From an uncultured Alphaproteobacteria bacterium (GTDB taxonomy: Bacteria > Pseudomonadota > Alphaproteobacteria > RF32 > CAG-239): a DNA stretch of 64,000 nt. Shown piece after piece: positions 1 through 64,000 of this stretch. Within the stretch, counting starts at the first letter, position 1. Every line of letters starts with the position of its first letter. Where the stretch lies: contig CALXRQ010000003.1 of the NCBI GenBank assembly GCA_944390895.1, positions 5,550 through 69,549 of the forward strand. Reading direction: 5' to 3'. The translations under genes were made by a program, and so were the position numbers. Below the pieces are notes generated by a model. The model did no database searches, was not told the DNA's origin, and saw only the letters and a program-made list of their open reading frames with translations.

Positions 1-814
1 GGGGCAGAATTTCGTTGCGATAGGCTTCCGCTTCGTTTTTGAAGCGTTCCATGTCGGCTTTGGCGCGTTGCACTTCGTTGAACGCGTCCACCACCTGTTT
101 CGGCGGGTCGGCTTTTTGCAGTTTTACGCGGACAATCTGCACGCCGGAACCGAACTCGTCAAGCACCTTTTGCAGTTCTTCTTTGGTGTCGTCTTCAATT
201 TTTCCGCGGTCACCGGTAATAATCGGCTGCATTTCCGATTGTCCGACAATTTCGCGCAGAACTGACTGGGCTGCCACTCTGACCGTCTGATCCGGATCTC
301 TCATGTTAAACAGATAGTCTTGGGCGTTTTTAATCTTCCAGACGATGGTCAGGTTGATGTCGACAATGTTTTCGTCGCCGGTCAGCATATGGCTTTCGGT
401 AAAAGACTTCAGCGCGTCATTGCTGTAGTTTGCGCCGTTGCGGATTCCCCGGACGTTGCTGACGGCATAAGCTTCCTGCACGCCGAGATTAATGCTGCGT
501 TCCTGAGTAATGTTCACTTTTGTAACGTTTTCAATCGGGTAGGGAAGATGATAGTGCAAACCGGCTTCGGTCGTGTCCGCATATTTTCCGAATCTCAGAA
601 CCACGCCTTCCTCGTTGGGCTGAACCTGATAAAAACCGGAAGCCAGCCATACGGCGATGATAATGATGACAATCCATGAAATTCTGATGTCAAAACCCTG
701 CGGATTTTTGATGGTTTTAATATCAATAACTTTGGGTTTTTTGTTTTCTTTAGGGGGGTCGTTCCAGGGATTTTGATTATCGTTATTTCCCCACGGACCT
801 TCAACTTTTGCCAT
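1..814 (-). CDS. hflK: FtsH protease modulator HflK (SPFH/band-7), 3'-partial (runs off window start)
   Basis: Manual translation of - strand from ATG at 814: MAKVEGPWGNNDNQNPWNDPPKENKKPKVIDIKT...IIIAVWLASGFYQVQPNEEGVVLRFGKY...EAEAYRNEILP; open to position 1 with no stop. Not in ORF track, probably because it is edge-truncated. Matches the HflK N-terminus, TM segment and SPFH core. Confidence 0.8.
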   Translation of the reverse strand, partial: MAKVEGPWGNNDNQNPWNDPPKENKKPKVIDIKTIKNPQGFDIRISWIVIIIIAVWLASGFYQVQPNEEGVVLRFGKYADTTEAGLHYHLPYPIENVTKVNITQERSINLGVQEAYAVSNVRGIRNGANYSNDALKSFTESHMLTGDENIVDINLTIVWKIKNAQDYLFNMRDPDQTVRVAAQSVLREIVGQSEMQPIITGDRGKIEDDTKEELQKVLDEFGSGVQIVRVKLQKADPPKQVVDAFNEVQRAKADMERFKNEAEAYRNEILP

Positions 815-917
815 ATTTTACACCTCTAACTTTATTTATTGCTTTAAACATTTATATAATATAAATATATGAGCGGACATATCAAGAATATAGAGTTTTA
901 TCAACAGGACACTGACT

Positions 918-1916
918 ATGGAAGATCAAATCAGAGAAATTGCGCTCCGTTTTTTTAATCCCGGAAATATTGAAAGCATAAAGCTTTTCGGCCGGCGGGT
1001 CATTATCACCCTGCAAAACGCGGCGGAAGATTCCGCCAGGACCGAAGCTCTGAAACAGGCAGTTGCCGCGCTGGAGGGCGTGGATAAGGTCGCGGTTGTA
1101 TATACGGCGGTCAAAAAAGTGGAAAAACTGGCGCCGAAAACGGACAAATACGAAGTTTGCGGCGTTAAGAAGATAATCGGTGTCGCTTCCGGCAAAGGCG
1201 GCGTCGGCAAATCGACGACGGCGGTAAATCTGGCGCTGGCGTTGGCCAATCTGGGATTAAAAACCGCCATTTTCGATGCGGACATCTACGGGCCGTCCAT
1301 TCCGACGATGCTGGGATATGAGGGCGTGCCGCCGGTCAGTTTTGACGGAAAAATTTTTGAAGCTTTTGACTATCGCAATGTCAAATCAATGTCAATCGGC
1401 ACCCTGCTTGACAAGTCGCAGCCCCTTATTTGGCGCGGAGCCAAAGCATGTGGCGCAATTGAACAGTTGTTGACCGAAACCAACTGGGGCGAGGTGGACG
1501 TAATGGTGATTGATATGCCGCCCGGTACCGGCGACATCCAGATAACGCTTTCGCAGAAACTGGATTTAGATGGCGTGGTCATCGTTTCCACGCCGCAGGA
1601 CATTGCGCTGATAGACGCAGTCAAAGGCGTTAATATGTTCAAACGGGTAGATGTTCCGATTCTGGGTATTGTTGAAAATATGAGTTATTATATTTGTGAA
1701 AAATGCGGACATCGCGCGGATATCTTTGGGCATGAAGGCGCCAAAAAAACCGCGGAGGAAATCGGCGTCGATTTTCTGGGGGAAATTCCGTTGCATTATG
1801 CCATCCGAGAGAATGCCGACAATGGCACGCCGATTGTTTTTGCTGAACCCGAAAGCCCGCACACCAAGGCTTATGAAGACATTGCCGCCAAGGTAAAAGA
1901 CAAACTGGGATTATAG
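918..1916 (+). CDS. apbC: Mrp/ApbC/NBP35 family Fe-S cluster carrier ATPase
   Basis: 332 aa. Deviant Walker A GKGGVGKSTTAVNLALALA, CXXC motif (CEKCGH), N-terminal DUF59-like region. Confidence 0.88.
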   Translation: MEDQIREIALRFFNPGNIESIKLFGRRVIITLQNAAEDSARTEALKQAVAALEGVDKVAVVYTAVKKVEKLAPKTDKYEVCGVKKIIGVASGKGGVGKSTTAVNLALALANLGLKTAIFDADIYGPSIPTMLGYEGVPPVSFDGKIFEAFDYRNVKSMSIGTLLDKSQPLIWRGAKACGAIEQLLTETNWGEVDVMVIDMPPGTGDIQITLSQKLDLDGVVIVSTPQDIALIDAVKGVNMFKRVDVPILGIVENMSYYICEKCGHRADIFGHEGAKKTAEEIGVDFLGEIPLHYAIRENADNGTPIVFAEPESPHTKAYEDIAAKVKDKLGL

Positions 1917-1939
1917 TTCTGAACCTGTCGAGCATAAAC

Positions 1940-2170
1940 TGTCACCCAGAGCTTGTCGAAGGGGCTCGGCAATATTAATAAGGCTGAGATGGAGTTCGAC
2001 AACGATGTTGCTCACTCACTTCGTTCAGGATGACAATTTCAATCGATTGAGATGTTTCGCTGCGCTCAACATGACAGGTTTTATCGGTCGGGATGCTTCG
2101 ACAGGCTCAGCATGACAATTGTGGTAAGGCTGAGATGTTTCGACTTCACTTCGTTCCGCTCAACATGACA
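1940..2170. repeat. Cluster of short degenerate repeats (REP/MITE-like), copy A of a dispersed family
   Basis: Four copies of gctca(a/g)catgaca and two of aaggctgagatg. Bases 1940-1966 and 1981-2037 match 62654-62681 (same orientation) and 62700-62770 (inverted), with a few mismatches and a 15-nt duplication. Confidence 0.6.
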
Positions 2171-2177
2171 TTAGACA

Positions 2178-2218
2178 TAAAAAAACACCCCCGGATAAAT
2201 CCACCGGGGGTGTTTGAT
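2178..2218. terminator. Bidirectional rho-independent terminator between convergent mrp and the Cys-rich gene
   Basis: aaaaaaacaCCCCCGGataaatCCACCGGGGGTGtttgatttt: GC-rich hairpin flanked by an A-run and a T-run, so it works on both strands. Confidence 0.7.
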
Positions 2219-2226
2219 TTTATTAG

Positions 2227-3057
2227 TTATTTGTAAGTAACTCCTTTTTTGAAGACGACATCATTATCGTAAGTTTCCATATTACCTACGGTAAGTGTAT
2301 CTTCAAAAGTTGTCGTACCTGTACCGGCTAATACGTTGAGTGTATCAATGTTTGCCGGTTTTTTGAAAGTTACCGTGACATTGTCGCTGAATCCACCCAG
2401 ACCAGAAATCGTTAATTGTTGAACCTTGTATGTTTCGTTGAATGTTGTGTTTCCAAGAACCATACTGTTGGCAGTTTCAACCGGGACACTGATTTGGATG
2501 TTGCCGGTGGGTTTAAAACCAAGGCCTTCACCAGCTCCGATTAATTTGCTCTTTGGTACGTTAGAGCAATATTTACTGGCAGGTTCAACGTTAGAATTGA
2601 TCTGTGCAAAATTAACACTAATATCATTCATTAAAACGAGTACATCGGTAGCTTTGTACTTATCAGGATCATCATTTGAAGCCAGTTGGTCTCCAGAAGT
2701 GATTGGATAGTAGTTGGAGCCTAATGATTTAATCTTAGCAGCACATTCACCACCGGCATCTTCTACGCATTGACCGTTTTCGAGGTTATACCCGGCATTA
2801 CACTTGGTACACTGGGTACGGTTAGCGTCGTATTCGGCACAGTTGTCGATTTTGTCGCAGCGTTCGTATTTACCGCCGCAGGAAGCGCCGGCGAGAATGC
2901 CGTTACAGGTAGAGGCGTTATGGATAAATTTGGTAACCGAGCAAGGGCAGTTGCCTTCGCCTTGTTTGATATTGCTGACAATGCCGGTTTTGCTGTAACG
3001 GTAATCCGGGTATTGCTGGCCGGTGAAGTCTCCGCCGACGCCTTTTTTGAAGTTCAT
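2227..3057 (-). CDS. Cysteine-rich Gly/Asn/Thr-rich hypothetical protein, no recognisable domain; possibly the C-terminal part of a longer disrupted gene
   Basis: 276-aa ORF with many Cys in a CxxC-like context (NCPCSV, CTKCNAGYNLENGQC). Reading frame stays open upstream of the ATG (see 3058-3364). Confidence 0.5.
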   Translation of the reverse strand: MNFKKGVGGDFTGQQYPDYRYSKTGIVSNIKQGEGNCPCSVTKFIHNASTCNGILAGASCGGKYERCDKIDNCAEYDANRTQCTKCNAGYNLENGQCVEDAGGECAAKIKSLGSNYYPITSGDQLASNDDPDKYKATDVLVLMNDISVNFAQINSNVEPASKYCSNVPKSKLIGAGEGLGFKPTGNIQISVPVETANSMVLGNTTFNETYKVQQLTISGLGGFSDNVTVTFKKPANIDTLNVLAGTGTTTFEDTLTVGNMETYDNDVVFKKGVTYK

Positions 3058-3364
3058 GGTGGTAAACGGGTCATATTCAATAACGCCGGTTACCGTGACC
3101 AGATCGTCAAAAGTGATTGTACAGACACTGATTGCCCAGAGGCTCCTGATTGTTGGCTTTGCAGTTTGACGTTGAATATTTGTAGCCGGAACAGTCTGCG
3201 CCCTGATTGGCGTTGTATCCCATGTTGTTGCCGGTCGGGCCTACTTCGCTGTCCTTTATCTTCGGTAGCCATGTCAGGCCGGCTACATCATACGATGATG
3301 TAGACTTTAGGACCGAAATATCTAATGTGTGTGTGTTGGGAGGTATGCCAACATCATCATAGAT
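3058..3364 (-). pseudogene. Coding-like upstream extension of the Cys-rich gene in a shifted frame (frameshift, assembly error or decayed N-terminal part)
   Basis: - strand frame 3 from 3364 gives IYDDVGIPPNTHTLDISVLKSTSSYDVAGLTWLPKIKDSEVGPTGNNMGYNANQGADCSGYKYSTSNCKANNQEPLGNQCLYNHF*. It stops at about 3110 inside a T4 run. Frame 1 from about 3240 reads ...TITFDDLVTVTGVIEYDPFTT straight into MNFKKG at 3057. Composition matches the downstream protein. No in-frame ATG/GTG/TTG at the 5' end of the extension. Confidence 0.35.
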
Positions 3365-3471
3365 TTACAGAGATAAATAAATTTTTCACAAAACAGTAAC
3401 AAAACATCATAACTCCTTATGTTTTTCACATCTGGTGTTATGTCTATATTCTGTCTTTTGTTTACGAAGGA

Positions 3472-4800
3472 TTATTTTGTTTCGTCAGCCGTTTTTTGTT
3501 CGGAAATCCGGTTCAAAAGGTCTGTAATCTTCAGTTTCAGCGCGTTATTGCTTCTGGCTGCCGCTTGAGCCGACCGGGCCTGCCGTTCGGCAACCTTGAC
3601 GTTTCCCATTCTCAGACTGTACTCGGCGGCCGCATAATTGGAATAAGCCTCGTCTCCGAGCTCGCCGTAAGCCCGCGCCAAAAGCATCCAGTTCATCAGC
3701 GAAGGCTGCTTCAGGTTGGCCTGATTAAGCATTTTTACCGCTTTTTGCAAATCAGCCTTGGACGGATTGTCTTCAATAATGGCCTGTGCCGCGCTGACTT
3801 GCAGCAAAGCGGAAGACGGCATCAGCGCCAGCGCCTGCAGATATTCTCCTTTGGCCTGTTTAACTTTGCCGGTTTCAAGATAAATCTGGCCTTTAAGTTC
3901 TTTGAAAAACGGATTTTTCGGTTCCTGTTCAATTAAGCCGTTAATCGTTTTCAGGGCCGCAGGGATATTCAGCTGCTTAAAATAAGCGATTGTCTGCGCA
4001 TATCGCGCCGCAATGGAAGTGTTGCCGGACGGATAACGGCGGAAAGTCTGCTCCGGCGTTTCCAAAAAAGCCTGAAGTTTGGCTTTGACTCTCAAAAATT
4101 CTTCCTTGTCGGATTGAGTGTTTTTATACGGCGATGCGTTTACGGCCTGCTCCAGAAAGCCGATACGCTCTCTGGTAATCGGGTGTGTGCGGAAATAGGG
4201 GCTTTCTTCAATGCCGCTCAACTCGTTACGCCGGCTGATTCTTTTCATAAAACGCAGCATTCCCGCCGGCGACTGCCGCGTCTGCGCCAACAGTTTGACC
4301 GCGCTTTCGTCGGCGCTGCGTTCCTGCTCGGTGCGGTATTGCAGAAAATTGTTAAGCGTGGAAGACTGTCCGCCGAGGGCAATGGCCATGGCAACGTCTC
4401 CGCGGCCGGTTACGGCCGCCGTTGTTCCCGCCAGAATCATGGAAGCCAGGCTGGCTTGCTGCAAAGACTGGTTTTTAAGTTTTTGCCGGATAATATGTCC
4501 GCCCATAATGTGTCCCGTTTCATGCGCAATAACGCCGCGCAGTTCATCCGGTCCGTCTGCGGAAATAATGGTTCCGGTATTGATAAAAAGATCATTGCCG
4601 TCGCTGACAAAAGCGTTCAGTGTGTTGTCATTGACGATATGCAGTTTGTTGCGGTCAAACGGCACGCCGGCAGCCTTAAACAACGGACGGGTAATCTTTT
4701 GCAGAAACAGTTCCGTTTCTTCGTCAGATATCAGGCTTAACGCGCCGGCTTGCGGAATATTAATCATTAAAACGGCCAATGATAAGAACATTCCTTTCAT
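3472..4800 (-). CDS. bepA: Periplasmic M48 family metallopeptidase with C-terminal TPR repeats (BepA/YfgC-like)
   Basis: HEXXH motif (AHETGHIMGGH); C-terminal TPR-like repeats. Signal peptide MKGMFLSLAVLMINIPQAGA begins at the Met at 4800. The longer ORF start at 4860 would overlap the rne 3' end by 25 nt. Confidence 0.65.
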   Translation of the reverse strand: MKGMFLSLAVLMINIPQAGALSLISDEETELFLQKITRPLFKAAGVPFDRNKLHIVNDNTLNAFVSDGNDLFINTGTIISADGPDELRGVIAHETGHIMGGHIIRQKLKNQSLQQASLASMILAGTTAAVTGRGDVAMAIALGGQSSTLNNFLQYRTEQERSADESAVKLLAQTRQSPAGMLRFMKRISRRNELSGIEESPYFRTHPITRERIGFLEQAVNASPYKNTQSDKEEFLRVKAKLQAFLETPEQTFRRYPSGNTSIAARYAQTIAYFKQLNIPAALKTINGLIEQEPKNPFFKELKGQIYLETGKVKQAKGEYLQALALMPSSALLQVSAAQAIIEDNPSKADLQKAVKMLNQANLKQPSLMNWMLLARAYGELGDEAYSNYAAAEYSLRMGNVKVAERQARSAQAAARSNNALKLKITDLLNRISEQKTADETK

Positions 4801-4835
4801 CAGCCGCTTTAATGTCGGAAAACCGGTGCGGTTCG

Positions 4836-7361
4836 CTAACTTTTGATCAGTTTTTTCCACCAGGCAGTTTTCCCCTTGTTTTCCTTGTCTGCCGCTTTGG
4901 GGTCTTCCGCAGCGGAAGAGTTGTCTTCGTGACTGTTGTATAAGATAACTGCTTCCTGCTTTTTTTCACCGCCGTTTCTTCTTTCTCTGCCATTATTTTC
5001 CGGCTGAGATTCGGCGTTTGCCTCCTTGCGGCTGTCGTTTTCGCCGTTGCCGAAACGCCGCTCGCCGCGGTCGCGGCCTCTGCGGTTACGCCGGTCTCTG
5101 CGGTTGCGTCTGCCGCCGCGACGTCCGTTGTTTTCAGATATATCCTCGGCCGCACTGATTTCGGAATTTTCTTCACCGGCAGAAAAATCTTCGTTTTCAT
5201 CGGTTTCATCAACGGCCGGAATGTTTTTTTCTTCCTCGGCCGCCGCCGTTTTCACCGGAGCGCTTTTAATCCGTTCAATCCGATAGTCGGCAATGTTCTG
5301 AATCGTATCATCCGCACTGATGACAATGCTGATTTTATATTTCTGCTCCAGATTAATCAGCGCCTGACGCTTCTGGTTTAACAGATAAATGGCAACGTCG
5401 CCGGGAACAAAAACGTTGATTTTGGAAGAACGGTTTTTGATTCCTTCCTCTTCAATGCCGCGCAGAACAAAAACCGTGCTGGACTCAATGGTTCTGACCA
5501 TGCCCTGTCCGTGGCAGTGCGGACATATCTGATAGTTGCTTTCCATAAAGGAAGAATGCATTCTCTGGCGGGAGATTTCCAACAGGCCGAAGCAGCTCAT
5601 CTTAGCCACCTGAATCCGCGAACGGTCTTTTTTCAGGGCTTCTTTCATTCTTTTTTCAACCGCATGGTTGTTTGCCGGTTCTTCCATATCAATGAAGTCG
5701 ACGACAATCAAGCCGGCCAGATTGCGCATCCTCAACTGCTTGGCGATTTCGTCGCAGGCTTCAAGGTTGGTTTTGAGCGCGGTTTCTTCCAGATCTTTTT
5801 CTTTGGTCGCGCGTCCGGAGTTAACGTCAATGGCAACTAAGGCTTCGGTCGGATTGATAACCAGATAGCCGCCGGATTCGAGCTGAGCCGTTGCTTCGTG
5901 CAGCTTGTCCAGCTGTCCTTCAACCTGAAAACGTTGGAAGAGGGGCATTTCGTTGTTGCGGTAATGTTTGATTTTTTTCAGGCTGTGCGGTGACAGGATC
6001 CTGAAAAATTCCCTTGCCGTTTTATAGCCCTCGTCGCCGGCAACCATAATCTCGGATATTTCTTTGGTATAGATATCGCGCAGGGCGCGTTTGATGAGGT
6101 TGCCCTCTTCGTGGATCATGGCCGGAGCCTTGGCTTTCAGAGAAGCCAGACGGATCATGTTCCAACTGCGGATTAAATAGTTGTAATCGCGGACGATGTC
6201 CGATTTTGTCTTTTCTTCGCCGGCAGTGCGGACAATGAGCGACATATCGGTGCTGAGCGGGAGTTCTTTGACGATTCCTTTCAGACGCTTGCGGTCCGTC
6301 ACATTGGTAATTTTTCTGGAAACCCCGCCGCTTTTGATGCGATTCGGCATCAGAACGCAGTAACGTCCGGCCAGAGACAGATACGTGGTCAAAGCCGCGC
6401 CTTTGTTGCCGCGTTCTTCTTTTACCACCTGCACCAGCAAAATCTGGCCTTCCTTGATAACGTCCTGAATCTTGCTCTTATGGTAAAGTTTGCGCGCTTT
6501 CAGCAGTTTTTTCTGAACTTCAAAGTCCATCTCCTGCTCATCGTCGTCGTCATCTTCGACATCCAGATCGTTGTTGTCGTCGCCTCCGCATTTTTCGGCG
6601 CATTCTTCCGCATCTTCACAGACGCACTCGTCTTCAAGCCCGGTTGCCTCAGCCATGACTTTCAGTTCTTCTTCTTTTTTCTTGCGGATTCTTTTCTTAG
6701 CCACCCGTTTTTTCAGAGGATGCTTTTTGCCTTCTTCTTCGGCAACCGCGGCAATCTCTTCGTCACTGATTTTTATTTCTTCTTCCGCGGGAACTTCTTT
6801 TGCAGCCGGCTGTTCATCGGCTTGTTCTGCCGCCGGAGGCGTTTCCGAAAAGCTTTCCTGTGTGCTGTCCGTTTCGGCAGTGGCCGGTGCCGCATCTTCG
6901 GTCAAAACCGGAGCGTTTGCCTCTTCTTGAGCCGCCGCTTCTCTGGCTTTTTGTTCTTCGGCTTCGCGAGCCGCCTTTTCAGCCATTTTCTGAGCATAGG
7001 CCGCGGCTTTTTCCTCGCGGATTCTTTCTCTCTCCGCTTCCCGCTCCTTGATGGCCTGTTTTTTTGCCTCAATAATGTCGTTGACCTCTTTTTCTACGGC
7101 TTCAATTTCTTCTTTGGGAAGCGTATAATAATCGGGATGTATTTCGCCGAAAGCAAGAAAACCGTGCTTGTTGCCGCCATAATCGACAAAGCAGGCTTGC
7201 AGGGAAGGTTCTACCCGCATGACCTTGGCCAGATAAATGTTTCCTTTGATTTGTTTTCTGTGACTGGTTTCGAACTCAACGTCTTCCAGTTTGTTGCCGT
7301 TAATGACAACAACCCGGGTTTCCTCGTCCTGAGTGCTGTCGATAAGCATTCTTTTTGTCAT
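4836..7361 (-). CDS. rne: Ribonuclease E
   Basis: N-terminus MTKRMLIDSTQDEETRVVVINGNKLEDVEFE... (S1 domain). Large acidic insert with CVCEDAEECAEKC. Zn-link CPHCHGQG. C-terminal Arg-rich RRGGRRNRRDRRNRRGRDRGERR. Start chosen at the MTKRM Met (7361), which has a GGAG SD; the ORF track starts 16 codons earlier. Confidence 0.88.
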   Translation of the reverse strand: MTKRMLIDSTQDEETRVVVINGNKLEDVEFETSHRKQIKGNIYLAKVMRVEPSLQACFVDYGGNKHGFLAFGEIHPDYYTLPKEEIEAVEKEVNDIIEAKKQAIKEREAERERIREEKAAAYAQKMAEKAAREAEEQKAREAAAQEEANAPVLTEDAAPATAETDSTQESFSETPPAAEQADEQPAAKEVPAEEEIKISDEEIAAVAEEEGKKHPLKKRVAKKRIRKKKEEELKVMAEATGLEDECVCEDAEECAEKCGGDDNNDLDVEDDDDDEQEMDFEVQKKLLKARKLYHKSKIQDVIKEGQILLVQVVKEERGNKGAALTTYLSLAGRYCVLMPNRIKSGGVSRKITNVTDRKRLKGIVKELPLSTDMSLIVRTAGEEKTKSDIVRDYNYLIRSWNMIRLASLKAKAPAMIHEEGNLIKRALRDIYTKEISEIMVAGDEGYKTAREFFRILSPHSLKKIKHYRNNEMPLFQRFQVEGQLDKLHEATAQLESGGYLVINPTEALVAIDVNSGRATKEKDLEETALKTNLEACDEIAKQLRMRNLAGLIVVDFIDMEEPANNHAVEKRMKEALKKDRSRIQVAKMSCFGLLEISRQRMHSSFMESNYQICPHCHGQGMVRTIESSTVFVLRGIEEEGIKNRSSKINVFVPGDVAIYLLNQKRQALINLEQKYKISIVISADDTIQNIADYRIERIKSAPVKTAAAEEEKNIPAVDETDENEDFSAGEENSEISAAEDISENNGRRGGRRNRRDRRNRRGRDRGERRFGNGENDSRKEANAESQPENNGRERRNGGEKKQEAVILYNSHEDNSSAAEDPKAADKENKGKTAWWKKLIKS

Positions 7362-7849
7362 ATAATAACTCCGCTCTGCCACCATCCTCGGATGATGAAA
7401 ATATACCACTGCAGAAGAGCGTATCCAAAAGATTCGGCAATGCCTGACAGTCTGAAACGGCTGTCTTTCGTTACCCTGATATCCGCCTGTATCGGCGTTT
7501 TCAAAAACTCTTTTACCGGCCGCGCAAAACTCTCAAAACTCTTGTCATATCAGCGGCTTCGGCACGGACACTGTCCTGCAAAAACTTTTCCTTTAAGTCG
7601 TAAGGTGCCGGTTTTGTCTTAAAAAAATCTGCGAACAAACCGCGGTACCCGTTTCCGTCCGGCTGTTGTTTGTTAATTGATTGAGGGCGGAAACCGATAC
7701 ATAAAATCCTCACAACTTGTAATTAAAATATACGAAATGTTTTAAAACACAATAACTATTATAAAATATATTCCGATTTTTTTAAGAGATTGGTAATAAG
7801 TCTGCCGTATAATCAATTAAAGAATAGGAACAGGTTGTAGAGAAAGCAG

Positions 7850-9109
7850 ATGCCGGATTTGCTGAAAAAAATAAACGTTTTTTTCAAGCGGAAAGCCATA
7901 CGTTGGCTTCCGTGTTTTTTGCTGTGCGTGCTGTCTTTGTTCAATGTTCCCGATGCCTGCGCCGGCATTTCGGACATACGGGTCGGGCAAGGAGTGGGAT
8001 CCGTCCGCATTGTTTTTGATTCGGACCAGAAGTTTGATTATAAGGTTTTTCTTCTGAGCGATCCCAAACGTCTGATTATCGATACCCAGAACGTTAAGGT
8101 TAATCCTCAGATTGTAAAAAAACTTGATGCCAATAATTTTATTTCGGATCCGCGTTTGGGAACGGTAGGTGTGGACGATGTTCGCATAGCTTTTAATCTG
8201 CGCAAGCCGGTTATTGTCAAAAAAGCCTTTCTTTTGCCGCCGCAGAGCAGCTTCGGCTGGCGCTTTGTCGTTGATTTGGAGCTGGCGTCCGAACGGGAGT
8301 TTGCGTCCAAACTGGGCAGTCGCAATGCTTTTACCAACGATTCTTATACCGAAAGCAAAATCGTTTCCAAAGCCTCTTCCAACAGCAAAGCGCAAAGCAT
8401 AAAAGACAGTAACGCCAAAAAGATTATTGTTCTGGACCCCGGTCATGGCGGTCAGGATCCTGGAGCCATCGGCTATTCCGGCGTCTATGAAAAGAACATT
8501 ACTCTGGCAATGGGACGCGAGCTTAAAGCTTTGCTGGATAAAAGCGGGAAATATAAAGTGTATCTGACCCGCAACACCGACAAGTTTATTCCTCTCCGCG
8601 ACCGGGTTAAAATTGCCCGCCGCTATAAAGCGGACCTGTTTATGTCCATTCACGCCGACAGCGCCTTGAACCGCAAGGCCAAGGGGCTGTCGGTTTACAC
8701 CTTGTCCGAAACGGCGTCCGATAAGGAAGCCGCGGCGCTGGCCGAACGTGAAAACAAGGCGGACGTCATTGCCGGGCTGAATCTGGTCGAACACTCCAAG
8801 GAGGTGTCTGATATCCTGATTAACCTGGCACAGCGGGAAACGATGAACCGTTCGTCGGAATTTGCCAGTTTTATGGTGCAGGAAATGAAAAAATCGGTCA
8901 AACTGGTGTCCAATACACACCGCTTTGCAGGCTTTGCCGTGCTTAAAGCGCCGGACATTCCGGCCGTTCTGCTTGAAATGGGATATCTTTCCAATCGTCA
9001 GGAAGAAAAGCTTCTGCAACAGAAGTCCTACCGGAAAAAACTGGCGGAATCTACTGTCGAGGCTATTGATAAATACTTTGAAAATATGCGTCACGCATCC
9101 GTTTTTTAA
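7850..9109 (+). CDS. amiC: N-acetylmuramoyl-L-alanine amidase (Amidase_3) with N-terminal AMIN domain and signal peptide
   Basis: Signal peptide ...CVLSLFNVPDACA. AMIN-like segment. Catalytic core VLDPGHGGQDPGA...FMSIHADS...EMGYLSN. Confidence 0.82.
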   Translation: MPDLLKKINVFFKRKAIRWLPCFLLCVLSLFNVPDACAGISDIRVGQGVGSVRIVFDSDQKFDYKVFLLSDPKRLIIDTQNVKVNPQIVKKLDANNFISDPRLGTVGVDDVRIAFNLRKPVIVKKAFLLPPQSSFGWRFVVDLELASEREFASKLGSRNAFTNDSYTESKIVSKASSNSKAQSIKDSNAKKIIVLDPGHGGQDPGAIGYSGVYEKNITLAMGRELKALLDKSGKYKVYLTRNTDKFIPLRDRVKIARRYKADLFMSIHADSALNRKAKGLSVYTLSETASDKEAAALAERENKADVIAGLNLVEHSKEVSDILINLAQRETMNRSSEFASFMVQEMKKSVKLVSNTHRFAGFAVLKAPDIPAVLLEMGYLSNRQEEKLLQQKSYRKKLAESTVEAIDKYFENMRHASVF

Positions 9110-9268
9110 TATGATGTCGGCGTTGCGGAAATGCTCTCGCCGGCCGTATGCGTTTTTTTACGGAATAACTTTGTGTTAAAGTACAAAATTGTTTTGGCTT
9201 TTAAAATTAAATGTTTTATAAGATTCTCTGCGTATACGAATAATTTATCATGATAAAACAGGGTTAAG

Positions 9269-11746
9269 ATGCTAAAGACATTATCTTCGCTGATCAGCAC
9301 GTTCTTTTTCTTTGCGGTAATCGCGTTTGTTTTTCTTATCAGCTCGCTGTGGGAATATGCCTCGCAGCTGCCTGATTATCATCAGTTGGCCAAATACGAG
9401 CCGGCGGTGACGACGCGCCTGTATGCCGGCGACGGAAGGCTTTTGATGGAATATGCCAACGAAAAGCGTTTGTTTGTGCCGGTTGACAAGATTCCCGACA
9501 AAGTCAAGCAGGCGTTTATTTCCGCGGAGGATAAAAACTTTTATCATCATGCCGGCATTGATTATTTCGGCATAGCCCGCGCCCTTGTCGGCAATTTGAA
9601 AAACATCGGCACCGGGCGCCGTCCGGCCGGCGCTTCGACCATAACGCAGCAGGTGGCCAAAAACTTTTTGCTTTCGTCCGAGCTTTCTTATACGCGCAAA
9701 ATCAAAGAGGCTATTCTGGCTACCCGCATGGAGCAGGCCTTCACCAAAGACCACATTTTGGAGCTCTATCTGAATGAAATTTATCTTGGCAACCGTTCTT
9801 ACGGCGTGGCCGCCGCGGCATTGAACTATTTCGGCAAGTCTTTAGACCAGCTTGATATTGAAGAGGTCGCCTATCTTGCCGCCCTGCCCAAAGGTCCGAA
9901 CAATTATAACCCCAAAACCAAGTACGAAGCGGCTGTCGGCCGCCGCAACTGGGTGATTGAACGCATGCGGGAAGAAGGGTATATCACCGAAGAAGAGGCT
10001 GCAGCCGCCCGGGACAAGCCGCTGAAAGTCGTTGACCGCGGCGATGCCTTTATCAAAGATGCCGATTATTTCAGTGAAGAAGTGCGCCGGGAAATCAGCG
10101 ACAAATTCGGCAAAGACGCATTGTATGAAGGCGGTCTGATCGTCCGTACCACCGTTGATCCGAAACTGCAGGAAATCGCAACCCGCGTTTTCCGCAAGGA
10201 GTTGGAAAATTACGATCTCCGCCACGGTTATCGCGGGCCTCTGGCCAATATTCCGCTGGATGGCGGATATAAGGAAGCCATGGAGAAAATCAATCTTCCC
10301 AAAGGAGCAAAAAACGGCTGGCTCAAAGCTGTTGTTCTGGAAGTGAAACCCGATAAAGCCGTTATTGAAACGGAAGGCGGCAGCAAAGGCGAAATTCCGC
10401 TTTCTTTGTTGTCATGGGCCAGAAAGACCTTGAAAAATCAAGGCGTCGGCGAGGCGCCGAAAACAGCCGATAAGGTTTTTACCCCGGGTGACGTTATTGT
10501 TGTGGAAAAGGTTTCCGCTTCCGTTGCCAAAAACAAGGGGCTGCCGGAAAACAGCTATAATCTTCGCCAGGTGCCCGATGTGGAAGGCGGCATGATTGTC
10601 TTGGATCCGCACACAGGCAAGGTTTTGGCTGCGGTTGGCGGCTATGATTTTTCCAAATCCCAGTTTAACCGGGCCACGCAGGCCAAGCGCCAGACCGGTT
10701 CCGCTTTCAAGCCGATTGTTTACATCACGGCGCTGGATAACGGCTATTCGCCGACGGATTTGATTTTAGATGCGCCGTTTGTCGCCGATCAGGGCCCCGG
10801 CCTGCCGAAATGGAAACCGGTTAACTATTCCAAGAAATTTTACGGACTGATGACGCTCCGGCAGGGAATTGAGCGTTCCAAAAACCTAATGACGGTTCGT
10901 CTGGCTCAGGATGTGGGGATGGACAAGGTTGCCGAATATGCCAAAAAGTTCGGCGTGAACGATCATCTGCCCCATCTGCTTTCCATGTCTCTCGGTGCCG
11001 GAGAAACCCATGTGATTGATATGGCGCGTGCTTATGGTATGATGGTGAATGGCGGCAAAGAAATTCAGCCTTATTTTATCGAACAAATTCAAGACCGCTT
11101 CGGCCGAACGATTCTGAAACAGGACAAGCGCGAATGCGCCAACTGCAATGTTGAGGCCTGGGGAGAAGGACAGCCGATTCCCGAACTTACCGACAACCGG
11201 GAACAGATTGTCGATCCGTTGACGGCATATCAGATGGTCAGCATTTTGGAAGGCGTTGCCATTCGCGGCACCGGTGCGCGTTTGCGCGGCCTAAACAAGC
11301 ATCTGGCCGGCAAGACCGGTACCAGCAACAATACGCAGGACGCCTGGTTTGTGGGCTTTTCTCCCGATCTGGTCGTAGCCGTTTATGTCGGTTTTGACGA
11401 ACCGCGTACTTTGGGACGCATTGAAACCGGAGCTGCTGCCGCTCTGCCGATTTTCTACGATTTTATGCAAGAGGCTTTGGCCAGCCAGCCGGACATTCCG
11501 TTCCGTATTCCGACCGGAATCAAACTGGTGCGCATCAATCATGACACAGGCAAACCGGCAACGCCTGCCGACAAGTCGGTTATCGTCGAAGCGTTGAAGC
11601 CCGATTTCGATTTTGATCGCAGCAAGCAGCGTGTTATCGGCGGCGGGGAAACTTCCGACGATAATGAAGCCGGAACGGCGGATGATAAAAATATGTTTGA
11701 AGCGTCCGAGGGCAATGACGATTTTCAGTTGGGTACACAATATTAA
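9269..11746 (+). CDS. mrcA: Penicillin-binding protein 1A (bifunctional glycosyltransferase/transpeptidase)
   Basis: N-terminal TM. GT51 motifs (SAEDKNFYHHAGID, TITQQVAKN). Transpeptidase SAFKP (SxxK) and KTGTS motifs. 825 aa. Confidence 0.88.
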   Translation: MLKTLSSLISTFFFFAVIAFVFLISSLWEYASQLPDYHQLAKYEPAVTTRLYAGDGRLLMEYANEKRLFVPVDKIPDKVKQAFISAEDKNFYHHAGIDYFGIARALVGNLKNIGTGRRPAGASTITQQVAKNFLLSSELSYTRKIKEAILATRMEQAFTKDHILELYLNEIYLGNRSYGVAAAALNYFGKSLDQLDIEEVAYLAALPKGPNNYNPKTKYEAAVGRRNWVIERMREEGYITEEEAAAARDKPLKVVDRGDAFIKDADYFSEEVRREISDKFGKDALYEGGLIVRTTVDPKLQEIATRVFRKELENYDLRHGYRGPLANIPLDGGYKEAMEKINLPKGAKNGWLKAVVLEVKPDKAVIETEGGSKGEIPLSLLSWARKTLKNQGVGEAPKTADKVFTPGDVIVVEKVSASVAKNKGLPENSYNLRQVPDVEGGMIVLDPHTGKVLAAVGGYDFSKSQFNRATQAKRQTGSAFKPIVYITALDNGYSPTDLILDAPFVADQGPGLPKWKPVNYSKKFYGLMTLRQGIERSKNLMTVRLAQDVGMDKVAEYAKKFGVNDHLPHLLSMSLGAGETHVIDMARAYGMMVNGGKEIQPYFIEQIQDRFGRTILKQDKRECANCNVEAWGEGQPIPELTDNREQIVDPLTAYQMVSILEGVAIRGTGARLRGLNKHLAGKTGTSNNTQDAWFVGFSPDLVVAVYVGFDEPRTLGRIETGAAAALPIFYDFMQEALASQPDIPFRIPTGIKLVRINHDTGKPATPADKSVIVEALKPDFDFDRSKQRVIGGGETSDDNEAGTADDKNMFEASEGNDDFQLGTQY

Positions 11747-11765
11747 GCCATAAGGATAACGTATA

Positions 11766-12864
11766 ATGCGAGCCGAAATAATAGAGATAACCGATCACAT
11801 CAAGCAATCGTTGGAATTGCTGAGGAGGTCTCTTTGACTACGACAACGCGATTTTGCGTCTGGAAGAATTAAATACGCTGACGGCCGACGCCGATTTGTG
11901 GTCGGAGCCGGAAAAAGCGCAGAAGCTGATGAGCGAGAAAAATACGCTCGAAACCAATCTTGAAAATTTTCAGGCTATGCAACAGGCTTTGGATGATTAT
12001 CAGGGGCTGGCCGAAATGGCCGACGCCGAAAATGACGAAGCGGTTTTGGATGAGGTCTATGCGCATCTTGTCGAATTGCAGGCGCAGACCAAACGCGGCG
12101 AACTGGAAGCGCTTCTTTCAGGAGAGGTTGACGCCAATGACGCTTTTCTTGAAATCCATTCCGGCAGCGGCGGAACCGAGGCGCAGGACTGGGCTGAAAT
12201 GCTGCTGCGTATGTATACCCGCTGGGCGGAAGCGCACAAATACAAAGTGGAATATGTTGAGGAAGAAGAGGGCGATGTTGCCGGCATCAAGTCGGTGACC
12301 GTCAAAATCATCGGCCGCAATGCCTACGGCTGGCTGAAATCCGAGACCGGCGTTCATCGTCTGGTGCGGATTTCTCCTTTTGACAGCAATGCCCGCCGCC
12401 ATACCAGTTTTGCCTCTGTCGGAGTTTATCCGGTAATTGATGACGAAATTCAGATTGAGATAAACGAGGCCGATTGCCGCGTCGACACATACCGGGCTTC
12501 GGGTGCCGGCGGACAGCATATTAACAAAACCGATTCCGCGGTGCGGATTACGCATATTCCGACCGGCATCGTGGTACAGTGCCAAAACCAGCGTTCTCAG
12601 TTTCAAAATCGTGAGAGCGCATGGAATATGCTCAAGGCCAGACTGTATGAAATGGAGTTGAAAAAACGCGAAGCCGCGGCCGAACAGGCAAGGGACAATC
12701 AGGGCGACAACGGCTGGGGCTATCAGATCAGGTCCTATGTTTTGCAGCCCTATAAACTGGTCAAAGATCTGCGTACCGAGGTGGAAACTTCCGATACCAA
12801 GGCGGTGTTGGACGGCGACATAGATTTGTTTTTGGCTGCGTCTCTTGCGCAAAAGGTAGGGTAA
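11766..12864 (+). CDS. prfB: Peptide chain release factor 2, with programmed +1 ribosomal frameshift at codon CUU-UGA (11832-11838)
   Basis: Frame 0 from ATG 11766 gives MRAEIIEITDHIKQSLELLRRSL* and ends at TGA 11835-11837. The +1 frame continues as DYDNAILRLEELN...GGQHINKTDSAVRITHIPTGIVVQCQNQRSQ (GGQ motif, SPF-like region) to 12864. Confidence 0.88.
11822..11838 (+). promoter_or_regulatory. prfB autoregulatory frameshift site: internal SD-like GAGGAGG, then UCU CUU UGA C
   Basis: gaggaggtCTCTTTGAC read directly from the sequence. It matches the canonical RF2 frameshift context (SD-like element 3 nt upstream of CUU UGA C). Confidence 0.85.
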
Positions 12865-12865
12865 A

Positions 12866-13693
12866 ATGAAAAAAATTGTTAAATATGCGCTTGGAATTGC
12901 AGTTGTGGTTTATGTCGGTTTTTGCTCGTTGGTTTATTTCTGTCCGCAGTATTTCTTTTACAATCCGACGCATCGGGCTTCAAACTTGGAATATGCCCGC
13001 CAAAACGGATATCCGGCCGACCGCGTCGATTATAAGTCGGCTGACGGAAAAGAGCTTTATGCCTGGTACACCGCACCCGGATATCAGCATAAAATCATCG
13101 TCTTTATGCATGGCAATTCTTATAACATTGAAAAGTTTTACCATAAGATGATACCTTTTGTCGAAGCCGGTTATGGCACGTTGATGCCGGAATACCGCGG
13201 TTTTGGCGACATCAGCGGCAAAATTCGCCAGCAAAACCTTGAAAACGATGCGCTGGCCGCCGTCAATTATCTGCATTCTCTGGGCTATAAAAATTCGGAT
13301 ATAATCGTTTACGGTATGTCTTTGGGGTCGCATATGGCGGTCAATACCGTCTGGCAGCTGCAAAAAGAAGCCCCTTTTGCGGCGCTGGTCTTGGAAGTTC
13401 CGTTTGACAGCCTGCTCAATACGGTCAAGGCCGTGGTGCCGGTTCCCCTGCCTTTTGATTATATTGTCCGCGACAAATATGATAATACTTCTATGGTTAA
13501 AGACATAAGAAGCCCGGTTCTCGTTATGGGCGGCAGCCAGGATCCGACGGTTCCGGTTCATTTGGCAAAAAATTTGTTTGCTTTGGCGCCGCAGCCCAAA
13601 AAAATGATTATATATGAAGGCGGAGCCCACAACGATTTGTACAACTTCCGCAACTATAACGATGTTTTGAACTGGCTGGCAAAAGGAAAATAA
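12866..13693 (+). CDS. Alpha/beta hydrolase fold protein (membrane-anchored esterase/lipase-like)
   Basis: N-terminal TM. GMSLGS nucleophile elbow (GxSxG). HGN oxyanion region. 275 aa. Confidence 0.6.
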   Translation: MKKIVKYALGIAVVVYVGFCSLVYFCPQYFFYNPTHRASNLEYARQNGYPADRVDYKSADGKELYAWYTAPGYQHKIIVFMHGNSYNIEKFYHKMIPFVEAGYGTLMPEYRGFGDISGKIRQQNLENDALAAVNYLHSLGYKNSDIIVYGMSLGSHMAVNTVWQLQKEAPFAALVLEVPFDSLLNTVKAVVPVPLPFDYIVRDKYDNTSMVKDIRSPVLVMGGSQDPTVPVHLAKNLFALAPQPKKMIIYEGGAHNDLYNFRNYNDVLNWLAKGK

Positions 13694-16600
13694 TGAAAAA
13701 ACTGAGTCCCAAAATATATAAAATCCGCAAGATAATGGATTTTACGGGAGTCATCTTCCTGGTTTTGCTGCTTCTGTTTATCTGGCAGCTTTATCGGGGG
13801 CCCATCGCCGTGCCTTTTTTGAAGCCGTATATCATCAAGGCGCTGAACCGTGATGACAGTCAGTATCAGGTCACGCTGGATGCGGTCAACATTGAGCTGG
13901 TTCGCTCCATTCGTCCGCTCAAGATTATTGCGACCAACGTGGATTATCGGAAAAATGACGGGGAGATTAAGATTACGGCGCCGAAAACATCTTTGTCTTT
14001 CAGCATTAAGGCTCTGCTGAAGGGCGTGATTGCGCCGAGTTCGGTGAACGTCATCAACCCGACGGTGTATATTTTTACCGATTACGGCACCAAAGAAGTC
14101 GGTAAAAATGAGGTCAACCAGAAAAAACTGGAATATTACTTTGACTATTTTGAAGAGTTTATTGAGCGTTTTAATTCTGAGGACAAATCATATCCCGAAA
14201 GCTATATTAACGATATCACAATCGAAAATGCGGAAGTGGAGTTTCATGAGGTCGATTTGGGGCGCAAATGGGTATTTTCGGATCTGAATTACAAATTCGA
14301 ACGCAACTTTTTGAACATAGAGAGCGAATTTAATGCCTTGATAAAAAAAGACGATCGTCTGTCTTCCGTCGGGGTGGACGCCGAATATCGCCCGTCTTCT
14401 GAAAAACTGGCTTTTCGTTTTTATTTTTCGGATTTGGTTCCCGATGATATTATCAATACCGTGCTTGGCGAAGACGAAGCCCGCGACTGGTATAAAATCA
14501 ATGTTCCCGTCAGCGGTCGGGTCGATGCCCTCATAAATTTTGACCAAGTGCTCAAAAACAAGGATAATGTTATCAAAAGTCTGGATACGGCAGTTGAAAA
14601 AATAAACTTTAATTTTGAAGGCGGCAGCGGTACGGTAGCCTTTTCCGAGCATGAAGACCAAAATTATAATATCAGCGGATTTATGCTGGAGGGCGATTTG
14701 ACCGGCGGTCTTGACAAACTGAAAATTGAAAATGCCGGTTTTGACCTCGGCGGCCAGAAAGCTTCTTTCAGCGTTTATGTCAGCGGCGTTAAGGATTATC
14801 TGCTGAAAAAATCCGTTGAAAATTTGAATGTGAACATAAACGCCAAGGTTGCCGCGCTTAAGTTTGACGAACTTTACGACTACTGGCCCCGCTACCTCGG
14901 CACGGTTGCCTGGGATTGGTGCAAGGAAAGCATTTCCGGCGGAGAAATTAAAAATGCCGATTTCAATTTTGATTTCGGTTACGATACCAAAAACAAAAAA
15001 TTTGCATTTCGCAAATTGTCGGGCACCGGACAGATTGCCGATTCTAATTTGAACTATCTGGAAGGTATGCCGTTGATTACCAATATGTACGGCACGGCAA
15101 CGTTTACGAACGATACGATTAAGATTGACGTGGACAAGGCCGTTTCGGACAATGTTTTCGTTAACGGCGGATATGTGCGTCTGTATGATTTGGATAAGTA
15201 CGACAATTTTGCCGATATCAGTCTTGAAGCGGAATCCAGCATAGCCGACGCGCTTAAGCTCATTGACCATAAGCCGTTGAACTATGCCTCCGAAATGGGG
15301 CTCAAACCCGATGATATGAAAGGCAATGCCAAAACCAAACTGAAGCTTGACTTTGAATTGAAAAAAAATCTGGAGCCGGAAGAAGTAAAGGTTGATGTCA
15401 AGTCCGAATTAACAGACGTTGAAATCCCTGATATCATTGACAAGAAAGCGGTAAAGGCACCCAAGCTTGCTCTGGATGTTACCAACAGCGGCATGAATCT
15501 CAGCGGCGATATAGAGCTGGACGGCATTCCGGCCAAATTGGTCTGGAACGAAAACTTTACCGACAAAAAGTACAAAAGCCGCTATAATATATCTTTCAAA
15601 CTTGACGATGACATCAAAAAGAAGCTGGGCATCAACATAGATGCGATTAATGCGCCGTATATCAGCGGCTATATTTTGGTTGATGCCGAGATTACCAGTT
15701 TTGACGATAACCGCCTGCAAATAGACATCAACGGCAATCTGGCCAATGCCGCGGTTGACTATTCGTTTCTGGGACTGAGAAAATATTTGAATCAGCCCGG
15801 AAAAGTTAATGCGCGGCTGAATTTCAAAGACAACAAGCTGACGGATATTCCGAACCTGAGCATTACCAAACACGACTTCAGTCTTAAGGGCAAAATCGGT
15901 CTGAACAAGGATGGCGACGTCAATCTGGTGGATATTTACAGCATCAAGGCGCCCAAAACCGATGCCAAGGCCAAAATTGAATTGAGCTATAAGCCAAAGA
16001 AAAAAGTCAAAATCAACGTCTCGGGCAACAGCTACGATTTGTCGGAGTTTTTTGCCAAAGATGAAAATGCAAAATCCAAGCAGTCTTCGTCCGGCAAAAA
16101 GCGTTCAAAAAACGCTGACAAAGACGAACTGGAAGACGTGACCGATACGGATATCTTCATTGCCGTAAACAGCTTGTGGACCAACGAGTTTGTTTCGGTC
16201 AAAAACTTTGCCGGTTCGGCTCAGCTGCGTAACGGCGTCGGAATTCAGGAAATGCATCTGATCGGCAATTTCGGCGGGGATTCAAAACGTTTCCTGAAAC
16301 TGGACTATACGCCGCGGGCCAATAAGGAATATCTGCTGGCTGTGGAAAGTAACGATGCCGGCGGCACGCTGAAGTTTTTGCGGGTTTATGACTATATGCG
16401 CGGCGGCCGTTTAAGCATCAACGGCAAACGGGATAAAAACAAAAAATTTGTCGGCCACGCCAAAATCCGTGATTTCAGCATCTATAATACGCCGATTTTG
16501 GCCAAGCTGCTGACGGTTGCCTCTTTTACCGGAATGTTGAATCTTCTGACCGGTGAAGGAATGACGTTTTCGCATTTCGACGCGCCGTTCGAATATCAAA

Positions 16601-16920
16601 ATCAGGTGTTGACCCTGAAAGATTCTAAAGCGTTCGGCAATGTTATGGGGCTCACGGCCAAAGGCACCTATGACCGCGAATATGAGGAGTTTAATATTGA
16701 AGGAACCATTGCGCCGGCTTATGGATTGAATACGTTTATCGGCAAAATCCCTGTCGTCGGAAACCTGCTCAGCAGCAAAGACGGAACGGTTTTTGCCGCC
16801 AATTATTCAATCACCGGTTATCTGGATGATCCCAAAATCAGCATCAACCCGTTGTCTGCGTTAAGTCCGGGATCGTTAAAAGACTTGTGGTCTTCGCTGT
16901 TTGGAGGCAATGACAAATAA
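13693..16920 (+). CDS. AsmA/YhdP-like large envelope protein (DUF3971/AsmA_2-like C-terminus)
   Basis: 1075 aa. Single N-terminal TM (VIFLVLLLLFIWQLY). Long beta-rich body. Conserved C-terminal ...ITGYLDDPKISINPLSALSPGSLKDLW, typical of the AsmA-like/YhdP family. Confidence 0.5.
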   Translation: MKKLSPKIYKIRKIMDFTGVIFLVLLLLFIWQLYRGPIAVPFLKPYIIKALNRDDSQYQVTLDAVNIELVRSIRPLKIIATNVDYRKNDGEIKITAPKTSLSFSIKALLKGVIAPSSVNVINPTVYIFTDYGTKEVGKNEVNQKKLEYYFDYFEEFIERFNSEDKSYPESYINDITIENAEVEFHEVDLGRKWVFSDLNYKFERNFLNIESEFNALIKKDDRLSSVGVDAEYRPSSEKLAFRFYFSDLVPDDIINTVLGEDEARDWYKINVPVSGRVDALINFDQVLKNKDNVIKSLDTAVEKINFNFEGGSGTVAFSEHEDQNYNISGFMLEGDLTGGLDKLKIENAGFDLGGQKASFSVYVSGVKDYLLKKSVENLNVNINAKVAALKFDELYDYWPRYLGTVAWDWCKESISGGEIKNADFNFDFGYDTKNKKFAFRKLSGTGQIADSNLNYLEGMPLITNMYGTATFTNDTIKIDVDKAVSDNVFVNGGYVRLYDLDKYDNFADISLEAESSIADALKLIDHKPLNYASEMGLKPDDMKGNAKTKLKLDFELKKNLEPEEVKVDVKSELTDVEIPDIIDKKAVKAPKLALDVTNSGMNLSGDIELDGIPAKLVWNENFTDKKYKSRYNISFKLDDDIKKKLGINIDAINAPYISGYILVDAEITSFDDNRLQIDINGNLANAAVDYSFLGLRKYLNQPGKVNARLNFKDNKLTDIPNLSITKHDFSLKGKIGLNKDGDVNLVDIYSIKAPKTDAKAKIELSYKPKKKVKINVSGNSYDLSEFFAKDENAKSKQSSSGKKRSKNADKDELEDVTDTDIFIAVNSLWTNEFVSVKNFAGSAQLRNGVGIQEMHLIGNFGGDSKRFLKLDYTPRANKEYLLAVESNDAGGTLKFLRVYDYMRGGRLSINGKRDKNKKFVGHAKIRDFSIYNTPILAKLLTVASFTGMLNLLTGEGMTFSHFDAPFEYQNQVLTLKDSKAFGNVMGLTAKGTYDREYEEFNIEGTIAPAYGLNTFIGKIPVVGNLLSSKDGTVFAANYSITGYLDDPKISINPLSALSPGSLKDLWSSLFGGNDK

Positions 16921-17405
16921 TGCGGCATGATATAAAAATCGGCTTGGATTTTCATGGTGTCATTACCAAACATCCTGAATATTTCAGCGAATTTTGCCGT
17001 CGTGCTCTGAGCTGCGGTTATGAAATCCACATCATTACCGGGGGACCCCGGAAAGTGGTGGAAGAATATTTGCGCAAGCATCAGATTCCCTATACGGTTG
17101 TTTTTGCCATTTTGGATTATTATGACGAACGGGGAGTCGTCAAGTTTTTTGACAACGGCGAATTTAAGGTTCCCGACCGGCTTTGGAACTCGGCAAAAGC
17201 GGAATATTGCATAACCAAAGGCATTAATATGCATATTGATGACAGTACGCAGTACGCCAAATGGTTTACGACGCCGTTTTGCCATTATGATGCCAAAACT
17301 CAAAAATGCCTGACCTCAGAAAACATAGAAATAGATTTTTCCAAAGATGCCGATATTGCCTTAAGCCAAATTGCCGATATTGTGAAAAAATTGCAGTTCT
17401 TCTGA
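16920..17405 (+). CDS. Hypothetical protein, weak HAD-like features
   Basis: 161 aa. IGLDFHGVIT (DxD-like motif I with His substitution) and MHIDDS (motif IV-like). Assignment is weak. Confidence 0.35.
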   Translation: MRHDIKIGLDFHGVITKHPEYFSEFCRRALSCGYEIHIITGGPRKVVEEYLRKHQIPYTVVFAILDYYDERGVVKFFDNGEFKVPDRLWNSAKAEYCITKGINMHIDDSTQYAKWFTTPFCHYDAKTQKCLTSENIEIDFSKDADIALSQIADIVKKLQFF

Positions 17406-17424
17406 AAAAAAGATCTGACAGATT

Positions 17425-17670
17425 TTATTCCGGTTTGATGAACATACTGCGCAAGGCTGCCATTCGTTTCTGTTTCAGAATCAGTTCATTTCTGCGGGTT
17501 TGTTTTTGCAGCCGCCGCTGTTTGGCAATGAGTAAAGTTTCTTTCAGACATTGACGATCCAAAGAAAGGCCGATGTTTTCCAACTCGTAGTCACGGGGGA
17601 GATAATTATATTTGTTTTCCAGTTCATTCAGTTTGGCGTCACTGAGTTGCAGATATTTTTTTATGTTCAT
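17425..17670 (-). CDS. Hypothetical small basic coiled-coil protein downstream of the phage repressor
   Basis: 81-aa ORF on the same strand immediately after the CI-like gene. K/R/Q-rich. Confidence 0.3.
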   Translation of the reverse strand: MNIKKYLQLSDAKLNELENKYNYLPRDYELENIGLSLDRQCLKETLLIAKQRRLQKQTRRNELILKQKRMAALRSMFIKPE

Positions 17671-17682
17671 AAGATTCTCTTT

Positions 17683-18312
17683 TTATTGTCCGGCCCAGAC
17701 GATGCGGTGTACCAGTTTCACGCTGCTGATGGCAATTTCGATATTTTCGTTGTCGCGCAACAGGTGTTTCAATATCAGGCTTGCAGCCGTTCTACGGACA
17801 AATTCATATAAGACGGCGGTACAGTCTTTTTTATAAACGACAACCCGATCTCCTTTACGGATGTCAGAGTTGCTGGCCGCCAAAATCACCGAACCGTCAC
17901 GATAGAGAGGAAAATATTCCTCATTGTCGATCTCTATGGCATAAAGCATATCTTTGTTGTCCGGAAAAATGATTTTTTTCCAGGAAGACGTGTTAAGTTC
18001 TCTGGCGATAAAGTCGTTTTTTTTGTTCAACTGGGAATATTTTATAAACGGAATCAATGGTTCGCTGCAGTCAATATCATCTTCAGCAGTGTCGCCCAGA
18101 GAGTAAAATTCTTCAAAATTCAGGCCGCATGTTTCCAGGATTTTGTTTATGCTTTCCATGGATGGCCATCTCTTGTTTCCGTCGGGACGGGTTCTCTTGC
18201 TTTTGTTAAATGTGGTCGCGTCAAGCCCGGCCAGTTTTGCCAGTCCAGAAGGTGACAATCCTTTGCTCTTGGCCAACTTATCAACAGCATTCCATATCTG
18301 TTCGTATTTCAT
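17683..18312 (-). CDS. Phage CI/LexA-type repressor (N-terminal HTH, C-terminal S24 peptidase-like domain)
   Basis: 209 aa. N-terminal HTH region WNAVDKLAKSKGLSPSGLAKLAGLDATTFNKSKR. C-terminal S24-like fold ...GDRVVVYKKDCTAVLYEF.... Divergent from the phage-like gene block. Confidence 0.78.
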   Translation of the reverse strand: MKYEQIWNAVDKLAKSKGLSPSGLAKLAGLDATTFNKSKRTRPDGNKRWPSMESINKILETCGLNFEEFYSLGDTAEDDIDCSEPLIPFIKYSQLNKKNDFIARELNTSSWKKIIFPDNKDMLYAIEIDNEEYFPLYRDGSVILAASNSDIRKGDRVVVYKKDCTAVLYEFVRRTAASLILKHLLRDNENIEIAISSVKLVHRIVWAGQ

Positions 18313-18370
18313 ATGAATACCTCTCCGTCTTGTTTTCTGGACGATATAATCACTATAAAATATTTTTAAA

Positions 18371-18447
18371 TAGGAATCAATTCTTTTTTATGTTGAAATT
18401 CCTACAACCTTATATATAAATTCTATTGGTTAACAATTAATTAATTG
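18371..18447. promoter_or_regulatory. Candidate operator/switch region between repressor and first rightward gene
   Basis: Inverted repeat TAGGAAT-N20-ATTCCTA (18371-18404) and a perfect 14-bp palindrome CAATTAATTAATTG (18434-18447) in an AT-rich divergent intergenic region. Confidence 0.35.
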
Positions 18448-18457
18448 AGAGGGAGAA

Positions 18458-18787
18458 ATGAGGGAAGATTTTGAACCTTTTGAAAACGCTGAAGAAGTTT
18501 GGTTCTGGTTTTGCACTTCAGCTTCTGCCAGAAGCGAAGGTCTGCGCTCAAAGAGCGATTATTGGGGAAAGCCGCGGTGCTGTGAACTGCCTGATATTCA
18601 GCAGATTATAAAGCAGATGAAACGTAACCGTCATCTGAACAACCGCCAGTTGCGCGTTATGGTCAAATGGGGACAGCTTCAGGTTCCGCCCTATTATGAG
18701 CGCAGCGCCAAAAGAAGCGAAATACGTCTGTGGGAAACGGCGATGCTGAATTTTGAGTTTTATCTGAAACGGCGACGCATACTTTAA
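18458..18787 (+). CDS. Hypothetical phage-like protein
   Basis: 109-aa ORF, first gene rightward of the repressor. GGAG-like SD (gagagggagaaATG). Confidence 0.45.
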   Translation: MREDFEPFENAEEVWFWFCTSASARSEGLRSKSDYWGKPRCCELPDIQQIIKQMKRNRHLNNRQLRVMVKWGQLQVPPYYERSAKRSEIRLWETAMLNFEFYLKRRRIL

Positions 18788-18798
18788 CGGGAGGCCTT

Positions 18799-19206
18799 AT
18801 GCGTAATTTGTATGATGATGTTTATTTCCGCCGCGGATATGTCGTATTTGAGGACAATACCACTCTGTGGTGGCTGCGTTTGCTGAAAAAGGGTTTCCGT
18901 CATTGTTATGTTCTGATAAAGCTGCGCGGAGGAAGAAATTCCTGGCTGGAGATCAATCCGCTGTCCAATCAGCTTGTTGTTTGCGAACATTATTCCTCGT
19001 CAGAGGAAGATTATCTTATCCGTTTGCGCCGGCGCCAGAATTGCCGTGTCATTGCCGCAGATTTTGTTCAGGCGCCGCCAAAATGTGCTCCGCTGGGCGT
19101 TTTCAGCTGTGTGGAATTTGTCAAAAGAATAGTCGGCATACATTGTTTTGGTATAATTACACCTTATCAATTGTATAAAAAATTAAAAAAAATCTCAAAA
19201 TTGTAG
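18799..19206 (+). CDS. Hypothetical phage-like protein
   Basis: 135-aa ORF tightly following the previous gene. Confidence 0.45.
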   Translation: MRNLYDDVYFRRGYVVFEDNTTLWWLRLLKKGFRHCYVLIKLRGGRNSWLEINPLSNQLVVCEHYSSSEEDYLIRLRRRQNCRVIAADFVQAPPKCAPLGVFSCVEFVKRIVGIHCFGIITPYQLYKKLKKISKL

Positions 19207-19217
19207 GAAAAAAGTCT

Positions 19218-19246
19218 TGACAAGCTGATTTTTTTCATATATACCG
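19218..19246 (+). promoter_or_regulatory. Sigma-70-like promoter upstream of the terminase region
   Basis: TTGACA (19218-19223), then a 15-nt spacer, then TATATA. Confidence 0.3.
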
Positions 19247-19336
19247 TAAAACATCACTTGCTAGTAGTGTATCTTAAATAAGTTAAGGGCTCTTTAACCG
19301 CATGCCGGTTTGGAGCTTTTTTTATTGGAGTTTTTT

Positions 19337-19651
19337 ATGTCTGCAAGGAAAATAAAAACGCTTCAGTCTTTGAAAGATGCATTGAAAAAAACGCTGCCGC
19401 AGCAAATCTCAAAAGTAATCCGCAGTTATGAGGATTTTTCCGAACAGCCGGTGCCCTGCGATGCCAAGGGGTTCGGAGCGCATCACAATGCCTGCAAATC
19501 GGCGGTGGTGCATGCCGAAACGCTTCTCAAGCTGGCCCGCTGGACCGAAGACGAGATAAAACTGCCGCCTGCGGAAGAAACGGACGGTTTTTTAGAACGT
19601 TTGCTTAACGAAGCAGAAGCGGAATGTGAACAATTTAAGGACGAAGAATGA
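19337..19651 (+). CDS. Hypothetical protein immediately upstream of, and overlapping, the terminase large subunit; possible small terminase subunit
   Basis: About 104 aa from MSARKIKTLQ (GGAG SD). Its stop overlaps the terminase ATG (ATGA). The positional argument is the only evidence. Confidence 0.35.
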   Translation: MSARKIKTLQSLKDALKKTLPQQISKVIRSYEDFSEQPVPCDAKGFGAHHNACKSAVVHAETLLKLARWTEDEIKLPPAEETDGFLERLLNEAEAECEQFKDEE

Positions 19652-21150
19652 CAAGGTTGCGAAAGAAAATCGGATTTTTCGGCTTTGTTTATGTCTGGAT
19701 GCGGCTTCAGGGATTAAACGTTCCCAAACACCAGAGAAAAATGTCACTCTGGCTGGAAAAACTCTGGAGCGGAACAGCTTCAAGGCAAGGTCTGCTGATG
19801 GCGTTTCGCAACTCCGGCAAGTCGACGATCGTCGGCTTGTTTTGCGCCTGGTGCCTGTATCGCAATTCTGCTCTGCGGATATTGGTTATGGCTGCGGATC
19901 ATGCGCTGGCAAAAAAGATGGTGCGCAATGTCAAGCGTATTATTGAACGCCATCCGCTTACCGCTGATATGAAACCGCCGCATCAGGACCAATGGGCTTC
20001 AGATCAGTTTACGATTCTTCGCGAGCGTGAACTGCGTGATCCGTCCATGCTGGCCAAAGGTCTGGGAGCCAACATCACCGGTCTGCGTGCGGATTTGATT
20101 ATCTGCGATGATGTGGAAGTGCCCAAAAATTGTGATTCGGCACTGAAGCGGCAGGAACTCAGAGCCCGGTTGGACGAGCTGGACTATATTCTGACGCCGG
20201 ACGGCATGCAGCTTTATATCGGGACGCCGCATACGTTTTATACCATATATCAAACCGGCTTTGATCGGTCACGGCCGGAACAGAAACCGTTTTTGCTGGA
20301 TTTTCAAAAAATGGAGATTCCCATTTTGGATGAAAACGGCAAATCAAACTGGCCGGAGCGTTTTTTTTTTTTTTTTTTTTCTTCTGTCCGGCAGCGTTCG
20401 GGGGAGAACAAATTCCTTTCGCAGATGATGCTGAAACCGGTTAACATCAAAGACAGTATTCTGGATCCGGAACGCCTTTGTCCGTATGACGGCGAAATCA
20501 GCGTCAGCTCTGCCAACGGACGCGATTGTTTGAAAATCGGCGGCCGCCGGATGCTTTCGGCCTCCTGCTGGTGGGATCCGTCTTTTGCTTCGGCCAAAGG
20601 GGACAATTCGGTCATTGCCTGTGTCTTTGTCGATGAGGAAGGACGCTATTGGCTGCATGATTTGGAGTATATCAAAATCAAAGGCGGTTCGGATGAAAAC
20701 ATTGCTTCGCAGCAATGCGGCGTTGTCGCCGCTTTCCTGGAACGCAATTGCCTGTCGTCGGTCAGGATTGAGGTCAACGGCATCGGAAAGTTTCTGCCGG
20801 GGATATTAAAACAGACGCTGCAAAAGAGAAATTACCGGGCCGCGGTGCTGGAAGCCAGTTCCAATGCCAATAAGGCGTTGCGCATTGTTCAGGCTTTTGA
20901 AGTGTTGCTGGCTGAAAGGGCTTTGAATGTTCATAAGAAAATATGGTCGACGCCGTTCATTGAAGAAATGCGCGAATTTTGTCCCGGCGGCACTCATCAC
21001 GACGATGCTCTTGACGCTGTCGCCGGATGTCTGGCTTCCGAGCCTGTGCGTCTGCCTGCTTTTGTGTCGGACGTTTCGCAAACGCGCATAAACACATGGC
21101 AGGGCACGAACCGTCAGTTTGCCGCCCGAACCGGATTTGACGTACTATAA
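19648..21150 (+). CDS. Phage terminase large subunit
   Basis: 500 aa. Walker A-like FRNSGKSTIVG. Walker B LIICDDVE. C-terminal nuclease-like region. Contains an in-frame T20 tract encoding FFFFFF. Confidence 0.82.
   Translation: MTRLRKKIGFFGFVYVWMRLQGLNVPKHQRKMSLWLEKLWSGTASRQGLLMAFRNSGKSTIVGLFCAWCLYRNSALRILVMAADHALAKKMVRNVKRIIERHPLTADMKPPHQDQWASDQFTILRERELRDPSMLAKGLGANITGLRADLIICDDVEVPKNCDSALKRQELRARLDELDYILTPDGMQLYIGTPHTFYTIYQTGFDRSRPEQKPFLLDFQKMEIPILDENGKSNWPERFFFFFFSSVRQRSGENKFLSQMMLKPVNIKDSILDPERLCPYDGEISVSSANGRDCLKIGGRRMLSASCWWDPSFASAKGDNSVIACVFVDEEGRYWLHDLEYIKIKGGSDENIASQQCGVVAAFLERNCLSSVRIEVNGIGKFLPGILKQTLQKRNYRAAVLEASSNANKALRIVQAFEVLLAERALNVHKKIWSTPFIEEMREFCPGGTHHDDALDAVAGCLASEPVRLPAFVSDVSQTRINTWQGTNRQFAARTGFDVL
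20361..20380 (+). repeat. Homopolymeric T20 tract inside the terminase CDS
   Basis: gagcg-T20-cttctg counted directly from the sequence. The frame is maintained (ERFFFFFFSSVRQ). Confidence 0.9.
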
Positions 21151-21162
21151 GGGATATAAACG

Positions 21163-21450
21163 ATGTTTAGTGAATTAACCAGCTGGGTAGCCATGGTCGA
21201 GCTCCCGGTTTTTGTGACATTGTTTCGAATGATGGCCAGAAACCGCAAAGAAACGGATCAAGATCTGGCGGTTTTGAAAAACAGTTCGGAAAAAGGCATG
21301 GCTTCCGTCAGGGAAGCTTTGGCTGACTTCAAGCTGCACGTTGCCAGAAACTATGTTTCCATCAACTATCTTAAAGATGTTGAAGACCGTTTAACCAATC
21401 ATTTATTGAGAATTGAAAAGAAACTAGACGAGGTGGGAAAAAACAGATGA
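21163..21450 (+). CDS. Hypothetical small membrane protein (phage-like)
   Basis: 95 aa. N-terminal hydrophobic segment WVAMVELPVFVTLF. Overlaps the next gene start. Confidence 0.4.
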   Translation: MFSELTSWVAMVELPVFVTLFRMMARNRKETDQDLAVLKNSSEKGMASVREALADFKLHVARNYVSINYLKDVEDRLTNHLLRIEKKLDEVGKNR

Positions 21451-21878
21451 CAAACTTAACAACCGATATTCTGGCCAAAACCATTTGGGGAGAGGCCAGG
21501 GGAGAACCGCTGGCCGGACAGGAGGCCGTGGCCATGGTCATTCTGAACCGGGTGGCGTTCAGCCGGAAACGCGGCGGAAAATACTGGTGGGGAAACGATA
21601 TTGCCGGGGTTTGCCAGAAACCGCGGCAGTTTTCTTGTTGGAACACCGATGATCCGAACTATCGCAAATTGCTGCGGGTTAACGATTCCGATCCTGTATA
21701 CGCGGCCTGCAAAAGGATAGCCGGACGGGCGGCCGCCGGTCTGCTGGAAGACAAAACCTGCGGCGCCACGCATTATCATGCCAGGAACGTTTGTCCCCGG
21801 TGGTCAATTGGCAAGATTCCCTGCGCGGAAATCGGCAGCCATGTTTTTTATAACGATATTGAGGAGAGCAAACGGTGA
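21447..21878 (+). CDS. Cell wall hydrolase, SleB/Hydrolase_2 family (endolysin-like)
   Basis: LAKTIWGEARGEPLAGQEAVAMVILNRV...QFSCWN...ATHYH matches the SleB-type hydrolase signature. Confidence 0.8.
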   Translation: MTNLTTDILAKTIWGEARGEPLAGQEAVAMVILNRVAFSRKRGGKYWWGNDIAGVCQKPRQFSCWNTDDPNYRKLLRVNDSDPVYAACKRIAGRAAAGLLEDKTCGATHYHARNVCPRWSIGKIPCAEIGSHVFYNDIEESKR

Positions 21879-22405
21879 TAAGCAAAGTTTTGGGAAAAAT
21901 CGGCCTGCCGATTTTGATAAAGTTTGTAAGTTCATCTTTGGGGCGTCTGGATGCCGATTGCGCCAAAAAAGCAGGTTCGGCGCTGCTTGATGTCAGCAGC
22001 GCCATCAAAAACCGCGAAATTTCTGCCGAGCAGATTTCCGAAGTCAATCGTCATGCGGAACGAATGCAGGAAATTGAAGGCGAATATGATGACAAAACCT
22101 TGGCAGTGATTAATGAAACCATTCGCCGCGAGATTGCTTCCGAGGATCGTTTTGTCCGCTTTTGGCGTCCGGCGTTCGGTTATTCGGTTGCCGCAGCCTG
22201 GCTGCTGACCATGTCTACAATTTGTTATGTGGTTTTGGCCGATTATCCCAATGCCGCCGATATTATCGGCGCTTTGGTGGAAACTACGTCGTTGTGGAGC
22301 GTGGCCCTGGGCGTACTGGGCATTTCCGTTGTCAAGCGCAGTCAGGAAAAGCAGAATGCCAAAAAGGAAGACATCTTGTCGAAAGTGGTCAATAAGATAA
22401 CCTAA
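21875..22405 (+). CDS. Putative membrane protein (possible holin-like lysis partner)
   Basis: 176 aa with two C-terminal hydrophobic helices. Translationally coupled to the lysin. The holin call rests on position only. Confidence 0.35.
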   Translation: MISKVLGKIGLPILIKFVSSSLGRLDADCAKKAGSALLDVSSAIKNREISAEQISEVNRHAERMQEIEGEYDDKTLAVINETIRREIASEDRFVRFWRPAFGYSVAAAWLLTMSTICYVVLADYPNAADIIGALVETTSLWSVALGVLGISVVKRSQEKQNAKKEDILSKVVNKIT

Positions 22406-22407
22406 AC

Positions 22408-22441
22408 TTAACTGCCCCGATTTTTTTTTCGGGGCTTTTTT
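22408..22441 (+). terminator. Rho-independent terminator
   Basis: GCCCCGAtttttttttTCGGGGCttttttt. Confidence 0.7.
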
Positions 22442-22468
22442 TATAACATAAATTATGAGGAGAAAGAA

Positions 22469-22681
22469 ATGGGAGGAGTATTCAGCGGCGGTTCGCCGAA
22501 AATAGAAGTCCCGGCGGCAGACACTTCGGCGCAGGATGCCGAAAAAAAGGCGGAAGAAGAGCGCAAAAAAGCGCTTGAGCGCCAGCGCCGGGGAATGGAC
22601 AGCACCATCCGCACGTCTTACAACGGATTGCTGGATTTGAAAAATATGGAACTGAACCGCAAAAAGCTGCTCGGAGAATAA
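22469..22681 (+). CDS. Hypothetical small charged protein preceding the portal gene
   Basis: 70 aa. GAGGAG SD. Confidence 0.4.
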   Translation: MGGVFSGGSPKIEVPAADTSAQDAEKKAEEERKKALERQRRGMDSTIRTSYNGLLDLKNMELNRKKLLGE

Positions 22682-22684
22682 CCG

Positions 22685-24193
22685 ATGAACGGTAAAATAG
22701 AAAAACTTATCGAACGCTTCAAAAGAGCGGAGAACCGAAAGCAGCAATGGCTTCCCCACTGGCAGGAATGTTACGAATATGCGCTGCCGCAGCGGGAAAA
22801 TGTCGGGATGACAAGTATCGGCACCGATTACGGAAGCAAAAAAAATCTGCATTTGTTTGACGGAACCGCACCTGATGCCGTCGATCAGCTGGCGTCTTCG
22901 CTTTTGTCGGAACTGACGCCGCCCTGGGCCAAATGGTTTGGCCTTAAAGGCGGTGAAGAACTCTCGGAGGAAGAACGTTCCCGGGTTGCGGAAACATTGG
23001 AAAAAACCTCGGAAATTATGATGCAGAATTTTGAGCATTCCAATTTTGCCGTGGAAATACATCAGTGCTATCTGGACTTGGTTACGGCCGGCACTGCCTG
23101 CCTGATGTTTGAAGAAGCGCCGGTCGGCGAGGCGTCGGCTTTCCGCTTTTATGCGGTTCCGTTGCGCGAGATTGCGTTGGAAGAAAGTCCGGACGGCAAA
23201 ATAGACACCACTTTCCGCTGTTCGCAAATCGGTTTGGAAAGTATTCGTCTCCGGTTTCCGAAAGCGGAAGTGCCGCCATTGTGGGAGGAGCGTTTTCGCT
23301 CCGACGGCGATTTTCGTCTGACCCTGATTGAGGCCGTTATTCCGCGGCACGGCAGTTTCGGGCAGTCGGGATATGAATATACGGCTTTCGTCTGGGACGA
23401 AAATTCCGGTCCCGAAGACAATCTGGTGCTGCGGGAAGGCGTTTTTGAAACCTCGCCGTTCATAAATTTCCGCTGGCTGAAAGCGCCGGGTGAGGTTTAC
23501 GGTCGTTCGCCGGTAATGAAAGCTTTGCCTGACATTAAAACCGCCAACAAGGTGGTGGAACTGATATTGAAAAACGCGTCAATTTCGGTGACCGGCATCT
23601 GGCAGGCCGATGATGACGGCATTCTCAATCCGGCCAACATCAAGCTCGTTCCCGGCGCCATCATTCCCAAGGCGGTCGGTTCCAAGGGACTGACGCCGCT
23701 TGAGGCACCGGGAAAATTTGACGTTTCGCAGTTGATTTTGGAAAATCTGCAAAGCCGGATAAACCACGCGCTGCTGGCCGATCGCCTTTCGCAGGTAAAT
23801 GTTCCGAATATGACGGCAACCGAGGTGTTGGAACGCTCGGCGGAAATTGCCCGCATCCTGGGCGCCAGCTTCGGACGTCTGCAAAGCGAACTTCTGACCC
23901 CGCTGCTGAAAAGGGCTTTTTACATTCTGCGTCGCCGCGGCGATATTATGAACTTTGATTTGGACGGCAAGATTGTCGACCTGCAGTATAAGTCTCCGCT
24001 GGCTTTGCTTCAGGCCAGACAAGACGTCAGCAATATCAGCGAATGGATCAATCTGGTAACGGCGTTGGGCATGGACGGGCTTTCGGCGGTCAATATGTTT
24101 GAAGCCGCCAAAACCCTGGGACGGATTCTGAACGTTCCGGCAACGCTGATTAACGAACAACCGCAGGGAAATATTGCCGATGCCGCTGAATGA
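22685..24193 (+). CDS. Phage portal (head-to-tail connector) protein
   Basis: 502 aa. Its position before scaffold/capsid and its size fit a podovirus connector. The assignment rests on context and general resemblance, not on a strict motif. Confidence 0.7.
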   Translation: MNGKIEKLIERFKRAENRKQQWLPHWQECYEYALPQRENVGMTSIGTDYGSKKNLHLFDGTAPDAVDQLASSLLSELTPPWAKWFGLKGGEELSEEERSRVAETLEKTSEIMMQNFEHSNFAVEIHQCYLDLVTAGTACLMFEEAPVGEASAFRFYAVPLREIALEESPDGKIDTTFRCSQIGLESIRLRFPKAEVPPLWEERFRSDGDFRLTLIEAVIPRHGSFGQSGYEYTAFVWDENSGPEDNLVLREGVFETSPFINFRWLKAPGEVYGRSPVMKALPDIKTANKVVELILKNASISVTGIWQADDDGILNPANIKLVPGAIIPKAVGSKGLTPLEAPGKFDVSQLILENLQSRINHALLADRLSQVNVPNMTATEVLERSAEIARILGASFGRLQSELLTPLLKRAFYILRRRGDIMNFDLDGKIVDLQYKSPLALLQARQDVSNISEWINLVTALGMDGLSAVNMFEAAKTLGRILNVPATLINEQPQGNIADAAE

Positions 24194-24416
24194 ATATAAC
24201 GCCTCGGCATTGCCGGATGAAGAAGTCCGGCGGATGTTTGCCGGGTGTTTTATAACCGGAGAGGGCAGATTCGTCCTCTCTTTTTTGAAAAAAGTAACTC
24301 TTGAGCGCTGCCTCGGTCCCGATGCCTCAGATGCCGAACTTAGGTATCTGGAAGGGCAGAGACGTTTAGTGAAATATATTGAGGCGCTCAGCGGTTGCAA
24401 AAAATCTGATTTTTAG
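24174..24416 (+). CDS. Hypothetical small protein overlapping the portal 3' end
   Basis: 80-aa ORF in an alternate frame. Confidence 0.3.
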   Translation: MPMPLNEYNASALPDEEVRRMFAGCFITGEGRFVLSFLKKVTLERCLGPDASDAELRYLEGQRRLVKYIEALSGCKKSDF

Positions 24417-24428
24417 AAAGGAACAAAA

Positions 24429-25139
24429 ATGCAAAGTCAGGAAAATGAAAATCTGCTGAATGTTTCCGCATCGCGGCAGTCTTCCGGCCAGACGTCCGGG
24501 CGTCCGTCCGGTCTGCCGGATGCTTTCTGGGACGAACAGAAAAAACAGGTGAAACTTGATGAACTTATTGCCGCTTATAATGATCTGGCCAAACGGGACG
24601 ACAATCTGGTGGAGACCAATCTCCGCAATATTCCCGAAAGCTATGACCAGTATCGCATCAACATTCCGAGCCCGCTGTTGGATGTGGATGAAGACATCTT
24701 AAAAAGGTTCTATGAAAAAGGATTTACCAACGAGCAGGCGCAGCTGGTCTATGATTTGGCGGGCGAAAGGGTTCTGCCGGTACTGGATGAGATGAGCGTC
24801 AATTTTGAAGCGGAACGCCAGCTGGAAAAACTGGCTCGTCACTTTGGCGGCCGCGACAAGTTTAACGAGGTTTCGCGTCAGCTTTCGGCCTGGGCAAAAC
24901 AAAATGTCAATCCCGAGGTCTATGATGCGCTGGCCTCCACTTCCGAGGGCGTCATTGCGCTTTACAATATGATGTCTTCCGCCGAACCGTCCTTGTTGAA
25001 AGAGGGCGCGGAGACCGGAGAACTGAGTGAGGCCAGTCTGCGGAAAATGATGGAAGATCCGCGCTATTGGCGGGATAAGGACAGCGCTTATATCGCCAAA
25101 ATAACCCGCGGTTTTGAAAAGCTTTATCCGGAAAAATAA
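24429..25139 (+). CDS. Putative scaffolding (capsid assembly) protein
   Basis: 236 aa, acidic and predicted helical. Lies between portal and capsid, as in T7-like gene order. Confidence 0.45.
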   Translation: MQSQENENLLNVSASRQSSGQTSGRPSGLPDAFWDEQKKQVKLDELIAAYNDLAKRDDNLVETNLRNIPESYDQYRINIPSPLLDVDEDILKRFYEKGFTNEQAQLVYDLAGERVLPVLDEMSVNFEAERQLEKLARHFGGRDKFNEVSRQLSAWAKQNVNPEVYDALASTSEGVIALYNMMSSAEPSLLKEGAETGELSEASLRKMMEDPRYWRDKDSAYIAKITRGFEKLYPEK

Positions 25140-25211
25140 AATAGTAACGTGTTTTAACCTGAAAAGTCCGCTTCTCCGAAAGCGGATTTTTGCAAATATA
25201 AGGAAAAGATT

Positions 25212-26036
25212 ATGTCTACAGAAGTATCCAAGTCGTTTATCAAAAATTTTGAAGCCGATGTGCATCTGGCTTATCAGCAGATGGGTTCAAAATTGAAAAA
25301 TACCGTTCGTTATAAAAATAATGTCAAAGGTTCGTCAACCGTGTTTCAGCGCGTCGGCAAGGGCATTGCTTCCGGCAAGGCGCGTCACGGCCTGGTTCCG
25401 GTCATGAGCATTGATCATACGCCGATTGAGTGCGAATTGCAGGACTATTATGCCGGTGATTGGGTCGATGCTTTGGACGAGTTGAAGCTCAGCATTGACG
25501 AACGCCGCGTTATCGCTTCTTCAGGCGCTTATGCGCTGGGACGCAAAACCGACGAACTGATTATTGACGCGCTGAGCAAAGCCTCAAATGCCAACGATGT
25601 CGGCGATTATACCAAGGCTTTGTCCAAAACCGACATCTTGAACGCTTTTGCCAAGCTCAACGAAAATGACGTTCCCGACGACGGACAGCGTTTTGGCATT
25701 GTCGGCCCGTTGCAATGGAATGCGCTGCTCAACATTGCCGAGTTTTCCAATTCTGATTATGCCGGTGACAATCTACCGTTCCTGAAGGGCACCGAAAGCC
25801 GCAAATGGCTGGGCATTAACTGGATTATGCATACCGGTTTGCCGCTTTCCGGCACCAACCGCGACTGTTTTATCTTTCATAAAACGGCGGTCGGCCATGC
25901 TTCGGGGCAGGACGTCAAGTCTGACATCACCTGGCACGGCGACCATGCGGCGCACTTTGTCAATAATATGATGAGCCAGGGTGCCTGCCTGATTGATGAA
26001 ACCGGCATTGTCCGCATCAAATGCAAAGAAGCTTAA
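25212..26036 (+). CDS. Putative major capsid protein
   Basis: 274 aa. Position after the scaffold gene. Strong SD. Followed by a small gene and a strong terminator, as with T7 gene 10 and its T-phi terminator. Confidence 0.55.
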   Translation: MSTEVSKSFIKNFEADVHLAYQQMGSKLKNTVRYKNNVKGSSTVFQRVGKGIASGKARHGLVPVMSIDHTPIECELQDYYAGDWVDALDELKLSIDERRVIASSGAYALGRKTDELIIDALSKASNANDVGDYTKALSKTDILNAFAKLNENDVPDDGQRFGIVGPLQWNALLNIAEFSNSDYAGDNLPFLKGTESRKWLGINWIMHTGLPLSGTNRDCFIFHKTAVGHASGQDVKSDITWHGDHAAHFVNNMMSQGACLIDETGIVRIKCKEA

Positions 26037-26061
26037 TTTTTTATTATCAAGGAGAAAACAT

Positions 26062-26322
26062 ATGTCATTAAACACCAAAGATTTAAGCGTGATGGCCTAC
26101 GCCAACGGCTTTACGCTGTGGAGCTATTCCACGGCCGATGCGTTAACCGCCGTGAAAGGAGCCGGCTATTTTAACGATGCGGCGCCGTTTGTCCGTCCCG
26201 GCGATATGATTTTGGTTTCCGCTTCCAAAGACAGCGCGATTGAACCTGCCGTGCTGGCGGTAACCGCCGTTGCCGCCGCATCCGTTACGGTCACTTCCGT
26301 TGCGCCGGCCGCGGCAGCCTAG
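26062..26322 (+). CDS. Small structural protein with Ala/Val-rich C-terminal tail (minor capsid or decoration candidate)
   Basis: About 86 aa from MSLNTKDL (GGAG SD). C-terminus VLAVTAVAAASVTVTSVAPAAAA. Confidence 0.4.
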   Translation: MSLNTKDLSVMAYANGFTLWSYSTADALTAVKGAGYFNDAAPFVRPGDMILVSASKDSAIEPAVLAVTAVAAASVTVTSVAPAAAA

Positions 26323-26345
26323 TTTTTAACCCGATACCTGTTAGC

Positions 26346-26385
26346 AAATGATGAGAGAGTCCCCCTGTGGGACTCTCTTTTTTTT
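26346..26385 (+). terminator. Strong rho-independent terminator after the capsid module
   Basis: AGAGAGTCCCCctgtGGGACTCTCTttttttttt. Confidence 0.75.
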
Positions 26386-26408
26386 TACAAAACGAAGGAA
26401 TTTATAAT

Positions 26409-26978
26409 ATGAACTATTCCAGCATCAGTTTATGTTCCAAGGCTCTGCTTAAAATCGGAGCTTCCAGCATCACTTCTTTTGAGGAGGGAACGGCTGAGGG
26501 GGAAGTTGCCGCCAATCTGTACCCTTATATTCGCGACGGTCTGCTGTCTTCATATCCGTGGAGTTTTGCCGTGGCGCAGGTACGTCTGGGGCGCCTGGAA
26601 ACCGCGCCGCTGGCAGATTACCGTTATGCCTATCTGCTGCCCTCTGATCTTTTGCGGATTATCTCCGCCGGTTCTCAGGGGCGGGGACGCGGTGTGGAAT
26701 ATCGTGTCGTTGAAGATAAGCTCCATACCGATATGACGGAGGTTAACCTGACCTATATTTACCGTCCCGATGAAAGCGTTTTTCCGGCTTATTTTTGCGA
26801 AGCGCTGATTAATAAGCTGGCGTTTGAGTTTTGCATTCCGCTGACAGAGAGTTCGACCCGGGCCGAATTTTTAAGCAAAATTGCCGAAGATTCGGTCAGT
26901 CGTGCCCGTTCGATTGATGCGCAGCAGGATACGCCCGGACGTTTTGAAGACTTTACGCTGGTGGAGGTGCGAAAATGA
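26409..26978 (+). CDS. Tail tubular protein A-like (T7 gp11-sized)
   Basis: 189 aa from MNYSSISL (AAGGAA SD). The track's upstream ATG lies inside the terminator hairpin. Assignment by synteny and size only. Confidence 0.4.
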   Translation: MNYSSISLCSKALLKIGASSITSFEEGTAEGEVAANLYPYIRDGLLSSYPWSFAVAQVRLGRLETAPLADYRYAYLLPSDLLRIISAGSQGRGRGVEYRVVEDKLHTDMTEVNLTYIYRPDESVFPAYFCEALINKLAFEFCIPLTESSTRAEFLSKIAEDSVSRARSIDAQQDTPGRFEDFTLVEVRK

Positions 26979-28873
26979 ATCAGATTTCGGTCAAAACCAA
27001 TTTCACTTCGGGGCAATTGTCTCCGAATTTGTATGGCCGCGGAGATTTGCGCATTTACGAAAACGGAGCGCGTACGCTGCAAAATGTCATCATCTATCCG
27101 ACCGGCGGCGTCTCCAGGCGTCCGGGACTGCAATATATTGACGAGCTTTCCGGCCCCGGACGTCTGATTGCTTTTGAGTTCAATACCGAACAAACCTATC
27201 TGCTGTGCTTTTCCGATAAAAAACTGCGGGTTTATAAGGACGGAGTCAATATCAGCGAGCTTGAAACGCCGTGGACGGAAGAGCAGATAAAGAAAATAAA
27301 CTGGACCCAGAGCGCAGACACGCTGCTGGTTGTTCATCCCGATGTGGAGCCGCGCCAGATCAGCCGCAATGCCAATGAGGTCTGGATGATTGAACCTTGG
27401 GAATATTATCAGAAGGACGGTTGTCTGTATTGCCCTTATTTCAATTTTTATCAAAACAAGGTCAAGCTCACGCCCGGCGGTACCGGCGGAAACATAACCC
27501 TGACGGCGGATGCGGATATTTTTTCGGCTGCGTTTGTCGGTGTTCGCATTAAAATCAATTCGGGAGAAGCGGTTATAACTTCCGTGACCGATTCCAGACA
27601 TTGTCAGGCCGATGTCAAAAAAGGGCTTTCCGGCACCGGCGCGTCTTCAGATTGGGAAGAGCAGGCCTTTTCGCCCGTCCGCGGATATCCGAACTCGGTC
27701 ACCTTTCACCAGGACCGGATGGTTATCGGCGGTTCTAAGAGTCTGCCTAATCGTTTGTGGCTTTCCAAGTCGTCGGATTTGTTCAATTTTGACATCGGCA
27801 CCGGTCTGGATGACGAAGCGATTGATTTTGCCATTTTGTCCGATCAGGTAAACGCCGTGACCAATGTCGTTTCGACCAGACACCTGCTGGTTTTTACTAC
27901 CGGCGCCGAATGGATGGTGTCGGGCGAACCGCTGACGCCGTCCAGCATCAGGCTTAACCGCCAGACCAACATCGGCAGCTATGCCAAATATTCTCTGCCG
28001 CCGCAAAATATTGACGGCGCCACGACCTTTATTTCGCAAAACGGCCGCCAGTTGCGCGAATTTTTGTATACGGATGTTGAACAGGCCTATCAGGCCAAGG
28101 ATCTGACGCTGATGTCCGACAATATAATCGACAAGCCGGTGGACGGCGTGTACTATCAGGACAACAGCGTATTGTACATAATTTTGGAAGACGGTACCGT
28201 CTCCTGCCTGACCACTTATCGCACCGAGGAAGTCAACGCCTGGAGCAAACTCAGGACGCAGGGCGATTTTACGTCCGTTGCCGCCATCGGAGACGGGCTT
28301 TATTTTATTGTCCGCCGCCGGGAGAATTATTATCTGGAGCGTTTTAGTCCCGGATGTTTTGTGGACGGCTGTGTTTCTCTCCGTTCCGAAACGCCCAAAA
28401 AAGACTGGGACGGGTTGGACTATCTGGAAGGCGAGAAGGTGCAGGTTGTCGCCGATGATTTTACCGTCGGCGATTTCGAGGTAAAAAACGGCCGGATAAC
28501 TTTGTTTGAAGAAGCTTCGGACATAACGGTCGGACTGCCTTATGAACATATTATCGAGCCGCTGCCTTTTGTCTGCGAGGCCAATAAACCTTATCCGCCG
28601 AAAGCCTACCGCATCATTCAGGGAATTTTCCGCATTATCTCGTCAAAATCGTTGAAGCTTAATTACGGCAGCGGTTATGTCGAAGTTCCGCTGAAAAAAA
28701 TGTATTGGGATCAGATTCTCGATTCGCCGCCGCAATTGTTTAACGGAGATGTCATTTTACGCTCCATCGGCTGGATTCGCGATTTGGAAAAACCGATGTG
28801 GAGTATCAAAAGCGAAATTCCCTGCGAATTTACGCTGCTTTCCGTTGTTAACGAAATCAAAACCAAAGATTAG
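26975..28873 (+). CDS. Tail tubular protein B-like (T7 gp12-like)
   Basis: 632 aa, beta-rich. ATGA-coupled to the upstream gene. Assignment by synteny only. Confidence 0.45.
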   Translation: MNQISVKTNFTSGQLSPNLYGRGDLRIYENGARTLQNVIIYPTGGVSRRPGLQYIDELSGPGRLIAFEFNTEQTYLLCFSDKKLRVYKDGVNISELETPWTEEQIKKINWTQSADTLLVVHPDVEPRQISRNANEVWMIEPWEYYQKDGCLYCPYFNFYQNKVKLTPGGTGGNITLTADADIFSAAFVGVRIKINSGEAVITSVTDSRHCQADVKKGLSGTGASSDWEEQAFSPVRGYPNSVTFHQDRMVIGGSKSLPNRLWLSKSSDLFNFDIGTGLDDEAIDFAILSDQVNAVTNVVSTRHLLVFTTGAEWMVSGEPLTPSSIRLNRQTNIGSYAKYSLPPQNIDGATTFISQNGRQLREFLYTDVEQAYQAKDLTLMSDNIIDKPVDGVYYQDNSVLYIILEDGTVSCLTTYRTEEVNAWSKLRTQGDFTSVAAIGDGLYFIVRRRENYYLERFSPGCFVDGCVSLRSETPKKDWDGLDYLEGEKVQVVADDFTVGDFEVKNGRITLFEEASDITVGLPYEHIIEPLPFVCEANKPYPPKAYRIIQGIFRIISSKSLKLNYGSGYVEVPLKKMYWDQILDSPPQLFNGDVILRSIGWIRDLEKPMWSIKSEIPCEFTLLSVVNEIKTKD

Positions 28874-28888
28874 AAAGGAAAACCGACC

Positions 28889-29251
28889 ATGGGTGGAATC
28901 TCAATGGCAACGGCCGCCGGAACCGGTTTGGCTGCCATGAATTTGTTAAACGATACCAGAAAAAACAATCAGCAGATGAAATATCTGCGTCAGGATCAGC
29001 AGGCGGCCGCGGCCAAACGCAAAAACCTGCTCAACCAGCAGTTGGCAACGCGCCGTGCCGGCCTTGGCGCCATGGGCATTACGTCCAGCAAGTCGTCTGC
29101 CGCCGTGCAGCAGCGCCTGGCGCGGGAGACTTATGACGACATTGCCGAAGATGAGACGGATTATAAACGCAGATACGCCGGTTTGCAGCAGCAAAACAGC
29201 AGCAATTTATTCAATACCGCGCTGTCCGCAGCCGGAAAACTGATTAAGTGA
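28889..29251 (+). CDS. Hypothetical virion-associated protein
   Basis: 120 aa, Gln/Ala-rich. Confidence 0.4.
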   Translation: MGGISMATAAGTGLAAMNLLNDTRKNNQQMKYLRQDQQAAAAKRKNLLNQQLATRRAGLGAMGITSSKSSAAVQQRLARETYDDIAEDETDYKRRYAGLQQQNSSNLFNTALSAAGKLIK

Positions 29252-29255
29252 GGAA

Positions 29256-29456
29256 ATGACCATGCCCCGAACTAAAATGACCTATGCTGAAAAACGCCGC
29301 CGTGCTTATAATCGGCAGATACCGCTGACAGATCAGCTCGACGCCGTTCTGAAAGCCTTTGATATGGTGCTGCAAGACGGCGGTGACCTGCCTTACGAGT
29401 TGATAGACGTTATTGAAAAATGGCAGGACATCAAAGCCAAATATCCCAAGGAATGA
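29256..29456 (+). CDS. Hypothetical small protein
   Basis: 66 aa. Confidence 0.35.
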   Translation: MTMPRTKMTYAEKRRRAYNRQIPLTDQLDAVLKAFDMVLQDGGDLPYELIDVIEKWQDIKAKYPKE

Positions 29457-29492
29457 CAACCGGCGCCTCTTGACGGGGCGCCGTTTTTTATT
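29457..29492 (+). terminator. Rho-independent terminator closing the phage-like block
   Basis: CGGCGCCtcttgacgGGGCGCCGttttttat. Confidence 0.75.
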
Positions 29493-29589
29493 GTTTCATA
29501 AGGCGTTTAATCCTTTTGTTTACGTTTTATTTAAACAGTTTGCATATATTTCAAACGAAAAATAAGTTTTAGCGGAACGGAAGTGTCAA

Positions 29590-30309
29590 ATGCTGAATGC
29601 CATTAATGAAGAAATTGTACATGTAAACGGCCATCCCCGAAAGCTGGTGGTTTTTCTGCACGGCTATATTGATAATGCCGATTATCTGGAACATACGATT
29701 CTTCCGATGATATCAAACATAGACAATGCCGCGGTTCATCTTCCTCAGGCGCCGATCAGCTGCGAAATTCTTGATGACAAACGCCAGTGGTATTCCATGC
29801 ACCGTTTCGATCCGGACGATGCCCGCAAAACGGTTCCGACCATGGAAGAATGCGTCCAAATCTACGATCATATGGCTCAGGGTCTTGAGGGAGCGCGTTT
29901 TTATCTTGATGAATATATCGACGCCAGCCTCAATGAATATCAGCTTGAGGACAAAGATTTGTATTTATGCGGTTTTTCTCAGGGAGCAATGCTGGCGCTT
30001 TATACGGCGTTGATGCGCGAAAACAAAATCGGCGGCTGTATCAGCTTCAGCGGTATCATGGCTTCGCACAGTTTTTTGATGAAGCATCACCGCAGCGCGC
30101 CGGATATTTTGCTTATGCACGGCAACAAGGACAATCTCGTCCGCTTTGAGGCTTTGGAGTTTACCCGTCATAATCTGGAACAGATCGGCTGCCGCGTATT
30201 TACTTATGTCGTGGACGGAGGTCAGCACCGGATTACGCCGGACGAACTGGAACAGGCCGAACGCTTTATCAACGGCAATGGCAATTTCAGAAAAAAGATT
30301 GCGGTATAA
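29590..30309 (+). CDS. Alpha/beta hydrolase, phospholipase/carboxylesterase family
   Basis: HG oxyanion region (VVFLHGY). GFSQGAM nucleophile elbow. 239 aa. Confidence 0.65.
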   Translation: MLNAINEEIVHVNGHPRKLVVFLHGYIDNADYLEHTILPMISNIDNAAVHLPQAPISCEILDDKRQWYSMHRFDPDDARKTVPTMEECVQIYDHMAQGLEGARFYLDEYIDASLNEYQLEDKDLYLCGFSQGAMLALYTALMRENKIGGCISFSGIMASHSFLMKHHRSAPDILLMHGNKDNLVRFEALEFTRHNLEQIGCRVFTYVVDGGQHRITPDELEQAERFINGNGNFRKKIAV

Positions 30310-31318
30310 TCAGCCCGCCGTCGTCAATCAGCTTGTTTTTTTCGCGATCAATGTTCAGGTCTGAAAGCGAACCGAGGTTGCGTTCGTAAATTTCGCCGTA
30401 GTTGCCGAGTTCGGTAATGGCGGTTTTGACCCAGCCGGGTTTTAACTGAAACTTTTCCCACAATACCGGATTAATGCCGAACAGATTGACGATGGAAGCG
30501 TCTTTGACGCCGATGAAAATGTCAATATTTTTGGAAGTAATGCCTTTCTTTTCGGCCAGCGTAACGGCGTTGACTACCCATTTGACAATTGTGCGCAGAG
30601 TTTGATTGTCTTTGAGAACCTGAGCATAAACAGGTTTGTAGGCAATCACTTCCGGCAGCATGGTTATGTCCATATATTCGTTGGCCATTTGCCGGTATAT
30701 GCTTTTAAGGTAAATTTCGCTTCCGGTCAGAAGTTCGCACCGTTTAAGCAGAAAAGCCTCTTTGGCTGCGCGCGGATCCTTGAACATCAACGGTCTCAGC
30801 TCCAGACTGTATTTGTCGCTGTAGTCCTGCAGATTGTAAAAGTCTTCGGAATTGGTCACCGTGCAGACTTTTTTGCCTTTATAGGCCTCCATCGAATTGG
30901 CGCCGTCAATCTTCTGAGCCAGAAACATCTGACGTCCGTAATAAAGCAGCTGCGCCTGAGTCGCTTTGCTGCCGATGTCTCTTGTTGCGGTGGAAGGAGC
31001 GTCGCCGAGCATAATGTCTATTTTGTTGGAGGCGATAGCCTTGGCCGTGTCATAAGATTTTACGTCCACCATTTCAAAGCGGTCGCCGCGTCCGAAAATC
31101 GCGGTGGAAAACAGCCGGCAGAAGTCGGCGTCAATGCCCCGCCAGTAGCCGGCTTCGTCTTTGTAAGCATAGGTCTTGGTCGTCAGATCGCTTCCGCAGC
31201 GCACCGTGCCGCGGGTGTTGATATAGCGCAGGCCGGCGTCTGCCGCGGCGCACTCTTTGCCGAAAAAGACCAGAGAAAGAACCAAAAACCATAATTTAAG
31301 TTTCATTTTATTAACCAA
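30287..31318 (-). CDS. Amino-acid ABC transporter periplasmic substrate-binding protein (family 3, AapJ-like)
   Basis: Signal peptide MKLKLWFLVLSLVFFGKECAA. SBP_bac_3-like length and pattern. Confidence 0.7.
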   Translation of the reverse strand: MVNKMKLKLWFLVLSLVFFGKECAAADAGLRYINTRGTVRCGSDLTTKTYAYKDEAGYWRGIDADFCRLFSTAIFGRGDRFEMVDVKSYDTAKAIASNKIDIMLGDAPSTATRDIGSKATQAQLLYYGRQMFLAQKIDGANSMEAYKGKKVCTVTNSEDFYNLQDYSDKYSLELRPLMFKDPRAAKEAFLLKRCELLTGSEIYLKSIYRQMANEYMDITMLPEVIAYKPVYAQVLKDNQTLRTIVKWVVNAVTLAEKKGITSKNIDIFIGVKDASIVNLFGINPVLWEKFQLKPGWVKTAITELGNYGEIYERNLGSLSDLNIDREKNKLIDDGGLIIPQSFF

Positions 31319-31368
31319 TATGTGTTATAATCTTATCTGAAATAATTGTTACTATAGGACATATTTAA

Positions 31369-32037
31369 ATGAATTGTAAGAAATATTTACAACTTATTAT
31401 CGTCTGTTTGAGCCTTGCTTTTCCGCAGGTGGCCAGCGCTTCCGAAATCGGCGCTGCCGAGGCCCGTTCCTGGGCGCAGGATCGGGGCAACCTGCTGCTG
31501 ACAACCTTTCAGGAGAAAAATCTGGCGGTAAAGTATAAAAAGCTGGACGAATTGTTTTTGAAATATGTCGATCTGGATTACATTTCCAAATTTGTCATCG
31601 GCAAGCACTGGCGCGAGATGACGTCTGAACAGCAGCGGCAGTATCAGTCTTTGTTCAAACGCTATGCGCTGGGGGTTTACAAAAGTTTTCCCCTGACGTT
31701 TGAAGAAGAAATCAAATTTGAAATTTTGAATGCCGACGTGCAGCCCGATTATACCGACGTTGCGGCGCAGATTGATCTCGGCCGCAATTTCAGCGATGCT
31801 TCTCAGCCGCCGAAAAAAATCAACGTCGTTTTCCGTCTGAAAAAAAACAACGGAATCAAACTGGTGGATATTAAGTTGGCCGAAAGCAGCCTGATTTTGT
31901 CTTACCGCAACCGTTTTTACCAGATGGTAGCTGATGCCGACGGCGACATGACCTGGTTTTTGGAAGATTTGGAAACGGTCACCGTTTCTACCGAGAAGAC
32001 CAATCGGATGAAGTTGGAAAATGCCGAATATCAATGA
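31369..32037 (+). CDS. mlaC: MlaC/Ttg2D family phospholipid-binding periplasmic protein
   Basis: Signal peptide. Conserved ...VDLDYISKFVIGKHWREMTSEQQRQYQSLFKRYALGVY... pattern of MlaC. Confidence 0.7.
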   Translation: MNCKKYLQLIIVCLSLAFPQVASASEIGAAEARSWAQDRGNLLLTTFQEKNLAVKYKKLDELFLKYVDLDYISKFVIGKHWREMTSEQQRQYQSLFKRYALGVYKSFPLTFEEEIKFEILNADVQPDYTDVAAQIDLGRNFSDASQPPKKINVVFRLKKNNGIKLVDIKLAESSLILSYRNRFYQMVADADGDMTWFLEDLETVTVSTEKTNRMKLENAEYQ

Positions 32038-32081
32038 TTTTCTGACAGAAATACCTTGAATTTATGACAATAAGCTTATAA

Positions 32082-32120
32082 TATCCACTTTAGTTTTTTT
32101 GATACCGAAGTGGATATTTT
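32082..32120 (+). terminator. Rho-independent terminator
   Basis: ATATCCACTTtagtttttttgataccGAAGTGGATATttttttt. Confidence 0.6.
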
Positions 32121-32126
32121 TTTAAG

Positions 32127-33449
32127 ATGAATGAAATTAAAGTTAGATTTGCGCCCAGTCCGACCGGCTTTATGCATATCGGCAACACCCGCACGGCTCT
32201 GTTCAACTGGCTGCTGGCCAAAAAGCTTGGCGGAAAGTTTATGCTGCGGATTGACGATACGGACAAGCTGCGCTCCAAGGACGAATACGAACGCGCCATT
32301 CGCGATGCGCTGACCTGGCTCGGTCTGACCTGGAGCGAAGAGGCGCGCCAGTCGGCTCGTTTTGACCGCTATAATGCCGTGGTCGAAAAATTAAAGGCTG
32401 AAGGACGCATCTATGCCTGCTGGGAAACGGCCGAGGAGCTTGAGTTTATGCGCAAGCGTCTGTTGAACAAAGGGCTGCCGCCGATTTATGACCGCAAATC
32501 GCTGCACCTGACCGCGCAGGAGATTGCCGCCTATAAGGCCGAAGGCCGCAAGCCGCATTATCGTTTTAAACTTCTTGACGGCGAAATAACCTGGAACGAT
32601 TTGGTTCGGGGCGAAGTGAAATATGAAGCCAGGAACTTGAGCGATCCGATCGTCATTCGCGAGGACGGAAGCTTTTTATATCATTTGCCTTCGGTTATCG
32701 ACGATGTCGATTTCGGCATAACCCATATCGTCCGGGGAGAAGACCATGTGACCAACACCGCCTCCCAGGTGCAGATGTTTGAGGCCCTCGGCGGAAAAGT
32801 GCCCGCTTTTGCCCATCTGCCGCTGTTGACCGGCAAAGAGGGAAAACTGTCCAAACGTCTGGGTAGTCTCGGCGTGCGCGAACTGCGCGAAGAAGGCGTT
32901 GAAGCCATGGCAATCAGCTCTTTTCTTGCCAAACTCGGAACCTCTGAAGCCATTGAACCGTTTTATGATTTGAACGCGCTGGCGCTTTCTCTGGATTTGC
33001 GCAAAATCGGACGGGCACAGCCGAAGTTTGACGAAGAAGAATTAAAACTCTTCAATACCAGATTTGTGCGGACGGCGCCTTATGAATATGTAAAAGAGCG
33101 CGTAAACGTTGATAAAATGTTTTGGAATGCGGTTCGGGGCAATTTGAACGTCGTCGGCGACATCGGCGTTTGGGAAGAAATTTGCAATCGGGAGCTGCCC
33201 CCCGTGATAGAAGACCGGGAACTCACCGACGCCGCCGCGGAACTGCTTCCGCCGGAACCCTGGAACGAGGAAACCTGGAATGCCTGGGTAAACGAGGTAA
33301 AAAACAAAACCGGCAAAAAAGGCAAAGAGCTTTTCCATCCCATCCGCAAAGCCCTGACCGCCAGGGAAAACGGCCCTGAGTTGAAAATCCTGCTGCCGCT
33401 GATGGGCAGAATTAAAGCCTATAACCGTCTGAAAGGCCTCAAAGCCTGA
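32127..33449 (+). CDS. gltX: Glutamate--tRNA ligase
   Basis: RFAPSPTGFMHIGNTRTALFNWL (HIGH region). KLSKR (KMSKS-type). 440 aa. Confidence 0.9.
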   Translation: MNEIKVRFAPSPTGFMHIGNTRTALFNWLLAKKLGGKFMLRIDDTDKLRSKDEYERAIRDALTWLGLTWSEEARQSARFDRYNAVVEKLKAEGRIYACWETAEELEFMRKRLLNKGLPPIYDRKSLHLTAQEIAAYKAEGRKPHYRFKLLDGEITWNDLVRGEVKYEARNLSDPIVIREDGSFLYHLPSVIDDVDFGITHIVRGEDHVTNTASQVQMFEALGGKVPAFAHLPLLTGKEGKLSKRLGSLGVRELREEGVEAMAISSFLAKLGTSEAIEPFYDLNALALSLDLRKIGRAQPKFDEEELKLFNTRFVRTAPYEYVKERVNVDKMFWNAVRGNLNVVGDIGVWEEICNRELPPVIEDRELTDAAAELLPPEPWNEETWNAWVNEVKNKTGKKGKELFHPIRKALTARENGPELKILLPLMGRIKAYNRLKGLKA

Positions 33450-33506
33450 TATGGCCGTTCCGAGCCGAAGCGTTTCGGTATATTAATCTAACAAAGGAGA
33501 AAAAAC

Positions 33507-34883
33507 GTGGTAGACATATATTTGCACAATACTTTGAAACGTCGTAAAGAAAAGTTCGTTCCCATCGACTGTAACAATGTGCGTATGTATGTCTGCGGGC
33601 CGACGGTTTATGACAAGGCTCATCTGGGCAACGGCAAAACGCCGGTTTCCTATGACGTTTTATTCCGTCTGTTGCGTCATGTTTACGGTACGGAGCATGT
33701 CACTTATGTTTCCAACATTACCGACGTAGACGACAAGATTTTGAATAAACACAAACAGACCGGCAAGCCTATCCGCGAAATTACCGAAGAAACATACAAC
33801 TGGTATATTGCCGATATGAAAAAGCTGAACAATCTGGAACCGAACTATCGGCCGCGCGCCACGGATTATATCGGCGATATGATAGAGCTGGTCAAGCGTC
33901 TGCTGGCAAACGGCCATGCTTATGAAGCGGCCGGCCATGTTTTGTTTGACGTTGATTCCATGCCGGATTACGGCTGTTTGTCCGGACGCTCAATGAAAGA
34001 GATGCTGGCCGGCGCCCGGGTAGAAGTTGCCGATTATAAGAAAAATCCAGCGGACTTCGTTCTCTGGAAGCCGTCCGATGCCGATGAACCCGGTTGGGAA
34101 AGCCCCTGGGGATACGGCCGTCCGGGCTGGCATCTGGAATGTTCGGCAATGAGTTCCAAACTGCTGGGCAACGATTTTGACATCCACGGCGGCGGTTCCG
34201 ACCTGATTTTTCCGCACCACGAAAACGAATGTGCCCAGTCCTGCTGCGCTTTTGAGGGCACGCGGTTTGCGCATTACTGGGTTCACGCCGGTATGTTGAT
34301 GGTTGACGGTGTTAAAATGTCAAAGTCTCTCGGCAATTTTTATACTTTGGACGAAGTGTTGGAAAAAGCGCCGGCCGAAGCGCTGCGCCTGCTGTTTCTG
34401 ACTTCGCATTATCACCAGCCGTTTAACTTTACGTTTGACGGACTGCAGGCGGCCAAGCAGACGCTGGACAAGTTTTACAACGCTTTGCTGAAGGTCAGGG
34501 ATATTGAGGCAGACAAAACCGAACCCGACGCCAGAGTGGTCGAGGCGTTGGCCGATGATCTGAACACGCCGCTGGCTCTGACTTATCTGCATGAAAACGT
34601 TAATAATTTGAACAAAGCGGAAACGGAGGCCGATCGGAAAAAATACAAGTCCGAACTTTTGGCCAACGCTTATCTGCTGGGACTGTTGTGGCAGGATCCC
34701 GAGGTTTGGTTCAAAGGCGATGCCGGCGGGGATGACGCGGAAATCGAAAAACTGATTGCCGCCCGAGCCGAAGCCAAAAAGAACAAAGATTGGGCTGCGG
34801 CCGATAAAATTCGCAATGACCTGAAAGAAAAAGGCATCGTTTTGGAAGACGGCCCCAACGGTACCACCTGGAAACGGCTTTGA
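33507..34883 (+). CDS. cysS: Cysteine--tRNA ligase
   Basis: [13 protein letters not shown] (HIGH-type) and KMSKSLGN motifs. Cys-rich zinc site. 458 aa. Confidence 0.9.
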
Positions 34884-34896
34884 TTTATAAAAAAAA

Positions 34897-34925
34897 GCCT
34901 CTGTGCATTGCGCATAGAGGCTTTA
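34897..34925. terminator. Bidirectional terminator hairpin
   Basis: aaaaaaaaGCCTCTGTGCattGCGCATAGAGGCttt. Confidence 0.6.
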
Positions 34926-34991
34926 ATATTGAAGTGTGTTTAGAGAGATATATTTATGAAGCATAATAATGTCGGATGAATGTAAAACATT

Positions 34992-35210
34992 CTAGCAGTT
35001 GGTAATGTTGTGCAAAGAATTTTTGCTGAAAATTATTCTCTTGGGACTTATTTTATATTCAATATCCGGTTTGACGATGACGTATTTATTGTCTGACCAG
35101 TTGTCCACCAGCATATCGATGGTCTTGCTGACCAATTCGTTATTGTCAAAACTTACGCCGGATAAGTTATTAATCAGATAATCTGCGACATTAACTTTCA
35201 ACATTTTCAA
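34992..35210 (-). CDS. Hypothetical small protein (low confidence ORF in AT-rich DNA)
   Basis: 72-aa ORF. A terminator with a T-run lies downstream on the - strand. Confidence 0.25.
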   Translation of the reverse strand: MKMLKVNVADYLINNLSGVSFDNNELVSKTIDMLVDNWSDNKYVIVKPDIEYKISPKRIIFSKNSLHNITNC

Positions 35211-35308
35211 ACCCTCCTAAAAATGTTTACAAAACTAAATATATTAACAAACGGTTAACTTTCCAGAGGGGTAAAACTATTTATCATATATGCAAAAATA
35301 ATTCTATT

Positions 35309-36226
35309 TTACAGCGAGATAGATGCGGCTTTTTGACTCAGAACCTCATTTATCAACACTGTTACGGATTTTGCCGGCGGTCGGGAAGCATAATTTTCAT
35401 AAGCGATTTTTTTCAGGTTGTTTTCACTCCACAGCAGCATATAACCGGCAATATTGCAGACATCTGTCGTCCCGTCTTCCTTCTTGTAATTACAGGGAAT
35501 GTTGCAGCGAATGGCATAGTCTCCGCCGACCGAACGAATAAATTTTTGGGAGTCGTTGTAAATATAACAACTGGTCATCATAGCGCTGAAGCCGCGTTTC
35601 AAAACTTCGCGCGCATAACGGCTGACCAGCCGTCGGCCGATGCCGCAGCGTTTGTAGGCGGGATCAATATAGAGCGAACTGGAACCGGCAATTTTTTCTT
35701 TGGGCGGCAGGGGAATTTCCCGCAAGTCGTTATAAACGTCGATTCCGCGGTATTCGGATTTTTTGCGGAGCAGGGCGCGTTTTTTGTTTTCGTTTTCATA
35801 ACGGCGGTATTCTTCATCTTCAAGCGGCAGTGCATATCCCTTGCGGAAGCCGATGATTTTACGGCCCTCTGGCGTTTTAATTTCAGCCACGAAACATAAA
35901 AACGGCTTTTCCGGATTGTCCAGATTCTGCATGGCCTTTCGCCAATAGTCCCTGAAACTGCTGCGGCTTTGTCCGGTGTCTTTCTCTTCGTCGGGAATGA
36001 GTTCCGGATAAACTTTCAGCGAGGCGCCGGCCTTTGCCGTCACCAGATCGTTAAAAAAGCGGTCATAATATGCCCGATAAGCCAAATCTGCCAATTCGGC
36101 TTCGTCTTCTTTTCTTGCGCTGCGTATCGTAATCGTTTCAAAATTCTGCATAGGTAAATCTCCATCGAAATCATAGGAATAAAAAAGGTTCATTGATTGT
36201 TTTTTTAGCTGAAGCAAAAACGTCAA
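35309..36226 (-). CDS. GNAT family N-acetyltransferase
   Basis: Acetyl-CoA binding motif ...RCGIGRRLVSRYAREV. The start codon is ambiguous. Confidence 0.6.
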   Translation of the reverse strand: MTFLLQLKKQSMNLFYSYDFDGDLPMQNFETITIRSARKEDEAELADLAYRAYYDRFFNDLVTAKAGASLKVYPELIPDEEKDTGQSRSSFRDYWRKAMQNLDNPEKPFLCFVAEIKTPEGRKIIGFRKGYALPLEDEEYRRYENENKKRALLRKKSEYRGIDVYNDLREIPLPPKEKIAGSSSLYIDPAYKRCGIGRRLVSRYAREVLKRGFSAMMTSCYIYNDSQKFIRSVGGDYAIRCNIPCNYKKEDGTTDVCNIAGYMLLWSENNLKKIAYENYASRPPAKSVTVLINEVLSQKAASISL

Positions 36227-36307
36227 TGTCGATGGAAATAATGGTGCAGGCCGAAAGAAACACTGTTCGGAAAATCACAAAAAACGGTTGCTTTGTTGGT
36301 TTTATAA

Positions 36308-36577
36308 TCAGTCATTTTGTTTCATTCGGTCTAAAAGGGTTCTGTATCCCCGGTAAGGTTCGTCTTTTAAAAAGCGCGCCACTCTGGTAATGGTCGTCAG
36401 GCTGGCTTGCGTCTGTTCGGCAATTTCCCGGTAGGAAAGCCGCCCCTCATCCAAAAGCTTGGCTATTTCCCAACGGTCGTTAAAATCTTTAAGCTCTTTG
36501 GGCGTACACAAATCTTTAAGGAAATTTTCGCATTCCTGACGGTTGCTCAACAGCAGAAAGGCATCGTAAAGATTCAT
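36308..36577 (-). CDS. TrpR-like DNA-binding protein (YerC/YecD family)
   Basis: 89 aa. ...LSYREIAEQTQASLTTITRVARFL... is a TrpR-family HTH. Confidence 0.65.
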   Translation of the reverse strand: MNLYDAFLLLSNRQECENFLKDLCTPKELKDFNDRWEIAKLLDEGRLSYREIAEQTQASLTTITRVARFLKDEPYRGYRTLLDRMKQND

Positions 36578-36713
36578 TTCGTCCTCGAAAATATTGTTTT
36601 AATGTAATAGAACAATATAACAAAATTTAAAACTGTCAAGAGAAAATTGACACTGTCTGCAAAAAAACTATTGACGAGTTTGATTAAATAGATTAATTAT
36701 ACAAGCGTTTTAT

Positions 36714-36799
36714 GGGGGTATGGCGGAACTGGTAGACGCGCTAGACTCAAAATCTTGTTCCCTCTGGGAGTGTCAGTTCGAGTCTGACTACCCCTACCA
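36714..36799 (+). tRNA. tRNA-Leu (anticodon CAA), long variable arm, CCA encoded
   Basis: GGGGGTA-TG-GCGGAACTGGTAGACGC-GCTAGA-CTCAAAA-TCTTGT-TCCCTCTGGGAGT-GTCAGTTCGAGTCTGAC-TACCCCT-A-CCA. Cloverleaf is consistent, but with one U-U mispair in the anticodon stem. Followed by a terminator. Confidence 0.85.
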
Positions 36800-36802
36800 A
36801 AT

Positions 36803-36835
36803 TGAAAAGCCTTGATTTTATCAAGGCTTTTTTTG
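36803..36835 (+). terminator. Rho-independent terminator after tRNA-Leu
   Basis: AAGCCTTGATtttaTCAAGGCTTttttttgt. Confidence 0.65.
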
Positions 36836-38071
36836 TCATCTCTGCAATACGGATTTTCCGTCGATGAGCAACAGCGCTTCTTTGGGCGGAATGTTGATTT
36901 TTTGTCCTTCAATATCGGCTTCGTACTCCTCTTCGCTCAGGTTGACGGCACAGACGGCTTTGTTGCTGCCGTTTTCGCGGGAGAAGACAAACTGTTCGTT
37001 CTGAAGCAGAAGTTCTTTGTATGCGCCGTAAACGACCACTTCGTTTTCTTTTCTGATCAGGCTCAGCCGACGTATGTGTTCAGTCAGTTCGTTAGGCGTA
37101 AATTCATTCAGGCTGGGCCGCAAAATGCTGTCGCCGCCGGTATCTTTGTCACCCTCAATACCAAACTCGCTGCCGTAATAAATGCTGGGGATTCCGGGAA
37201 TCAGATACAGCATGGTATAAAGAAGTTTCAAATCGCGTTTGTCTTTGAGCTTGGAGGCAATGCGGCTGACATCGTGGTTGTCCAGAAAATTATACATGAA
37301 TTTTCCGCCGTAGAGTTCCTGCTGCCGTCTGAGAGAATGGGCAATTTCAAACATATTTTTGTCATTGCATGAAGAATAAAGTCCCTTATAGCACTCATAA
37401 TTGGTCACGCTGTCGAGCATTCGTTCGTTCATCAGCTGGTTGTAGTCTCCGTGTACAATTTCTCCCATCAGCCAAAAGTCGTCTTTTAAGACCCTGCAAA
37501 AGTTGCGCAGTTCGGTCAGAAATTTCTTGTCAAGACAATAGGCGACGTCCAGACGCAGTCCGTCGATGTCATAGTTGTCCGTCCAGCTCTTGATGGCTTC
37601 AAACAAATGGTTCTTAACGTCCTGGTTTTTCAAATTCAGTTTTACCAGATCGCTGCATCCTTCCCAGTTTTGATAATAAAAGCCGTCGTCATAGTGGTTG
37701 TTGCCGTTCCAATTGAGCAGAAACCAGTCGCAGTATCTTGAATTTTCCTTGTTTTCGCGCACGTCTCTGAATGCCCAGAACTCGCGGCCGACATGGTTGA
37801 AAACACCGTCGACGATAACCTTGATGCCGTTTTCATGCAGCTGGCGGCAGACTTCCCTGAAATCGTCATTGCTTCCCAGCCGCGGATCAATGCGAAAATA
37901 GTCGCTGGTGTCGTATCCGTGGTTGGCGGATTGAAAAACCGGTCCCAGATATAGCGCGTCGGCACCGATGTATTTAAGGTGGCCGATAATGCCGCTGATT
38001 TTTTCAAGGCCCCGGTCTCCGCAGAAGCCCAGCGGATAAATATGATAAAAAACTCTTTTTTCAGCCCACAT
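36836..38071 (-). CDS. GH13 family alpha-glucosidase/alpha-amylase-like glycoside hydrolase
   Basis: YHIYPLGF..., catalytic-region GIDGLRLDVAY, ...GEIVHGDY, FLDNHDVSRI motifs. Start placed at MWAEKRVFY (GGAGAA SD); the track's upstream ATG crosses the operator and the tetR 3' end. Confidence 0.75.
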   Translation of the reverse strand: MWAEKRVFYHIYPLGFCGDRGLEKISGIIGHLKYIGADALYLGPVFQSANHGYDTSDYFRIDPRLGSNDDFREVCRQLHENGIKVIVDGVFNHVGREFWAFRDVRENKENSRYCDWFLLNWNGNNHYDDGFYYQNWEGCSDLVKLNLKNQDVKNHLFEAIKSWTDNYDIDGLRLDVAYCLDKKFLTELRNFCRVLKDDFWLMGEIVHGDYNQLMNERMLDSVTNYECYKGLYSSCNDKNMFEIAHSLRRQQELYGGKFMYNFLDNHDVSRIASKLKDKRDLKLLYTMLYLIPGIPSIYYGSEFGIEGDKDTGGDSILRPSLNEFTPNELTEHIRRLSLIRKENEVVVYGAYKELLLQNEQFVFSRENGSNKAVCAVNLSEEEYEADIEGQKINIPPKEALLLIDGKSVLQR

Positions 38072-38085
38072 AAATTTTCTCCTTT

Positions 38086-38101
38086 CTATACCGTTCGGTA
38101 T
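38086..38101. promoter_or_regulatory. TetR-type operator palindrome TATACCG-TT-CGGTATA (copy 1, upstream of the GH13 gene)
   Basis: Identical 16-bp inverted repeat also at 38716-38731 (tetR promoter region). It abuts the SD of the GH13 gene. Confidence 0.5.
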
Positions 38102-38118
38102 ATCAACAATAAAATTTT

Positions 38119-38694
38119 TTAGAATATTCCGTGCATAAATTGATGAACCAAATCTTCTGTTTTGGGGTTTTGATTGAGAATAATGTATATATTGATCATT
38201 CCGATGAAAGTCCAAGCCTGTCTTTTTTCGTGGCCGGTCATGTTTCGGTGGATGCGCGACATGTTTTTGAACATTTTTTCAATAATGTCATACTGCGTGC
38301 CGTTGAACTCCTTCACCGCCGAATAAAGTTCCGATTCCGGCGGCGCAAACAATGCCGACTGCGCAATGGCGTAAAACTGGCGGTTGTTTCTGGCAAAGTC
38401 AAAATAAGCGTTGGCAATCCGGATTAACACCGGGTAAACGTCTTCAAAATATTTTTTGACGTTGGGAATATATCTTGACTGCTGCTCCAGCAGAGTGTTC
38501 AGCCGTTCGTAGTTGCGGCGCAGAATTTCTTTCAGAATTCCGGCTTTGCTTTCATAATAATAATACAATGTCGGTTTTGACACCTCGGCCTTTTCGCAGA
38601 TAAGCTGCACGCCGACGGCATCATAACCCTTTTCGGCAAACAGCGCCATGGCGACGTCTGATATTTTTTCTCTGTTGTCTTTTATCATTTCCAT
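38119..38694 (-). CDS. TetR/AcrR family transcriptional regulator
   Basis: N-terminal HTH ISDVAMALFAEKGYDAVGVQLICEKAEVSKPTLYYYYESK. 191 aa. Confidence 0.8.
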   Translation of the reverse strand: MEMIKDNREKISDVAMALFAEKGYDAVGVQLICEKAEVSKPTLYYYYESKAGILKEILRRNYERLNTLLEQQSRYIPNVKKYFEDVYPVLIRIANAYFDFARNNRQFYAIAQSALFAPPESELYSAVKEFNGTQYDIIEKMFKNMSRIHRNMTGHEKRQAWTFIGMINIYIILNQNPKTEDLVHQFMHGIF

Positions 38695-38705
38695 AAAGAC
38701 GAAAT

Positions 38706-39743
38706 CTATACCGTTCGGTATATAAAGTCAACAAAAATTTTTTTATGCTTGGCAATTCCCCGTTTATCGCGGGGGATTGCCGGCTTTGAGATTATTTTAA
38801 CATATTGGTGTTTTGCGGTTTTGAACAGATTGCCGGTAAGCTTTCTTATTTCGGCAATATTGCCCGGTTCTCTGATGCTGTTAAAAAAAAGCGCGGTTGA
38901 CGTTGCGGTGGAAATTCCCGGCGCAATCAGAGCGGAGATTGTCGCTTGCGGAGCCTTTTCCAAACGCCGTGTCAGTTTGGGGAAAGTGTTGCGCTCATAA
39001 CCGAACATCGGCATGTGTCTGCTGTAAAGGCTTTCGCCGAATATAAGCAGGATATTGTCGCTGTCGGAAGCTTGCGGCACCAAGGAATAGGGGGGATAGG
39101 AAATTTCGGAGGCCTCATTGTTTTTCCAGAGATACTGGAAGAAAAAATAAGAAAAGGTGTTGATGTTGTTTTTCAGGGACGGGCGGGTCGGACCGGGTTG
39201 AAAATACCAAATTCCCTTAGTTTCGCTCCAGGCACGGTAGGGTTTGTGCGCCATCAGGTACAGCACTGCCAAAAACATCCAGCGGATTTTTACCGATTCC
39301 CTGCTGCCGATATAAAAGATGAAGGCAGCCGTTCCGTAAAACAAAATAATCAGCGGCATGACAAACCAGGTTTGCCGCAGATAGGCAGCGTCAAAAACGT
39401 CGCGCTTTTCTTTGACGATGTTGATGATGTCGCCGGCCGTAATCGGGTGCCCGAAAAACGCCATAAAATTAAGCTGAATTATCTGCATCAGAACCACAAG
39501 GGCGATAACAAAATACACGAACCTGTTCTGGCAGAAAGACAGAAGAAGCATAAAGCCGAAAACATATAAGGTGAACAGCGGTTCGGAAATAACGTGCGTG
39601 CCGGCCGCATAGTTCATCACCAGATCCGGTGCGATTGCGGCTGTGGTGGCAATAAAAGCAAACAAAAGATTCTTGGCCGGACGCCCTTTTTCGGGCGCAA
39701 ACCAAAAACGAAGTTTTTCTCTAAAGTGGGACATAGATTTCAA
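38706..39743 (-). CDS. Phosphoethanolamine-transferase (EptA/sulfatase)-like membrane protein, apparently C-terminally truncated
   Basis: Multi-TM N-terminal domain, then the start of a sulfatase-type domain (NILLIFGESLYSRHMPMFGYERNTFP...APGISTATSTALFFNS). It ends after about 120 aa of that domain. Typical family members are about 200 aa longer. Confidence 0.5.
   Translation of the reverse strand: MKSMSHFREKLRFWFAPEKGRPAKNLLFAFIATTAAIAPDLVMNYAAGTHVISEPLFTLYVFGFMLLLSFCQNRFVYFVIALVVLMQIIQLNFMAFFGHPITAGDIINIVKEKRDVFDAAYLRQTWFVMPLIILFYGTAAFIFYIGSRESVKIRWMFLAVLYLMAHKPYRAWSETKGIWYFQPGPTRPSLKNNINTFSYFFFQYLWKNNEASEISYPPYSLVPQASDSDNILLIFGESLYSRHMPMFGYERNTFPKLTRRLEKAPQATISALIAPGISTATSTALFFNSIREPGNIAEIRKLTGNLFKTAKHQYVKIISKPAIPRDKRGIAKHKKIFVDFIYRTV
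38716..38731. promoter_or_regulatory. TetR-type operator palindrome TATACCG-TT-CGGTATA (copy 2, tetR promoter)
   Basis: Exact repeat of the 38086-38101 site in the same ctataccgttcggtata context. Confidence 0.5.
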
Positions 39744-39772
39744 TTCTCCAGTTTTTTATGTGTAAACAACAA

Positions 39773-39797
39773 AAAAACCGCCTGAAAAGGCGGTCGG
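39773..39797 (-). terminator. Rho-independent terminator on - strand, about 290 nt downstream of the MATE gene
   Basis: - strand reads CCGCCttttcaGGCGGttttttt. Confidence 0.5.
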
Positions 39798-40084
39798 AGA
39801 GTTGACAAATCATATAAGACAAAATGATCGTTTTGGTCTTTAAAGCCGGGGCTTCTGAACATACACCAAAACCTCCCCGGCCATATTTCTATGTCACGGG
39901 GATATTTTGCCAGAATATGCAATGCATAGCTGACTGACGACGCAATATCATGCACCGTATTGTATAAGAGCTTGTCAAGGCTCCGAACCATCTCTGGTTC
40001 TGGCTGCGGTTCGCCGCAACCAGCTAAACTTTAAAAGAAGTGAGAATATTAATCAAGAAAATAATGTGTCCGGTGTTTTTTTTA

Positions 40085-41425
40085 TCAGGACAGCGAGGTT
40101 TGCGCCGGGGAACCGCACCAGTGTCTTTTGCGGAGATAATAATAGGTAAAGATCGTCAGCAGAATGTTGTAAGAATGTTCGCAGGTCCAGCAGAGCGCAA
40201 TGTCCGCCCGCAGATAGATAACCACATACCACACGTTGATGACATAAGCGGCCAGAGCCAGAAGTTCCATAACCATGGCTTCTTTGGTGCGGCCGGTTCC
40301 GGAAACGACGCCCAGCAGAATAAAGCCCGGCACCAGCGTAAAATAAGTTGTCAGCGATACGAAATAAGCCGGGACGGCGGCGTCAATCAAAATCTGATTA
40401 TTGGTATATATCCGCATAATCGCAATCGGAAAAAATGCCATCAGCAGTTCCATGGCGGTGCCGATGGCATAGCCCAGCACGATAATCCGGCGCGCGGTCG
40501 CTTTTATCTCTTTGTTTTTTTCCATGCCGATGAGGTTGCTGGTAACGGCGTTGGCCGAACCGTATAAGGCGCCCACCACCATGAAGGGCAGGGAGGAAAT
40601 GCTGCGCAAAACGTTGCTGATGGCCAGTTCTCTCTCTCCGAGATGTTCGACCGCCAACATAAACATCAGCCAGGTTCCGAGAGACACGACGCTTTGCAGC
40701 ATGGTCCATACCGAAATGTTTAAGATCTTCTGCAGCAGAGAAGTATTCCACAGCTCCGGCAGATTAAACCCGTATTTTTTCCAGTCGGTTTTATAAAAGG
40801 TATAAACGATAAAAAATAGCGCCGAAACCGCCTCCGAAATAACCGAAGCAACGGCGGCGCCGCGGATTCCCATGGCCGGAAAACCGAGTTTCCCGAAAAT
40901 AAGGATATAGTCGAGACCGACGTTGACAAACAGCATTAAAAGCGCATTGAGCGTAAGGATTTTAGTATTGGTAATGCCGATGTAAAAGGCCCGGAACATC
41001 ACAATGACAAAAGCAAAAAAGAAGCCGAAGATGCGCGGTTGCAGATAATCAAGCGCGGCTTGACAGACTGCCGGAGAGGAGATGATTGCGCTCAAAACGG
41101 CCGGAGAAAAGCGGAACATTAAAGCCGCGATAACTATGGTTGTCAGCAGCAGGAAGGCGATTCCCTGATAAACAATCGGACCGATCCGCTGATAATTTTG
41201 TTCGCCGTTGCGCCGTGCGATAATAATCTGCGCACCGACGGAAAAACCTTGTCCGAGCATAAAAATCATAATGTAAAACACGCCGGCGATGGCCGAGGCG
41301 CCGAGCTCGATTTCGCCCACGCGGCCGAGGAAAGCGGTGTCGGTCAGGCCGATGAGCTGCTGAATGAGCAACCCGGCCAAAATCGGGTATGAGATAAGCC
41401 AGATGTGTCGGTAACTGTATGTCAT
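40085..41425 (-). CDS. MATE family efflux transporter
   Basis: 12-TM profile. N-terminus MTYSYRHIWLISYPILAGLLIQQLIGLTDTAFLGRVG is typical of NorM/DinF. Start at the internal Met (41425). Confidence 0.8.
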   Translation of the reverse strand: MTYSYRHIWLISYPILAGLLIQQLIGLTDTAFLGRVGEIELGASAIAGVFYIMIFMLGQGFSVGAQIIIARRNGEQNYQRIGPIVYQGIAFLLLTTIVIAALMFRFSPAVLSAIISSPAVCQAALDYLQPRIFGFFFAFVIVMFRAFYIGITNTKILTLNALLMLFVNVGLDYILIFGKLGFPAMGIRGAAVASVISEAVSALFFIVYTFYKTDWKKYGFNLPELWNTSLLQKILNISVWTMLQSVVSLGTWLMFMLAVEHLGERELAISNVLRSISSLPFMVVGALYGSANAVTSNLIGMEKNKEIKATARRIIVLGYAIGTAMELLMAFFPIAIMRIYTNNQILIDAAVPAYFVSLTTYFTLVPGFILLGVVSGTGRTKEAMVMELLALAAYVINVWYVVIYLRADIALCWTCEHSYNILLTIFTYYYLRKRHWCGSPAQTSLS

Positions 41426-41586
41426 CAGAATTGCCGTGTTTGTGTTGTTGCTTTGTATATAGTTTTGATTTGCCGCAAATCTACCACCGGGCCGGACAAA
41501 AGTCAAATCGGGGATGATAAAGAACTTGATTATTGTTTTGATGCGTCTATACTCTCCTTGTCCTTTCTGTTTTCTTACGGTGTAAA

Positions 41587-42912
41587 ATGTTTTTCAAATC
41601 AAAGTCATCTCAGGCTTTAACCAACTATGCCATCGACTTGTACGAGGCCGGACAGTATAAAAAGGCCAAAAAAATCTGCCGGAAACTGGTCAATGCCGAT
41701 TCCGCGAACTATACGGCTTACATCAATCTCGGAAACATATATTTTATCGAAAAAAATTACACCGCCGCCATTGAGGCATATTTAAAAGCGGATTCGCTGA
41801 AAAAGGATTATTATCCGGCCAAAATAAATCTGGCCAATTCTTATCTGGAAGCCGGAGATTTTGCGGCGGCCGTCCGCTATGCCGAAGATGTTCTGCGTTT
41901 GGATTCCGACTGTGCGCTGGCGCACAACATATTGGGTAGCGCTTATCTGGAACAAGACCGGATTCCCCAGGCGCTTTCCCACCTTTTACAGGCAGAAAAA
42001 CTGGATTCCAAAGATCCGTGGATTCATAATTATTTAAGTCAGGCCTATCAAAAAAACAACGAAATTTCAAAGGCTTTAAGCCAGGGGTGGAAAGCGGTGC
42101 TTCTGAGCGGCGGCGAGGAGGCGCACCATATTAACTTCGGCTATCTGCTCTATGAGGCGGCTATGGATAATGAAAACGGAGAAGCGCGGAAGTATGCCTC
42201 TTTATGGCTTGAAAAATTCCCGTTTGACAAGATAGCGCAGCACATGGGAAATGCCATTAAAAATGCCGCCGGCGTGACCAAGGCCAACGATGAATATCTG
42301 CAAAATATTTTCGATGTTTTTGCCGAAAATTTTGAAGAGGTTCTGGCTGGTCTGGAATATAAAACGCCGGAACATATCGGCGGATTCTTAAACGATTTAT
42401 ACGGCGAAAAACACAAACATCGTTTGCGGATTCTCGATGCCGGCTGCGGTACCGGATTATGTGGAAAATACCTGAAAAAATATGCCGGATTCTTTTCTTT
42501 GCACGGGGTGGACTTATCGGCCGGAATGCTTGAGCAGGCCAAAGCCAAAAAGCTTTATAACAAGCTGTTTCACGAAGAACTCAACGCCTTTTTGTCCGCG
42601 CATAAAAACGATTATGATTTGATTGTCTCGGCCGATGTCTTCACTTATTTCGGCGCGTTGGATTCCCTGTTTGAAAATCTGGCTTCCGCTTTGAAAAAAT
42701 CCGGCCGCGTTATCTTCAGCGTTACCGAAAACAAGTATAACGAACAGAACTATTTTTTGCATATTTCGGGACGCTTCGTCCATAGTTTCGACTATGTAAA
42801 AAGCGTCTTGGAAAACAGTGGATTCCGACTTGAAAAAGCGGAAAAGTCAATGCTTCGGAAAGAGGGTGACGACGAAGTCTGGGGCTATGTCGTTTCCGCC
42901 CGCAGGCAATAA
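41587..42912 (+). CDS. TPR-repeat protein fused to a class I SAM-dependent methyltransferase domain
   Basis: N-terminal TPRs. Motif I ILDAGCGTGLCG. 441 aa. Confidence 0.65.
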   Translation: MFFKSKSSQALTNYAIDLYEAGQYKKAKKICRKLVNADSANYTAYINLGNIYFIEKNYTAAIEAYLKADSLKKDYYPAKINLANSYLEAGDFAAAVRYAEDVLRLDSDCALAHNILGSAYLEQDRIPQALSHLLQAEKLDSKDPWIHNYLSQAYQKNNEISKALSQGWKAVLLSGGEEAHHINFGYLLYEAAMDNENGEARKYASLWLEKFPFDKIAQHMGNAIKNAAGVTKANDEYLQNIFDVFAENFEEVLAGLEYKTPEHIGGFLNDLYGEKHKHRLRILDAGCGTGLCGKYLKKYAGFFSLHGVDLSAGMLEQAKAKKLYNKLFHEELNAFLSAHKNDYDLIVSADVFTYFGALDSLFENLASALKKSGRVIFSVTENKYNEQNYFLHISGRFVHSFDYVKSVLENSGFRLEKAEKSMLRKEGDDEVWGYVVSARRQ

Positions 42913-42915
42913 AAA

Positions 42916-42944
42916 AACCCTTGCGGATAACAAGGGTTTTTTCA
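42916..42944. terminator. Bidirectional terminator
   Basis: aaaaaaaCCCTTGcggataaCAAGGGttttttc. Confidence 0.6.
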
Positions 42945-42961
42945 CAAAAATCTATCAAAAC

Positions 42962-43210
42962 TTATTTAGATTTTTTAGAGCTCGAACTAGACTTGCAGGC
43001 AGCAGATTTAGTAGAGGTGCTGGATTTGCAAGAAGTTGTTTTCTTGGTAGAAGAGCAAGATTTTTTGCTGTTGGAACAATTGGAAAGCTGTTCAACGGCC
43101 ATAGACCAGAAGTATTCGTCCTGACCCATCGGGCAGCCGGCATTTTGCCAGTTGTAATAAGCAGCTTCTTTAATCGCATTTTCGTTGTATTTAACCATAA
43201 TAAACTCCAA
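42962..43210 (-). CDS. DUF2934-like small protein with Cys/Ser/Lys/Thr-rich low-complexity tail
   Basis: N-terminus IKEAAYYNWQNAGCPMGQDEYFWSMAVEQL resembles the DUF2934 consensus (rAYflWe.rG.p.G.dl.dWl.Ae..l). Tail SKKSCSSTKKTTSCKSSTSTKSAACKSSSSSKKSK. Confidence 0.5.
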   Translation of the reverse strand: MEFIMVKYNENAIKEAAYYNWQNAGCPMGQDEYFWSMAVEQLSNCSNSKKSCSSTKKTTSCKSSTSTKSAACKSSSSSKKSK

Positions 43211-43472
43211 TAAAAAATTTTATAAACAATGTTTACATACATCATTTAATATACAATCAAAATTTTATACGTCAATAGCTAATGGATTGAAAATATGATG
43301 TTTGTAAAATTATATTTATACATCGTCTAATTTGCTTGCATTTAATGTGATTAGATTTTATAGATTATCAGATGAATAACCGTGGAGTGTCGCTGAAAAA
43401 TAATCTGAAAAAGACGGGTTGTTTTCGGGAAGAAACTTCTTAAATCTTGGGTCAAAAAACAGGAGTATATTT

Positions 43473-45671
43473 ATGGAAAATTTATTGTCTAAAGAAGAGA
43501 TGGAAGCCGTTATAAACGGAGATCACGGCAACCCGTTTGCCGTATTGGGGATTCATAAGGATAAGGGGTCAAAATCTGTTTTTATCAGGACCTATCATCC
43601 CAACACCCGTTCTGTTGAACTTTTAGACGAGCAGGGAAACTCGATGGGTTTCTTCACCAAAATTGATGAACGCGGTTTTTATCAGATTAATCTCGGCCCG
43701 CGGGACAATTTCAATTACAAACTGAAAATCGAAAACGATTTAGGCGGCGTTTTTACCATTCATGACCCATACAGATTCCCTTCCATTTTAGGGGACATTG
43801 ACATCTATCTTTTGGCCGAAGGCAACCATCTGGATATGTATAAAAAGCTGGGTGCGCACGTCAATACTGTTGACGGTGTCAAAGGCGTCAGTTTTGCCGT
43901 CTGGGCGCCGAACGCCAAACGCGTCAGCGTGGTCGGCAATTTTAACAACTGGGACGGCCGCGTCCATGTTATGCGCAAGCATATCAGTTGCGGCGTATGG
44001 GACATTTTCATTCCCGAACTGACCGAAGGAGAAGTCTACAAATATGAAATCAAAACTCAGGAAGACTACATCCTGCTGAAATCGGACCCGGTTGCCTTTT
44101 ATTCGGAAAAACGCCCCAACACCGCCTCCATCGTCTATGACATCAATCACTATGACTGGAAAGACCAGAACTGGATGGGATACCGTGCCGAATACAACAG
44201 TTTTGACAAGCCGATGTCCATTTATGAAGTGCATTTGGGCTCTTGGCGCCGCAAGGGCGAAAACGGCTGCGAATATCTTACCTATCGCGAGATGGCCGAA
44301 TATCTGGTGCCCTATGTTGTCAATATGGGCTTTACGCATGTTGAGTTTCTGCCGTTGACCGAACACCCGCTTGACGCTTCCTGGGGCTATCAGGTAACCG
44401 GTATGTTTGCGCCGACCTCCCGTTTCGGCAATCCTGACGATTTCCGTTATATGATTGACACTTTTCACCAGGCCGGCATCGGTGTGATTATGGACTGGGT
44501 TCCTGCGCACTTTCCGAAAGACGGCCACGGACTGGTCGAGTTTGACGGCACGCATTTATATGAGCACGCCGATCCCCGCAAAGGCGAACATACCGACTGG
44601 GGTACCAAAATTTATAACTACGGCCGCACCGAGGTCTGCAATTTCCTTTGTGCAAGCGCCATTTATTGGCTCAAGGAATTTCACATCGACGGCCTGCGCG
44701 TTGACGCCGTTGCCTCAATGCTGTATCTGGACTATTCGCGCAAAAACGGCGAATGGATTCCCAATATCTACGGCGGCAATGAAAATCTGGAAGCCATCGC
44801 TTTCCTGCGCAAGATGAACGAGCTGGCTTACGGTCAGGTCAGCGGCGCCGTCACCGTGGCCGAAGAGTCGACGGCCTGGCCGATGGTTTCGCGTCCGACT
44901 TCAATGGGCGGATTGGGTTTCGGCTACAAATGGAATATGGGCTGGATGAACGATACGCTGAAATACATCAGCCATGATCCGGTTCACCGCAAATATCATC
45001 ACGGTATGCTGACCTTCGGTCTGCTCTATGCGTTCAACGAAAACTTTATTCTGCCGATTTCGCATGACGAAGTTGTTCACGGCAAAGGTTCCATGCTTTC
45101 AAAAATGCCGGGCGACGAGTGGCAGAAATTTGCCAACCTGAGGGCATACTACGGGTTTATGTATACCCACCCCGGCAAAAAGCTCCTGTTTATGGGCTGC
45201 GAGTTCGGTCAGGACTGGGAGTGGAACGCAGAGGAAAGCCTGCGCTGGCATCTGCTGCAATATCCGATGTATAAGGGTCTGCAAAACTGTGTCCGTGATC
45301 TGAACCTGATGTATAAGGGCAACGCGCCGCTTTATGAAGAGGATTTTGACTATCGCGGTTTTGAGTGGATAGAACACTCCAATGCCGACGACAGCGTCAT
45401 CTCCTATATGCGCAAAGGCCACAATCCGTCGGATTATCTGGTTGTTATTTCAAACTTTACCCCTGTGGTTCGCGAAGGTTTTCGCATTGGCGTTAACGAA
45501 CTTTGCAATTATCAAGAAATTTTTAACAGTGATGATGTAAACTACTGGGGAAGCGGCGTTAAGAACGAAGGGCTGATTGCGGCGGAAACGCAGGATTGGA
45601 ATTGCAAGCCGTATTCCATCCGGGTGACTCTCCCGCCGTTGGCGACCATCGTTTTAAAGCCGATGAGATAG
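43473..45671 (+). CDS. glgB: 1,4-alpha-glucan branching enzyme
   Basis: GH13 branching-enzyme architecture, including the CBM48 region and catalytic core (DWVPAHF, GLRVDAVASMLY, EESTAWP). Start at MENLLS (AGGAG SD). Confidence 0.9.
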   Translation: MENLLSKEEMEAVINGDHGNPFAVLGIHKDKGSKSVFIRTYHPNTRSVELLDEQGNSMGFFTKIDERGFYQINLGPRDNFNYKLKIENDLGGVFTIHDPYRFPSILGDIDIYLLAEGNHLDMYKKLGAHVNTVDGVKGVSFAVWAPNAKRVSVVGNFNNWDGRVHVMRKHISCGVWDIFIPELTEGEVYKYEIKTQEDYILLKSDPVAFYSEKRPNTASIVYDINHYDWKDQNWMGYRAEYNSFDKPMSIYEVHLGSWRRKGENGCEYLTYREMAEYLVPYVVNMGFTHVEFLPLTEHPLDASWGYQVTGMFAPTSRFGNPDDFRYMIDTFHQAGIGVIMDWVPAHFPKDGHGLVEFDGTHLYEHADPRKGEHTDWGTKIYNYGRTEVCNFLCASAIYWLKEFHIDGLRVDAVASMLYLDYSRKNGEWIPNIYGGNENLEAIAFLRKMNELAYGQVSGAVTVAEESTAWPMVSRPTSMGGLGFGYKWNMGWMNDTLKYISHDPVHRKYHHGMLTFGLLYAFNENFILPISHDEVVHGKGSMLSKMPGDEWQKFANLRAYYGFMYTHPGKKLLFMGCEFGQDWEWNAEESLRWHLLQYPMYKGLQNCVRDLNLMYKGNAPLYEEDFDYRGFEWIEHSNADDSVISYMRKGHNPSDYLVVISNFTPVVREGFRIGVNELCNYQEIFNSDDVNYWGSGVKNEGLIAAETQDWNCKPYSIRVTLPPLATIVLKPMR

Positions 45672-45697
45672 TTTTTTGATGAAAACGGGAGAAAAGT

Positions 45698-47776
45698 ATG
45701 GCAGAAATCAAGCCGCAGGACGGCTATCCTTATCCGCTGGGATCAACCTACGACGGCAAAGGTGTCAACTTTTCCCTGTTTTCGACGCACGCCGAAAAAG
45801 TAGAGCTATGCCTGTTTGATGAGTTTGGCGTCAACGAGGTGGCCCGCTATGCCATCACCGAAAGCGACAACAACATCTGGCATATCTATCTTCCCGGCAT
45901 CAAACCGGAGCAGATATACGGCTATCGTGTCTATGGCCCTTATAAACCCATGGAGGGGCATCGTTTTAATCCTAATAAGCTGCTGATTGATCCTTACGGT
46001 AAAAAGCTTGCCGGCAAACTGATCTGGCACAAGGCCATTTTCGGTTATGACATAGACAGTCCTGACAAGGATTTGTCTTTCAGCACGCTGGACAGCGCGC
46101 CTTATGTTCCCAAGTCTGTCGTCGTGGACGATAATTTTGACTGGGGAGACGACCGCCGTCCCGAGACCCGTTTTGAAGATACGATAGTTTATGAAACCCA
46201 TCTCCGCGGATATACCAAACTTCATCCGCTGGTCAGCGATGCCAAGCGCGGAACCTTTGCCGGTTTCACCCATCGTTCGGTCAGTAGCTATCTGAAATGG
46301 CTGGGCATTACGGCTGTTGAATTTCTGCCGGTTCACGCTTTCTTCGGCAACCGCCATAAGAAGGGGTTTGTCAAGGATAATTACTGGGGGTATGAGAGAG
46401 TCAGCTTTTTTGCGCCGGAGCAGTCATATCTGGCCGGAAACTCCCTTGACGAAATCAAGCAGATGGTCAAAACCCTGCATAAAAACCGTATCGAAGTTTT
46501 TCTGGATGTCGTCTATAACCATACCGGAGAAGGCAACCAGATGGGGCCGACTTTGTGCTATCGCGGCATAGACAATGCCAGTTACTATGTGCTCAATCCG
46601 GAAAATCGACGCTATTATTACGATTCCACCGGCTGCGGCTCTTCCTTCAATCTGCAAAACCACTATGTGCTGAATCTGGTGATGGATTCCCTGCGCTACT
46701 GGGTTGAAAAAATGCACATTGACGGTTTTCGTTTTGATCTGGCGACGACCCTGGCGCGCATGAATACCGAATATAAGCGCGAGAGTGGCTTTTTATATGC
46801 CGTCAATCAGGATCCGGTGCTGCGTAAAATCAAGCTCATCGCTGAACCTTGGGACGTCGGTTTCGGCGGTTATCAGGTCGGAGGTTTTCCGCCGCGCTGG
46901 GCCGAATGGAATGACAAGTTCCGCGACGTTGTCCGTCGTTTCTGGAAAGGAGACACCTATCAGGTTGCCGAACTGGCCAGCCGTATTGCCGGTTCCAGTG
47001 ACGTGTTCAACTATTATAACCGTGATATCTGGACCAGCGTCAATTTCATCACCGCGCATGACGGTTTTTGTTTGCGGGATCTGGTGAGCTACAACCAGAA
47101 ATACAACTATGCCAACGGCGAAAACAACCGCGACGGCACCGACAGCAACTGGAGCTGGAATTCCGGCGTTGAAGGAGAGACGGACAACCGCGTGGTGCGT
47201 GACAACCGCTTTAGCCGGGCCAAGGCCATGCTGGCAACGCTGATGCTTTCCTGGGGAACGCCGATGATGGTTGCCGGCGACGAGTTCTCTCATACCAATA
47301 TGGGCAACAATAATCCTTATTGTCAGGACAATGTTCTGACCTGGATTACTTGGGAAGGAATTACCGAAAGGGACAAAGGCTTGGCGCGTTTTGTGCGGCA
47401 GGTTATCCGTCTGCGCAAAAAACTGAAGATTTTTGACCGCCGCAAATTTTTTACCGGCCGGCCGATTGACAAAAGCGGCGTTAAAGACATTACCTGGTAT
47501 ACCGACAAGGGAACTGAGTTTGGCAACAACGACTGGCATGATGCCAACCGCCGTTCGCTGGCCTACAGCGTTTATACCGGAAGCCGTTATGTCTTTTGCA
47601 TTTTGAACGCTCATTTTAACGAGATATCCTGGCAGCTGCCGCCGATTGACAAAAACTGCGGCTGGAACTTGCTTTTAGACAGCAGCGACAAGTTCGGCAG
47701 CGACAACAAAGTTGCCGGCGGCGCCAAAATCAAGGTTCCGGCCTGGAGCGTCATATTATTCGAAATAAAAAAGTAA
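45698..47776 (+). CDS. glgX: Glycogen debranching enzyme (GH13_11)
   Basis: N-terminal E-set domain. VYNHTGEG, GFRFDLA, EPWD, ITAHDGF motifs. 692 aa. Confidence 0.85.
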   Translation: MAEIKPQDGYPYPLGSTYDGKGVNFSLFSTHAEKVELCLFDEFGVNEVARYAITESDNNIWHIYLPGIKPEQIYGYRVYGPYKPMEGHRFNPNKLLIDPYGKKLAGKLIWHKAIFGYDIDSPDKDLSFSTLDSAPYVPKSVVVDDNFDWGDDRRPETRFEDTIVYETHLRGYTKLHPLVSDAKRGTFAGFTHRSVSSYLKWLGITAVEFLPVHAFFGNRHKKGFVKDNYWGYERVSFFAPEQSYLAGNSLDEIKQMVKTLHKNRIEVFLDVVYNHTGEGNQMGPTLCYRGIDNASYYVLNPENRRYYYDSTGCGSSFNLQNHYVLNLVMDSLRYWVEKMHIDGFRFDLATTLARMNTEYKRESGFLYAVNQDPVLRKIKLIAEPWDVGFGGYQVGGFPPRWAEWNDKFRDVVRRFWKGDTYQVAELASRIAGSSDVFNYYNRDIWTSVNFITAHDGFCLRDLVSYNQKYNYANGENNRDGTDSNWSWNSGVEGETDNRVVRDNRFSRAKAMLATLMLSWGTPMMVAGDEFSHTNMGNNNPYCQDNVLTWITWEGITERDKGLARFVRQVIRLRKKLKIFDRRKFFTGRPIDKSGVKDITWYTDKGTEFGNNDWHDANRRSLAYSVYTGSRYVFCILNAHFNEISWQLPPIDKNCGWNLLLDSSDKFGSDNKVAGGAKIKVPAWSVILFEIKK

Positions 47777-47789
47777 GGAGTAAAACTTA

Positions 47790-49940
47790 ATGGAGAACAA
47801 GCTGCAGGAACTGGCAGACAAGTTGGGAATTGCCACCAAGTTTGTCGATGCGGGGCTGGTTAAAAAAGAATATGAAATTAAAGATAACATCATTCGCTTT
47901 TTTGCCGAACAGCTGGGATACCGCGCCGGAACTTCCGAAGATGTCGAACGCTCTCTTTCTTCTTATGAAAAACGTCGCTGGCAGAAGTCGCTGGAGAAAA
48001 TTTATGTGGTAGAGCAGGCGGCGGTCAACTTTGATTTAGTCATTCCGGCCGAGTTTGAAAACGAAGATTTTGAACTCCGCCTGAAGTGTCGGAACACGGA
48101 TGTTTCGCCCGACGTTTCTTTTGAGGTCATAAACCATGAGGAATATCAACTGGTAGGCAAAACCAAATACGTAAAACTTCATTTTCTGATAACCTCTCCG
48201 CTTGAAATCGGCTATTATGATGCAGATCTGCGGGTCGGCGCTAAAAGATACCGAACGGTTTTGGCTGTCACGCCGAAAAGGTGCTATGTCAACCCGGCGT
48301 TGACCGAGCGCAAACTTTGGGGATTTGCCGTGCAGCTGTATTCGGTGCGCAGCGAACGCAACTGGGGTGTCGGCGATTTCACCGATTTGGCTGAACTGGT
48401 GCGGATTTGTCATCGAGCCGGCGCCGATGTCATCGGGCTTAATCCGCTGAACGTTTTGTCGCACGATTTTCCTGAAAATGCCAGTCCGTATCAGTCCATC
48501 AGCCGTTTGTTTCTCAATCCGATATATATTGACATTGAAGCGGTTCCCGAGTTCGGCGCGGCAGACAAGGCTGAAGTTGAATCGGAAATATATGAGCTTC
48601 GTCAAAGCGAACTGATACAATATGAGCACGTTTATCCGCTGAAAGTCCGTATGCTGGAAAAAATGTATGAGCGCTTTAAGAACGGTTCCGATGTTCAGCG
48701 CCATGCCGAATATGAAGATTTTTGCCGGAAAGAAGGCGTCGAGCTTGAAAAGCTGGCCGTCTTCCAGTGCCTGTATAACGAAAATGCACAGAAGGTACGG
48801 GGCGGATGGCGCTCTTGGGAGGAAGAATACCGCAATCCCCATTCTCTGGCCGTAAAAGAATATATGCATACGCACGCCGACCGGATTGAGTTTTTCAAAT
48901 TTATGCAGTTTGAAGCCTGGCGCCAGTTCAGTCAGGCTCGTCGTCTGGTTGACGAACTGGGACTCAAAGTCGGTTTTTATCGGGATTTGGCTGTCGGTGT
49001 CGGACAGGACAGCGCCGAGCTTTGGAGCGAACCGGGATTGTTTTTTGCCGAAGCCGGTGCCGGTGCGCCGCCGGACGCGTTTTTTCCAGGCGGTCAGAAA
49101 TGGGGACTGGGCGCCTTTAATCCCAATGCGTTAAAAGACGATGCCTATGCGCCGTTCATCAGGATTCTCCGCGCCAATATGCACAATGCCGGAGCATTGC
49201 GTATTGACCACGTTATGAGCCTGATGCGCCTTTACATCATTCCCGACAAGGAAGATGTCGGAACTTATGTTTACTATAACCTTCCCGATATGCTGGGAAT
49301 TGTCGCGCTGGAAAGCGCGCTGCATCGCTGCAGCATTGTCGGCGAGAGCATTGGTAATGTTCCGGACGGATTTTTGGATCATCTGGACAATAAAAATATC
49401 TATTCGCTGAGCGTTCTCTGGGCTGAGCGCAAGGATTCCGGCTGGGGTGATTTTAACCGGCCGTCGGAATATCCGGCCAATGCCTTTGTTTCGGTCGGAA
49501 CGCACGATATGGCGCCGCTCCGCATGTGGTGGTTCGGCTATGACATTGAACAGGCTTTCCAACTGGGAATGATTGAAGACGAGCAGGCCAGAAACGATGC
49601 TTATAAAAAACGCGAAGCCGACCGCTGGAAACTTCTGTCGGCGTTGGATGAAAGCGGCGTCTGGCCGGAAGACAACCTCAGGAAAGGAAATTATCTGTAT
49701 GGCGAAGCCTATCCCGAAGGGATGGAGGAAGCGGTTCACCGCTTTGTTGCCCGTACGCCGTGTCCGGTTTTTCTGGCGCAGTTGGAAGACATTCTGCATG
49801 TCGAAAAAATGCAGAATCTGCCCGGCACCGACCGCGACAAACATCCGAACTGGCGCCGCAAGCTGCCGGTCAATTTGGAGCGGCTGGAAGGCGATATTGC
49901 TTATGTCAGGAATATTCGCGCCATTAAGCGTGAAAGATAG
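47790..49940 (+). CDS. malQ: 4-alpha-glucanotransferase (amylomaltase, GH77) with N-terminal extension
   Basis: 716 aa. GH77 core (WGVGDFTDL..., GALRIDHVMS, VGTHDM). Confidence 0.85.
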   Translation: MENKLQELADKLGIATKFVDAGLVKKEYEIKDNIIRFFAEQLGYRAGTSEDVERSLSSYEKRRWQKSLEKIYVVEQAAVNFDLVIPAEFENEDFELRLKCRNTDVSPDVSFEVINHEEYQLVGKTKYVKLHFLITSPLEIGYYDADLRVGAKRYRTVLAVTPKRCYVNPALTERKLWGFAVQLYSVRSERNWGVGDFTDLAELVRICHRAGADVIGLNPLNVLSHDFPENASPYQSISRLFLNPIYIDIEAVPEFGAADKAEVESEIYELRQSELIQYEHVYPLKVRMLEKMYERFKNGSDVQRHAEYEDFCRKEGVELEKLAVFQCLYNENAQKVRGGWRSWEEEYRNPHSLAVKEYMHTHADRIEFFKFMQFEAWRQFSQARRLVDELGLKVGFYRDLAVGVGQDSAELWSEPGLFFAEAGAGAPPDAFFPGGQKWGLGAFNPNALKDDAYAPFIRILRANMHNAGALRIDHVMSLMRLYIIPDKEDVGTYVYYNLPDMLGIVALESALHRCSIVGESIGNVPDGFLDHLDNKNIYSLSVLWAERKDSGWGDFNRPSEYPANAFVSVGTHDMAPLRMWWFGYDIEQAFQLGMIEDEQARNDAYKKREADRWKLLSALDESGVWPEDNLRKGNYLYGEAYPEGMEEAVHRFVARTPCPVFLAQLEDILHVEKMQNLPGTDRDKHPNWRRKLPVNLERLEGDIAYVRNIRAIKRER

Positions 49941-49950
49941 AAACAGCTAA

Positions 49951-49979
49951 TAAAAAAGGGAGCAGGGCTCCCTTTTTTC
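49951..49979. terminator. Bidirectional terminator between malQ and flgL
   Basis: aaaaaaGGGAGCagggCTCCCtttttt. Confidence 0.7.
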
Positions 49980-49992
49980 ATATCCGTAAAGT

Positions 49993-51921
49993 TTAATTCA
50001 GATAGTTCAGCAGGGAAGTGCTCATTGCCGCCTGCAAAACCGAATAAGACGCGTTCAGGTTGTTCAACGCCAGAAGCGCCTTAACCGCCGCTTCGGTCTG
50101 ATCCACGTTCTTAAGCGAATCAATGCTGGTCTGCATATTGTTGACCATCAGCGTCTGCGTTTCTTCAATGCTGTTCAGAACCACTGTGTTGGAGTTCATT
50201 TTAGCCTGAATGGTATACAGGTCTGCGTTTTTCATATCTGAATTGCGGCCGCCGCTGAAAATGGCGTCGTTCAGCAAATCAAGCGCTTCGGTAACTCTGT
50301 TAAGCGTCTCGGTCGGATCAACCTCGGCACCTTCCAGCGGATTGCGGGTATCGACCAAATTTCCCTGCGCAATCATGCCCAAAGCGCGGAACATTTGTTC
50401 AAAAGCGCCGTCGCTGGCATTGACGTCCATGGTTATGGACTGATTCTCGCTGACGTGTTTTTCGGTAATCAGATCTCCGCCCTGATAATAAGAATGGCTG
50501 TCCAGGCTCCATTTGCTTGAAGCAGCAATATCCTGAGACGTAGCCGGCCAACGGCTGGGATCAACCGTAACGTACAGTTCGGTGCCGTCAGCGCTGACGC
50601 CGGTAACCTGAACCTGAGGAGAAACGTTGCGGTCAAAACCGTTCATGTCGATGACGGTGCCGACCGGGAACGAGGTGCTGAACTTTGCGCCGCCGCCATC
50701 GGCAATGACGTCGTCGGCTCTGATCGGCGTTGAATCTTCAAACGTGATTGTCTTGCCGTCGGCCGAAACCGATTTTACCACATAAGAACCGTTGTGCGTA
50801 TCTCCGGCGTCGCTGATAACCAGTGTATCGCCGGGCTTGATGGTATTAAACGCGCCGTATTGCGTGGCATTGATGGTATTTCTGTCGCTGTTGAAAGTCA
50901 AATCGCCGGTTGTTCCTTCGCTGGCAATCAGCGACTGGGTCAGGAAACTGCCGTCGGGATTGTTGATTTTGATGGTTCCCTGATTTCCGCCGTTGTTAAT
51001 CAACTGGATGTCGCCGAGTTTTTCACCGTTGAGTTCATAAGAGGAAAGAGCCGCACTGCCGCTGGTCGGATAAGTGATGTTCAGTCCGTCGTAATAAGCC
51101 TGAAATTCTTCCAGGGTCGAAAACGGAAAGTCGACCGGTGCCTGAGTGGAAACGCCGCCGCCGAACAGATATTTGCCGTTGGCAAAAACGTTGAGCGAGT
51201 CAACCAGAGATTTCATGGCGTTAAACGCGGTCGTCTGCAACTCCTTCATCGTTTGATATTGGTCGTCGTTCATGGTATGCGGTTTGCCGGTGGTAACGCC
51301 GTCGGCTTCCAGAACCGAAGATTCTCCGTCTACGGTATAGTATGGATAGGAAAACTTATTACCCTCAAATTCAAAATCGGCATAGTTGGCGGCGTCGGTT
51401 ACCTTAAGTTTTTCGCTCAGGGCGTTCATGACCTCTGCGCCATAGTTTTCGTTTCCCGGCGTAAGCGCGCCGATGTCGATGTTGTTGCCGGAGTCATCGC
51501 CGTTGGTGAAAGTATACTGAGTTCCGTTAACGGTGATAGTCTTTCCGACATAGACGTCCTCGTTGCTGCCGAAAGTAATTTCGCCGCCCGTGTAGTCCGG
51601 CGTAATGTCTTCCAGATCCATTCCGCTGAATTTCGTCAGCATGGATTTGACGTCGCTGATGGCATCGCTGATTGATTCCAGCGAAGTATTGATCGTTTTG
51701 ACTTCGGTCGTCAGAATTTTGTTGTTTTCCATAAAGTTCTTGGCGACGCCGAGAGCCGCTTCCGTGTTGACAATGCTGTATGCGCTCATTCCGTAGCCGG
51801 AATAGGTCGGGGATTTCAGTCCGCTCTGAGCCTGAAAACTGTACAGGTCAAGCTGGGCTTTGGTCGTCATTGTCTGGTTCAGCATATTCATATATGAATT
51901 ATATGTCGGAACTCTGGTCAT
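49993..51921 (-). CDS. flgL: Flagellar hook-associated protein 3 (flagellin-like N and C termini)
   Basis: 642 aa. Flagellin-type terminal helices. Immediately downstream of flgK. Confidence 0.7.
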   Translation of the reverse strand: MTRVPTYNSYMNMLNQTMTTKAQLDLYSFQAQSGLKSPTYSGYGMSAYSIVNTEAALGVAKNFMENNKILTTEVKTINTSLESISDAISDVKSMLTKFSGMDLEDITPDYTGGEITFGSNEDVYVGKTITVNGTQYTFTNGDDSGNNIDIGALTPGNENYGAEVMNALSEKLKVTDAANYADFEFEGNKFSYPYYTVDGESSVLEADGVTTGKPHTMNDDQYQTMKELQTTAFNAMKSLVDSLNVFANGKYLFGGGVSTQAPVDFPFSTLEEFQAYYDGLNITYPTSGSAALSSYELNGEKLGDIQLINNGGNQGTIKINNPDGSFLTQSLIASEGTTGDLTFNSDRNTINATQYGAFNTIKPGDTLVISDAGDTHNGSYVVKSVSADGKTITFEDSTPIRADDVIADGGGAKFSTSFPVGTVIDMNGFDRNVSPQVQVTGVSADGTELYVTVDPSRWPATSQDIAASSKWSLDSHSYYQGGDLITEKHVSENQSITMDVNASDGAFEQMFRALGMIAQGNLVDTRNPLEGAEVDPTETLNRVTEALDLLNDAIFSGGRNSDMKNADLYTIQAKMNSNTVVLNSIEETQTLMVNNMQTSIDSLKNVDQTEAAVKALLALNNLNASYSVLQAAMSTSLLNYLN

Positions 51922-51940
51922 GGTAAAATCCTCCTAATCT

Positions 51941-54124
51941 CTATACAAGGTTCAGCAGCATGTCCAAAATTTCTTTGGATGCGGTGAAAGCCTTGGCGCA
52001 GGCAGCGTATGTCTGCTGAAACATAATCATTTGTCCTAATTCTTCGTCAATATCCACGCCGTTGATTTTAGCTTCTTTGGTGGCAATGGAGTTGGTCAGT
52101 TCCTGTTGATATTCCAAATTGCTCTGCGCGTTGCTGGTTTGAGAAGCAATATTGCCGACAAAGGTTGAAGCATAGTTGGCCAGCGTGCAGTCAGTCTGGG
52201 AAATCGTGCCGGACTGGCCAAAGCTTTGTGTCTCGGAAAACACTTTTCCCATGGCGTTGGCCACGTTGTTGTTGGCCGGGTTAAGCTGATATTCTCCGGA
52301 GCTTTCGTTAAACTCGGGTGCGCCGCCGGCAATCAGCGTCGGCTGCAGGGCAATGTCGCTTCTGACCGCAATGGAACTTGAGGTCGTTGCGTTGGACGGA
52401 TGCATACCGAGCCGTTCCAGCAGTCCGGAAGACGGATCGCCGTTCATACGGTTTTCGCTGATTTCGAGCTGTTCGCCGGAGGTCGTCATAATGCGGAGCA
52501 TATAGCCGTTGCCGTTGGGTACCAAAGATGCCCTCAGACTTGAGTTCAAATCCGGATTGTCGTTGATTTTATCAACGATGTCTTGCAGCGTATCATTGGC
52601 GTTAACCGTAATCGAGCCGAAGTTGATTCCCTGGCTGGTTGTCGAAAATCCCAGCACAACGTTGTCTTTGATGCCGAGATTCATGTTCGGCGACACCACT
52701 TTCGAATCATAGATGGATTCGTCGTTAAGCGTCGTAAAGAAGTCGTTCATGCCGAAGAAACTTGAAAATCCGCTGAACTCACGGTCATAGTTGGTCGTAT
52801 TGTTGTTGGCAAACTTAATGGTGACGCTGCTCTGTTCGGAACCGGCCGCCGAGGAGACCTGATCCATAATCGAAATGGAATATTCGCTGTCGCCGGTGTC
52901 AATGACCAGATGCCCTTCATTGTCAATCTTAGCCACGGCCTGAGGCAGATCGGCGCCGTCCGGGGAGGTCAGCCAGTCTTGAATCTTCTGCGTCATTTCT
53001 TCGACCGTGCCTTCGGTAAAGCCGAGGTCTCCGCCCAGAGAAACGGTTGCGGCCTGTTTGCCGTCTTTGTCAAAAATGGTAAAACGTACGTCGCCGCCCT
53101 CAATTTTGATACGCTGTTTTTCCGCGTCGATAATCGTGCGGGTACCGGTCAGGGACGATGGTGTGGCCGGGTAGGCGGTGCCTTGGTTGTGCGCTTCGTT
53201 TACGGCGCTTTTCAAAACGCCGGCCAGTTCGTCGAGCTGGGATTGCAGCGATGGAAGGGTAACGTCCCGCACTTCAATCAGGCCTTTCAGCTCGCCGTCT
53301 TTGATACGTGAGGTAATATCCTGTCCGTCAACGTAAATGCCGCTGATTTCGCCGCCGGCATAAGTTGAAGTCGGACTGCTCTGAGCCACGGCCGTATGAG
53401 AAAGTTTATGTACTTCCTTATCGAGAAGCGGAATGCCGTTTTGCGTCTGAACGACAATCTCGCCGTTTTCTCTTTGGAAATAGTTAATGTCGATTTTTTC
53501 GCTGAGGCTGCGCAGCGCCTGATCTCTTTTATCTTCAAGGTCGGCCAGCCCGTCTTGTTTCAAAACCGTTGCTTTGACAATGCTCTGGTTCAGCTGGTCC
53601 AGTTCTTCGAGCAGCGAGTTGATTTCTTCAACGCTGCCGGTAATGGCCATGTCGGCTTCGCCGCGGAGTTTTTGAATTTCGGTGGAAATGGAGTTCAGGC
53701 GCGAAGCCAGCGTCTGGGCGTTGTTCAGGAGCGTATAACGTCCGGAAGCCGAAGTAACGTCGCTGGCAAAGGTTTCAAAGGCCGACTGCAGTGCGCCGAC
53801 ATTGGCCGAAATGGCGTTTTCTCCCTGCGGCGTGCCGAGCAGAAGCTCGGCTTTGCTCAGATATTCATACTGAGAGTTGAGATTCCCGCTTTGTGAATTG
53901 GCGGCAAGAAAGCTTTTCAAAAGTCCGGTGTTGACGTTGCGGGTGATATTGCCCAAAGAAACGCCGTTCGGATATCCGGACAGAACCAGATTGTTTTGTC
54001 CGGCCGTTTTTCTGGTATAGCCTTCGGTGTCGACGTTGGCAATGTTGCGGCTGATAATGTCAAGCTGCCCCTGAGCCGTCTTCATTCCCGAAAGCGATGT
54101 TGTTAAACTCGGTACTAACGCCAT
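51941..54124 (-). CDS. flgK: Flagellar hook-associated protein 1
   Basis: N-terminus MALVPSLTTSLSGMKTAQGQLDIISRNIANVDTEGYTRK. C-terminus ...MIMFQQTYAACAKAFTASKEILDMLLNLV. 727 aa. Confidence 0.85.
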   Translation of the reverse strand: MALVPSLTTSLSGMKTAQGQLDIISRNIANVDTEGYTRKTAGQNNLVLSGYPNGVSLGNITRNVNTGLLKSFLAANSQSGNLNSQYEYLSKAELLLGTPQGENAISANVGALQSAFETFASDVTSASGRYTLLNNAQTLASRLNSISTEIQKLRGEADMAITGSVEEINSLLEELDQLNQSIVKATVLKQDGLADLEDKRDQALRSLSEKIDINYFQRENGEIVVQTQNGIPLLDKEVHKLSHTAVAQSSPTSTYAGGEISGIYVDGQDITSRIKDGELKGLIEVRDVTLPSLQSQLDELAGVLKSAVNEAHNQGTAYPATPSSLTGTRTIIDAEKQRIKIEGGDVRFTIFDKDGKQAATVSLGGDLGFTEGTVEEMTQKIQDWLTSPDGADLPQAVAKIDNEGHLVIDTGDSEYSISIMDQVSSAAGSEQSSVTIKFANNNTTNYDREFSGFSSFFGMNDFFTTLNDESIYDSKVVSPNMNLGIKDNVVLGFSTTSQGINFGSITVNANDTLQDIVDKINDNPDLNSSLRASLVPNGNGYMLRIMTTSGEQLEISENRMNGDPSSGLLERLGMHPSNATTSSSIAVRSDIALQPTLIAGGAPEFNESSGEYQLNPANNNVANAMGKVFSETQSFGQSGTISQTDCTLANYASTFVGNIASQTSNAQSNLEYQQELTNSIATKEAKINGVDIDEELGQMIMFQQTYAACAKAFTASKEILDMLLNLV

Positions 54125-54137
54125 AACCGTAACTCCT

Positions 54138-54590
54138 TTATAATGTTCTATTTATGGCTAAAGCATTTCTGCTGTTGTCCAGCGGCGTGTAGCTGCCGTT
54201 GTTGCCATAGGAAGTTGCATTGGTTTTGTTGGTGATTTTGGCAATGTTGACAATAGAGTCCATCACCGTTTTGCTGGTCTCCATCCTGGTTTTGAGCAGG
54301 CGGTCGTTTTCCTGCAACAGTTCGTCCAGCGCCTGGGAACAGCTTTTGAGATCAAGCTTTTCGGCTTCATTCAGAGTTTCCAGCGAAGCCTGATTTTTAA
54401 TGAAATAAGCCACCAGTCCGCGGTAAGCCATCACGGTTTGCAGCTTTTTTTCATAAAGAGATGAAACCAGTTCCAGATTAAAGTCGGTCAGAGCCTGATT
54501 TTCCGTTTTCAACAGTTCGGAAAAACTGGCTATAATCTCCTTATAGTCCTGAATCTTTTGGCTTATGTCTTGTTTTTCGATATTCTCCAT
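54138..54590 (-). CDS. Hypothetical flagellar-operon protein (possible FlgN-like chaperone)
   Basis: 150-aa helical protein between the rod-binding gene and flgK. Assignment is positional only. Confidence 0.3.
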   Translation of the reverse strand: MENIEKQDISQKIQDYKEIIASFSELLKTENQALTDFNLELVSSLYEKKLQTVMAYRGLVAYFIKNQASLETLNEAEKLDLKSCSQALDELLQENDRLLKTRMETSKTVMDSIVNIAKITNKTNATSYGNNGSYTPLDNSRNALAINRTL

Positions 54591-54605
54591 CTTACACCTC
54601 TTTAA

Positions 54606-54947
54606 TTATAATGCCGGACTGCTCTGGGCTTCCTGCATCTGGATGATGGAAGTCATGATGCTGTCGGAAACGCCGATGGTTCCGGTTTTGGCCATTACTT
54701 TGCCATATTCGTCAAGCAGCATTGAGCGGTATATTTTTTCGGCATGCCCGCCGCCGAACATTCCTTCCGTTGAAATGCCCTCAAACATGCTTTCCATCAT
54801 TTTGGTCATAAAGAAAGCTTCGAAGTCTTCGGCGGTTTTCCTTGCTTCCTCAAGGTTTTGAACCGGTCTGTCCGCCGGCGCGCTTTTTCGGTTAAAGGCC
54901 AACGCCGCGGTGTCAAAATCTGCGTATGTCGAATTGATCGTGCTCAT
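54606..54947 (-). CDS. Flagellar rod-binding protein (FlgJ N-terminal domain-like)
   Basis: ...AEDFEAFFMTKMMESMF... matches the Rod_binding motif. 113 aa. Confidence 0.65.
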   Translation of the reverse strand: MSTINSTYADFDTAALAFNRKSAPADRPVQNLEEARKTAEDFEAFFMTKMMESMFEGISTEGMFGGGHAEKIYRSMLLDEYGKVMAKTGTIGVSDSIMTSIIQMQEAQSSPAL

Positions 54948-54948
54948 T

Positions 54949-56073
54949 TTATATCACCTCTATGTCTGCCTGCAGTGCGCCGCTGGCCTTAACCGCCTGC
55001 AGAATGCTTATCAGATCCCGCGGCGTAACGCCCAGAGCGTTCAACCCGTCAACCAGTTCCTGAAGATTAACACCGGTGTCCAGAACGCTGAGTTTGGCGT
55101 CAACGTCTTCGTTAATGTCAATTGCGGTGCTGGAGGCAACCACGGTCTGTCCGTCGCTGAACGGCAGCGGCTGGGAAATCAAAGGCATTTCCGATATTTT
55201 GATGGTCAGGTTGCCCTGTGCAATGGCAAGCTTGTTTATTTTTACGTCTTTGCCGATAACCACGATTCCAGAACCTTCGTCAATAACCACTTTGGCCGTT
55301 TGGTCAGGCTGCACTTGTATCTGCTCCACCTTTGTCATCAGCGAAACGATTTTGTCCTTATATTCTTCGGGCACTTCAAGCACAATGGTGGCCGGATCGG
55401 TTGCTTGCGCAGTCTGGATTCCCAGATGGGCGTTAATGGCGTCGCTTACTCTGCGCGCCGTCGTAAAGTCCGGATTGCGCAAGGCAATTCTGATAACTTT
55501 CAGATCTTCAAGGTTAAAAGGAATTTCATTTTCGATAATGGCGCCGTTGGCAATGCGTCCGGAAGTCGGCACGCCTTTGACGACGGATTGGGTAGCGCCT
55601 TTGGCACTGACGGCTCCGACGGCGATTTGTCCCTGAGCTACGGCAAAAATTTCTCCGTTGGCGCCCATCAGAGGCGTTGCCAGTAAGGTTCCGCCCTGCA
55701 GGCTCTTGGCATCGCCCATGGCGCTGACCATAACGTCAATGCGGCTGCCCTGACGTCCGAAAGCGGGCAGGTTGGCCGTGACCATTACCGCCGCGACGTT
55801 TTTGGATTTGAGCTGTCCGTCTCTGGCGTTGATGCCGATTTTGTCAAGCATGGAAATGATGCTTTCCTTTGTAAAGTCAATGGACTTAATGTTATCGCCG
55901 GTTCCGTTTAAACCGACCACCAGGCCGTATCCGATCAGTTGGTTGTCGCGAATGCCTTCAAAATCGGCAATATCTTTAATGCGCGAACTTGCCTGCAACG
56001 GTGCCGCATAAAGGCAGAAACCGGCTGTAAACAGCATAAAGACAAAGGTTTTAATGGTTTTGAACGCAGTCAT
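54949..56073 (-). CDS. flgI: Flagellar P-ring protein
   Basis: Signal peptide, then RIKDIADFEGIRDNQLIGYGLVVGLNGTGD..., the canonical FlgI start. 374 aa. Confidence 0.9.
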   Translation of the reverse strand: MTAFKTIKTFVFMLFTAGFCLYAAPLQASSRIKDIADFEGIRDNQLIGYGLVVGLNGTGDNIKSIDFTKESIISMLDKIGINARDGQLKSKNVAAVMVTANLPAFGRQGSRIDVMVSAMGDAKSLQGGTLLATPLMGANGEIFAVAQGQIAVGAVSAKGATQSVVKGVPTSGRIANGAIIENEIPFNLEDLKVIRIALRNPDFTTARRVSDAINAHLGIQTAQATDPATIVLEVPEEYKDKIVSLMTKVEQIQVQPDQTAKVVIDEGSGIVVIGKDVKINKLAIAQGNLTIKISEMPLISQPLPFSDGQTVVASSTAIDINEDVDAKLSVLDTGVNLQELVDGLNALGVTPRDLISILQAVKASGALQADIEVI

Positions 56074-56116
56074 TTTTCAGGGTCCCGTTTTTTTGCAATT
56101 AATCTGTTACTTTATA

Positions 56117-56132
56117 TGCAATTTTCGTGCCA
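56117..56132 (-). promoter_or_regulatory. Sigma-54 (-24/-12) promoter upstream of the flgI operon
   Basis: - strand reads TGGCACgaaaaTTGCAt, which matches TGGCAC-N5-TTGCW. About 45 nt upstream of the flgI ATG. Confidence 0.6.
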
Positions 56133-56379
56133 TTTTTAAAAAGCTTTGTCGCGTCCATGGTTTCTTTTTAGCGAATATATAAAATATTATGTTATTGGAG
56201 GTGCTTTCAGCCTAAAAATACATAACATAGTAAGTAAAAGTAGTCTTTTCAATAAACTATACACTTTTTTTAATTCATATTTCTTTTTTTAATTGTACTT
56301 TTTTTCAGGTGTTTGTATAGTTGAAGCATAAGTAATATAAAATTTAACAATTGTCAGAATTAAGTAGTGGTTAAATACA

Positions 56380-56685
56380 ATGACCAAACTCATAAATAAA
56401 ATTGTAATGGTAAACAACCGCCGGACCAGCATGAGACTGTGCCTCAAAGAATGGGAGGCTCTGTATGAAGTCTGCAAAATAGAAAAGATATCTAAAAACC
56501 GTCTGATTGAAATGATTGAAGCAAACAAATCCGAAATGTTGGGCCTTACATATTCCACCCGGTTGTTTTTGGTAAGTTATTTCCGTGAAGCTGCGTCTGA
56601 AGACGGCCACAAACTCGCCGGCCACGGCACTTCCGGAGACCAGTCCGCCATTTTGCGCGTCTTAAAAAGCGTTATGGACAAATAG
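56380..56685 (+). CDS. Ribbon-helix-helix domain protein (COG4321-like)
   Basis: NNRRTSMRLCLKEWEALYEVCKIEKISKNRLIEMIE...TRLFLVSYFR fits the RRTS...LE..W..L...A....S...L...I...RLFVL pattern of this RHH family. Confidence 0.5.
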   Translation: MTKLINKIVMVNNRRTSMRLCLKEWEALYEVCKIEKISKNRLIEMIEANKSEMLGLTYSTRLFLVSYFREAASEDGHKLAGHGTSGDQSAILRVLKSVMDK

Positions 56686-56691
56686 TTCTGC

Positions 56692-58134
56692 TTATAAATA
56701 TTTCCTTATTACTTCCTGATCGCTGAACGGATACACTTTACCCATAATATACTGTCCCGTTTCGTGTCCTTTGCCCGCCACAATCAGAACGTCGCCGTCC
56801 CGCAAATTGCCCACGGCATATTTTATGGCATCTTCTCTGCCGCCGATATTATGCGCGTCAGGACATCCGGTCATAATCTGCCGGCGGATTTCCTCGGGAT
56901 TCTCGGTTCTCGGATTGTCGTCGCTGACATAAACTTCGTCTGCTTTCTCCGCGGCGATTTTTCCCATAATCGGACGTTTGCTGTTGTCCCGGTCTCCGCC
57001 GCAGCCGAATAAGACGTGCAGCCGGGCGCGCGTATGGGGACGCATTGCCGCGATAACGTTTTCCAAGGCGTCCGGTGTATGAGCATAGTCAACATAAACG
57101 GCGCCGCCTGCCGCGGTGGTGCCGATATATTCCAAACGGCCTTTTGCACCTTTGATTGAGCTCATTGCCGCCAGCATTTTTTCCGGTTCACCGGTCAGGA
57201 CCGAAGCCAACCCCAGGGCGCACAGCACGTTCATAGCCTGAAAGTCTCCGGCCAGAGGAATAAACAGCTCTCGGGGTTTACCTTCAAAAATAATCTTTAA
57301 TATCTGACCTTTATCGGTCGCTTCTTCGGACAAAAGTTTAATGTCTTGTCCGCGCCGTCCGTAGGAAAGGACTTTCCTGCCCGCTTCCCGGCAGGCTTTC
57401 TCAAGCCTTTCATAAACGTCTGAATCCGCGTTCAAAACGGCGGTTCCATCTTTGTCCAGCAGCTCCGTAAACAGCATTTCTTTGGCTTTATAGTAATTTT
57501 CCATCGTTTTGTGATAGTCCAGATGATCCAATGTCAGATTGGTGAATCCGGCAGCCTTAATACGGATTCCGCCCAAACGATATTCGCAGATTCCGTGGCT
57601 GGAAGCTTCCATGGCAACATAATTGAAACCTTCTTTCGCCAGTGTGTCCAACCATTGATGAAGGGCGACGGTCTCCGGCGTGGTATTGGGGTAAACAAGC
57701 GGCGGCAGGTCATTTTTGATAACGCCGAGCGTTCCCATGCTGGCTGCATTTTTTCCGGCGGCAAAAATTGCCTGGCGAACAAAGTCGGCAATGGAGGTTT
57801 TGCCGTTGGTGCCGGTGACGGCACAAATGTTTTGGGGCCGGTGCGGATAAAAAAGCGCTGCCGCCTGAGCAAAATCTTTGTTCGGATTTGCCGATTCTAA
57901 AAAGCAGACTTCGGGAAATTTTTGCCGCAACGAGGCATCATTGGCCAACACCGCCGCGGCACCGTTGCGGACAGCGGCTTCGATATAACGGTTTCCGTCA
58001 AGCGTAAGCGTTTGCAGCGCCGCATACAGATATCCGGGTTTAACACCGCGCGAATCAGAAGAAAGTCCGATGATTTCCGTTTCTTTAATATCGTTTCTTT
58101 CCGGAAATAATTCTGCCAATTTCATAATTTTCAC
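56692..58134 (-). CDS. murE: UDP-N-acetylmuramoyl-L-alanyl-D-glutamate--2,6-diaminopimelate ligase
   Basis: GTNGKTS P-loop. Mur ligase central and C-terminal domains. DNPR-like region. 480 aa. Stand-alone, not within a dcw cluster. Confidence 0.88.
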   Translation of the reverse strand: MKIMKLAELFPERNDIKETEIIGLSSDSRGVKPGYLYAALQTLTLDGNRYIEAAVRNGAAAVLANDASLRQKFPEVCFLESANPNKDFAQAAALFYPHRPQNICAVTGTNGKTSIADFVRQAIFAAGKNAASMGTLGVIKNDLPPLVYPNTTPETVALHQWLDTLAKEGFNYVAMEASSHGICEYRLGGIRIKAAGFTNLTLDHLDYHKTMENYYKAKEMLFTELLDKDGTAVLNADSDVYERLEKACREAGRKVLSYGRRGQDIKLLSEEATDKGQILKIIFEGKPRELFIPLAGDFQAMNVLCALGLASVLTGEPEKMLAAMSSIKGAKGRLEYIGTTAAGGAVYVDYAHTPDALENVIAAMRPHTRARLHVLFGCGGDRDNSKRPIMGKIAAEKADEVYVSDDNPRTENPEEIRRQIMTGCPDAHNIGGREDAIKYAVGNLRDGDVLIVAGKGHETGQYIMGKVYPFSDQEVIRKYL

Positions 58135-58262
58135 CCTTTATTAAAATTTCTTAATTAAACAGATTATAATTTTGATTTTCTAATAAAGTGTTTAAAATCA
58201 TTGTATTTGATTAAAATCTGGGTAATTATAGGCTTAAACAAATTTATTGTGAAGGAGTATGA

Positions 58263-58904
58263 ATGGTGAAAAAATTACTTTCAATTTTAGTTGCCCTTTC
58301 TTTTCTGAGCGCTTGCGCCACGGATCCCTATACCGGCGAGAGCAAAGTGTCCAAAACAGCCTGGGGTGCCGGTATCGGCACGGCGGCAGGCGCCGGCATC
58401 GGCGCCTTGATCGGCGGTGAAAAAGGCGCGATAATCGGAGCCGGCATCGGCGCCGCTTCCGGAGCGGGCGTCGGCGGCTATATGGATTTGCAGGCGCGCA
58501 AACTCCGTCAGGAGCTTGAAGGCACCGGCGTCCGTGTGGTCAAAAACGGTGAGACCGTTGTTCTGGTTATGCCCGGAAACATTACTTTCGACACCAATAA
58601 GTCCAATATCAAGGCCAATTTCAAACCGGTTTTGGATTCGGTTGCCAAAGTCATCAACGAGTTCAGCCAGACCAAAGTCCAGGTCACCGGATATACGGAC
58701 AATACCGGCACGGCGGCAATTAATAACAAGCTTTCGGCCGAACGGGCCAATTCCGTCGCGACTTATCTGAAGCTTCGCGGCGTTGCCTCGGGTCGTGTCA
58801 TGGCTGCCGGTCTGGGTTCTTCCAATCCGATTGCAACCAATGCGACGGCCGCCGGACGCGAGCAGAACCGTCGCGTTGAAATCAGTCTGATTAATATGCA
58901 GTAA
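58263..58904 (+). CDS. OmpA-family lipoprotein with Gly-rich (glycine-zipper) N-terminal region
   Basis: Lipobox LSAC. GxGxGxG repeats. C-terminal OmpA domain (...LSAERANSVATYL...NRRVEI). Confidence 0.75.
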   Translation: MVKKLLSILVALSFLSACATDPYTGESKVSKTAWGAGIGTAAGAGIGALIGGEKGAIIGAGIGAASGAGVGGYMDLQARKLRQELEGTGVRVVKNGETVVLVMPGNITFDTNKSNIKANFKPVLDSVAKVINEFSQTKVQVTGYTDNTGTAAINNKLSAERANSVATYLKLRGVASGRVMAAGLGSSNPIATNATAAGREQNRRVEISLINMQ

Positions 58905-58919
58905 TTGTTGTAATCATAA

Positions 58920-58950
58920 AAAAACGCCCGGTTTTGCCGGGTGTTTTTTT
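58920..58950 (+). terminator. Rho-independent terminator
   Basis: aaaaaaCGCCCGGttttGCCGGGTGttttttt. Confidence 0.6.
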
Positions 58951-58978
58951 ATGGCAGCTTTCTGCAACGGCAGTCATT

Positions 58979-59377
58979 TCAACTTTCCAGTTTGTTTTCG
59001 TCAAGCATACTCAGCGTGTCGAACAACAGTTTTTTCAAAATCAGGTTCAGGGTTTGCGCTTTATACTCTTTTGTTTTTTCGGGATTGCCGATAATGTTTT
59101 TCATCTCGGGGTTTTCTTCGTTCAGTTCTGCGTCTGCAACCTGTTTTTCAATGATATCCAGCTGCTCGCCGAGGTAGGCCTTTTGTTCAGCCGAAAAAGA
59201 TTGTCCGATAACTTCAAGCAGGGCGTCTTTCAGACACTTGTTGCCGGCGGCTGTGTCTTGAGTATCGCACTTTTTTATGATATCGGTATATTGCTGCGGA
59301 AGGCCGTCTTCTGCCGCCCAAACCTGAAAAGAAGCAAAAATGCTTAAAAAAGAAAGAGTTAGAAGGATTTTTTTCAT
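58979..59377 (-). CDS. Secreted hypothetical protein
   Basis: Signal peptide MKKILLTLSFLSIFASFQVWA. Two Cys. 132 aa. Confidence 0.45.
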   Translation of the reverse strand: MKKILLTLSFLSIFASFQVWAAEDGLPQQYTDIIKKCDTQDTAAGNKCLKDALLEVIGQSFSAEQKAYLGEQLDIIEKQVADAELNEENPEMKNIIGNPEKTKEYKAQTLNLILKKLLFDTLSMLDENKLES

Positions 59378-59492
59378 TTTAAATGGCTTTCATATTGATG
59401 ATGTCTGTTTCATAGTAGTGTAAATGAGATATAATGCAAGTAAGTTTAGAATTTTATACCTTGTTGAAAAAAAGCGCTAAAATCTGGTCATA

Positions 59493-60815
59493 GTGAATAT
59501 TTTAGATTATATTAAATATGCCTTATATAATATAGTATGTATTTTTGGAACAAAAATGGAGTTTAATATTGATAGTTGCGAAACGATAGAAAAACTGTCT
59601 GTATTAAAAGCCGGAGCGGTTTTTATGAATACCGACGAAGAAAAAGTCCGTTTTGCGGTAAAACTTATTTCTTCGCAGTTGTCGGAAATAGACTTTATCA
59701 TCTGGATTGCGCCGGCGTCGTTTTTTGCCAATGATAATTATAGAGCTATTATGAAAAAATATGGCTGCGGATTGATCCGGAAAATGCGTTTTTTTTCCAT
59801 AGAAGCCGTTTCAATGTCGGACGACAAATATTTGCAGCTGTATAGTCTGTGCGACAAATACCGGACCTTCTGTGTGGTTGACGACAGCCTGACGATTAAA
59901 AATACGGAGGCGGGAAGAACCAAGCGTTTGTTGTCAATCCATAAAAAGTTCAAGTTCCGGCTGATTTTGAGCGCAATTCCGCTGACGCAGGGTCTGATCG
60001 ACCTCTATTCGCAGATAAAGTTTATCGATTCAGGCATCCTTAATATGACGGAAGGACAGTTTTCCAATTGTTTTCTGCCGTTTTATCAGGATGATTACCA
60101 GACTTGGAAGCGCTGGTCGACGCCGGAAAACGAATATCGTCTGATAAAAATGATGAAACCCTACATTTACCGGTGCGACATCAAGGATTGGAACACCAAT
60201 ATCTGCTACCATAACTGCGATTTTGAGCTGACGCCGGCGGAGGCCGAAAGCTATCGTCAGGAAAAAGAAAAGTTTCTTGAAGACAAGGAACAGGTTGCTT
60301 TTATGGAAGTCGCGCAGAGGTTTCAGCACATTTATACCATAGCCGAGAAGAAAGTTGAAGCCTTGTTCCGGCTGCTTGAAGAAATAAGAAAACGACGGGA
60401 AAAGGTGCTGATTTATACCAAATATCTTGATGAAATTGTGTTTTTGAAGGAAACCGGTTTTTTCAGCAAGGGAAAATATGTCGAAATGACCGGAAAATCC
60501 AACAAACGCCAGTCGATCAGGATGTTTGAAAATGATGTGGACATCATGCTGTGCACCTACCGGGTGGATCGGTTGAATTTAAGTTTGCGTCATTGTGATA
60601 ATATTATATACTTCTCTCAGACTTTTGATTATAAAGACAAGCTGCAAAGCCTGTATAATCTTCATCATCATGAAACCGAGCGAAGAATTAATGTGTACAA
60701 TTTTTGGGTAAACACCGGGTTGGAAGGACTGATTCGGGACAATTTGGATCGTAAAAGGAATGTGCTTGCAAATGTTTGCAGCTTAATGTCACGGGAGGCC
60801 GCTCTTAAGTTATGA
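59493..60815 (+). CDS. SNF2-like helicase-related protein with degenerate ATPase motifs
   Basis: Motif Ia-like IIWIAPASFFANDNY. Motif II as VVDDS. Motif III-like RLILSAIPLTQGLIDLYSQIKFI. C-lobe DVDIMLCTYRVDRLNLSL and ...RINVYNFW. No GxGK[ST] P-loop in the N-lobe and no RxGQ in motif VI. Lower GC than its surroundings. The likely start is MEFNID at 59556. Confidence 0.5.
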   Translation: MNILDYIKYALYNIVCIFGTKMEFNIDSCETIEKLSVLKAGAVFMNTDEEKVRFAVKLISSQLSEIDFIIWIAPASFFANDNYRAIMKKYGCGLIRKMRFFSIEAVSMSDDKYLQLYSLCDKYRTFCVVDDSLTIKNTEAGRTKRLLSIHKKFKFRLILSAIPLTQGLIDLYSQIKFIDSGILNMTEGQFSNCFLPFYQDDYQTWKRWSTPENEYRLIKMMKPYIYRCDIKDWNTNICYHNCDFELTPAEAESYRQEKEKFLEDKEQVAFMEVAQRFQHIYTIAEKKVEALFRLLEEIRKRREKVLIYTKYLDEIVFLKETGFFSKGKYVEMTGKSNKRQSIRMFENDVDIMLCTYRVDRLNLSLRHCDNIIYFSQTFDYKDKLQSLYNLHHHETERRINVYNFWVNTGLEGLIRDNLDRKRNVLANVCSLMSREAALKL

Positions 60816-62113
60816 AGAAATATCTTGATATAAATGTTTACGAAGCAGTTCAGGATCGTCTGAAGTTTATCTTTGAGAACTTTGACAATATTTACGTGTC
60901 TTTTTCCGGAGGCAAGGACAGCGGTCTGCTCCTGAATCTGGTTCTTGATTATAAGCGCAGACATCACATTGAGCGCAAAATAGGCGTTTTTCATCAGGAT
61001 TTTGAAGCTCAGTATGACTTAACGACCCAATTCGTAACCCGTATGTTCCAAAACAACATTGACGATATTGAACCGTACTGGGTCTGCTTGCCGATGGCTT
61101 CGCGCTGTGCCGTCAGCAATTATCAGATGTACTGGTATCCGTGGGAGGAAGCCAAAAAAGACAGCTGGGTTCGTCCGATGCCCGATTTCCCGTATATCAT
61201 CAACAAGGACAACAATCCTTTCGAATTTTATAAAGACAAAATGCTGCAGGAAGACTTGTACGCCGAGTTTGGCGGATGGTATGCCAAACACCATGAAGGC
61301 AAAAGCATCTGTCTGCTGGGAATCCGGGCCGACGAGTCATTGAATCGTTATCGCGCCTATGCCAACGTGCATAAGGATATCTTAAAAAAACGCCAGTGGA
61401 CCACCAAAATGGGGCCGACTTATTACAACGCCTATCCTTTGTATGACTGGACCACCAAAGATGTCTGGATTGCCAACGGCAAGTTTGATTTTGACTATAA
61501 CGAGATTTATGACCTGTATTATAAAGCCGGCCTTTCCATCTCTCAGATGCGCGTCGCCAGTCCTTATCATGAGAGCGCCAAAGACAGCCTGAACCTGTAT
61601 CGCATTCTTGAACCGGTTACCTGGGCCAAGGTTGTCGGCCGTGTCCACGGCGCAAATTTCGGCGCCATTTACGGCAATACCCGGGCGCTGGGCGTCGGCA
61701 AAATCGTTTTGCCGGAAGGGCATACCTGGCGTTCTTATGTCAAGTTTCTGCTGGCAACGCTGCCTGATGACATCCGTCGCAATTATATTAAAAAGTTCAC
61801 CACGTCCATCAAATTTTGGTGGCATACCGGCGGCGTGGTGAAAGACGATGCCATTCGTGAACTGGAAGCCTGCAATTACAAAATCCGCACCAACGGTAAA
61901 AGCAATTATAAGTCGGATAAGGAGCGCGTCTGCTTTTTAGGCACGCCCGACGATACGGACGACATCAAGTCGACCATAGACATTCCGTCTTGGAAGCGCA
62001 TGGCAATCTGTATTTTGAAAAACGACCATTTGTGCAAATATATGGGTTTTTCGGAAACCAGAAAACAAAAAGAGCGTCAGGCGCTGTTAATTGAAAAATA
62101 TAAGAAGTTATGA
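60812..62113 (+). CDS. PAPS-reductase-like PP-loop ATP pyrophosphatase with long C-terminal extension (IbrA/DndC/SspD-like)
   Basis: PP-loop YVSFSGGKDSGLLLNL at residues 28-43. 433 aa. ATGA-overlapped with the upstream gene. Confidence 0.7.
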   Translation: MKKYLDINVYEAVQDRLKFIFENFDNIYVSFSGGKDSGLLLNLVLDYKRRHHIERKIGVFHQDFEAQYDLTTQFVTRMFQNNIDDIEPYWVCLPMASRCAVSNYQMYWYPWEEAKKDSWVRPMPDFPYIINKDNNPFEFYKDKMLQEDLYAEFGGWYAKHHEGKSICLLGIRADESLNRYRAYANVHKDILKKRQWTTKMGPTYYNAYPLYDWTTKDVWIANGKFDFDYNEIYDLYYKAGLSISQMRVASPYHESAKDSLNLYRILEPVTWAKVVGRVHGANFGAIYGNTRALGVGKIVLPEGHTWRSYVKFLLATLPDDIRRNYIKKFTTSIKFWWHTGGVVKDDAIRELEACNYKIRTNGKSNYKSDKERVCFLGTPDDTDDIKSTIDIPSWKRMAICILKNDHLCKYMGFSETRKQKERQALLIEKYKKL

Positions 62114-62123
62114 GGTGAAGAAG

Positions 62124-62642
62124 ATGAAACCTTTTGTAAGCCCTGTTTACAATGTCCGGGCCGTTCCGGTCGAAAAAGTCCATGCCAACGATTATAACCC
62201 TAACCGCGTGGCGCCGCCGGAGCTGAAACTGCTGGAACTCTCCATTTGGGAAGATGGCTTTACACAGCCGATTGTCTGCTATCATGATCATGAAAAGGAC
62301 GAATATATCGTTGTAGACGGTTTCCACCGTTATACGATTATGCTGACCAGCGACCGGGTACGCAAACGCGAGCAGGGACTGTTGCCGGTAGTGGTCATTG
62401 ACAAGGAGCTGGGCGAACGTATGGCATCCACCATCCGTCACAACCGCGCGCGCGGCAGTCACAATATCGACCTGATGAGCAATATTGTGCGCGAGCTTTT
62501 GGAAATGGGCAAGTCGGACAGCTGGATCTGCCGCAATATCGGAATGTCTGCCGATGAGCTTTTGCGCCTGAAGCAGATTACCGGCCTGGCTTCGCTGTTT
62601 AAGGACGAAGAATTTTCCAAGAGCTGGCAGGTTGCTGATTAA
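62124..62642 (+). CDS. ParB/Srx-like nuclease domain protein (IbrB-like)
   Basis: ...ANDYNPN... and IVVDGFHRY (ParB box DGxHR). About 172 aa from MKPFVSP (GAGGTG SD). Confidence 0.7.
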   Translation: MKPFVSPVYNVRAVPVEKVHANDYNPNRVAPPELKLLELSIWEDGFTQPIVCYHDHEKDEYIVVDGFHRYTIMLTSDRVRKREQGLLPVVVIDKELGERMASTIRHNRARGSHNIDLMSNIVRELLEMGKSDSWICRNIGMSADELLRLKQITGLASLFKDEEFSKSWQVAD

Positions 62643-62653
62643 AATCCGCCGCG

Positions 62654-62770
62654 CGCCCACGTTGGGTCACTCCGGGCTTGCGAAGGGACTCTGCCTTATA
62701 TTGTCATCCTGAACGAAGTGAAGCAACGAAGTGAGTGAGCAACGTAGTTGTCGAACTCCATCTCAGCCAT
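62654..62770. repeat. Copy B of the dispersed short-repeat family seen at 1940-2037
   Basis: 62654-62681 is similar to 1940-1966 in the same orientation. 62700-62770 is the reverse complement of 1981-2037, with 2-3 mismatches and a 15-nt internal duplication (gcttcacttcgtt). Confidence 0.6.
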
Positions 62771-62771
62771 G

Positions 62772-62797
62772 AAAAAAGCTCCCCGAAAGGGGAGCTT
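62772..62797 (-). terminator. Rho-independent terminator for the - strand gene 62826-63461
   Basis: - strand reads AAGCTCCCCtttcGGGGAGCTttttt. Confidence 0.7.
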
Positions 62798-62825
62798 AAA
62801 ACCGAAGAATTGGTTTTATCCGAGA

Positions 62826-63461
62826 TTATTCCGTTACAAACTCGTAAGCATTGTGAAATTCTTCAAACTGAATCATTTTCACGTCGCCTTTTGAGTCTTT
62901 GCGGATGTAAGCGCCTTTTTCGCCGGCCGTTGCACCGCCGAATTCGGTTCCAGCAGGAACTTCAATGACTTGAAGCACTTCTTTTTTCTTCACGCCGGCA
63001 AAAAGAACGCCGACTGTGATTTCGGAAGGAGCACCCTGCAGATTGGAAGCGAAAGCAACGTCGGTATCGTAAAGGTCCGGGGTCAGACCTTCAAGCGTCA
63101 TTTCTTCCTTAATGAAGGAGATAAGAGCGCTGATACCTTCCGCTGTTTCAAATGTATCGGGGTTTTCCTCGATATACTCTTCAACGGCTTCCTTGCGACC
63201 CGGAGCATTGTAGCAGATAAGACAACCGTCTTTTTGCTTCAAAACCTGAGTCTTCTGGTCTTTGTCATTGAAAAATTCAAGGCCGATGACATCTTCCATA
63301 AACGGACCGTTAGCACCCCATTCTTCTCTCTGAGTAGCGATACCGCCGGAGAAACCGTAAGCCGGAATGATAAGTCTTTCGGCGCCGGTAGGGATAGCGG
63401 TCTTGGCAGCGTTGTTGAACATTGCGTTTACAGTCTCGATTGATAATACAGTTGCATTCAT
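62826..63461 (-). CDS. Hypothetical protein
   Basis: 211-aa ORF followed by a terminator. No recognisable motif. Confidence 0.45.
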   Translation of the reverse strand: MNATVLSIETVNAMFNNAAKTAIPTGAERLIIPAYGFSGGIATQREEWGANGPFMEDVIGLEFFNDKDQKTQVLKQKDGCLICYNAPGRKEAVEEYIEENPDTFETAEGISALISFIKEEMTLEGLTPDLYDTDVAFASNLQGAPSEITVGVLFAGVKKKEVLQVIEVPAGTEFGGATAGEKGAYIRKDSKGDVKMIQFEEFHNAYEFVTE

Positions 63462-63787
63462 AAAATAAAAAAGTTTTAAGTTTGTAATTCAGTTTAATAA
63501 AAATACGGTGTATTGTTAAAAAACTGAAATCGAAACAAACTTTAGAAAATCTAAATTTTGAATGAAAACAACTTCTTAATAATAAACCATATTCTTATAA
63601 TAACACTTTCATATTATCATATTTGAATAGCCGTGCATAGACAAAAAATATGACATTTTTGTTAAAATACGGCTTGACTTTTGTAAAAATGGTCGTTTTC
63701 GAATCCAAAAAATGATTTTCCATCTCGGTAATTGACATAACGCTTCATTCAGGTTACTAAAAAAGAATCGAAAAACAGGAATTGAGC

Positions 63788-64000
63788 ATGATAGACATTA
63801 ATGACATAACCGTGCGCGTCGGCTCCAAAGTGCTCTTGGATCATGCTTCGGCGCATATTTCCGATAGTCAGAAGGTGGGGCTGGTCGGAGCCAACGGCTG
63901 CGGCAAGTCAACTCTGTTTCGGGTTTTGTTGGGACAACAGGAAACCGAAACCGGCGATATTTATTTTCCGCGCGGCAGCCGGGTGGCAACCGTTGCTCAG
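63788..64000 (+). CDS. ABC-F family ATPase (EttA/Uup-like), 5' part only; continues beyond the window
   Basis: MIDINDITVRVGSKVLLDHASAHISDSQKVGLVGANGCGKSTLFRVLLG... Walker A and ABC-F N-terminal pattern. No stop before the window end. Confidence 0.8.
   Translation, partial: MIDINDITVRVGSKVLLDHASAHISDSQKVGLVGANGCGKSTLFRVLLGQQETETGDIYFPRGSRVATVAQ

What the first reader, a model, noticed from the sequence alone, without database searches (positions are those of the whole stretch)
17425..29492. Minimal podovirus-style head-and-tail-tube cassette with a repressor but no replication, integration, core or fibre genes: candidate GTA-like or domesticated particle locus
Seen in sequence: about 12 kb carry a divergent CI/LexA-type repressor and about 20 co-directional, tightly coupled ORFs. 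These include a terminase large subunit, a SleB-type lysin with a membrane partner, a portal, a scaffold-like protein and a capsid-like protein, followed by a strong terminator (analogous to T7 T-phi after gene 10), then a 189-aa and a 632-aa protein in the positions of T7 tail tubular proteins A and B, then two small ORFs and a terminator. All ORFs look intact. Nothing resembling an integrase, DNA polymerase/primase, internal core proteins, a tail fibre or att repeats is present. Housekeeping genes (prfB-side hydrolases/AsmA-like; esterase, SBP, mlaC, gltX) flank it directly. Inference: this is either a heavily reduced defective prophage under purifying selection, or a host-maintained particle system (gene-transfer-agent-like, or satellite/PICI-like) of podovirus ancestry. 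To my knowledge that would be unusual, since described GTAs are siphovirus- or myovirus-like.
Basis: partly seen in the sequence, partly recalled or inferred. Interest (0 to 1): 0.78.

Follow-up and report, generated by a model that had tools for sequence, protein, structure and literature searches.

The report
Domesticated podovirus-like particle gene cassette
A 12-kb set of intact short-tailed-phage head, tail, DNA-packaging and lysis genes sits at one fixed chromosomal site in about 27 species of gut alphaproteobacteria and evolves in step with them, so it is most likely a host-kept, gene-transfer-agent-like particle system of a viral ancestry not yet described for this bacterial class.

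Summary
Window 17425-29492 holds a divergent CI/LexA-fold repressor and 18 co-directional genes: putative TerS, TerL, SleB-type lysin, holin, T7-type portal, scaffold, capsid, adaptor and nozzle. It has no integrase, replication genes, fibre, large core proteins or att repeats, and housekeeping genes flank it directly.

The cassette is colinear and at the same site (YhdP | esterase-MlaC-gltX) in about 27 gut alphaproteobacterial species. All ORFs are intact. Cassette dN/dS is 0.05-0.13 (capsid 0.016), like the flanks. Cassette and flank divergence correlate (Mantel r 0.93). Codon usage matches the host.

A wider family occurs in Azospirillum, Magnetospirillum, Caenispirillum, Terasakiella, Micavibrio and others. 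The two right ends examined and three left flanks showed no integrase or replication genes, only host genes; host genes are even inserted inside some copies. Most of these copies keep a T7-type fibre.

Control looks lambdoid: repressor, early operon with a weakly Q21-like protein, then a conserved late promoter, leader and terminator. Outside the gut clade the repressor keeps its self-cleavage residues and about half of early promoters carry a LexA box. In the gut clade the catalytic Ser is lost (29/30) and a TTAA-N7-TTAA box replaces the LexA box (30/30).

Particle production and DNA transfer are untested.

The parts
17425..17670 (-). o81, small ORF downstream of the repressor; function unknown
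   Evidence: Homologues only in the closest species (window, L001, L003-L011). No Pfam or PHROG hit.
17683..18312 (-). Rep: CI/LexA-fold repressor (N-terminal HTH, C-terminal S24-like domain) whose catalytic Ser is lost in this clade
   Evidence: PF00717 E 1.5e-4, PF13443 E 3e-3, phrog_4 E 2.7e-9. The G[DN]SM[ED]P Ser and the Lys are kept in 76/79 non-gut relatives. The Ser is lost in 29/30 gut-clade copies; the window reads IDNEEYFP.
18371..18444 (+). Early promoter/operator region: TAGGAAT (18371-18377) and ATTCCTA (18398-18404) around the -35 TTGAAA (18393-18398); -10 at about 18415-18421; TTAA-N7-TTAA box at 18430-18444
   Evidence: Conserved in all 30 gut-clade loci. The box is exact in 30/30. 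At the same position, 31/73 non-gut relatives carry an exact GTTC-N7-GTTC (39/73 with one mismatch).
18458..18787 (+). o109: early gene, candidate Q-type antiterminator or sigma-region-4-like DNA-binding protein
18799..19206 (+). o135: early gene, predicted permuted papain-fold (NlpC/P60, YiiX-like) cysteine peptidase; substrate unknown
19204..19327 (+). Late promoter module: TAGGAA (19204-19209), -35 TTGACA (19217-19222), -10 at about 19240-19245, conserved leader (CACTTGCTAGTAGTGTATC), intrinsic terminator hairpin plus U-run (19285-19327)
   Evidence: Conserved across the gut clade. Fold; sequence. The same module precedes the portal block in Rhodospirillales and is duplicated around cargo genes in L041 and L061. 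It is the only exact TAGGAA-N7-TTGAC in the window.
19337..19651 (+). o113: candidate small terminase subunit (by position only)
   Evidence: It lies immediately upstream of TerL and overlaps it in both gene orders wherever it was detected. phrog_31793 E 1.9e-35. dN/dS 0.065.
19648..21150 (+). TerL, large terminase subunit
   Evidence: phrog_38 E 4.4e-77; PF17289 E 2.4e-8. dN/dS 0.056.
21163..21450 (+). o95: small membrane/coiled-coil protein of the lysis block
   Evidence: phrog_29007 E 9.5e-34. It sits between TerL and the endolysin in most family loci where it was detected. dN/dS 0.043.
21447..21878 (+). SleB-type cell-wall hydrolase (endolysin)
   Evidence: PF07486 E 3.5e-19; phrog_938 endolysin.
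21875..22405 (+). Holin (GTA_holin_3TM family)
   Evidence: PF11351 E 2.9e-10; phrog_3427 holin.
22414..22435 (+). Internal intrinsic terminator after the lysis block
   Evidence: Conserved only in the closer species, 11/31.
22469..22681 (+). o70: small conserved protein (MGG...RRRG...LLGE) directly before the portal gene; possibly a small virion protein
   Evidence: Homologues precede the portal gene in gut and Rhodospirillales loci. dN/dS 0.095.
22685..24193 (+). Portal (T7-type head-to-tail connector)
   Evidence: PF12236 E 5.5e-133; phrog_332 E 2.7e-114. dN/dS 0.042.
24174..24416 (+). Bbp19-like small phage protein
   Evidence: PF25181 E 7.3e-13.
24429..25139 (+). Scaffolding protein (T7 gp9 family)
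   Evidence: PF05396 E 7.1e-18.
25212..26036 (+). Major capsid protein
   Evidence: PF19821 E 3e-75; phrog_3437 E 1.7e-79. Matches 9eg4_A, the LME-1 T=7 capsid protein, at E 1.7e-27. dN/dS 0.016. ENC 37.8, the lowest in the window.
26062..26322 (+). 86-aa protein in the position of a head-decoration gene
   Evidence: phrog_18004 E 1.5e-17. Conserved MAYANGFTLW motif across the family. Gene calls of 86 aa. Same position as the LME-1 decoration gene.
26353..26379 (+). Strong intrinsic terminator between the head and tail genes
   Evidence: 11-bp stem plus T-run. Conserved in 29/32 gut-clade loci.
26409..26978 (+). Adaptor (T7 gp11-type)
   Evidence: phrog_394 E 5.3e-50; phrog_9239 tail tubular protein. 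8ck1_E connector E 1.4e-5; 9efk_T.
26975..28873 (+). Nozzle (T7 gp12-type)
   Evidence: phrog_376 E 3.3e-151; PF25675 E 2.7e-11. 8ck1_A tail nozzle E 2.5e-62; 9efk_M E 6.4e-35. 'Tail tubular protein B' of pelagiphages, E about 1e-77.
28889..29251 (+). o120: small Gln-rich protein after the nozzle gene; possibly a small internal virion protein
   Evidence: No family hit. dN/dS 0.106. Not homologous to the fibre N-terminal domain.
29256..29456 (+). o66: last small ORF of the cassette
   Evidence: phrog_2504 E 9e-5. 54-100% identical across the gut clade.
29461..29483 (+). Terminal intrinsic terminator
   Evidence: 9-bp stem with 8 GC pairs, plus T-run.

Best explanation
This is a chromosomally fixed, vertically inherited cassette that descends from a T7-like/LME-1-like short-tailed phage. 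The host keeps it to make DNA-filled, podovirus-like particles that are released by lysis. In other words, it is a gene-transfer-agent-like element (viriform).

Shown here:
- The cassette encodes an intact head (portal, scaffold, capsid, candidate decoration protein), a packaging motor (TerL plus a putative TerS), a minimal tail (adaptor plus nozzle) and a lysis set (SleB-type lysin, holin, o95).
- It has no means of replication, excision or integration.
- It has occupied one site in about 27 species under strong purifying selection, with host-like codon usage.

Inferred control circuit:
1. Rep holds the early promoter off.
2. When repression is lifted, the early operon makes o109 and o135.
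3. o109, a candidate Q-type antiterminator, modifies RNA polymerase at the late promoter (TAGGAA-N7-TTGACA). Transcription then reads through the leader terminator and the internal terminators, expressing TerS through o66.

In relatives outside the gut clade, the trigger should be DNA damage, because Rep keeps its self-cleavage residues and about half of early promoters carry an alphaproteobacterial LexA box. In the window's clade, Rep has lost its catalytic Ser and the LexA box is replaced by a TTAA-N7-TTAA (CtrA-type) box. Induction is therefore probably handed over to a host regulator.

Inferred output: the terminase packages chromosomal DNA in situ by headfuls, the cell lyses, and the particles deliver DNA to related cells. 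No fibre or large ejection protein is encoded in cis, so either these are supplied from elsewhere in the genome or uptake depends on the recipient.
For: - Gene content.
- No mobility or replication genes and no att repeats.
- Same locus and same gene order in L001-L026 and L029.
- An identical nozzle protein on more than 22 contigs from many samples, always in this context.
- All ORFs intact in about 30 species.
- dN/dS: cassette 0.05-0.13 versus flanks 0.03-0.09. Per gene 0.016-0.13, except the 86-aa ORF whose start was mis-set.
- Cassette versus flank protein distances: Mantel r 0.93, 0/2000 permutations.
- GC3 and ENC equal to host genes.
- Wider family (Azospirillum, Magnetospirillum, Caenispirillum, Skermanella, Roseospira, Terasakiella, Rhodovibrio, Micavibrio): housekeeping genes at the three left flanks examined and at the two right ends examined, no integrase or replication genes, left flanks shared across genera, capsid clusters over 90% identical spanning whole genera, and host genes inserted inside some copies.
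- No relative with above 43% capsid identity among 50,697 phage records, apart from one 5-kb faecal-sample fragment that is itself a piece of the cassette.
- All IMG/VR relatives that include the left end have the same Rep-first layout.
- Regulatory anatomy.
- o109 resembles Q21 and AlpA.
- Rep catalytic residues.
- Motif identities from the literature: LexA box PMC4951493; CtrA box and CtrA control of GTAs PMC9437464.
Against: - There is no experimental evidence for particles, packaged DNA or transfer.
- No receptor-binding fibre or large ejection protein is found in the cassette or in the 64-kb window, so infectivity of the particles is unexplained.
- The nearest solved capsid is T=7, about 60 nm. 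If that size is retained, a head could hold the whole 12-kb cassette, which departs from the classical GTA criterion.
- The TTAA-N7-TTAA box lies downstream of the -10, a repressor-like position. It could equally be a drifted LexA or Rep site. I did not check whether this clade has CtrA.
- The host genes used for the co-divergence test are physically linked to the cassette.
Confidence: 0.6

Rival explanations
1. A selfish 'lateral-transduction' element. The cassette packages itself together with flanking chromosome into a T=7-size head. It then enters new cells by RecA-dependent homologous recombination through those flanks. It needs no integrase and always lands at the same locus.
For: - The nearest solved capsid is T=7, about 60 nm, so capacity would exceed the 12-kb cassette plus flanks.
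- Synonymous divergence in the centre of the cassette (0.15-0.43) is lower than at its edges and in the flanks (0.7-1.7). Several species pairs have cassettes much more alike than their flanks (residuals). Recent exchange would produce this pattern.
Against: - Overall the cassette co-diverges with its flanks (r 0.93).
- No empty site was seen.
- Host genes inserted within the element in other lineages, and its split or rearranged forms, argue for long residence.
- Low dS can reflect codon bias instead; the capsid gene has the lowest ENC in the window.
- No fibre for entry.
Confidence: 0.15
2. A domesticated element kept for a purpose other than gene transfer. Examples: regulated altruistic lysis (as in AlpR/AlpA-AlpBCDE), anti-phage interference through capsid or terminase, or DNA release for biofilm or nutrition.
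For: - The repressor, Q-like antiterminator and lysis-gene logic resembles AlpR/AlpA.
- The fibre and large ejection proteins are missing in the gut clade and in some other minimal copies.
Against: - Capsid, portal, scaffold, adaptor, nozzle and terminase are all under very strong constraint (dN/dS 0.016-0.06). That is hard to explain if only lysis mattered.
- Most family members keep a T7-type fibre with a variable distal part, the hallmark of a receptor-binding function.
Confidence: 0.12
3. A decaying defective prophage remnant with no current function.
For: Integrase, replication, fibre and core genes are absent.
Against: - Every ORF is intact, with conserved length, in about 30 species whose flanking proteins have diverged to 40-60% identity.
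- dN/dS is 0.05-0.13.
- Promoters, operators and terminators are conserved.
Confidence: 0.03
4. An ordinary temperate podophage, or a phage satellite (PICI-like), whose missing functions lie elsewhere or come from a helper.
For: - The CI-type repressor and the lambdoid early/late layout.
- IMG/VR pipelines call these regions proviruses.
Against: - Housekeeping genes abut both ends here and at the two right ends examined in cultured relatives.
- No integrase, att repeats or replication genes.
- Fixed locus across species.
- No free-phage relative closer than 43% capsid identity.
Confidence: 0.03

Closest known systems
RcGTA-type gene transfer agents (Rhodobacter capsulatus; Rhodogtaviriformidae)
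   Same: - Alphaproteobacterial, chromosomal and integrase-less phage-derived head, tail and lysis genes.
- Vertical inheritance and purifying selection.
- A holin of the same Pfam family (GTA_holin_3TM) next to a cell-wall hydrolase.
- Possible CtrA-type control in the gut clade.
   Different: - Unrelated structural module. RcGTA has an HK97-type head with a prohead protease and a siphovirus tail. This cassette has a T7-type portal, scaffold, adaptor and nozzle, and no protease or tail tube.
- A cis-encoded repressor plus a Q-like early gene, instead of GafA and host-only control.
[quoted passage not shown] This family is in Rhodospirillales-type lineages, Micavibrio and gut alphaproteobacteria.
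FpGTA of Faecalibacterium prausnitzii (PMC12946183, 2026)
   Same: A gut-bacterial, GTA-like element with inferred podovirus-like morphology.
   Different: - It is in Firmicutes and is split over two loci that include baseplate, fibre and RBP genes.
- It has experimental packaging data, which are lacking here.
- I did not compare the sequences.
Legionella phage LME-1, marine phage Carin-1 and HTVC010P-type pelagiphages (T7-like virion architecture)
   Same: - Homologous capsid, adaptor and nozzle proteins: 9eg4, 9efk and 8ck1 and pelagiphage proteins.
- Same local gene order: capsid, small protein, adaptor, nozzle.
   Different: - These are 30-36-kb phages with replication genes, fibres and ejection proteins.
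- Capsid identity is only 43% or less.
- The cassette is 12 kb and immobile.
AlpR/AlpA (Pseudomonas aeruginosa) and lambdoid Q-dependent late control
   Same: - A LexA/CI-like repressor sits next to a small antiterminator gene.
- A strong late promoter is followed by a leader and a terminator upstream of the lysis and morphogenesis genes.
   Different: - No detectable sequence similarity, and only weak structural similarity.
- In the window's clade the repressor has lost its autoprotease serine.
'Ancient prophage' of Sphingomonadales (Viswanathan et al. 2017, PMC5381585)
   Same: - An integrase-less block of about 18 kb with capsid and portal genes, conserved in order across genera and interpreted as an ancient integration.
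- One of its ORFs has homologues in Magnetospirillum.
   Different: I could not establish homology to this family, because no sequences or tables were available. That paper did not recognise a podovirus-type or GTA-like nature.

Membership tests
Gene transfer agent / viriform (general definition, Kogay et al. 2022, PMC9662315) | Caudovirus-derived structural, packaging and lysis genes encoded in the cellular chromosome | tested here: met
Gene transfer agent / viriform (general definition, Kogay et al. 2022, PMC9662315) | No capacity for autonomous replication, excision or integration | tested here: met
   No integrase, replication genes or att repeats. Housekeeping genes lie at both ends. The same holds at the two right ends examined in cultured relatives.
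Gene transfer agent / viriform (general definition, Kogay et al. 2022, PMC9662315) | Evolves in concert with the host: conserved locus, co-divergence, purifying selection | tested here: met
   Same site in about 27 species. Mantel r 0.93. dN/dS 0.05-0.13. Host-like codon usage.
Gene transfer agent / viriform (general definition, Kogay et al. 2022, PMC9662315) | Particles carry essentially random host DNA, and at most part of the encoding locus | not testable with these tools
   Requires sequencing of DNase-protected DNA. The nearest solved capsid is T=7. If that size is retained, a head could hold the whole 12-kb cassette.
Gene transfer agent / viriform (general definition, Kogay et al. 2022, PMC9662315) | Delivers DNA to recipient cells | not testable with these tools
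   No fibre or large ejection protein in cis. Experimental test needed.
Gene transfer agent / viriform (general definition, Kogay et al. 2022, PMC9662315) | Production under host regulatory control | tested here: inconclusive
   Exact TTAA-N7-TTAA box in 30/30 gut-clade early promoters, and a LexA-type GTTC-N7-GTTC in 31/73 others. The Rep autoprotease is lost in the gut clade. Binding proteins were not identified.
RcGTA-like head-tail cluster | Homology to the RcGTA structural genes (HK97 capsid with prohead protease, siphovirus tail genes) | tested here: not met
   The structural genes hit T7-type families only; only the holin family is shared.
Autographivirus-type (T7-like) phage | T7-type portal, scaffold, capsid, adaptor and nozzle module | tested here: met
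Autographivirus-type (T7-like) phage | Phage RNA polymerase, DNA replication genes, internal core proteins gp14-16 and fibre gp17 | tested here: not met
   None found by Pfam, PHROGs or the fibre HMM.
Integrated temperate prophage | Integrase/recombinase, att repeats, replication module, sporadic distribution | tested here: not met
Phage satellite (PICI / capsid-forming PICI) | Integrase, own replication initiator, helper-dependent mobility | tested here: not met
   No integrase or replication genes, and a fixed locus.
Q-type (Q21/AlpA-like) antitermination module | Small regulator with the Q fold | tested here: inconclusive
Q-type (Q21/AlpA-like) antitermination module | Strong promoter, then a conserved promoter-proximal element, then an intrinsic terminator upstream of the late genes | tested here: met
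LexA/CI S24 self-cleaving repressor | Catalytic Ser-Lys dyad | tested here: not met
   The window's Rep lacks the Ser (IDNEEYFP) and the Lys. The dyad is present in 76/79 non-gut relatives.

The most novel reading that the evidence does not exclude
The cassette is one member of a previously unrecognised family of podovirus-derived gene transfer agents that spans several orders. The family is inherited vertically through Rhodospirillales-type alphaproteobacteria, Micavibrio and the gut clade. These are exactly the deep alphaproteobacterial lineages that lack RcGTA. In the gut lineage the element has been further domesticated: its fibre gene was lost, its repressor's SOS self-cleavage was inactivated, and its LexA box was replaced by a CtrA-type box.
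Probability: 0.45. Interest if true: 0.9.

Novelty: new variant of a known kind. Interest (0 to 1): 0.82.

Why it matters
Only a handful of GTA families are known, and none of the alphaproteobacterial ones is of podovirus type.

If this family makes transfer-competent particles, several things follow:
- It would be an independent domestication event.
- It would show that GTA-like exchange is not confined to the RcGTA-bearing half of the Alphaproteobacteria.
- It would give culturable models (Azospirillum, Magnetospirillum, Terasakiella, Caenispirillum).
- It would add a candidate vehicle for host-DNA mobilisation in the human gut.

The family also offers a natural series of domestication steps that can be compared directly:
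- fibre present or lost;
- host genes inserted or not;
- SOS-coupled or uncoupled;
- LexA box or CtrA-type box.

Finally, it carries two uncharacterised conserved early proteins: a Q-like factor and a permuted papain-fold peptidase.

Tried and rejected
- Megablast of the block against 50,697 phage records found nothing.
- An exact look-up of the portal protein found no record.
- Profile searches of o109 and o135 against PDB sequences gave only chance-level hits.
- A Foldseek PDB search with the o109 model was not significant.
- I searched for a fibre by tblastn and by an HMM of the conserved fibre N-terminal domain. I tested whether o120 is a fibre stub. Both were negative in the window and in all gut-clade loci.
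- The variable gaps after o66 in some species hold a lysozyme-like 233-aa protein, small membrane proteins or an OMP barrel, not fibres.
- The second TTAA-N7-TTAA at 19283 is not conserved in other species, so I dropped it as a regulatory site.
- I considered that the mitomycin-induced particles of about 10 kb reported for Azospirillum lipoferum (cited in PMC3899980) might be this element. That paper attributes them to RcGTA-like genes, and I could not link them to this family.
- The link to the Sphingomonadales 'ancient prophage' could not be verified because no supplementary data were held.
- Recurrent 18.19-kb contigs carrying the cassette looked like a discrete molecule. They start at the o161/o81 junction and run into host genes, so I treat them as assembly breaks; this remains unexplained.

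Full report
**1. What is there**

Window 17425-29492 contains two minus-strand ORFs and 18 plus-strand ORFs. The minus-strand ORFs are o81 and a 209-aa repressor, Rep.

Pfam and PHROGs identify the following:
- TerL
- a SleB-type Hydrolase_2 lysin
- a GTA_holin_3TM holin
- a T7-type portal (E 5.5e-133)
- a Bbp19-like protein
- a T7 gp9-type scaffold
- a capsid protein (PF19821, E 3e-75)
- an adaptor (phrog_394, E 5e-50)
- a nozzle (phrog_376, E 3e-151)

Comparison with solved structures agrees:
- The nozzle matches 8ck1_A 'tail nozzle' at E 2.5e-62 and LME-1 orf18.
- The adaptor matches 8ck1_E and 9efk_T.
- The capsid matches 9eg4_A of Legionella phage LME-1 at E 1.7e-27.

LME-1 has a T=7, about 60-nm head and a T7-like tail (PMC12407071).

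Strong intrinsic terminators lie at 22414, 26353 and 29461.

Nothing resembles an integrase, a replication protein, a large core protein or a fibre. There are no att-like repeats.

The flanks are host housekeeping genes:
- Left: PBP1a, prfB, a hydrolase and YhdP.
- Right: an esterase, a solute-binding protein, MlaC, gltX and cysS.

The rest of the window is also host DNA: glycogen, flagellar, murein and other genes.

**2. Conservation**

I scanned one genome per species with the portal protein. The scan found more than 589 relatives.

In L001-L026 and L029, all uncultured gut alphaproteobacteria, the whole cassette is colinear. It lies between the same host genes as in the window.

Within the window's own species, an identical nozzle protein occurs on more than 22 contigs from many samples. 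The context is always the same.

ORF lengths are almost invariant across about 30 species.

Selection and divergence:
- Nei-Gojobori dN/dS for the cassette is 0.05-0.13. The flanking host genes give 0.03-0.09.
- Per gene: capsid 0.016, adaptor 0.036, portal 0.042, TerL 0.056, nozzle 0.060. The small ORFs give 0.04-0.13.
- Protein distances of cassette genes and of flanking host genes correlate, with Mantel r = 0.93 and 0 of 2000 permutations as high (27 taxa).
- GC3 and effective codon number match the host genes. The capsid gene is the most codon-biased gene in the window.

This is the signature of a vertically inherited, functional host locus. It is not the signature of a sporadic or decaying prophage.

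**3. A wider family**

Portal relatives at 53-61% identity occur in Magnetospirillum/Phaeospirillum, Caenispirillum, Telmatospirillum, Terasakiella, Thalassospiraceae and others.

Exact look-ups add Azospirillum (many species), Skermanella, Rhodospira/Roseospira, Rhodovibrio, Magnetovibrio and Micavibrio. In each case a single 90%-identity capsid cluster spans several species of a genus. The proteins are named only 'phage capsid protein' or 'hypothetical'.

In these lineages the gene order is the canonical T7 one: Rep(-), o109, o135, small ORF, portal, Bbp19, scaffold, capsid, 86-aa protein, adaptor, nozzle, fibre, putative TerS, TerL, o95, lysin, holin.

Evidence that these copies are also fixed in the chromosome:
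- Host genes lie directly left of Rep. I examined three representative flanks. They hold class-I lysS, a GDSL lipase and a DinG-like helicase; TrkH and a Cys/Met PLP enzyme; and SecDF.
- Left flanks are shared within large groups of loci that span genera and families.
- I examined two right ends. They run straight into host genes: GcrA and EamA in Terasakiella SH-1, and ptsN-rpoN-lptBAC-kdsD in Caenispirillum bisanense.
- No integrase or replication gene appears in any of these flanks.
- Host-type genes have been inserted inside the element in some lineages: an ODP metallo-beta-lactamase plus an MCP-signalling gene on the opposite strand, a GGDEF-EAL protein, and a toxin-antitoxin-SecB set.
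- IMG/VR provirus calls often start exactly at Rep, and many are 15-25 kb long.

The nearest isolated phages are distant. HTVC010P-type pelagiphages, Methylophilales phage MEP301 and about 32-kb Vibrio podophages have capsid identity of 43% or less.

[quoted passage not shown] They are absent from Rhodospirillales and Micavibrio (PMC5721377). The two element types therefore appear largely complementary in range. If the Sphingomonadales 'ancient prophage' proved to be this family (section 6), both types would occur in that order.

**4. What the gut-clade version has lost**

Most non-gut copies encode a fibre after the nozzle gene. Its N-terminal domain of about 170 aa is conserved in at least 46 loci and gives weak PF03906 'T7 tail fibre' hits. 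The distal parts vary and include F5/8-type-C and laminin-G domains.

Neither tblastn nor an HMM of that domain finds anything in the window, in the gut-clade loci, or in a few other minimal copies (L035, L063/64, L072, L079).

In the gut clade the TerS-TerL-lysis block has moved in front of the portal gene. Only two small ORFs follow the nozzle gene.

**5. Regulation**

*Early promoter.* The Rep|o109 intergenic region is conserved in all gut-clade species. It reads TAGGAAT-N20-ATTCCTA around a -35 TTGAAA, then a -10, then an exact TTAA-N7-TTAA. The box is exact in 30/30 loci.

At the same position, 31 of 73 non-gut relatives carry an exact GTTC-N7-GTTC (39/73 with one mismatch). None carries TTAA-N7-TTAA. 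GTTC-N7-GTTC is the alphaproteobacterial LexA motif (PMC4951493). TTAA-N7-TTAA is the CtrA motif, and CtrA controls known GTAs (PMC9437464).

*Repressor.* Rep keeps the S24 catalytic Ser and Lys in 76/79 non-gut copies. In the gut clade the Ser is lost in 29/30 copies and the Lys is kept in only 13/30.

The gut lineage therefore appears to be uncoupled from the SOS response at two levels. Whether CtrA, LexA or Rep binds the new box is untested.

*Late promoter.* Downstream of o135 lies a second conserved module: TAGGAA-N7-TTGACA, a -10, a conserved leader, and an intrinsic terminator immediately before the first late gene.

The same module precedes the portal block in Rhodospirillales. It is duplicated around inserted cargo in L041 and L061. 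The head/tail terminator is conserved in 29/32 gut-clade loci.

This is the design of Q-dependent late control.

No homologue of either protein carries a name or a Pfam domain.

**6. Interpretation**

The shown facts point to a domesticated particle-production locus:
- immobility
- a fixed locus
- co-divergence with the host
- strong constraint on every structural gene
- host-like composition
- host genes inserted into some copies
- conserved regulatory DNA
- rewiring away from the SOS response

A gene-transfer-agent-like role is the most economical reading for a locus that keeps capsid, portal, terminase, tail and lysis genes. It is inference only.

Open problems:
- The fibre and ejection proteins are missing in cis.
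- The head size is unknown. If T=7 is retained, a head could carry the cassette plus its flanks. That keeps open a self-transmitting 'lateral transduction' reading.
- Synonymous divergence dips in the centre of the cassette. This fits either codon bias or recombination.

Literature searches found no description of this family as a GTA or as a podovirus-type element.

The closest published items are two:
- FpGTA in Faecalibacterium, stated by its authors to be the first podovirus-like GTA-like element (PMC12946183).
- An integrase-less 'ancient prophage' of Sphingomonadales, whose identity with this family I could not verify (PMC5381585).

**7. Verdict**

I rate the novelty as a new variant of a known kind, and the interest as high.

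Noticed in passing
window 56360-56374: A TTAA-N7-TTAA (CtrA-type) box lies in the intergenic region upstream of flgI (54949-56073, minus strand). Another lies at 35244-35258. All four such boxes in the window are intergenic (4 found, 1.9 expected by chance).
   Followed up: partly
window 59000-62200: A low-GC stretch (0.39-0.41) carries an SNF2-related protein (59493-60815) and a PAPS-reductase/DUF3440 protein (60812-62113). It may be a DNA-modification or defence islet.
   Followed up: no
L037 12698-14204; L038 12509-14064; L146 5832-8177; L164 11647-12906: Host-type genes are inserted inside the element in other lineages. Magnetospirillum-group loci carry an ODP metallo-beta-lactamase plus an MCP-signalling gene on the opposite strand, between the scaffold and capsid genes. 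Azospirillum carries a GGDEF-EAL protein. Caenispirillum carries a Gp49/HTH/SecB toxin-antitoxin-chaperone set after TerL.
   Followed up: partly
L041 9322-10001; L061 6610-9651: The late promoter-leader-terminator module is duplicated, with the two copies bracketing inserted cargo genes. The module apparently travels as a unit.
   Followed up: no
L124, L137, L142, L152, L159: In a marine Rhodospirillaceae/Thalassospiraceae lineage the order is capsid, adaptor, nozzle, o113, portal, scaffold. No Rep, o109, o135 or TerL was detected in the sequence held for these loci (short or provirus-trimmed contigs), so the element may be rearranged or split there.
   Followed up: no
cassette genes, window 19337-26036 versus the edges and flanks: Synonymous divergence between close species is 0.15-0.43 in the centre of the cassette (o113 to the capsid gene). 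It is 0.7-1.7 at the cassette edges and in the flanking host genes. Codon bias or recent recombination could explain this.
   Followed up: partly
L165 and cluster members: Many independent assemblies give contigs of 18,187-18,196 bp carrying this cassette. L165, the one retrieved, starts 42 bp before o81, and the length implies an end in host DNA beyond cysS. This is probably a recurrent assembly break, but the cause is unknown.
   Followed up: partly
L081 (MT838907.1): A 5-kb 'Bacteriophage sp.' contig from Mexican human faecal samples is a fragment of a related cassette (o70 to the adaptor gene, 56-81% identity). It is deposited as viral.
   Followed up: partly
L025, L032, L054, L055, L069: Genome bins labelled Lactobacillaceae, Lactobacillus, Limiplasma, Bacteroidota and Solirubrobacterales carry the element with alphaproteobacterial flanks. 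These are probably mis-binned or mislabelled contigs.
   Followed up: no
L002 9696-10394; L003 16789-17487; L166 12778-13374: The variable slot between o66 and the esterase gene holds different genes in different species. Two species have a 233-aa lysozyme-like protein, several have an 86-aa membrane protein, and some strains of the window's own species have an OMP beta-barrel gene.
   Followed up: partly
window 16920-17405: o161 is translationally coupled to YhdP and conserved in the gut clade. It hits phage family phrog_13623 (E 1.5e-17) and is included in IMG/VR provirus calls. It is absent next to Rep in other lineages, so whether it belongs to the cassette is unclear.
   Followed up: no

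Follow-up and report, generated by a model that had tools for sequence, protein, structure and literature searches.

A T20 homopolymer in a T7-type terminase gene of a gut alphaproteobacterium is very probably a sequencing or assembly artifact

The homopolymeric contingency loci of Neisseria, Haemophilus, and Campylobacter share several characteristic features: (i) a long poly-G/C tract is located within an open reading frame, (ii) gain or loss of one nucleotide shifts the frame, (iii) the tract is inherited and varies in length among strains, and (iv) the protein produced in the ON state is functional. A run of 20 thymines in the window analyzed here, a 64,000-nt stretch of DNA from an uncultured alphaproteobacterium, resembles these loci in the first two features. 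Unlike them, it is present in one record, it replaces conserved residues, and its length is that of the non-repeat sequence that has been replaced.

The gene that carries the run belongs with the T7 gp19/DNA maturase B family, with which it shares an N-terminal ATPase and a C-terminal RNaseH-like nuclease. It adjoins genes for a T7-like portal, scaffold, capsid, and nozzle, and it would be an unremarkable member of the family once the native sequence is restored.

Length-preserving artifacts of short-read base calling and consensus building form another class for comparison. The window tract is likewise a single-base block without indels, and it is confined to one assembly. Such artifacts are normally removed by coverage filters, whereas the window tract survived into the deposit. 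Kircher et al. (2011, PMC3163567) describe how transient imaging faults on Illumina instruments can obscure clusters for one or more cycles and so give rise to Ns and errors. Only general sources of this type were found in the literature, and no documented case of a T-specific poly-T artifact. From the comparisons described below, we conclude that the T20 run is very probably an artifact of base calling, assembly, or post-processing in one public assembly.

The terminase gene and the element that carries it

The gene, the run, and the surrounding phage-derived cluster are located in the window as follows.

19648..21150, plus strand: gene for a predicted T7-type terminase large subunit (TerL) of 500 aa, with phrog_38, Pfam, and T7-type structure matches; it carries the T20 run
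20361..20380, plus strand: T20 homopolymer, comprising the third base of R238, codons F239-F244, and the first base of S245
about 17425..29460: compact phage-derived cluster of about 12 kb that includes the TerL gene

The assignment of the gene is based on several matches. The open reading frame matches phrog_38 (4e-77), residues 9-203 match the T7 gp19 structures 4bij and 8dgc (E about 1e-22), the Walker A motif SGKST of the N-terminal ATPase is found at residues 56-60, and residues 308-459 correspond to the Pfam family Terminase_6C (PF17289), the C-terminal RNaseH-like nuclease. Judged by the presence of both the ATPase and the nuclease, the T20-bearing gene is a T7-type terminase large subunit, in agreement with the first-pass annotation of this DNA, which had called it a terminase large-subunit gene.

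The same annotation had placed the run at 20361-20380 between the flanks gagcg and cttctg, and both are exact in the window, where the wider context reads ...aactggccggagcg-T20-cttctgtccggcagcg.... This is the sole homopolymer longer than 9 bases in the 64 kb, the longest other run being of 9 bases, and an i.i.d. model gives an expectation of 3e-7 T20 or A20 runs per window. The run is read as R238 (cgT), F239-F244, S245 (Tct), and then S246, so that the frame is intact, and translation of the 500-aa open reading frame agrees with the peptide ERFFFFFFSS given in the annotation. Lengthening or shortening the run by 1 nt cuts the product to 259-265 aa, without the nuclease domain, and this bears out the earlier statement that any such change would truncate the terminase. 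The shifted frames stop after about 14-20 codons, without a conserved extension. No terminator-like site was found at the run in the intrinsic terminator check, the minus strand across A20 contains just mechanical open reading frames with poly-Lys, and the window holds no T-rich tract that could have acted as a donor.

The cluster encodes a CI/LexA-like repressor, three small open reading frames, TerL, an endolysin, a holin-like protein with a weak GTA_holin_3TM match, a T7-like portal, a scaffold, the major capsid protein, tubular tail protein A, a nozzle, and further small open reading frames. No integrase, replication, polymerase, internal-core, or tail-fibre genes were detected in it. It is flanked by a YhdP-family gene and a gene for a 161-aa protein on one side, and by an alpha/beta-hydrolase gene on the other. 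This location did not vary among the strains examined: the cluster was found there in each of them, and likewise at all ten places retrieved with the chromosomal 161-aa neighbor. None of the 10 places shown is an empty site, and no tRNA lies near the cluster. The host lineage is represented by a human-gut metagenome-assembled genome labeled 'uncultured proteobacterium' (L002, MGYG-HGUT-04400).

Selection on the element genes between strains is purifying, with dN/dS of 0.00-0.16 across the element and of 0.09-0.16 for TerL (tract masked). This podovirus-derived cluster of about 12 kb may have been domesticated as a particle or GTA-like element, or it may be a fixed cryptic prophage.

The tract position in related genomes

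The first-pass annotation had suggested comparing orthologous terminase genes and had taken absence of the tract from all related loci as the mark of an artifact. That comparison was carried out at the protein and DNA levels, and the T tract was found in none of 20 related loci and in none of the 120 listed homologs, which is the outcome the annotation had associated with an artifact.

At the protein level, a search with TerL returned 2,251 homologs at E <= 1e-10, of which 120 were listed (53-97% identity, nearly all close to 500 aa long). In these listed sequences, the site has the form WPERF-SxEKIA-S[IV]R-RSGENKF, or more generally F-[SP]xxxIxx-[IV]R, and neither poly-Phe nor a T tract is present in any of them down to 53% identity. 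Within a subset of 56 sequences, no variation is seen at R238 or F239, and at least 90% of the sequences conserve I244. The poly-Phe TerL has the same length as its relatives, and FFFFFS stands exactly at the position of SVEKIA. In an AlphaFold2 model of the native TerL (mean pLDDT 85, built from a 56-sequence alignment), the stretch 240-245 falls at the opening of helix 241-251, within a two-helix connector that leads from the last ATPase strand (220-224) to the nuclease domain, which starts from about 278. The position between the ATPase and nuclease parts proposed in the annotation is thus about right in this model. The in-frame product of the T20 gene would exchange six conserved residues of this connector, which the alignment and model do not present as the tolerant segment that a functional ON protein would call for.

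In the DNA of the nearest relatives, the flanks that border T20 in the window enclose a native 20-mer (GAGCG-TTTTTCGGTTGAAAAAATTG-CTTCTG), which encodes the conserved F-SVEKIA motif. The related loci comprised n=20 sites on 19 distinct contigs, drawn from assemblies of many samples (ENA, NCBI, JGI, and Logan), with 95-99.9% identity to the window. All 20 are native and always 20 nt long; 17 are identical, 3 differ by a single-base synonymous variant, and none contains a homopolymer longer than 9. Pattern scans that permitted any 0-30 nt between the flanks produced one match in GTDB genomes and one in JGI metagenomes, both of the native form, and no match in IMG/VR. A blastn search of GenBank phages with the TerL gene also gave no match.

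The poly-Phe protein (P0121) has an entry in the public protein collection, with NCBI and ENA as sources and one contig of 76,106 bp as its only location. Another protein of the same 90% cluster (P0127) is identical to the window TerL but for six residues and is found on 10 contigs. One of these contigs, the independent public scaffold L005 (ENA ERZ28613925 scaffold_310, 91.9 kb), aligns without gaps to window positions 9648-31150. The two sequences are identical at 21,492 of 21,503 positions; the 11 mismatches involve no change of length, all 11 lie within 20366-20380, and every one is a replacement by T, the bases replaced being C, G, G, G, A, A, A, A, A, A, and G. They define the following feature.

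20366..20380, plus strand: 15-nt substituted block, native CGGTTGAAAAAATTG replaced by T15 without an indel; it contains all 11 differences from L005

The start of the block is ambiguous between 20361 and 20366, as the native sequence has TTTTT at 20361-20365, and its end is exactly 20380. Across the relatives (0.3-5% divergent), the tract shows 10-11 mismatches per 15 nt, compared with a maximum of 2-7 elsewhere.

Origin of the T20 tract

The run is an in-place, same-length, all-to-T block that is unique to one record and lies on an otherwise identical background. Two observations characterize its origin: (i) confinement to one assembly, which is the mark of a production artifact, is seen in the poly-Phe form occurring on 1 contig and the native form on 19, and (ii) replacement by T at 11 of 11 changed positions in 15 nt, with no indel, is a pattern of position-wise miscalling and not of replication or repair. 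The first-pass annotation had offered a technical artifact as one of two explanations, and the absence of the tract from all relatives, together with the L005 comparison, in which 11 in-place changes to T are the only differences, favors that explanation. We infer that the block arose outside the cell, in base calling, assembly, or post-processing.

Under the artifact explanation, T would have been written over 15-20 successive positions in an ordinary terminase gene without altering their number. This may have happened through a transient imaging fault over consecutive cycles that was carried into a low-coverage consensus, or at a stage where masked or ambiguous positions were later written as one base. 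The true sequence of the strain would most likely be TTTTTCGGTTGAAAAAATTG, coding for the conserved ERF-SVEKIA-SVR, and the terminase would then be intact. Six adjacent radical replacements would also be out of character for this protein, because dN/dS is low for TerL as well as for the element genes as a whole. Since P0121 is publicly deposited, the error would be in the deposit and not in the preparation of the window. The deposit is also a point against an artifact, as the tract came through both assembly and submission, and short-read assemblers normally discard errors found in one read only.

A genuine change in the DNA of one strain is an unlikely alternative to the artifact explanation. 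It would be a recent complex lesion, either a patch replacement or a deletion with a compensating expansion, that damages the terminase, leaving a dead or dying gene copy without a regulatory role. The sequence is present in a deposited assembly, and an element without replication and integration genes might tolerate such a loss in a single lineage. On the other hand, 11 positions would have had to change to the same base at once, with the length kept exactly and zero other differences in 21.5 kb, and we know of no mutational process that acts in this way. The lack of a T-rich donor tract in the window and the purifying selection on the element within the species also argue against it. A real tract would be an oddity without a known mutational origin, but the evidence leaves little scope for this reading.

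Several specific routes to such a change were considered and rejected. Mutagenesis of the DGR type is A-specific and that of the deaminase type is limited to C->T and G->A, whereas C, G, and A have all become T here. Expansion of the native T5 to T20 with a compensating 15-nt deletion would call for two rare events on a zero-divergence background. On the technical side, a de Bruijn graph join through the homopolymer would fit T20 being k-1 at k=21, a value at which metagenome assemblers commonly start; this is speculation, and it leaves the exact native length unexplained.

The second explanation offered by the first-pass annotation was a built-in phase-variable ON/OFF switch, that is, a contingency locus at which slippage toggles the frame of the terminase and thereby particle production. 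A T20 tract inside a coding region would indeed be extremely prone to slippage, and the loss of the nuclease domain after a change of one nucleotide would provide an OFF state. Of the features that define a contingency locus, the long homopolymer in an open reading frame is the only one present. An orthologous tract with length polymorphism was found at 0 of 20 loci and in 0 of 120 listed homologs, and the three collection scans revealed neither the tract nor a length variant at the site. The in-frame 'ON' product would begin its connector helix with FFFFFS in place of the conserved SVEKIA. An origin by expansion is excluded, as the length is unchanged relative to the native sequence. Slipped-strand mispairing adds or removes repeat units and, to our knowledge, never substitutes bases in place. 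Because slipped-strand events alter repeat number, the in-place conversion of CGGTTGAAAAAATTG to T15 is not attributable to slippage. With relatives that lack length polymorphism, a preserved length, and an ON frame without six conserved residues, the proposed switch did not hold up and is very improbable at best. The same low probability applies to its most far-reaching form, in which T20 would be real, recently arisen, and hypermutable, and would stochastically silence the terminase, and with it particle production, of a GTA-like element of podovirus origin that is fixed in the chromosome of an alphaproteobacterium of the human gut.

A programmed site of transcriptional or translational slippage giving two terminase products is extremely improbable: long A/T runs are known to provoke RNA-polymerase slippage, but the existing frame already encodes the full-length product, the alternative frames stop within about 20 codons without a conserved extension, and the relatives have neither the run nor a conserved slippery sequence with an alternative product.

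With an artifact as the preferred explanation, the terminase of the element is to be treated as intact, and the public poly-Phe protein, represented by one NCBI/ENA record, as erroneous. The case matters mainly as quality control. It also shows how in-frame homopolymers can be checked when no reads are at hand, namely by looking in near-identical genomes for ordinary sequence of the same length at the site.

Strain variation of the element and its distant relatives

The regulatory end of the element differs from the rest in its divergence among strains. In comparison with L001 and L002, the region 17683-18787, which contains the repressor and a 109-aa open reading frame, has about 85-88% identity and dS about 0.8, whereas the structural genes have 97-99% identity and dS 0.03-0.15. 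This suggests that, within one species, the immunity module is mosaic or has recombined.

Gene calls also vary among near-identical strains. The YhdP-family gene (13693-16920) is called as 1075 or 1061 aa, and two of the small open reading frames as 142 or 135 aa (18799-19206) and 104 or 93 aa (19337-19651); these probably reflect start-site or indel differences. In one strain, L004 (ENA ERZ28613829 scaffold_1017), an additional OmpA/Opacity-like beta-barrel gene (20104-20700 of that contig) separates the end of the element from the hydrolase gene; it is missing from the corresponding window interval (29461-29508).

More distant TerL relatives, with identity of about 55%, were found in Terasakiella sp. 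SH-1 (L012) and Caenispirillum bisanense (L013), where they are located at the end of longer T7-like structural modules. These modules contain capsid and nozzle-sized genes and extra downstream genes, one of which in L013 has a weak match to Phage_T7_tail (PF03906), and their gene order is circularly permuted relative to the window cluster. Compared with these modules, the gut element looks like a reduced derivative.

What the first reader, a model, noticed from the sequence alone, without database searches (positions are those of the whole stretch)
59380..62800. Low-GC three-gene island: degenerate SNF2-like protein, PAPS-reductase/PP-loop protein and ParB-nuclease-domain protein (IbrA/IbrB-like DNA-modification or defence module)
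Seen in sequence: three co-directional, overlapping or coupled ORFs (ATGA overlap at 60812; 11-nt gap with an SD at 62113/62124). The first keeps SNF2 helicase motifs Ia, III and V but has no P-loop, has DD instead of DE, and lacks the RxGQ arginine finger. The second has a textbook PP-loop SFSGGKDS (PAPS reductase/DndC/SspD-type ATP pyrophosphatase) plus a roughly 250-aa extension. The third has the ParB-box DGFHRY. Established knowledge: PAPS-reductase-like and ParB-like pairs are the E. coli IbrA/IbrB architecture predicted to modify DNA, and similar domains occur in Dnd/Ssp phosphorothioation and type 4 BREX. Inference: this is a horizontally acquired DNA-modification or anti-phage module whose helicase-like partner is catalytically dead (a pseudo-ATPase used as a DNA-binding or translocase-like scaffold). 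The island is more AT-rich than its neighbours (about 38-42% vs about 50% GC by eye) and is bounded on the right by a dispersed repeat and a terminator.
Basis: partly seen in the sequence, partly recalled or inferred. Interest (0 to 1): 0.72.

Follow-up and report, generated by a model that had tools for sequence, protein, structure and literature searches.

The report
Domesticated phage IbrA/IbrB module, dead helicase
This is a three-gene operon that came from a widespread bacteriophage module of unknown function (small SNF2 motor, IbrA-type ATP-using enzyme, IbrB-type ParB-like protein). It is now a fixed chromosomal gene set in many gut Alphaproteobacteria, where the motor protein has lost its ATP-burning motifs but is still kept by selection.

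Summary
Three translationally coupled genes encode a compact SNF2-fold protein (59556-60815), a PAPS-reductase-like PP-loop + DUF3440 protein (IbrA/YbdN family, 60812-62113) and a ParB_N protein (IbrB/YbdM family, 62124-62642).

The SNF2 protein lacks Walker A, has DD for DE and lacks RxGQ.

The "recently acquired low-GC defence island" reading is not supported:
- The trio is strictly linked in about 70 species-level genomes of uncultured gut Alphaproteobacteria.
- It is flanked by housekeeping genes and diverges in step with the neighbouring flgI.
- It has no full-length or cutoff-passing match to a known defence family; only gene A is AT-rich.

Its closest relatives with an intact SNF2 are in phages: 43 of 43 viral contigs, plus Flavobacterium, Streptococcus and Lactobacillus phages. 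Listeria and Opitutales chromosomes also carry intact versions. Most of these also carry one or two small upstream genes that the alphaproteobacterial clade lacks.

ATPase loss happened once (monophyletic clade). Only motifs I, V and VI decayed. Gene A stays under purifying selection (dN/dS about 0.03-0.13).

The most likely function is an ATP-dependent nucleic-acid (DNA) modification or regulatory complex, with the SNF2 reduced to a DNA-binding scaffold. The chemistry is unknown. I rate it a new variant of a known but uncharacterised kind.

The parts
59378..59555 (+). AT-rich 178-nt upstream intergenic region and probable promoter or leader of the operon
   Evidence: It lies between the divergent 132-aa ORF (58979-59377, minus strand) and the ATG of A. 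Blocks such as CTTGTTGAAAAA and TATATAATA...TATGTA...AAAAATG are conserved with L001 and L003. Promoter-like hexamers at 59424-59452 and 59485-59513 are not more frequent than chance (11 found against 8.6 +/- 2.6 expected). The region is too short to hold the small c3/c4 genes that precede the trio in phages.
59556..60815 (+). Gene A: compact two-lobe SNF2-fold protein (419 aa), a catalytically inactive pseudo-ATPase
   Evidence: Pfam SNF2-rel_dom E=3e-8. The family profile matches Ino80, Swr1, ISWI and the Sulfolobus Rad54-like core 1z63. Motifs I, II and VI are lost, V is degenerate, and Ia, IIa, III, IV and Vb are kept. The inactive clade is monophyletic. dN/dS is 0.02-0.13.
60812..62113 (+). 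Gene B: IbrA/YbdN-family protein (433 aa), an N-terminal PAPS-reductase-like PP-loop domain plus C-terminal DUF3440
62114..62123 (+). 10-nt B-C spacer with a Shine-Dalgarno sequence (GAGGTGA spanning the stop codon of B)
   Evidence: Sequence read directly.
62124..62642 (+). Gene C: IbrB/YbdM-family ParB/Srx-fold protein (172 aa) with a C-terminal helical (HTH-like) segment
   Evidence: Pfam ParB_N E=3e-6; phrog_2159 E=2e-79. It aligns to Noc 7ol9 across the GxxR box, with VDGFHRY in place of GERRWRA. It is 63-69% identical to the phage and Listeria homologues. It shares the invariant blocks with them and with E. coli YbdM: SPVY, NxYNPNxV, VDG[FY]HR, TIRHNRARGxH, LRLKQxxGL.
62776..62797 (-). 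GC-rich hairpin at the right boundary, probably the terminator of the convergent downstream gene and possibly acting in both directions
   Evidence: 9-bp stem with 6 GC pairs and the T-run on the minus strand. On the plus strand it is followed by AAAACC, so it is not a canonical terminator for the operon.

Best explanation
The segment is a three-gene operon, a chromosomally fixed (domesticated) and reduced derivative of a widespread phage or mobile-element module.

**Ancestral module.** It consists of one or two small proteins of unknown function, a compact active SNF2 ATPase, an IbrA-type enzyme (PAPS-reductase-like PP-loop ATP pyrophosphatase or adenylyltransferase domain plus DUF3440), and an IbrB-type ParB/Srx-fold NTP-binding protein.

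**What changed in this lineage (shown).** In the ancestor of a large clade of uncultured gut Alphaproteobacteria, the module lost the small genes and the ATP-binding and hydrolysis motifs of the SNF2 subunit. Motifs I and VI went first, with V; motif II decayed later and repeatedly. All three genes stayed under purifying selection, and B and C under very strong selection.

**How it likely works (inferred, not shown).**
- The three proteins form a complex on DNA.
- IbrB binds a nucleoside triphosphate and DNA in the manner of a ParB-type switch.
- IbrA uses ATP at its intact PP-loop to adenylylate an acceptor on the nucleic acid. By analogy with its closest structural relatives (FMN adenylyltransferase, CysD, DndC-type enzymes), the acceptor is most likely a phosphate-type oxygen. 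The result is a covalent modification or a modification-dependent change in gene expression.
- The SNF2 protein supplies the grip on DNA. In phages it is an ATP-driven translocase that spreads or delivers the activity. In this clade it is a static DNA-binding or scaffolding subunit.

The module has no restriction partner. In this genome it behaves as an orphan, housekeeping-like system rather than a defence system.
For: **Identity**
- Pfam, PHROG and NCBIfam results.
- All catalytic and invariant residues of B and C are retained.

**Linkage**
- The order A-B-C is kept in all genome loci whose contig reaches far enough.
- The trio is linked (A-B-C or B-C-A) in the viral loci long enough to show it, 38 of 43.

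**Phage origin**
- The nearest intact-motif relatives sit beside integrase, holin and amidase, or terminase and portal genes.
- The trio occurs in Lactobacillus, Streptococcus and Flavobacterium phages.
- All viral copies keep GxGKT, DES and RxGQ where the sequence is complete.

**Domestication**
- Flanks are housekeeping genes with no mobility or defence genes.
- Five subclade-specific syntenic contexts exist, including flgI directly upstream.
- Divergence is congruent with FlgI: Mantel r=0.91, 0.93 and 0.82 for A, B and C, p about 5e-4.
- B (0.82) is as conserved as FlgI (0.82).

**Single inactivation and retained function**
- The 162 inactive sequences form one clade with no active member inside.
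- Decay is motif-specific. Column conservation, active to dead: I 0.94 to 0.45, V 0.90 to 0.57, VI 0.86 to 0.31. Ia, IIa, III, IV and Vb stay at 0.80-0.87.
- dN/dS: A 0.02-0.13, B 0.01-0.045, C 0-0.03. In active Opitutales A equals B at about 0.03-0.04.
- A diverges about twice as fast as B only in the dead clade.

**Loss of small partner genes**
- HMMs of c3 and c4 hit only the loci with an active SNF2 (L061-65, L073). They hit nothing in the window or any alphaproteobacterial locus.

**Enzyme inference**
- The trio sits next to N6-methyltransferase-like, HNH and dUTPase genes in phage early regions.
- An ectoine-synthase-like cupin is inserted between IbrA and IbrB in some viral loci.

**Established knowledge**
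- ParB-fold proteins are CTP, ATP or GTP switches, often on mobile elements (PMC12704722).
- DndB (ParB-like) and DndC (PP-loop) act together on DNA, and inactive SNF2 modules are proposed DNA binders in DndH (PMC10853773).
Against: - No direct evidence here or in the searched literature shows any DNA modification by IbrA/IbrB-type proteins. The only reported phenotype is activation of prophage eib genes in E. coli, as recalled in PMC4541368 and PMC8813620.
- B has no conserved Cys cluster and no cysteine desulfurase neighbour, so Dnd-like sulfur chemistry is not indicated.
- The substrate could be RNA, a nucleotide or a protein rather than DNA.
- Physical interaction among A, B and C is inferred only from linkage and translational coupling.
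- Domestication rests on MAG contigs. A very old, stably integrated cryptic element cannot be formally excluded.
- The higher conservation of B and C in the alphaproteobacterial clade could partly reflect the clade's shallower depth.
Confidence: 0.55

Rival explanations
1. Transcriptional co-activator or anti-silencing complex. As first described for E. coli IbrA/IbrB, the proteins act mainly as regulators. IbrB would be a ParB-type DNA clamp and the SNF2 protein would remodel nucleoid or RNA polymerase complexes. No chemical mark would be left on DNA, and the PP-loop domain would serve as a nucleotide sensor.
For: - The only published phenotype for the family is activation of prophage eib genes (recalled in PMC4541368, PMC4490671 and PMC8813620).
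- E. coli ybdNM is itself under a dedicated LysR repressor (PMC9068703).
- C has an HTH-like C-terminal segment.
- In one phage the trio sits just upstream of terminase, a typical place for late-gene activators.
- A dead SNF2 is compatible with a purely DNA-binding role.
Against: - Every catalytic-type residue of the PP-loop domain is invariant across phyla (SGGKDS, D63, E65, R172, E175, S176, D212, D217). B has dN/dS of 0.01-0.04, which is typical of an enzyme.
- Some viral operons carry an inserted tailoring-type cupin enzyme.
- A regulatory effect could be secondary to a modification.
Confidence: 0.2
2. Anti-phage defence or self-marking module: a horizontally acquired island that modifies host DNA or restricts invaders, comparable to Dnd, Ssp or BREX type 4.
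For: - There are domain-level parallels: DndB/DndC, SspD and BrxP for B, and SNF2 helicases of Zorya, DISARM and Dpd for A.
- PADLOC and NCBIfam give weak hits: ZorD 5e-11 and DpdE 1e-7, DrmD 3e-7, DndC 4e-6 and BrxP 1e-5.
- Phages and plasmids do carry defence genes.
Against: - All hits are partial and far below family cutoffs. DISARM DrmD scores 29 bits against a cutoff of 950, and DndC TIGR03183 scores 21 against 290.
- C has no PADLOC hit.
- No nuclease, restriction gene, PglZ or DndD/E partner is within +/-7 kb in 74 loci, and no defence or mobility genes flank the trio.
- The cassette is conserved and syntenic across a clade, with core-gene-like conservation.
- The translocase is dead in this lineage.
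- Versions with an active SNF2 sit mostly in phage early regions beside anti-restriction (Lar) and methyltransferase genes, which suggests counter-defence if anything.
Confidence: 0.1
3. RNA, tRNA or nucleotide-pool modifying enzyme pair. IbrA would adenylate a base or nucleotide, as TilS, TtcA, MnmA and QueC do. IbrB would act as an Srx- or SerK-like phosphotransferase. The target would be tRNA, rRNA or free nucleotides rather than DNA.
For: - ParB/Srx-fold members include Srx, SerK and SbnI, with weak NCBIfam hits.
- Core-gene-like conservation fits a housekeeping modification.
- In an E. coli citR mutant, derepression of ybdNM coincides with induction of the cys regulon (PMC9068703).
Against: - The obligatory partner is an SNF2-family protein, and SNF2 proteins are dsDNA translocases.
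- The genes sit in phage DNA-metabolism regions.
- The best structural matches are the phosphate- or sulfate-adenylylating subgroup, not the base-modifying one.
Confidence: 0.12
4. A sulfate-assimilation PAPS reductase (CysH) next to unrelated genes, a toxin-antitoxin pair (B toxin, C antitoxin, as guessed by TASmania for Listeria), or decaying pseudogenes.
For: - Pfam PAPS_reduct hit.
- The TASmania guilt-by-association listing for lmo1309 and lmo1310 (PMC7020466).
- Loss of motifs in A.
Against: - CysH models score 13-18 bits against cutoffs of 154-254, and the CysH C-terminal catalytic motif is absent.
- DUF3440 and the ParB partner are invariably linked.
- All three ORFs are intact in more than 60 species with dN/dS well below 1.
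- Strong conservation and core-like distribution are atypical for toxin-antitoxin systems.
Confidence: 0.03

Closest known systems
E. coli IbrA/IbrB (ECOR-9 'co-activators of prophage eib gene expression') and their K-12 paralogues YbdN/YbdM
   Same: - Same two-protein architecture, adjacent and co-directional: PAPS_reduct + DUF3440 followed by a roughly 170-210-aa ParB_N protein.
- B is 33% identical to YbdN over its full length.
- C shares every invariant block with YbdM.
   Different: - The E. coli loci have no SNF2 partner; ybdNM has a LysR repressor (CitR) instead.
- YbdN lacks about 40 residues of the DUF3440 beta-hairpin region.
- The biochemical function of the E. coli proteins is also unknown.
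Phage, Listeria and Opitutales 'mini-SNF2 + IbrA + IbrB' modules (e.g. Lactobacillus phage CR28, Streptococcus phage Pika, Flavobacterium FCL-2-like phages, L. monocytogenes lmo1311-lmo1309)
   Same: - Same three genes, usually in the same order and overlapping.
- Same compact (about 390-420 aa) SNF2 family.
- Identity to the window: A 25-49%, B 43-48%, C 63-69%.
   Different: - Those SNF2 proteins keep GxGKT, DES and RxGQ. Most are preceded by one or two small genes (phrog_27058, phrog_8389).
- The window's clade has lost both the motifs and the small genes.
- Most of the others sit in phage or prophage contexts, whereas this one sits among housekeeping genes.
DndB/DndC of the Dnd phosphorothioation system, with SspD and BrxP of type 4 BREX
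   Same: - A ParB-superfamily protein is paired with a PAPS-reductase-like PP-loop ATP pyrophosphatase that acts on DNA.
- This is the best mechanistic analogy (PMC10853773, PMC12839542).
   Different: - Sequence matches are marginal and partial: DndC 21-24 bits, and BrxP only over the PP-loop at residues 22-44.
- There is no 4Fe-4S Cys triad or Cys dyad.
- No DndA, DndD, DndE, SspA-C, PglZ or BrxC/L genes are nearby.
- DUF3440 is absent from DndC.
Dpd 7-deazaguanine DNA-modification system (DpdA transglycosylase, the ParB-like ATPase DpdB, and SNF2-type DpdE and related helicases)
   Same: A ParB-like NTPase cooperates with a DNA-modifying enzyme, and SNF2-type helicases are encoded in the same system. 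A gives a weak PADLOC DpdE hit at 1e-7.
   Different: - There is no TGT/DpdA and no preQ0 pathway genes.
- C has no PADLOC DpdB hit.
- The SNF2 here is about 420 aa and inactive, whereas DpdE exceeds 850 aa.
Inactive SNF2 C-terminal lobe of DndH, and pseudo-ATPase helicase modules in general
   Same: This is a precedent for an SNF2-derived module that has lost Walker motifs and arginine fingers and is proposed to act only as a DNA binder (PMC10853773).
   Different: - DndH keeps only the second lobe, fused into a giant restriction protein.
- Here the complete two-lobe core is a stand-alone protein that was inactivated recently enough for active orthologues to exist at 45-49% identity.
PAPS/APS reductases (CysH), ATP sulfurylase subunit CysD, and FMN adenylyltransferase (the FAD synthase PAPS domain)
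   Different: - Identity is 14-19%.
- There is no CysH C-terminal ECGLH motif.
- Family models score far below their cutoffs.
- B has an additional 190-aa DUF3440 domain with no solved relative.

Membership tests
IbrA/YbdN family (COG3969; PAPS_reduct + DUF3440) | N-terminal PAPS-reductase-like PP-loop domain followed by DUF3440 in one polypeptide | tested here: met
   PF01507 E=2.6e-10 (41 bits against a cutoff of 22.5) and PF11922 E=8.9e-79 over the full profile. phrog_2302 E=1e-109. The top BFVD hit is a COG3969 protein.
IbrA/YbdN family (COG3969; PAPS_reduct + DUF3440) | Full-length homology to E. coli YbdN with the family-invariant residues retained | tested here: met
   33% identity to YbdN. 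In A3 there are 49 invariant columns, including SFSGGKDS, D63, E65, GIR..ES..R and D212/D217. These are still nearly invariant in 62 diverse sequences.
IbrB/YbdM family (short ParB/Srx-fold proteins paired with IbrA) | ParB_N domain with the DG[FY]HR box, encoded immediately downstream of the IbrA gene | tested here: met
   PF02195 at 27.4 bits against a cutoff of 26.3; phrog_2159 E=2e-79. It shares invariant blocks with YbdM. Adjacency holds in all loci.
IbrA/IbrB as functionally defined in E. coli ECOR-9 | Activates expression of prophage eib (immunoglobulin-binding) genes | not testable with these tools
   This is an experimental phenotype. No eib genes or prophage are evident next to the operon.
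SNF2 family ATPases (fold) | Two RecA-like lobes with SNF2-specific motifs Ia, III, IV and Vb | tested here: met
   PF00176 at 33.5 bits against a cutoff of 24.9. The profile matches Ino80, Swr1, ISWI and SsoRad54 in both lobes at E down to 5e-18. Motifs Ia, IIa, III, IV and Vb are conserved.
SNF2 family ATPases (catalytically active members) | Walker A GxGK[TS], Walker B DExx, and motif VI arginine finger RxGQ | tested here: not met
   The window has NTDEEK, VVDDS and HHHETE at these three positions. The same loss of motifs I and VI is seen in all 162 members of the clade.
Dnd phosphorothioation (DndC, DndB) | DndC equivalog score, the 4Fe-4S Cys triad and Cys dyad, and dndA/D/E neighbours | tested here: not met
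   TIGR03183 scores 21.4 bits against a cutoff of 290. Only two conserved Cys (C92, C408) are present and there is no cluster. No Dnd genes lie in the flanks. C has no PADLOC hit.
BREX type 4 (BrxP) and Ssp (SspD) | Full-length match to BrxP or SspD models, and PglZ/BrxC/BrxL or SspABC neighbours | tested here: not met
   The BrxP hit covers only residues 22-44, the PP-loop. There is no SspD hit, and no such neighbours.
Assimilatory PAPS/APS reductase (CysH) | Passes the CysH family models, has the C-terminal catalytic Cys motif, and sits in a cys operon | tested here: not met
   TIGR00434 scores 18 against 165, NF002537 13.8 against 154, and TIGR02057 12.8 against 254. There are no cys genes nearby.
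Known anti-phage defence systems (PADLOC-DB v2) | Significant full-length matches of the component proteins to a system's models, together with that system's partner genes | tested here: not met
   Only partial SNF2-domain hits (ZorD, DpdE, PbeA) for A, weak DndC and BrxP hits for B, and none for C.

The most novel reading that the evidence does not exclude
The 'small proteins + mini-SNF2 + IbrA + IbrB' module is a so far uncharacterised, phage-borne enzymatic system. It would install a new kind of covalent mark on DNA, using PP-loop adenylylation chemistry distinct from Dnd, Ssp and Dpd.

An abundant clade of human and animal gut Alphaproteobacteria would have domesticated it as a core, restriction-free epigenetic or regulatory system. 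In doing so it converted the chromatin-remodeller-type motor into a pseudo-ATPase scaffold. That would be a rare, datable example of the birth of a pseudoenzyme within an SNF2 family.
Probability: 0.3. Interest if true: 0.8.

Novelty: new variant of a known kind. Interest (0 to 1): 0.5.

Why it matters
[quoted passage not shown] The literature searched here gives no biochemical function for them.

This locus adds three things:
1. The natural unit is larger: an SNF2 motor plus one or two small proteins.
2. The unit is primarily a phage module.
3. A whole clade of gut Alphaproteobacteria has kept a stripped-down version in which the motor is dead but still under selection, while the two enzymes are as conserved as a flagellar core protein.

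The contrast between the active phage version and the inactive chromosomal version is a natural experiment. It can separate the ATP-dependent translocation role from the scaffold role. It also points to tractable systems for finding the reaction: Listeria, S. thermophilus phages and E. coli ybdNM. If the product is a new DNA modification, it would matter for phage-host conflict, for methods that read DNA modifications, and for the biology of a common but uncultured gut lineage.

Tried and rejected
1. **Shallow alignment for structure prediction.** Prediction of B from an alignment of 77-100% identity (A4) gave pLDDT 50 and was unusable. A diverse alignment from the representative search fixed it.
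2. **Third homologue search.** Running it with the diverse profile A3 returned the same alphaproteobacterial clade again and added no diversity.
4. **Rfam.** A scan of 58900-64000 gave no hits.
5. **Promoter and terminator scans.** Counts were not above chance. Inverted-repeat search found no convincing parS-like site; the only finds were a weak 18-nt pair inside A and a GC palindrome inside C.
6. **Literature.**
   - Queries for DUF3440, IbrA/IbrB, ybdN/ybdM, the lmo genes, and PAPS reductase+ParB+SNF2 found only annotations and one regulatory study.
   - The ParB/Srx paper by Maindola et al. is not held in the library.
7. **CysH, Dnd, Ssp and BREX-4 membership.** Rejected on model scores, absent Cys clusters and absent partner genes.
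8. **Decaying pseudogene reading of A.** Rejected by dN/dS and motif-specific conservation.
9. **'Low-GC island means recent HGT'.** Rejected because only A is AT-rich, and it is so in all 65 loci measured.

Full report
**1. What is in the sequence**

Between 59.4 and 62.7 kb there are three co-directional ORFs on the plus strand:
- A: 59493 (GTG) or 59556 (ATG) to 60815.
- B: 60812 to 62113.
- C: 62124 to 62642.

A and B overlap by ATGA. B and C are separated by a 10-nt spacer, with a GAGGTGA ribosome-binding site spanning B's stop codon. Homologues of A are almost all 416-420 aa, and the upstream DNA of the two closest loci is conserved up to the ATG at 59556. That ATG is therefore the likely start.

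Pfam results:
- A: SNF2-rel_dom (E=3e-8, above cutoff) and a weak Helicase_C.
- B: PAPS_reduct (3e-10) plus DUF3440 (9e-79, full length).
- C: ParB_N (3e-6).

PHROGs places B and C in phage families phrog_2302 (1e-109) and phrog_2159 (2e-79).

**2.

A profile of the A family matches both lobes of Ino80, Swr1, ISWI and the minimal Sulfolobus Rad54-like core, so A is a genuine but very compact SNF2 core.

Aligned with relatives, the window protein differs from active members at three motifs:

| Motif | Active members | Window |
|---|---|---|
| I | FMKMGTGKTKV | FMNTDEEKVRF |
| II | VVDES | VVDDS |
| VI | HRIYRTGQ | YNLHHHETE |

Motif V is also degraded (CTYRVDRLNLSL against CTYGVGSLGLNLQ).

Mean column conservation in 162 inactive and 20 active sequences:

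| Motif | Active | Inactive |
|---|---|---|
| I | 0.94 | 0.45 |
| V | 0.90 | 0.57 |
| VI | 0.86 | 0.31 |
| Ia, IIa, III, IV, Vb, post-VI block | 0.77-0.88 | 0.79-0.87 |

The decay is confined to the ATP-binding and hydrolysis elements.

**3. Distribution and linkage**

A scan of one genome per species found 74 loci.
- Sixty-eight are from uncultured gut Alphaproteobacteria from human, mouse, chicken, deer and rabbit. Examples are 'Proteobacteria bacterium CAG:495', 'uncultured Azospirillum sp.' and Candidatus Scatocola.
- Five are from Opitutales/Puniceicoccaceae and one is from Melioribacteraceae.
- L001 is the same species as the window (99%).

Wherever the contig reaches far enough, the order A-B-C is preserved.

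Identity to the window within the Alphaproteobacteria:

| Protein | Identity |
|---|---|
| A | 37-69% |
| B | 74-84% |
| C | 80-88% |

B and C are thus as conserved as the flagellar P-ring protein FlgI (77-83%).

No fourth gene is consistently linked in these genomes. The cassette sits in about five subclade-specific contexts made of housekeeping genes: flagellar genes, a ZIP transporter, an aldo-keto reductase, MnmA, proline iminopeptidase, ABC-F and a LysR regulator. No integrase, transposase or recognisable defence gene is present.

In 13 loci where flgI is nearby, pairwise divergence of A, B and C tracks that of FlgI (Mantel r=0.91, 0.93 and 0.82; p about 5e-4). This is the signature of long-term vertical inheritance, not of a recent island.

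**4. Composition**

| Sequence | GC |
|---|---|
| Window | 47.8% |
| A | 41.6% |
| B | 46.2% |
| C | 51.8% |
| 30 long ORFs | mean 49.0%, sd 3.0 |

A is the lowest of the 30 long ORFs. B and C are ordinary, and so are their GC3 values. Across 65 orthologous loci, A is on average 5.5 points below its locus, B is 1.1 below and C is 1.5 above. Low GC is a property of gene A, not evidence of a foreign island.

**5. Where the module comes from**

The same trio, with the same compact SNF2 family, occurs in several places:
- Lactobacillus phage CR28 and Streptococcus phages, between the lysis and early modules.
- All 90 Flavobacterium phage records that carry IbrA.
- The L. monocytogenes chromosome (lmo1311-1309). 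These are core genes, and they are listed as specific to the host-associated sensu stricto clade.
- 43 IMG/VR viral contigs, in the order A-B-C or B-C-A.

The database relatives closest to the window that still have intact motifs (46-49% identity) lie next to integrase, holin and amidase, or terminase and portal genes.

Every viral, phage, Listeria, Opitutales and Melioribacteraceae copy with complete sequence keeps GxGKT, DES and RxGQ. No viral contig carries the inactive form, even though the search patterns came from an alignment dominated by inactive sequences.

In a neighbour-joining tree of 183 A sequences rooted on the Firmicutes versions, the 162 inactive sequences form a single clade with no active member inside. 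Motif II then decays patchily within the clade (DE to DD, DG, DN or DA). The window's lineage is among the most degenerate.

**6. Extra components that this lineage lost**

In the viral loci, one or two small genes directly precede the trio:
- c3 is about 122 aa and belongs to phrog_27058. The Listeria ORF upstream of lmo1311 belongs to the same phrog.
- c4 is about 89 aa and belongs to phrog_8389.
- Neither has a Pfam domain, and both share an 'ETEKAxL...W.PK' motif.

HMMs of c3 and c4, searched against six-frame translations of the window and all 74 genome loci, hit only the six loci with an active SNF2. They hit nothing in the window or any alphaproteobacterial locus. In many of those loci, including the window (178 nt), the gap upstream of A is too short to hold such a gene.

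So the alphaproteobacterial cassette is a reduced version. It lost the small partners and the motor activity together.

**7. Selection**

In active lineages A and B diverge at the same pace (for example 40% against 44%, 71% against 70%, 97% against 96% identity). In the inactive clade A diverges about twice as fast as B (47% against 76%, 56% against 83%, 77% against 94%).

dN/dS on unsaturated pairs:

| Lineage | A | B | C |
|---|---|---|---|
| Inactive clade | 0.02-0.13 | 0.01-0.045 | 0-0.03 |
| Active Opitutales | 0.03-0.04 | 0.03-0.045 | 0.02-0.03 |

A is therefore relaxed two- to four-fold but clearly still functional. It is a retained pseudo-enzyme, not a pseudogene. One MAG (L068) may carry a disrupted copy.

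**8. The enzymes**

*IbrA-type proteins.* From Alphaproteobacteria, Opitutales, phages, Listeria, a Clostridium plasmid and E. coli YbdN, these proteins share several conserved elements:
- the PP-loop SFSGGKDS;
- D63 and E65;
- W-x-C92-L-P;
- G-I-R-x-x-E-S-x-x-R;
- P-x-x-D-W...D-x-W;
- a C-terminal ILKND-x2-C408.

There is no cysteine cluster, so a DndC-like 4Fe-4S centre is not expected.

The closest relatives all handle an adenylyl group bonded to a phosphate or sulfate oxygen. By inference, that makes a phosphate-type acceptor more likely than a base carbonyl.

*IbrB-type proteins.* These are unusually invariant: 63-69% identity between this bacterium and phages of Firmicutes. They keep the G-x-x-R box of ParB (VDGFHRY) and a TIRHNRARGxH block. 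ParB-fold proteins are NTP switches or enzymes that may use CTP, ATP or GTP, and specificity cannot be read from sequence (PMC12704722).

**9. What it most likely does**

*Shown:*
- A conserved, translationally coupled three-protein unit.
- Two intact, highly constrained enzyme-like subunits.
- One DNA-motor-derived subunit with a dead active site.
- A phage origin and chromosomal fixation.

*Inferred:* the proteins act together on DNA. IbrB is the NTP-dependent DNA-binding subunit and IbrA is an ATP-dependent adenylylating or modifying enzyme. The SNF2 subunit is a translocase in phages and a static scaffold here.

*Supporting context:*
- The trio sits in phage early or DNA-metabolism regions beside N6-methyltransferase-like, Lar, HNH and dUTPase genes.
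- An ectoine-synthase-like cupin lies between IbrA and IbrB in some viral operons.
- There are mechanistic precedents in DndB/DndC, in DpdB/DpdA, and in the inactive SNF2 lobe of DndH (PMC10853773, PMC12839542).

The only published phenotype for the family, activation of prophage eib genes in E. coli, could be a consequence of such an activity or an alternative, purely regulatory function. No paper in the searched library reports a biochemical activity.

One weak lead: deleting the ybdNM repressor CitR in E. coli raises ybdN 5.5-fold and also induces the cys regulon 2- to 2.8-fold (PMC9068703).

**10. Comparison and verdict**

- B and C are members of the IbrA/YbdN and IbrB/YbdM families; every sequence-defined feature is met.
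- A is a member of the SNF2 fold family but fails all three catalytic criteria.
- The locus is not Dnd, Ssp, BREX-4, Dpd or CysH. Model scores are far below cutoffs and the partner genes and Cys motifs are absent.
- It matches no PADLOC system.

The defence-island interpretation is therefore not supported. The 'IbrA/IbrB-like module with a pseudo-ATPase partner' interpretation is supported and extended.

I rate it a new variant of a known but functionally uncharacterised kind, of moderate interest. Its value lies in defining the full module, its phage origin and a clade-wide natural 'motor-dead' version. Together these make the long-standing question of what IbrA/IbrB proteins do more tractable.

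Noticed in passing
window 62699-62768 and 1982-2037 (inverted): A short dispersed repeat of about 70 nt (ATTGTCATCCTGAACGAAGTGA...GTTGTCGAACTCCATCTCAGCC) has two copies in the window at 95-100% identity. The copy beside the operon carries an internal 13-nt duplication. It looks like a small REP- or MITE-like element. No Rfam family matches the copy next to the operon, the only one that was scanned.
   Followed up: partly
window 56000-56750: This is the lowest-GC patch of the last 14 kb (0.32-0.37), lying between flgI and murE. It holds a 101-aa RHH_4 (ribbon-helix-helix) ORF at 56380-56685. The block RHH_4-murE-ompA-like-132-aa ORF separates flgI from the trio only in the window, L001 and L003. 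In other species flgI abuts the trio directly.
   Followed up: partly
viral loci L076, L079, L080, L082-L124 and L077:5451-5825; bacterial loci L061-L065 and L073: Two small, related genes with no Pfam match (c3 of about 122 aa, phrog_27058; c4 of about 89 aa, phrog_8389) sit directly upstream of the SNF2-IbrA-IbrB trio wherever the SNF2 is active. They share the motif ETEKAxL...W.PK and the C-terminal tail IEPV[FY]NQ..I.EL. They are absent from every locus with the dead SNF2.
   Followed up: yes
viral loci L087-L092 (e.g. L090:7099-7479): A 126-aa ectoine-synthase-family cupin (PF06339, E=2e-44) is inserted between the IbrA and IbrB genes in a subset of viral contigs. These contigs have the gene order IbrA-cupin-IbrB-SNF2. 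It may be a tailoring enzyme.
   Followed up: partly
locus L068:7001-8243: In one MAG the A gene matches over only 253 residues and appears split into separate ORFs, while B and C are intact. This could be pseudogenisation of the dead SNF2 or an assembly error.
   Followed up: no
window 62826-63461 (minus strand): The convergent 211-aa ORF downstream of the operon has no Pfam, NCBIfam, PADLOC or PHROG match. It is found only in the two closest loci, L001 and L003.
   Followed up: partly
locus L078 (C. perfringens plasmid pSXP-169) and many Klebsiella, Escherichia, Ralstonia and Enterococcus plasmids: An IbrA-like gene matches in 726 plasmid records. In the one plasmid examined (C. perfringens pSXP-169, 60% identity to the window's B) an IbrB-like ParB gene follows it and no SNF2 gene is adjacent. 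Sixty mycobacteriophage records also carry IbrA-like genes but not this SNF2. The SNF2 therefore looks like a frequent but not obligatory partner.
   Followed up: partly
literature: E. coli K-12 ybdNM (locus L081): In a citR (ybdO) deletion, ybdN rises 5.5-fold and ybdM 2.5-fold. Sulfate-assimilation genes (cysA, C, D, I, J, N, U, W) rise 2- to 2.8-fold and flagellar genes also go up (PMC9068703). This may link YbdNM activity to sulfur demand, which is untested.
   Followed up: no
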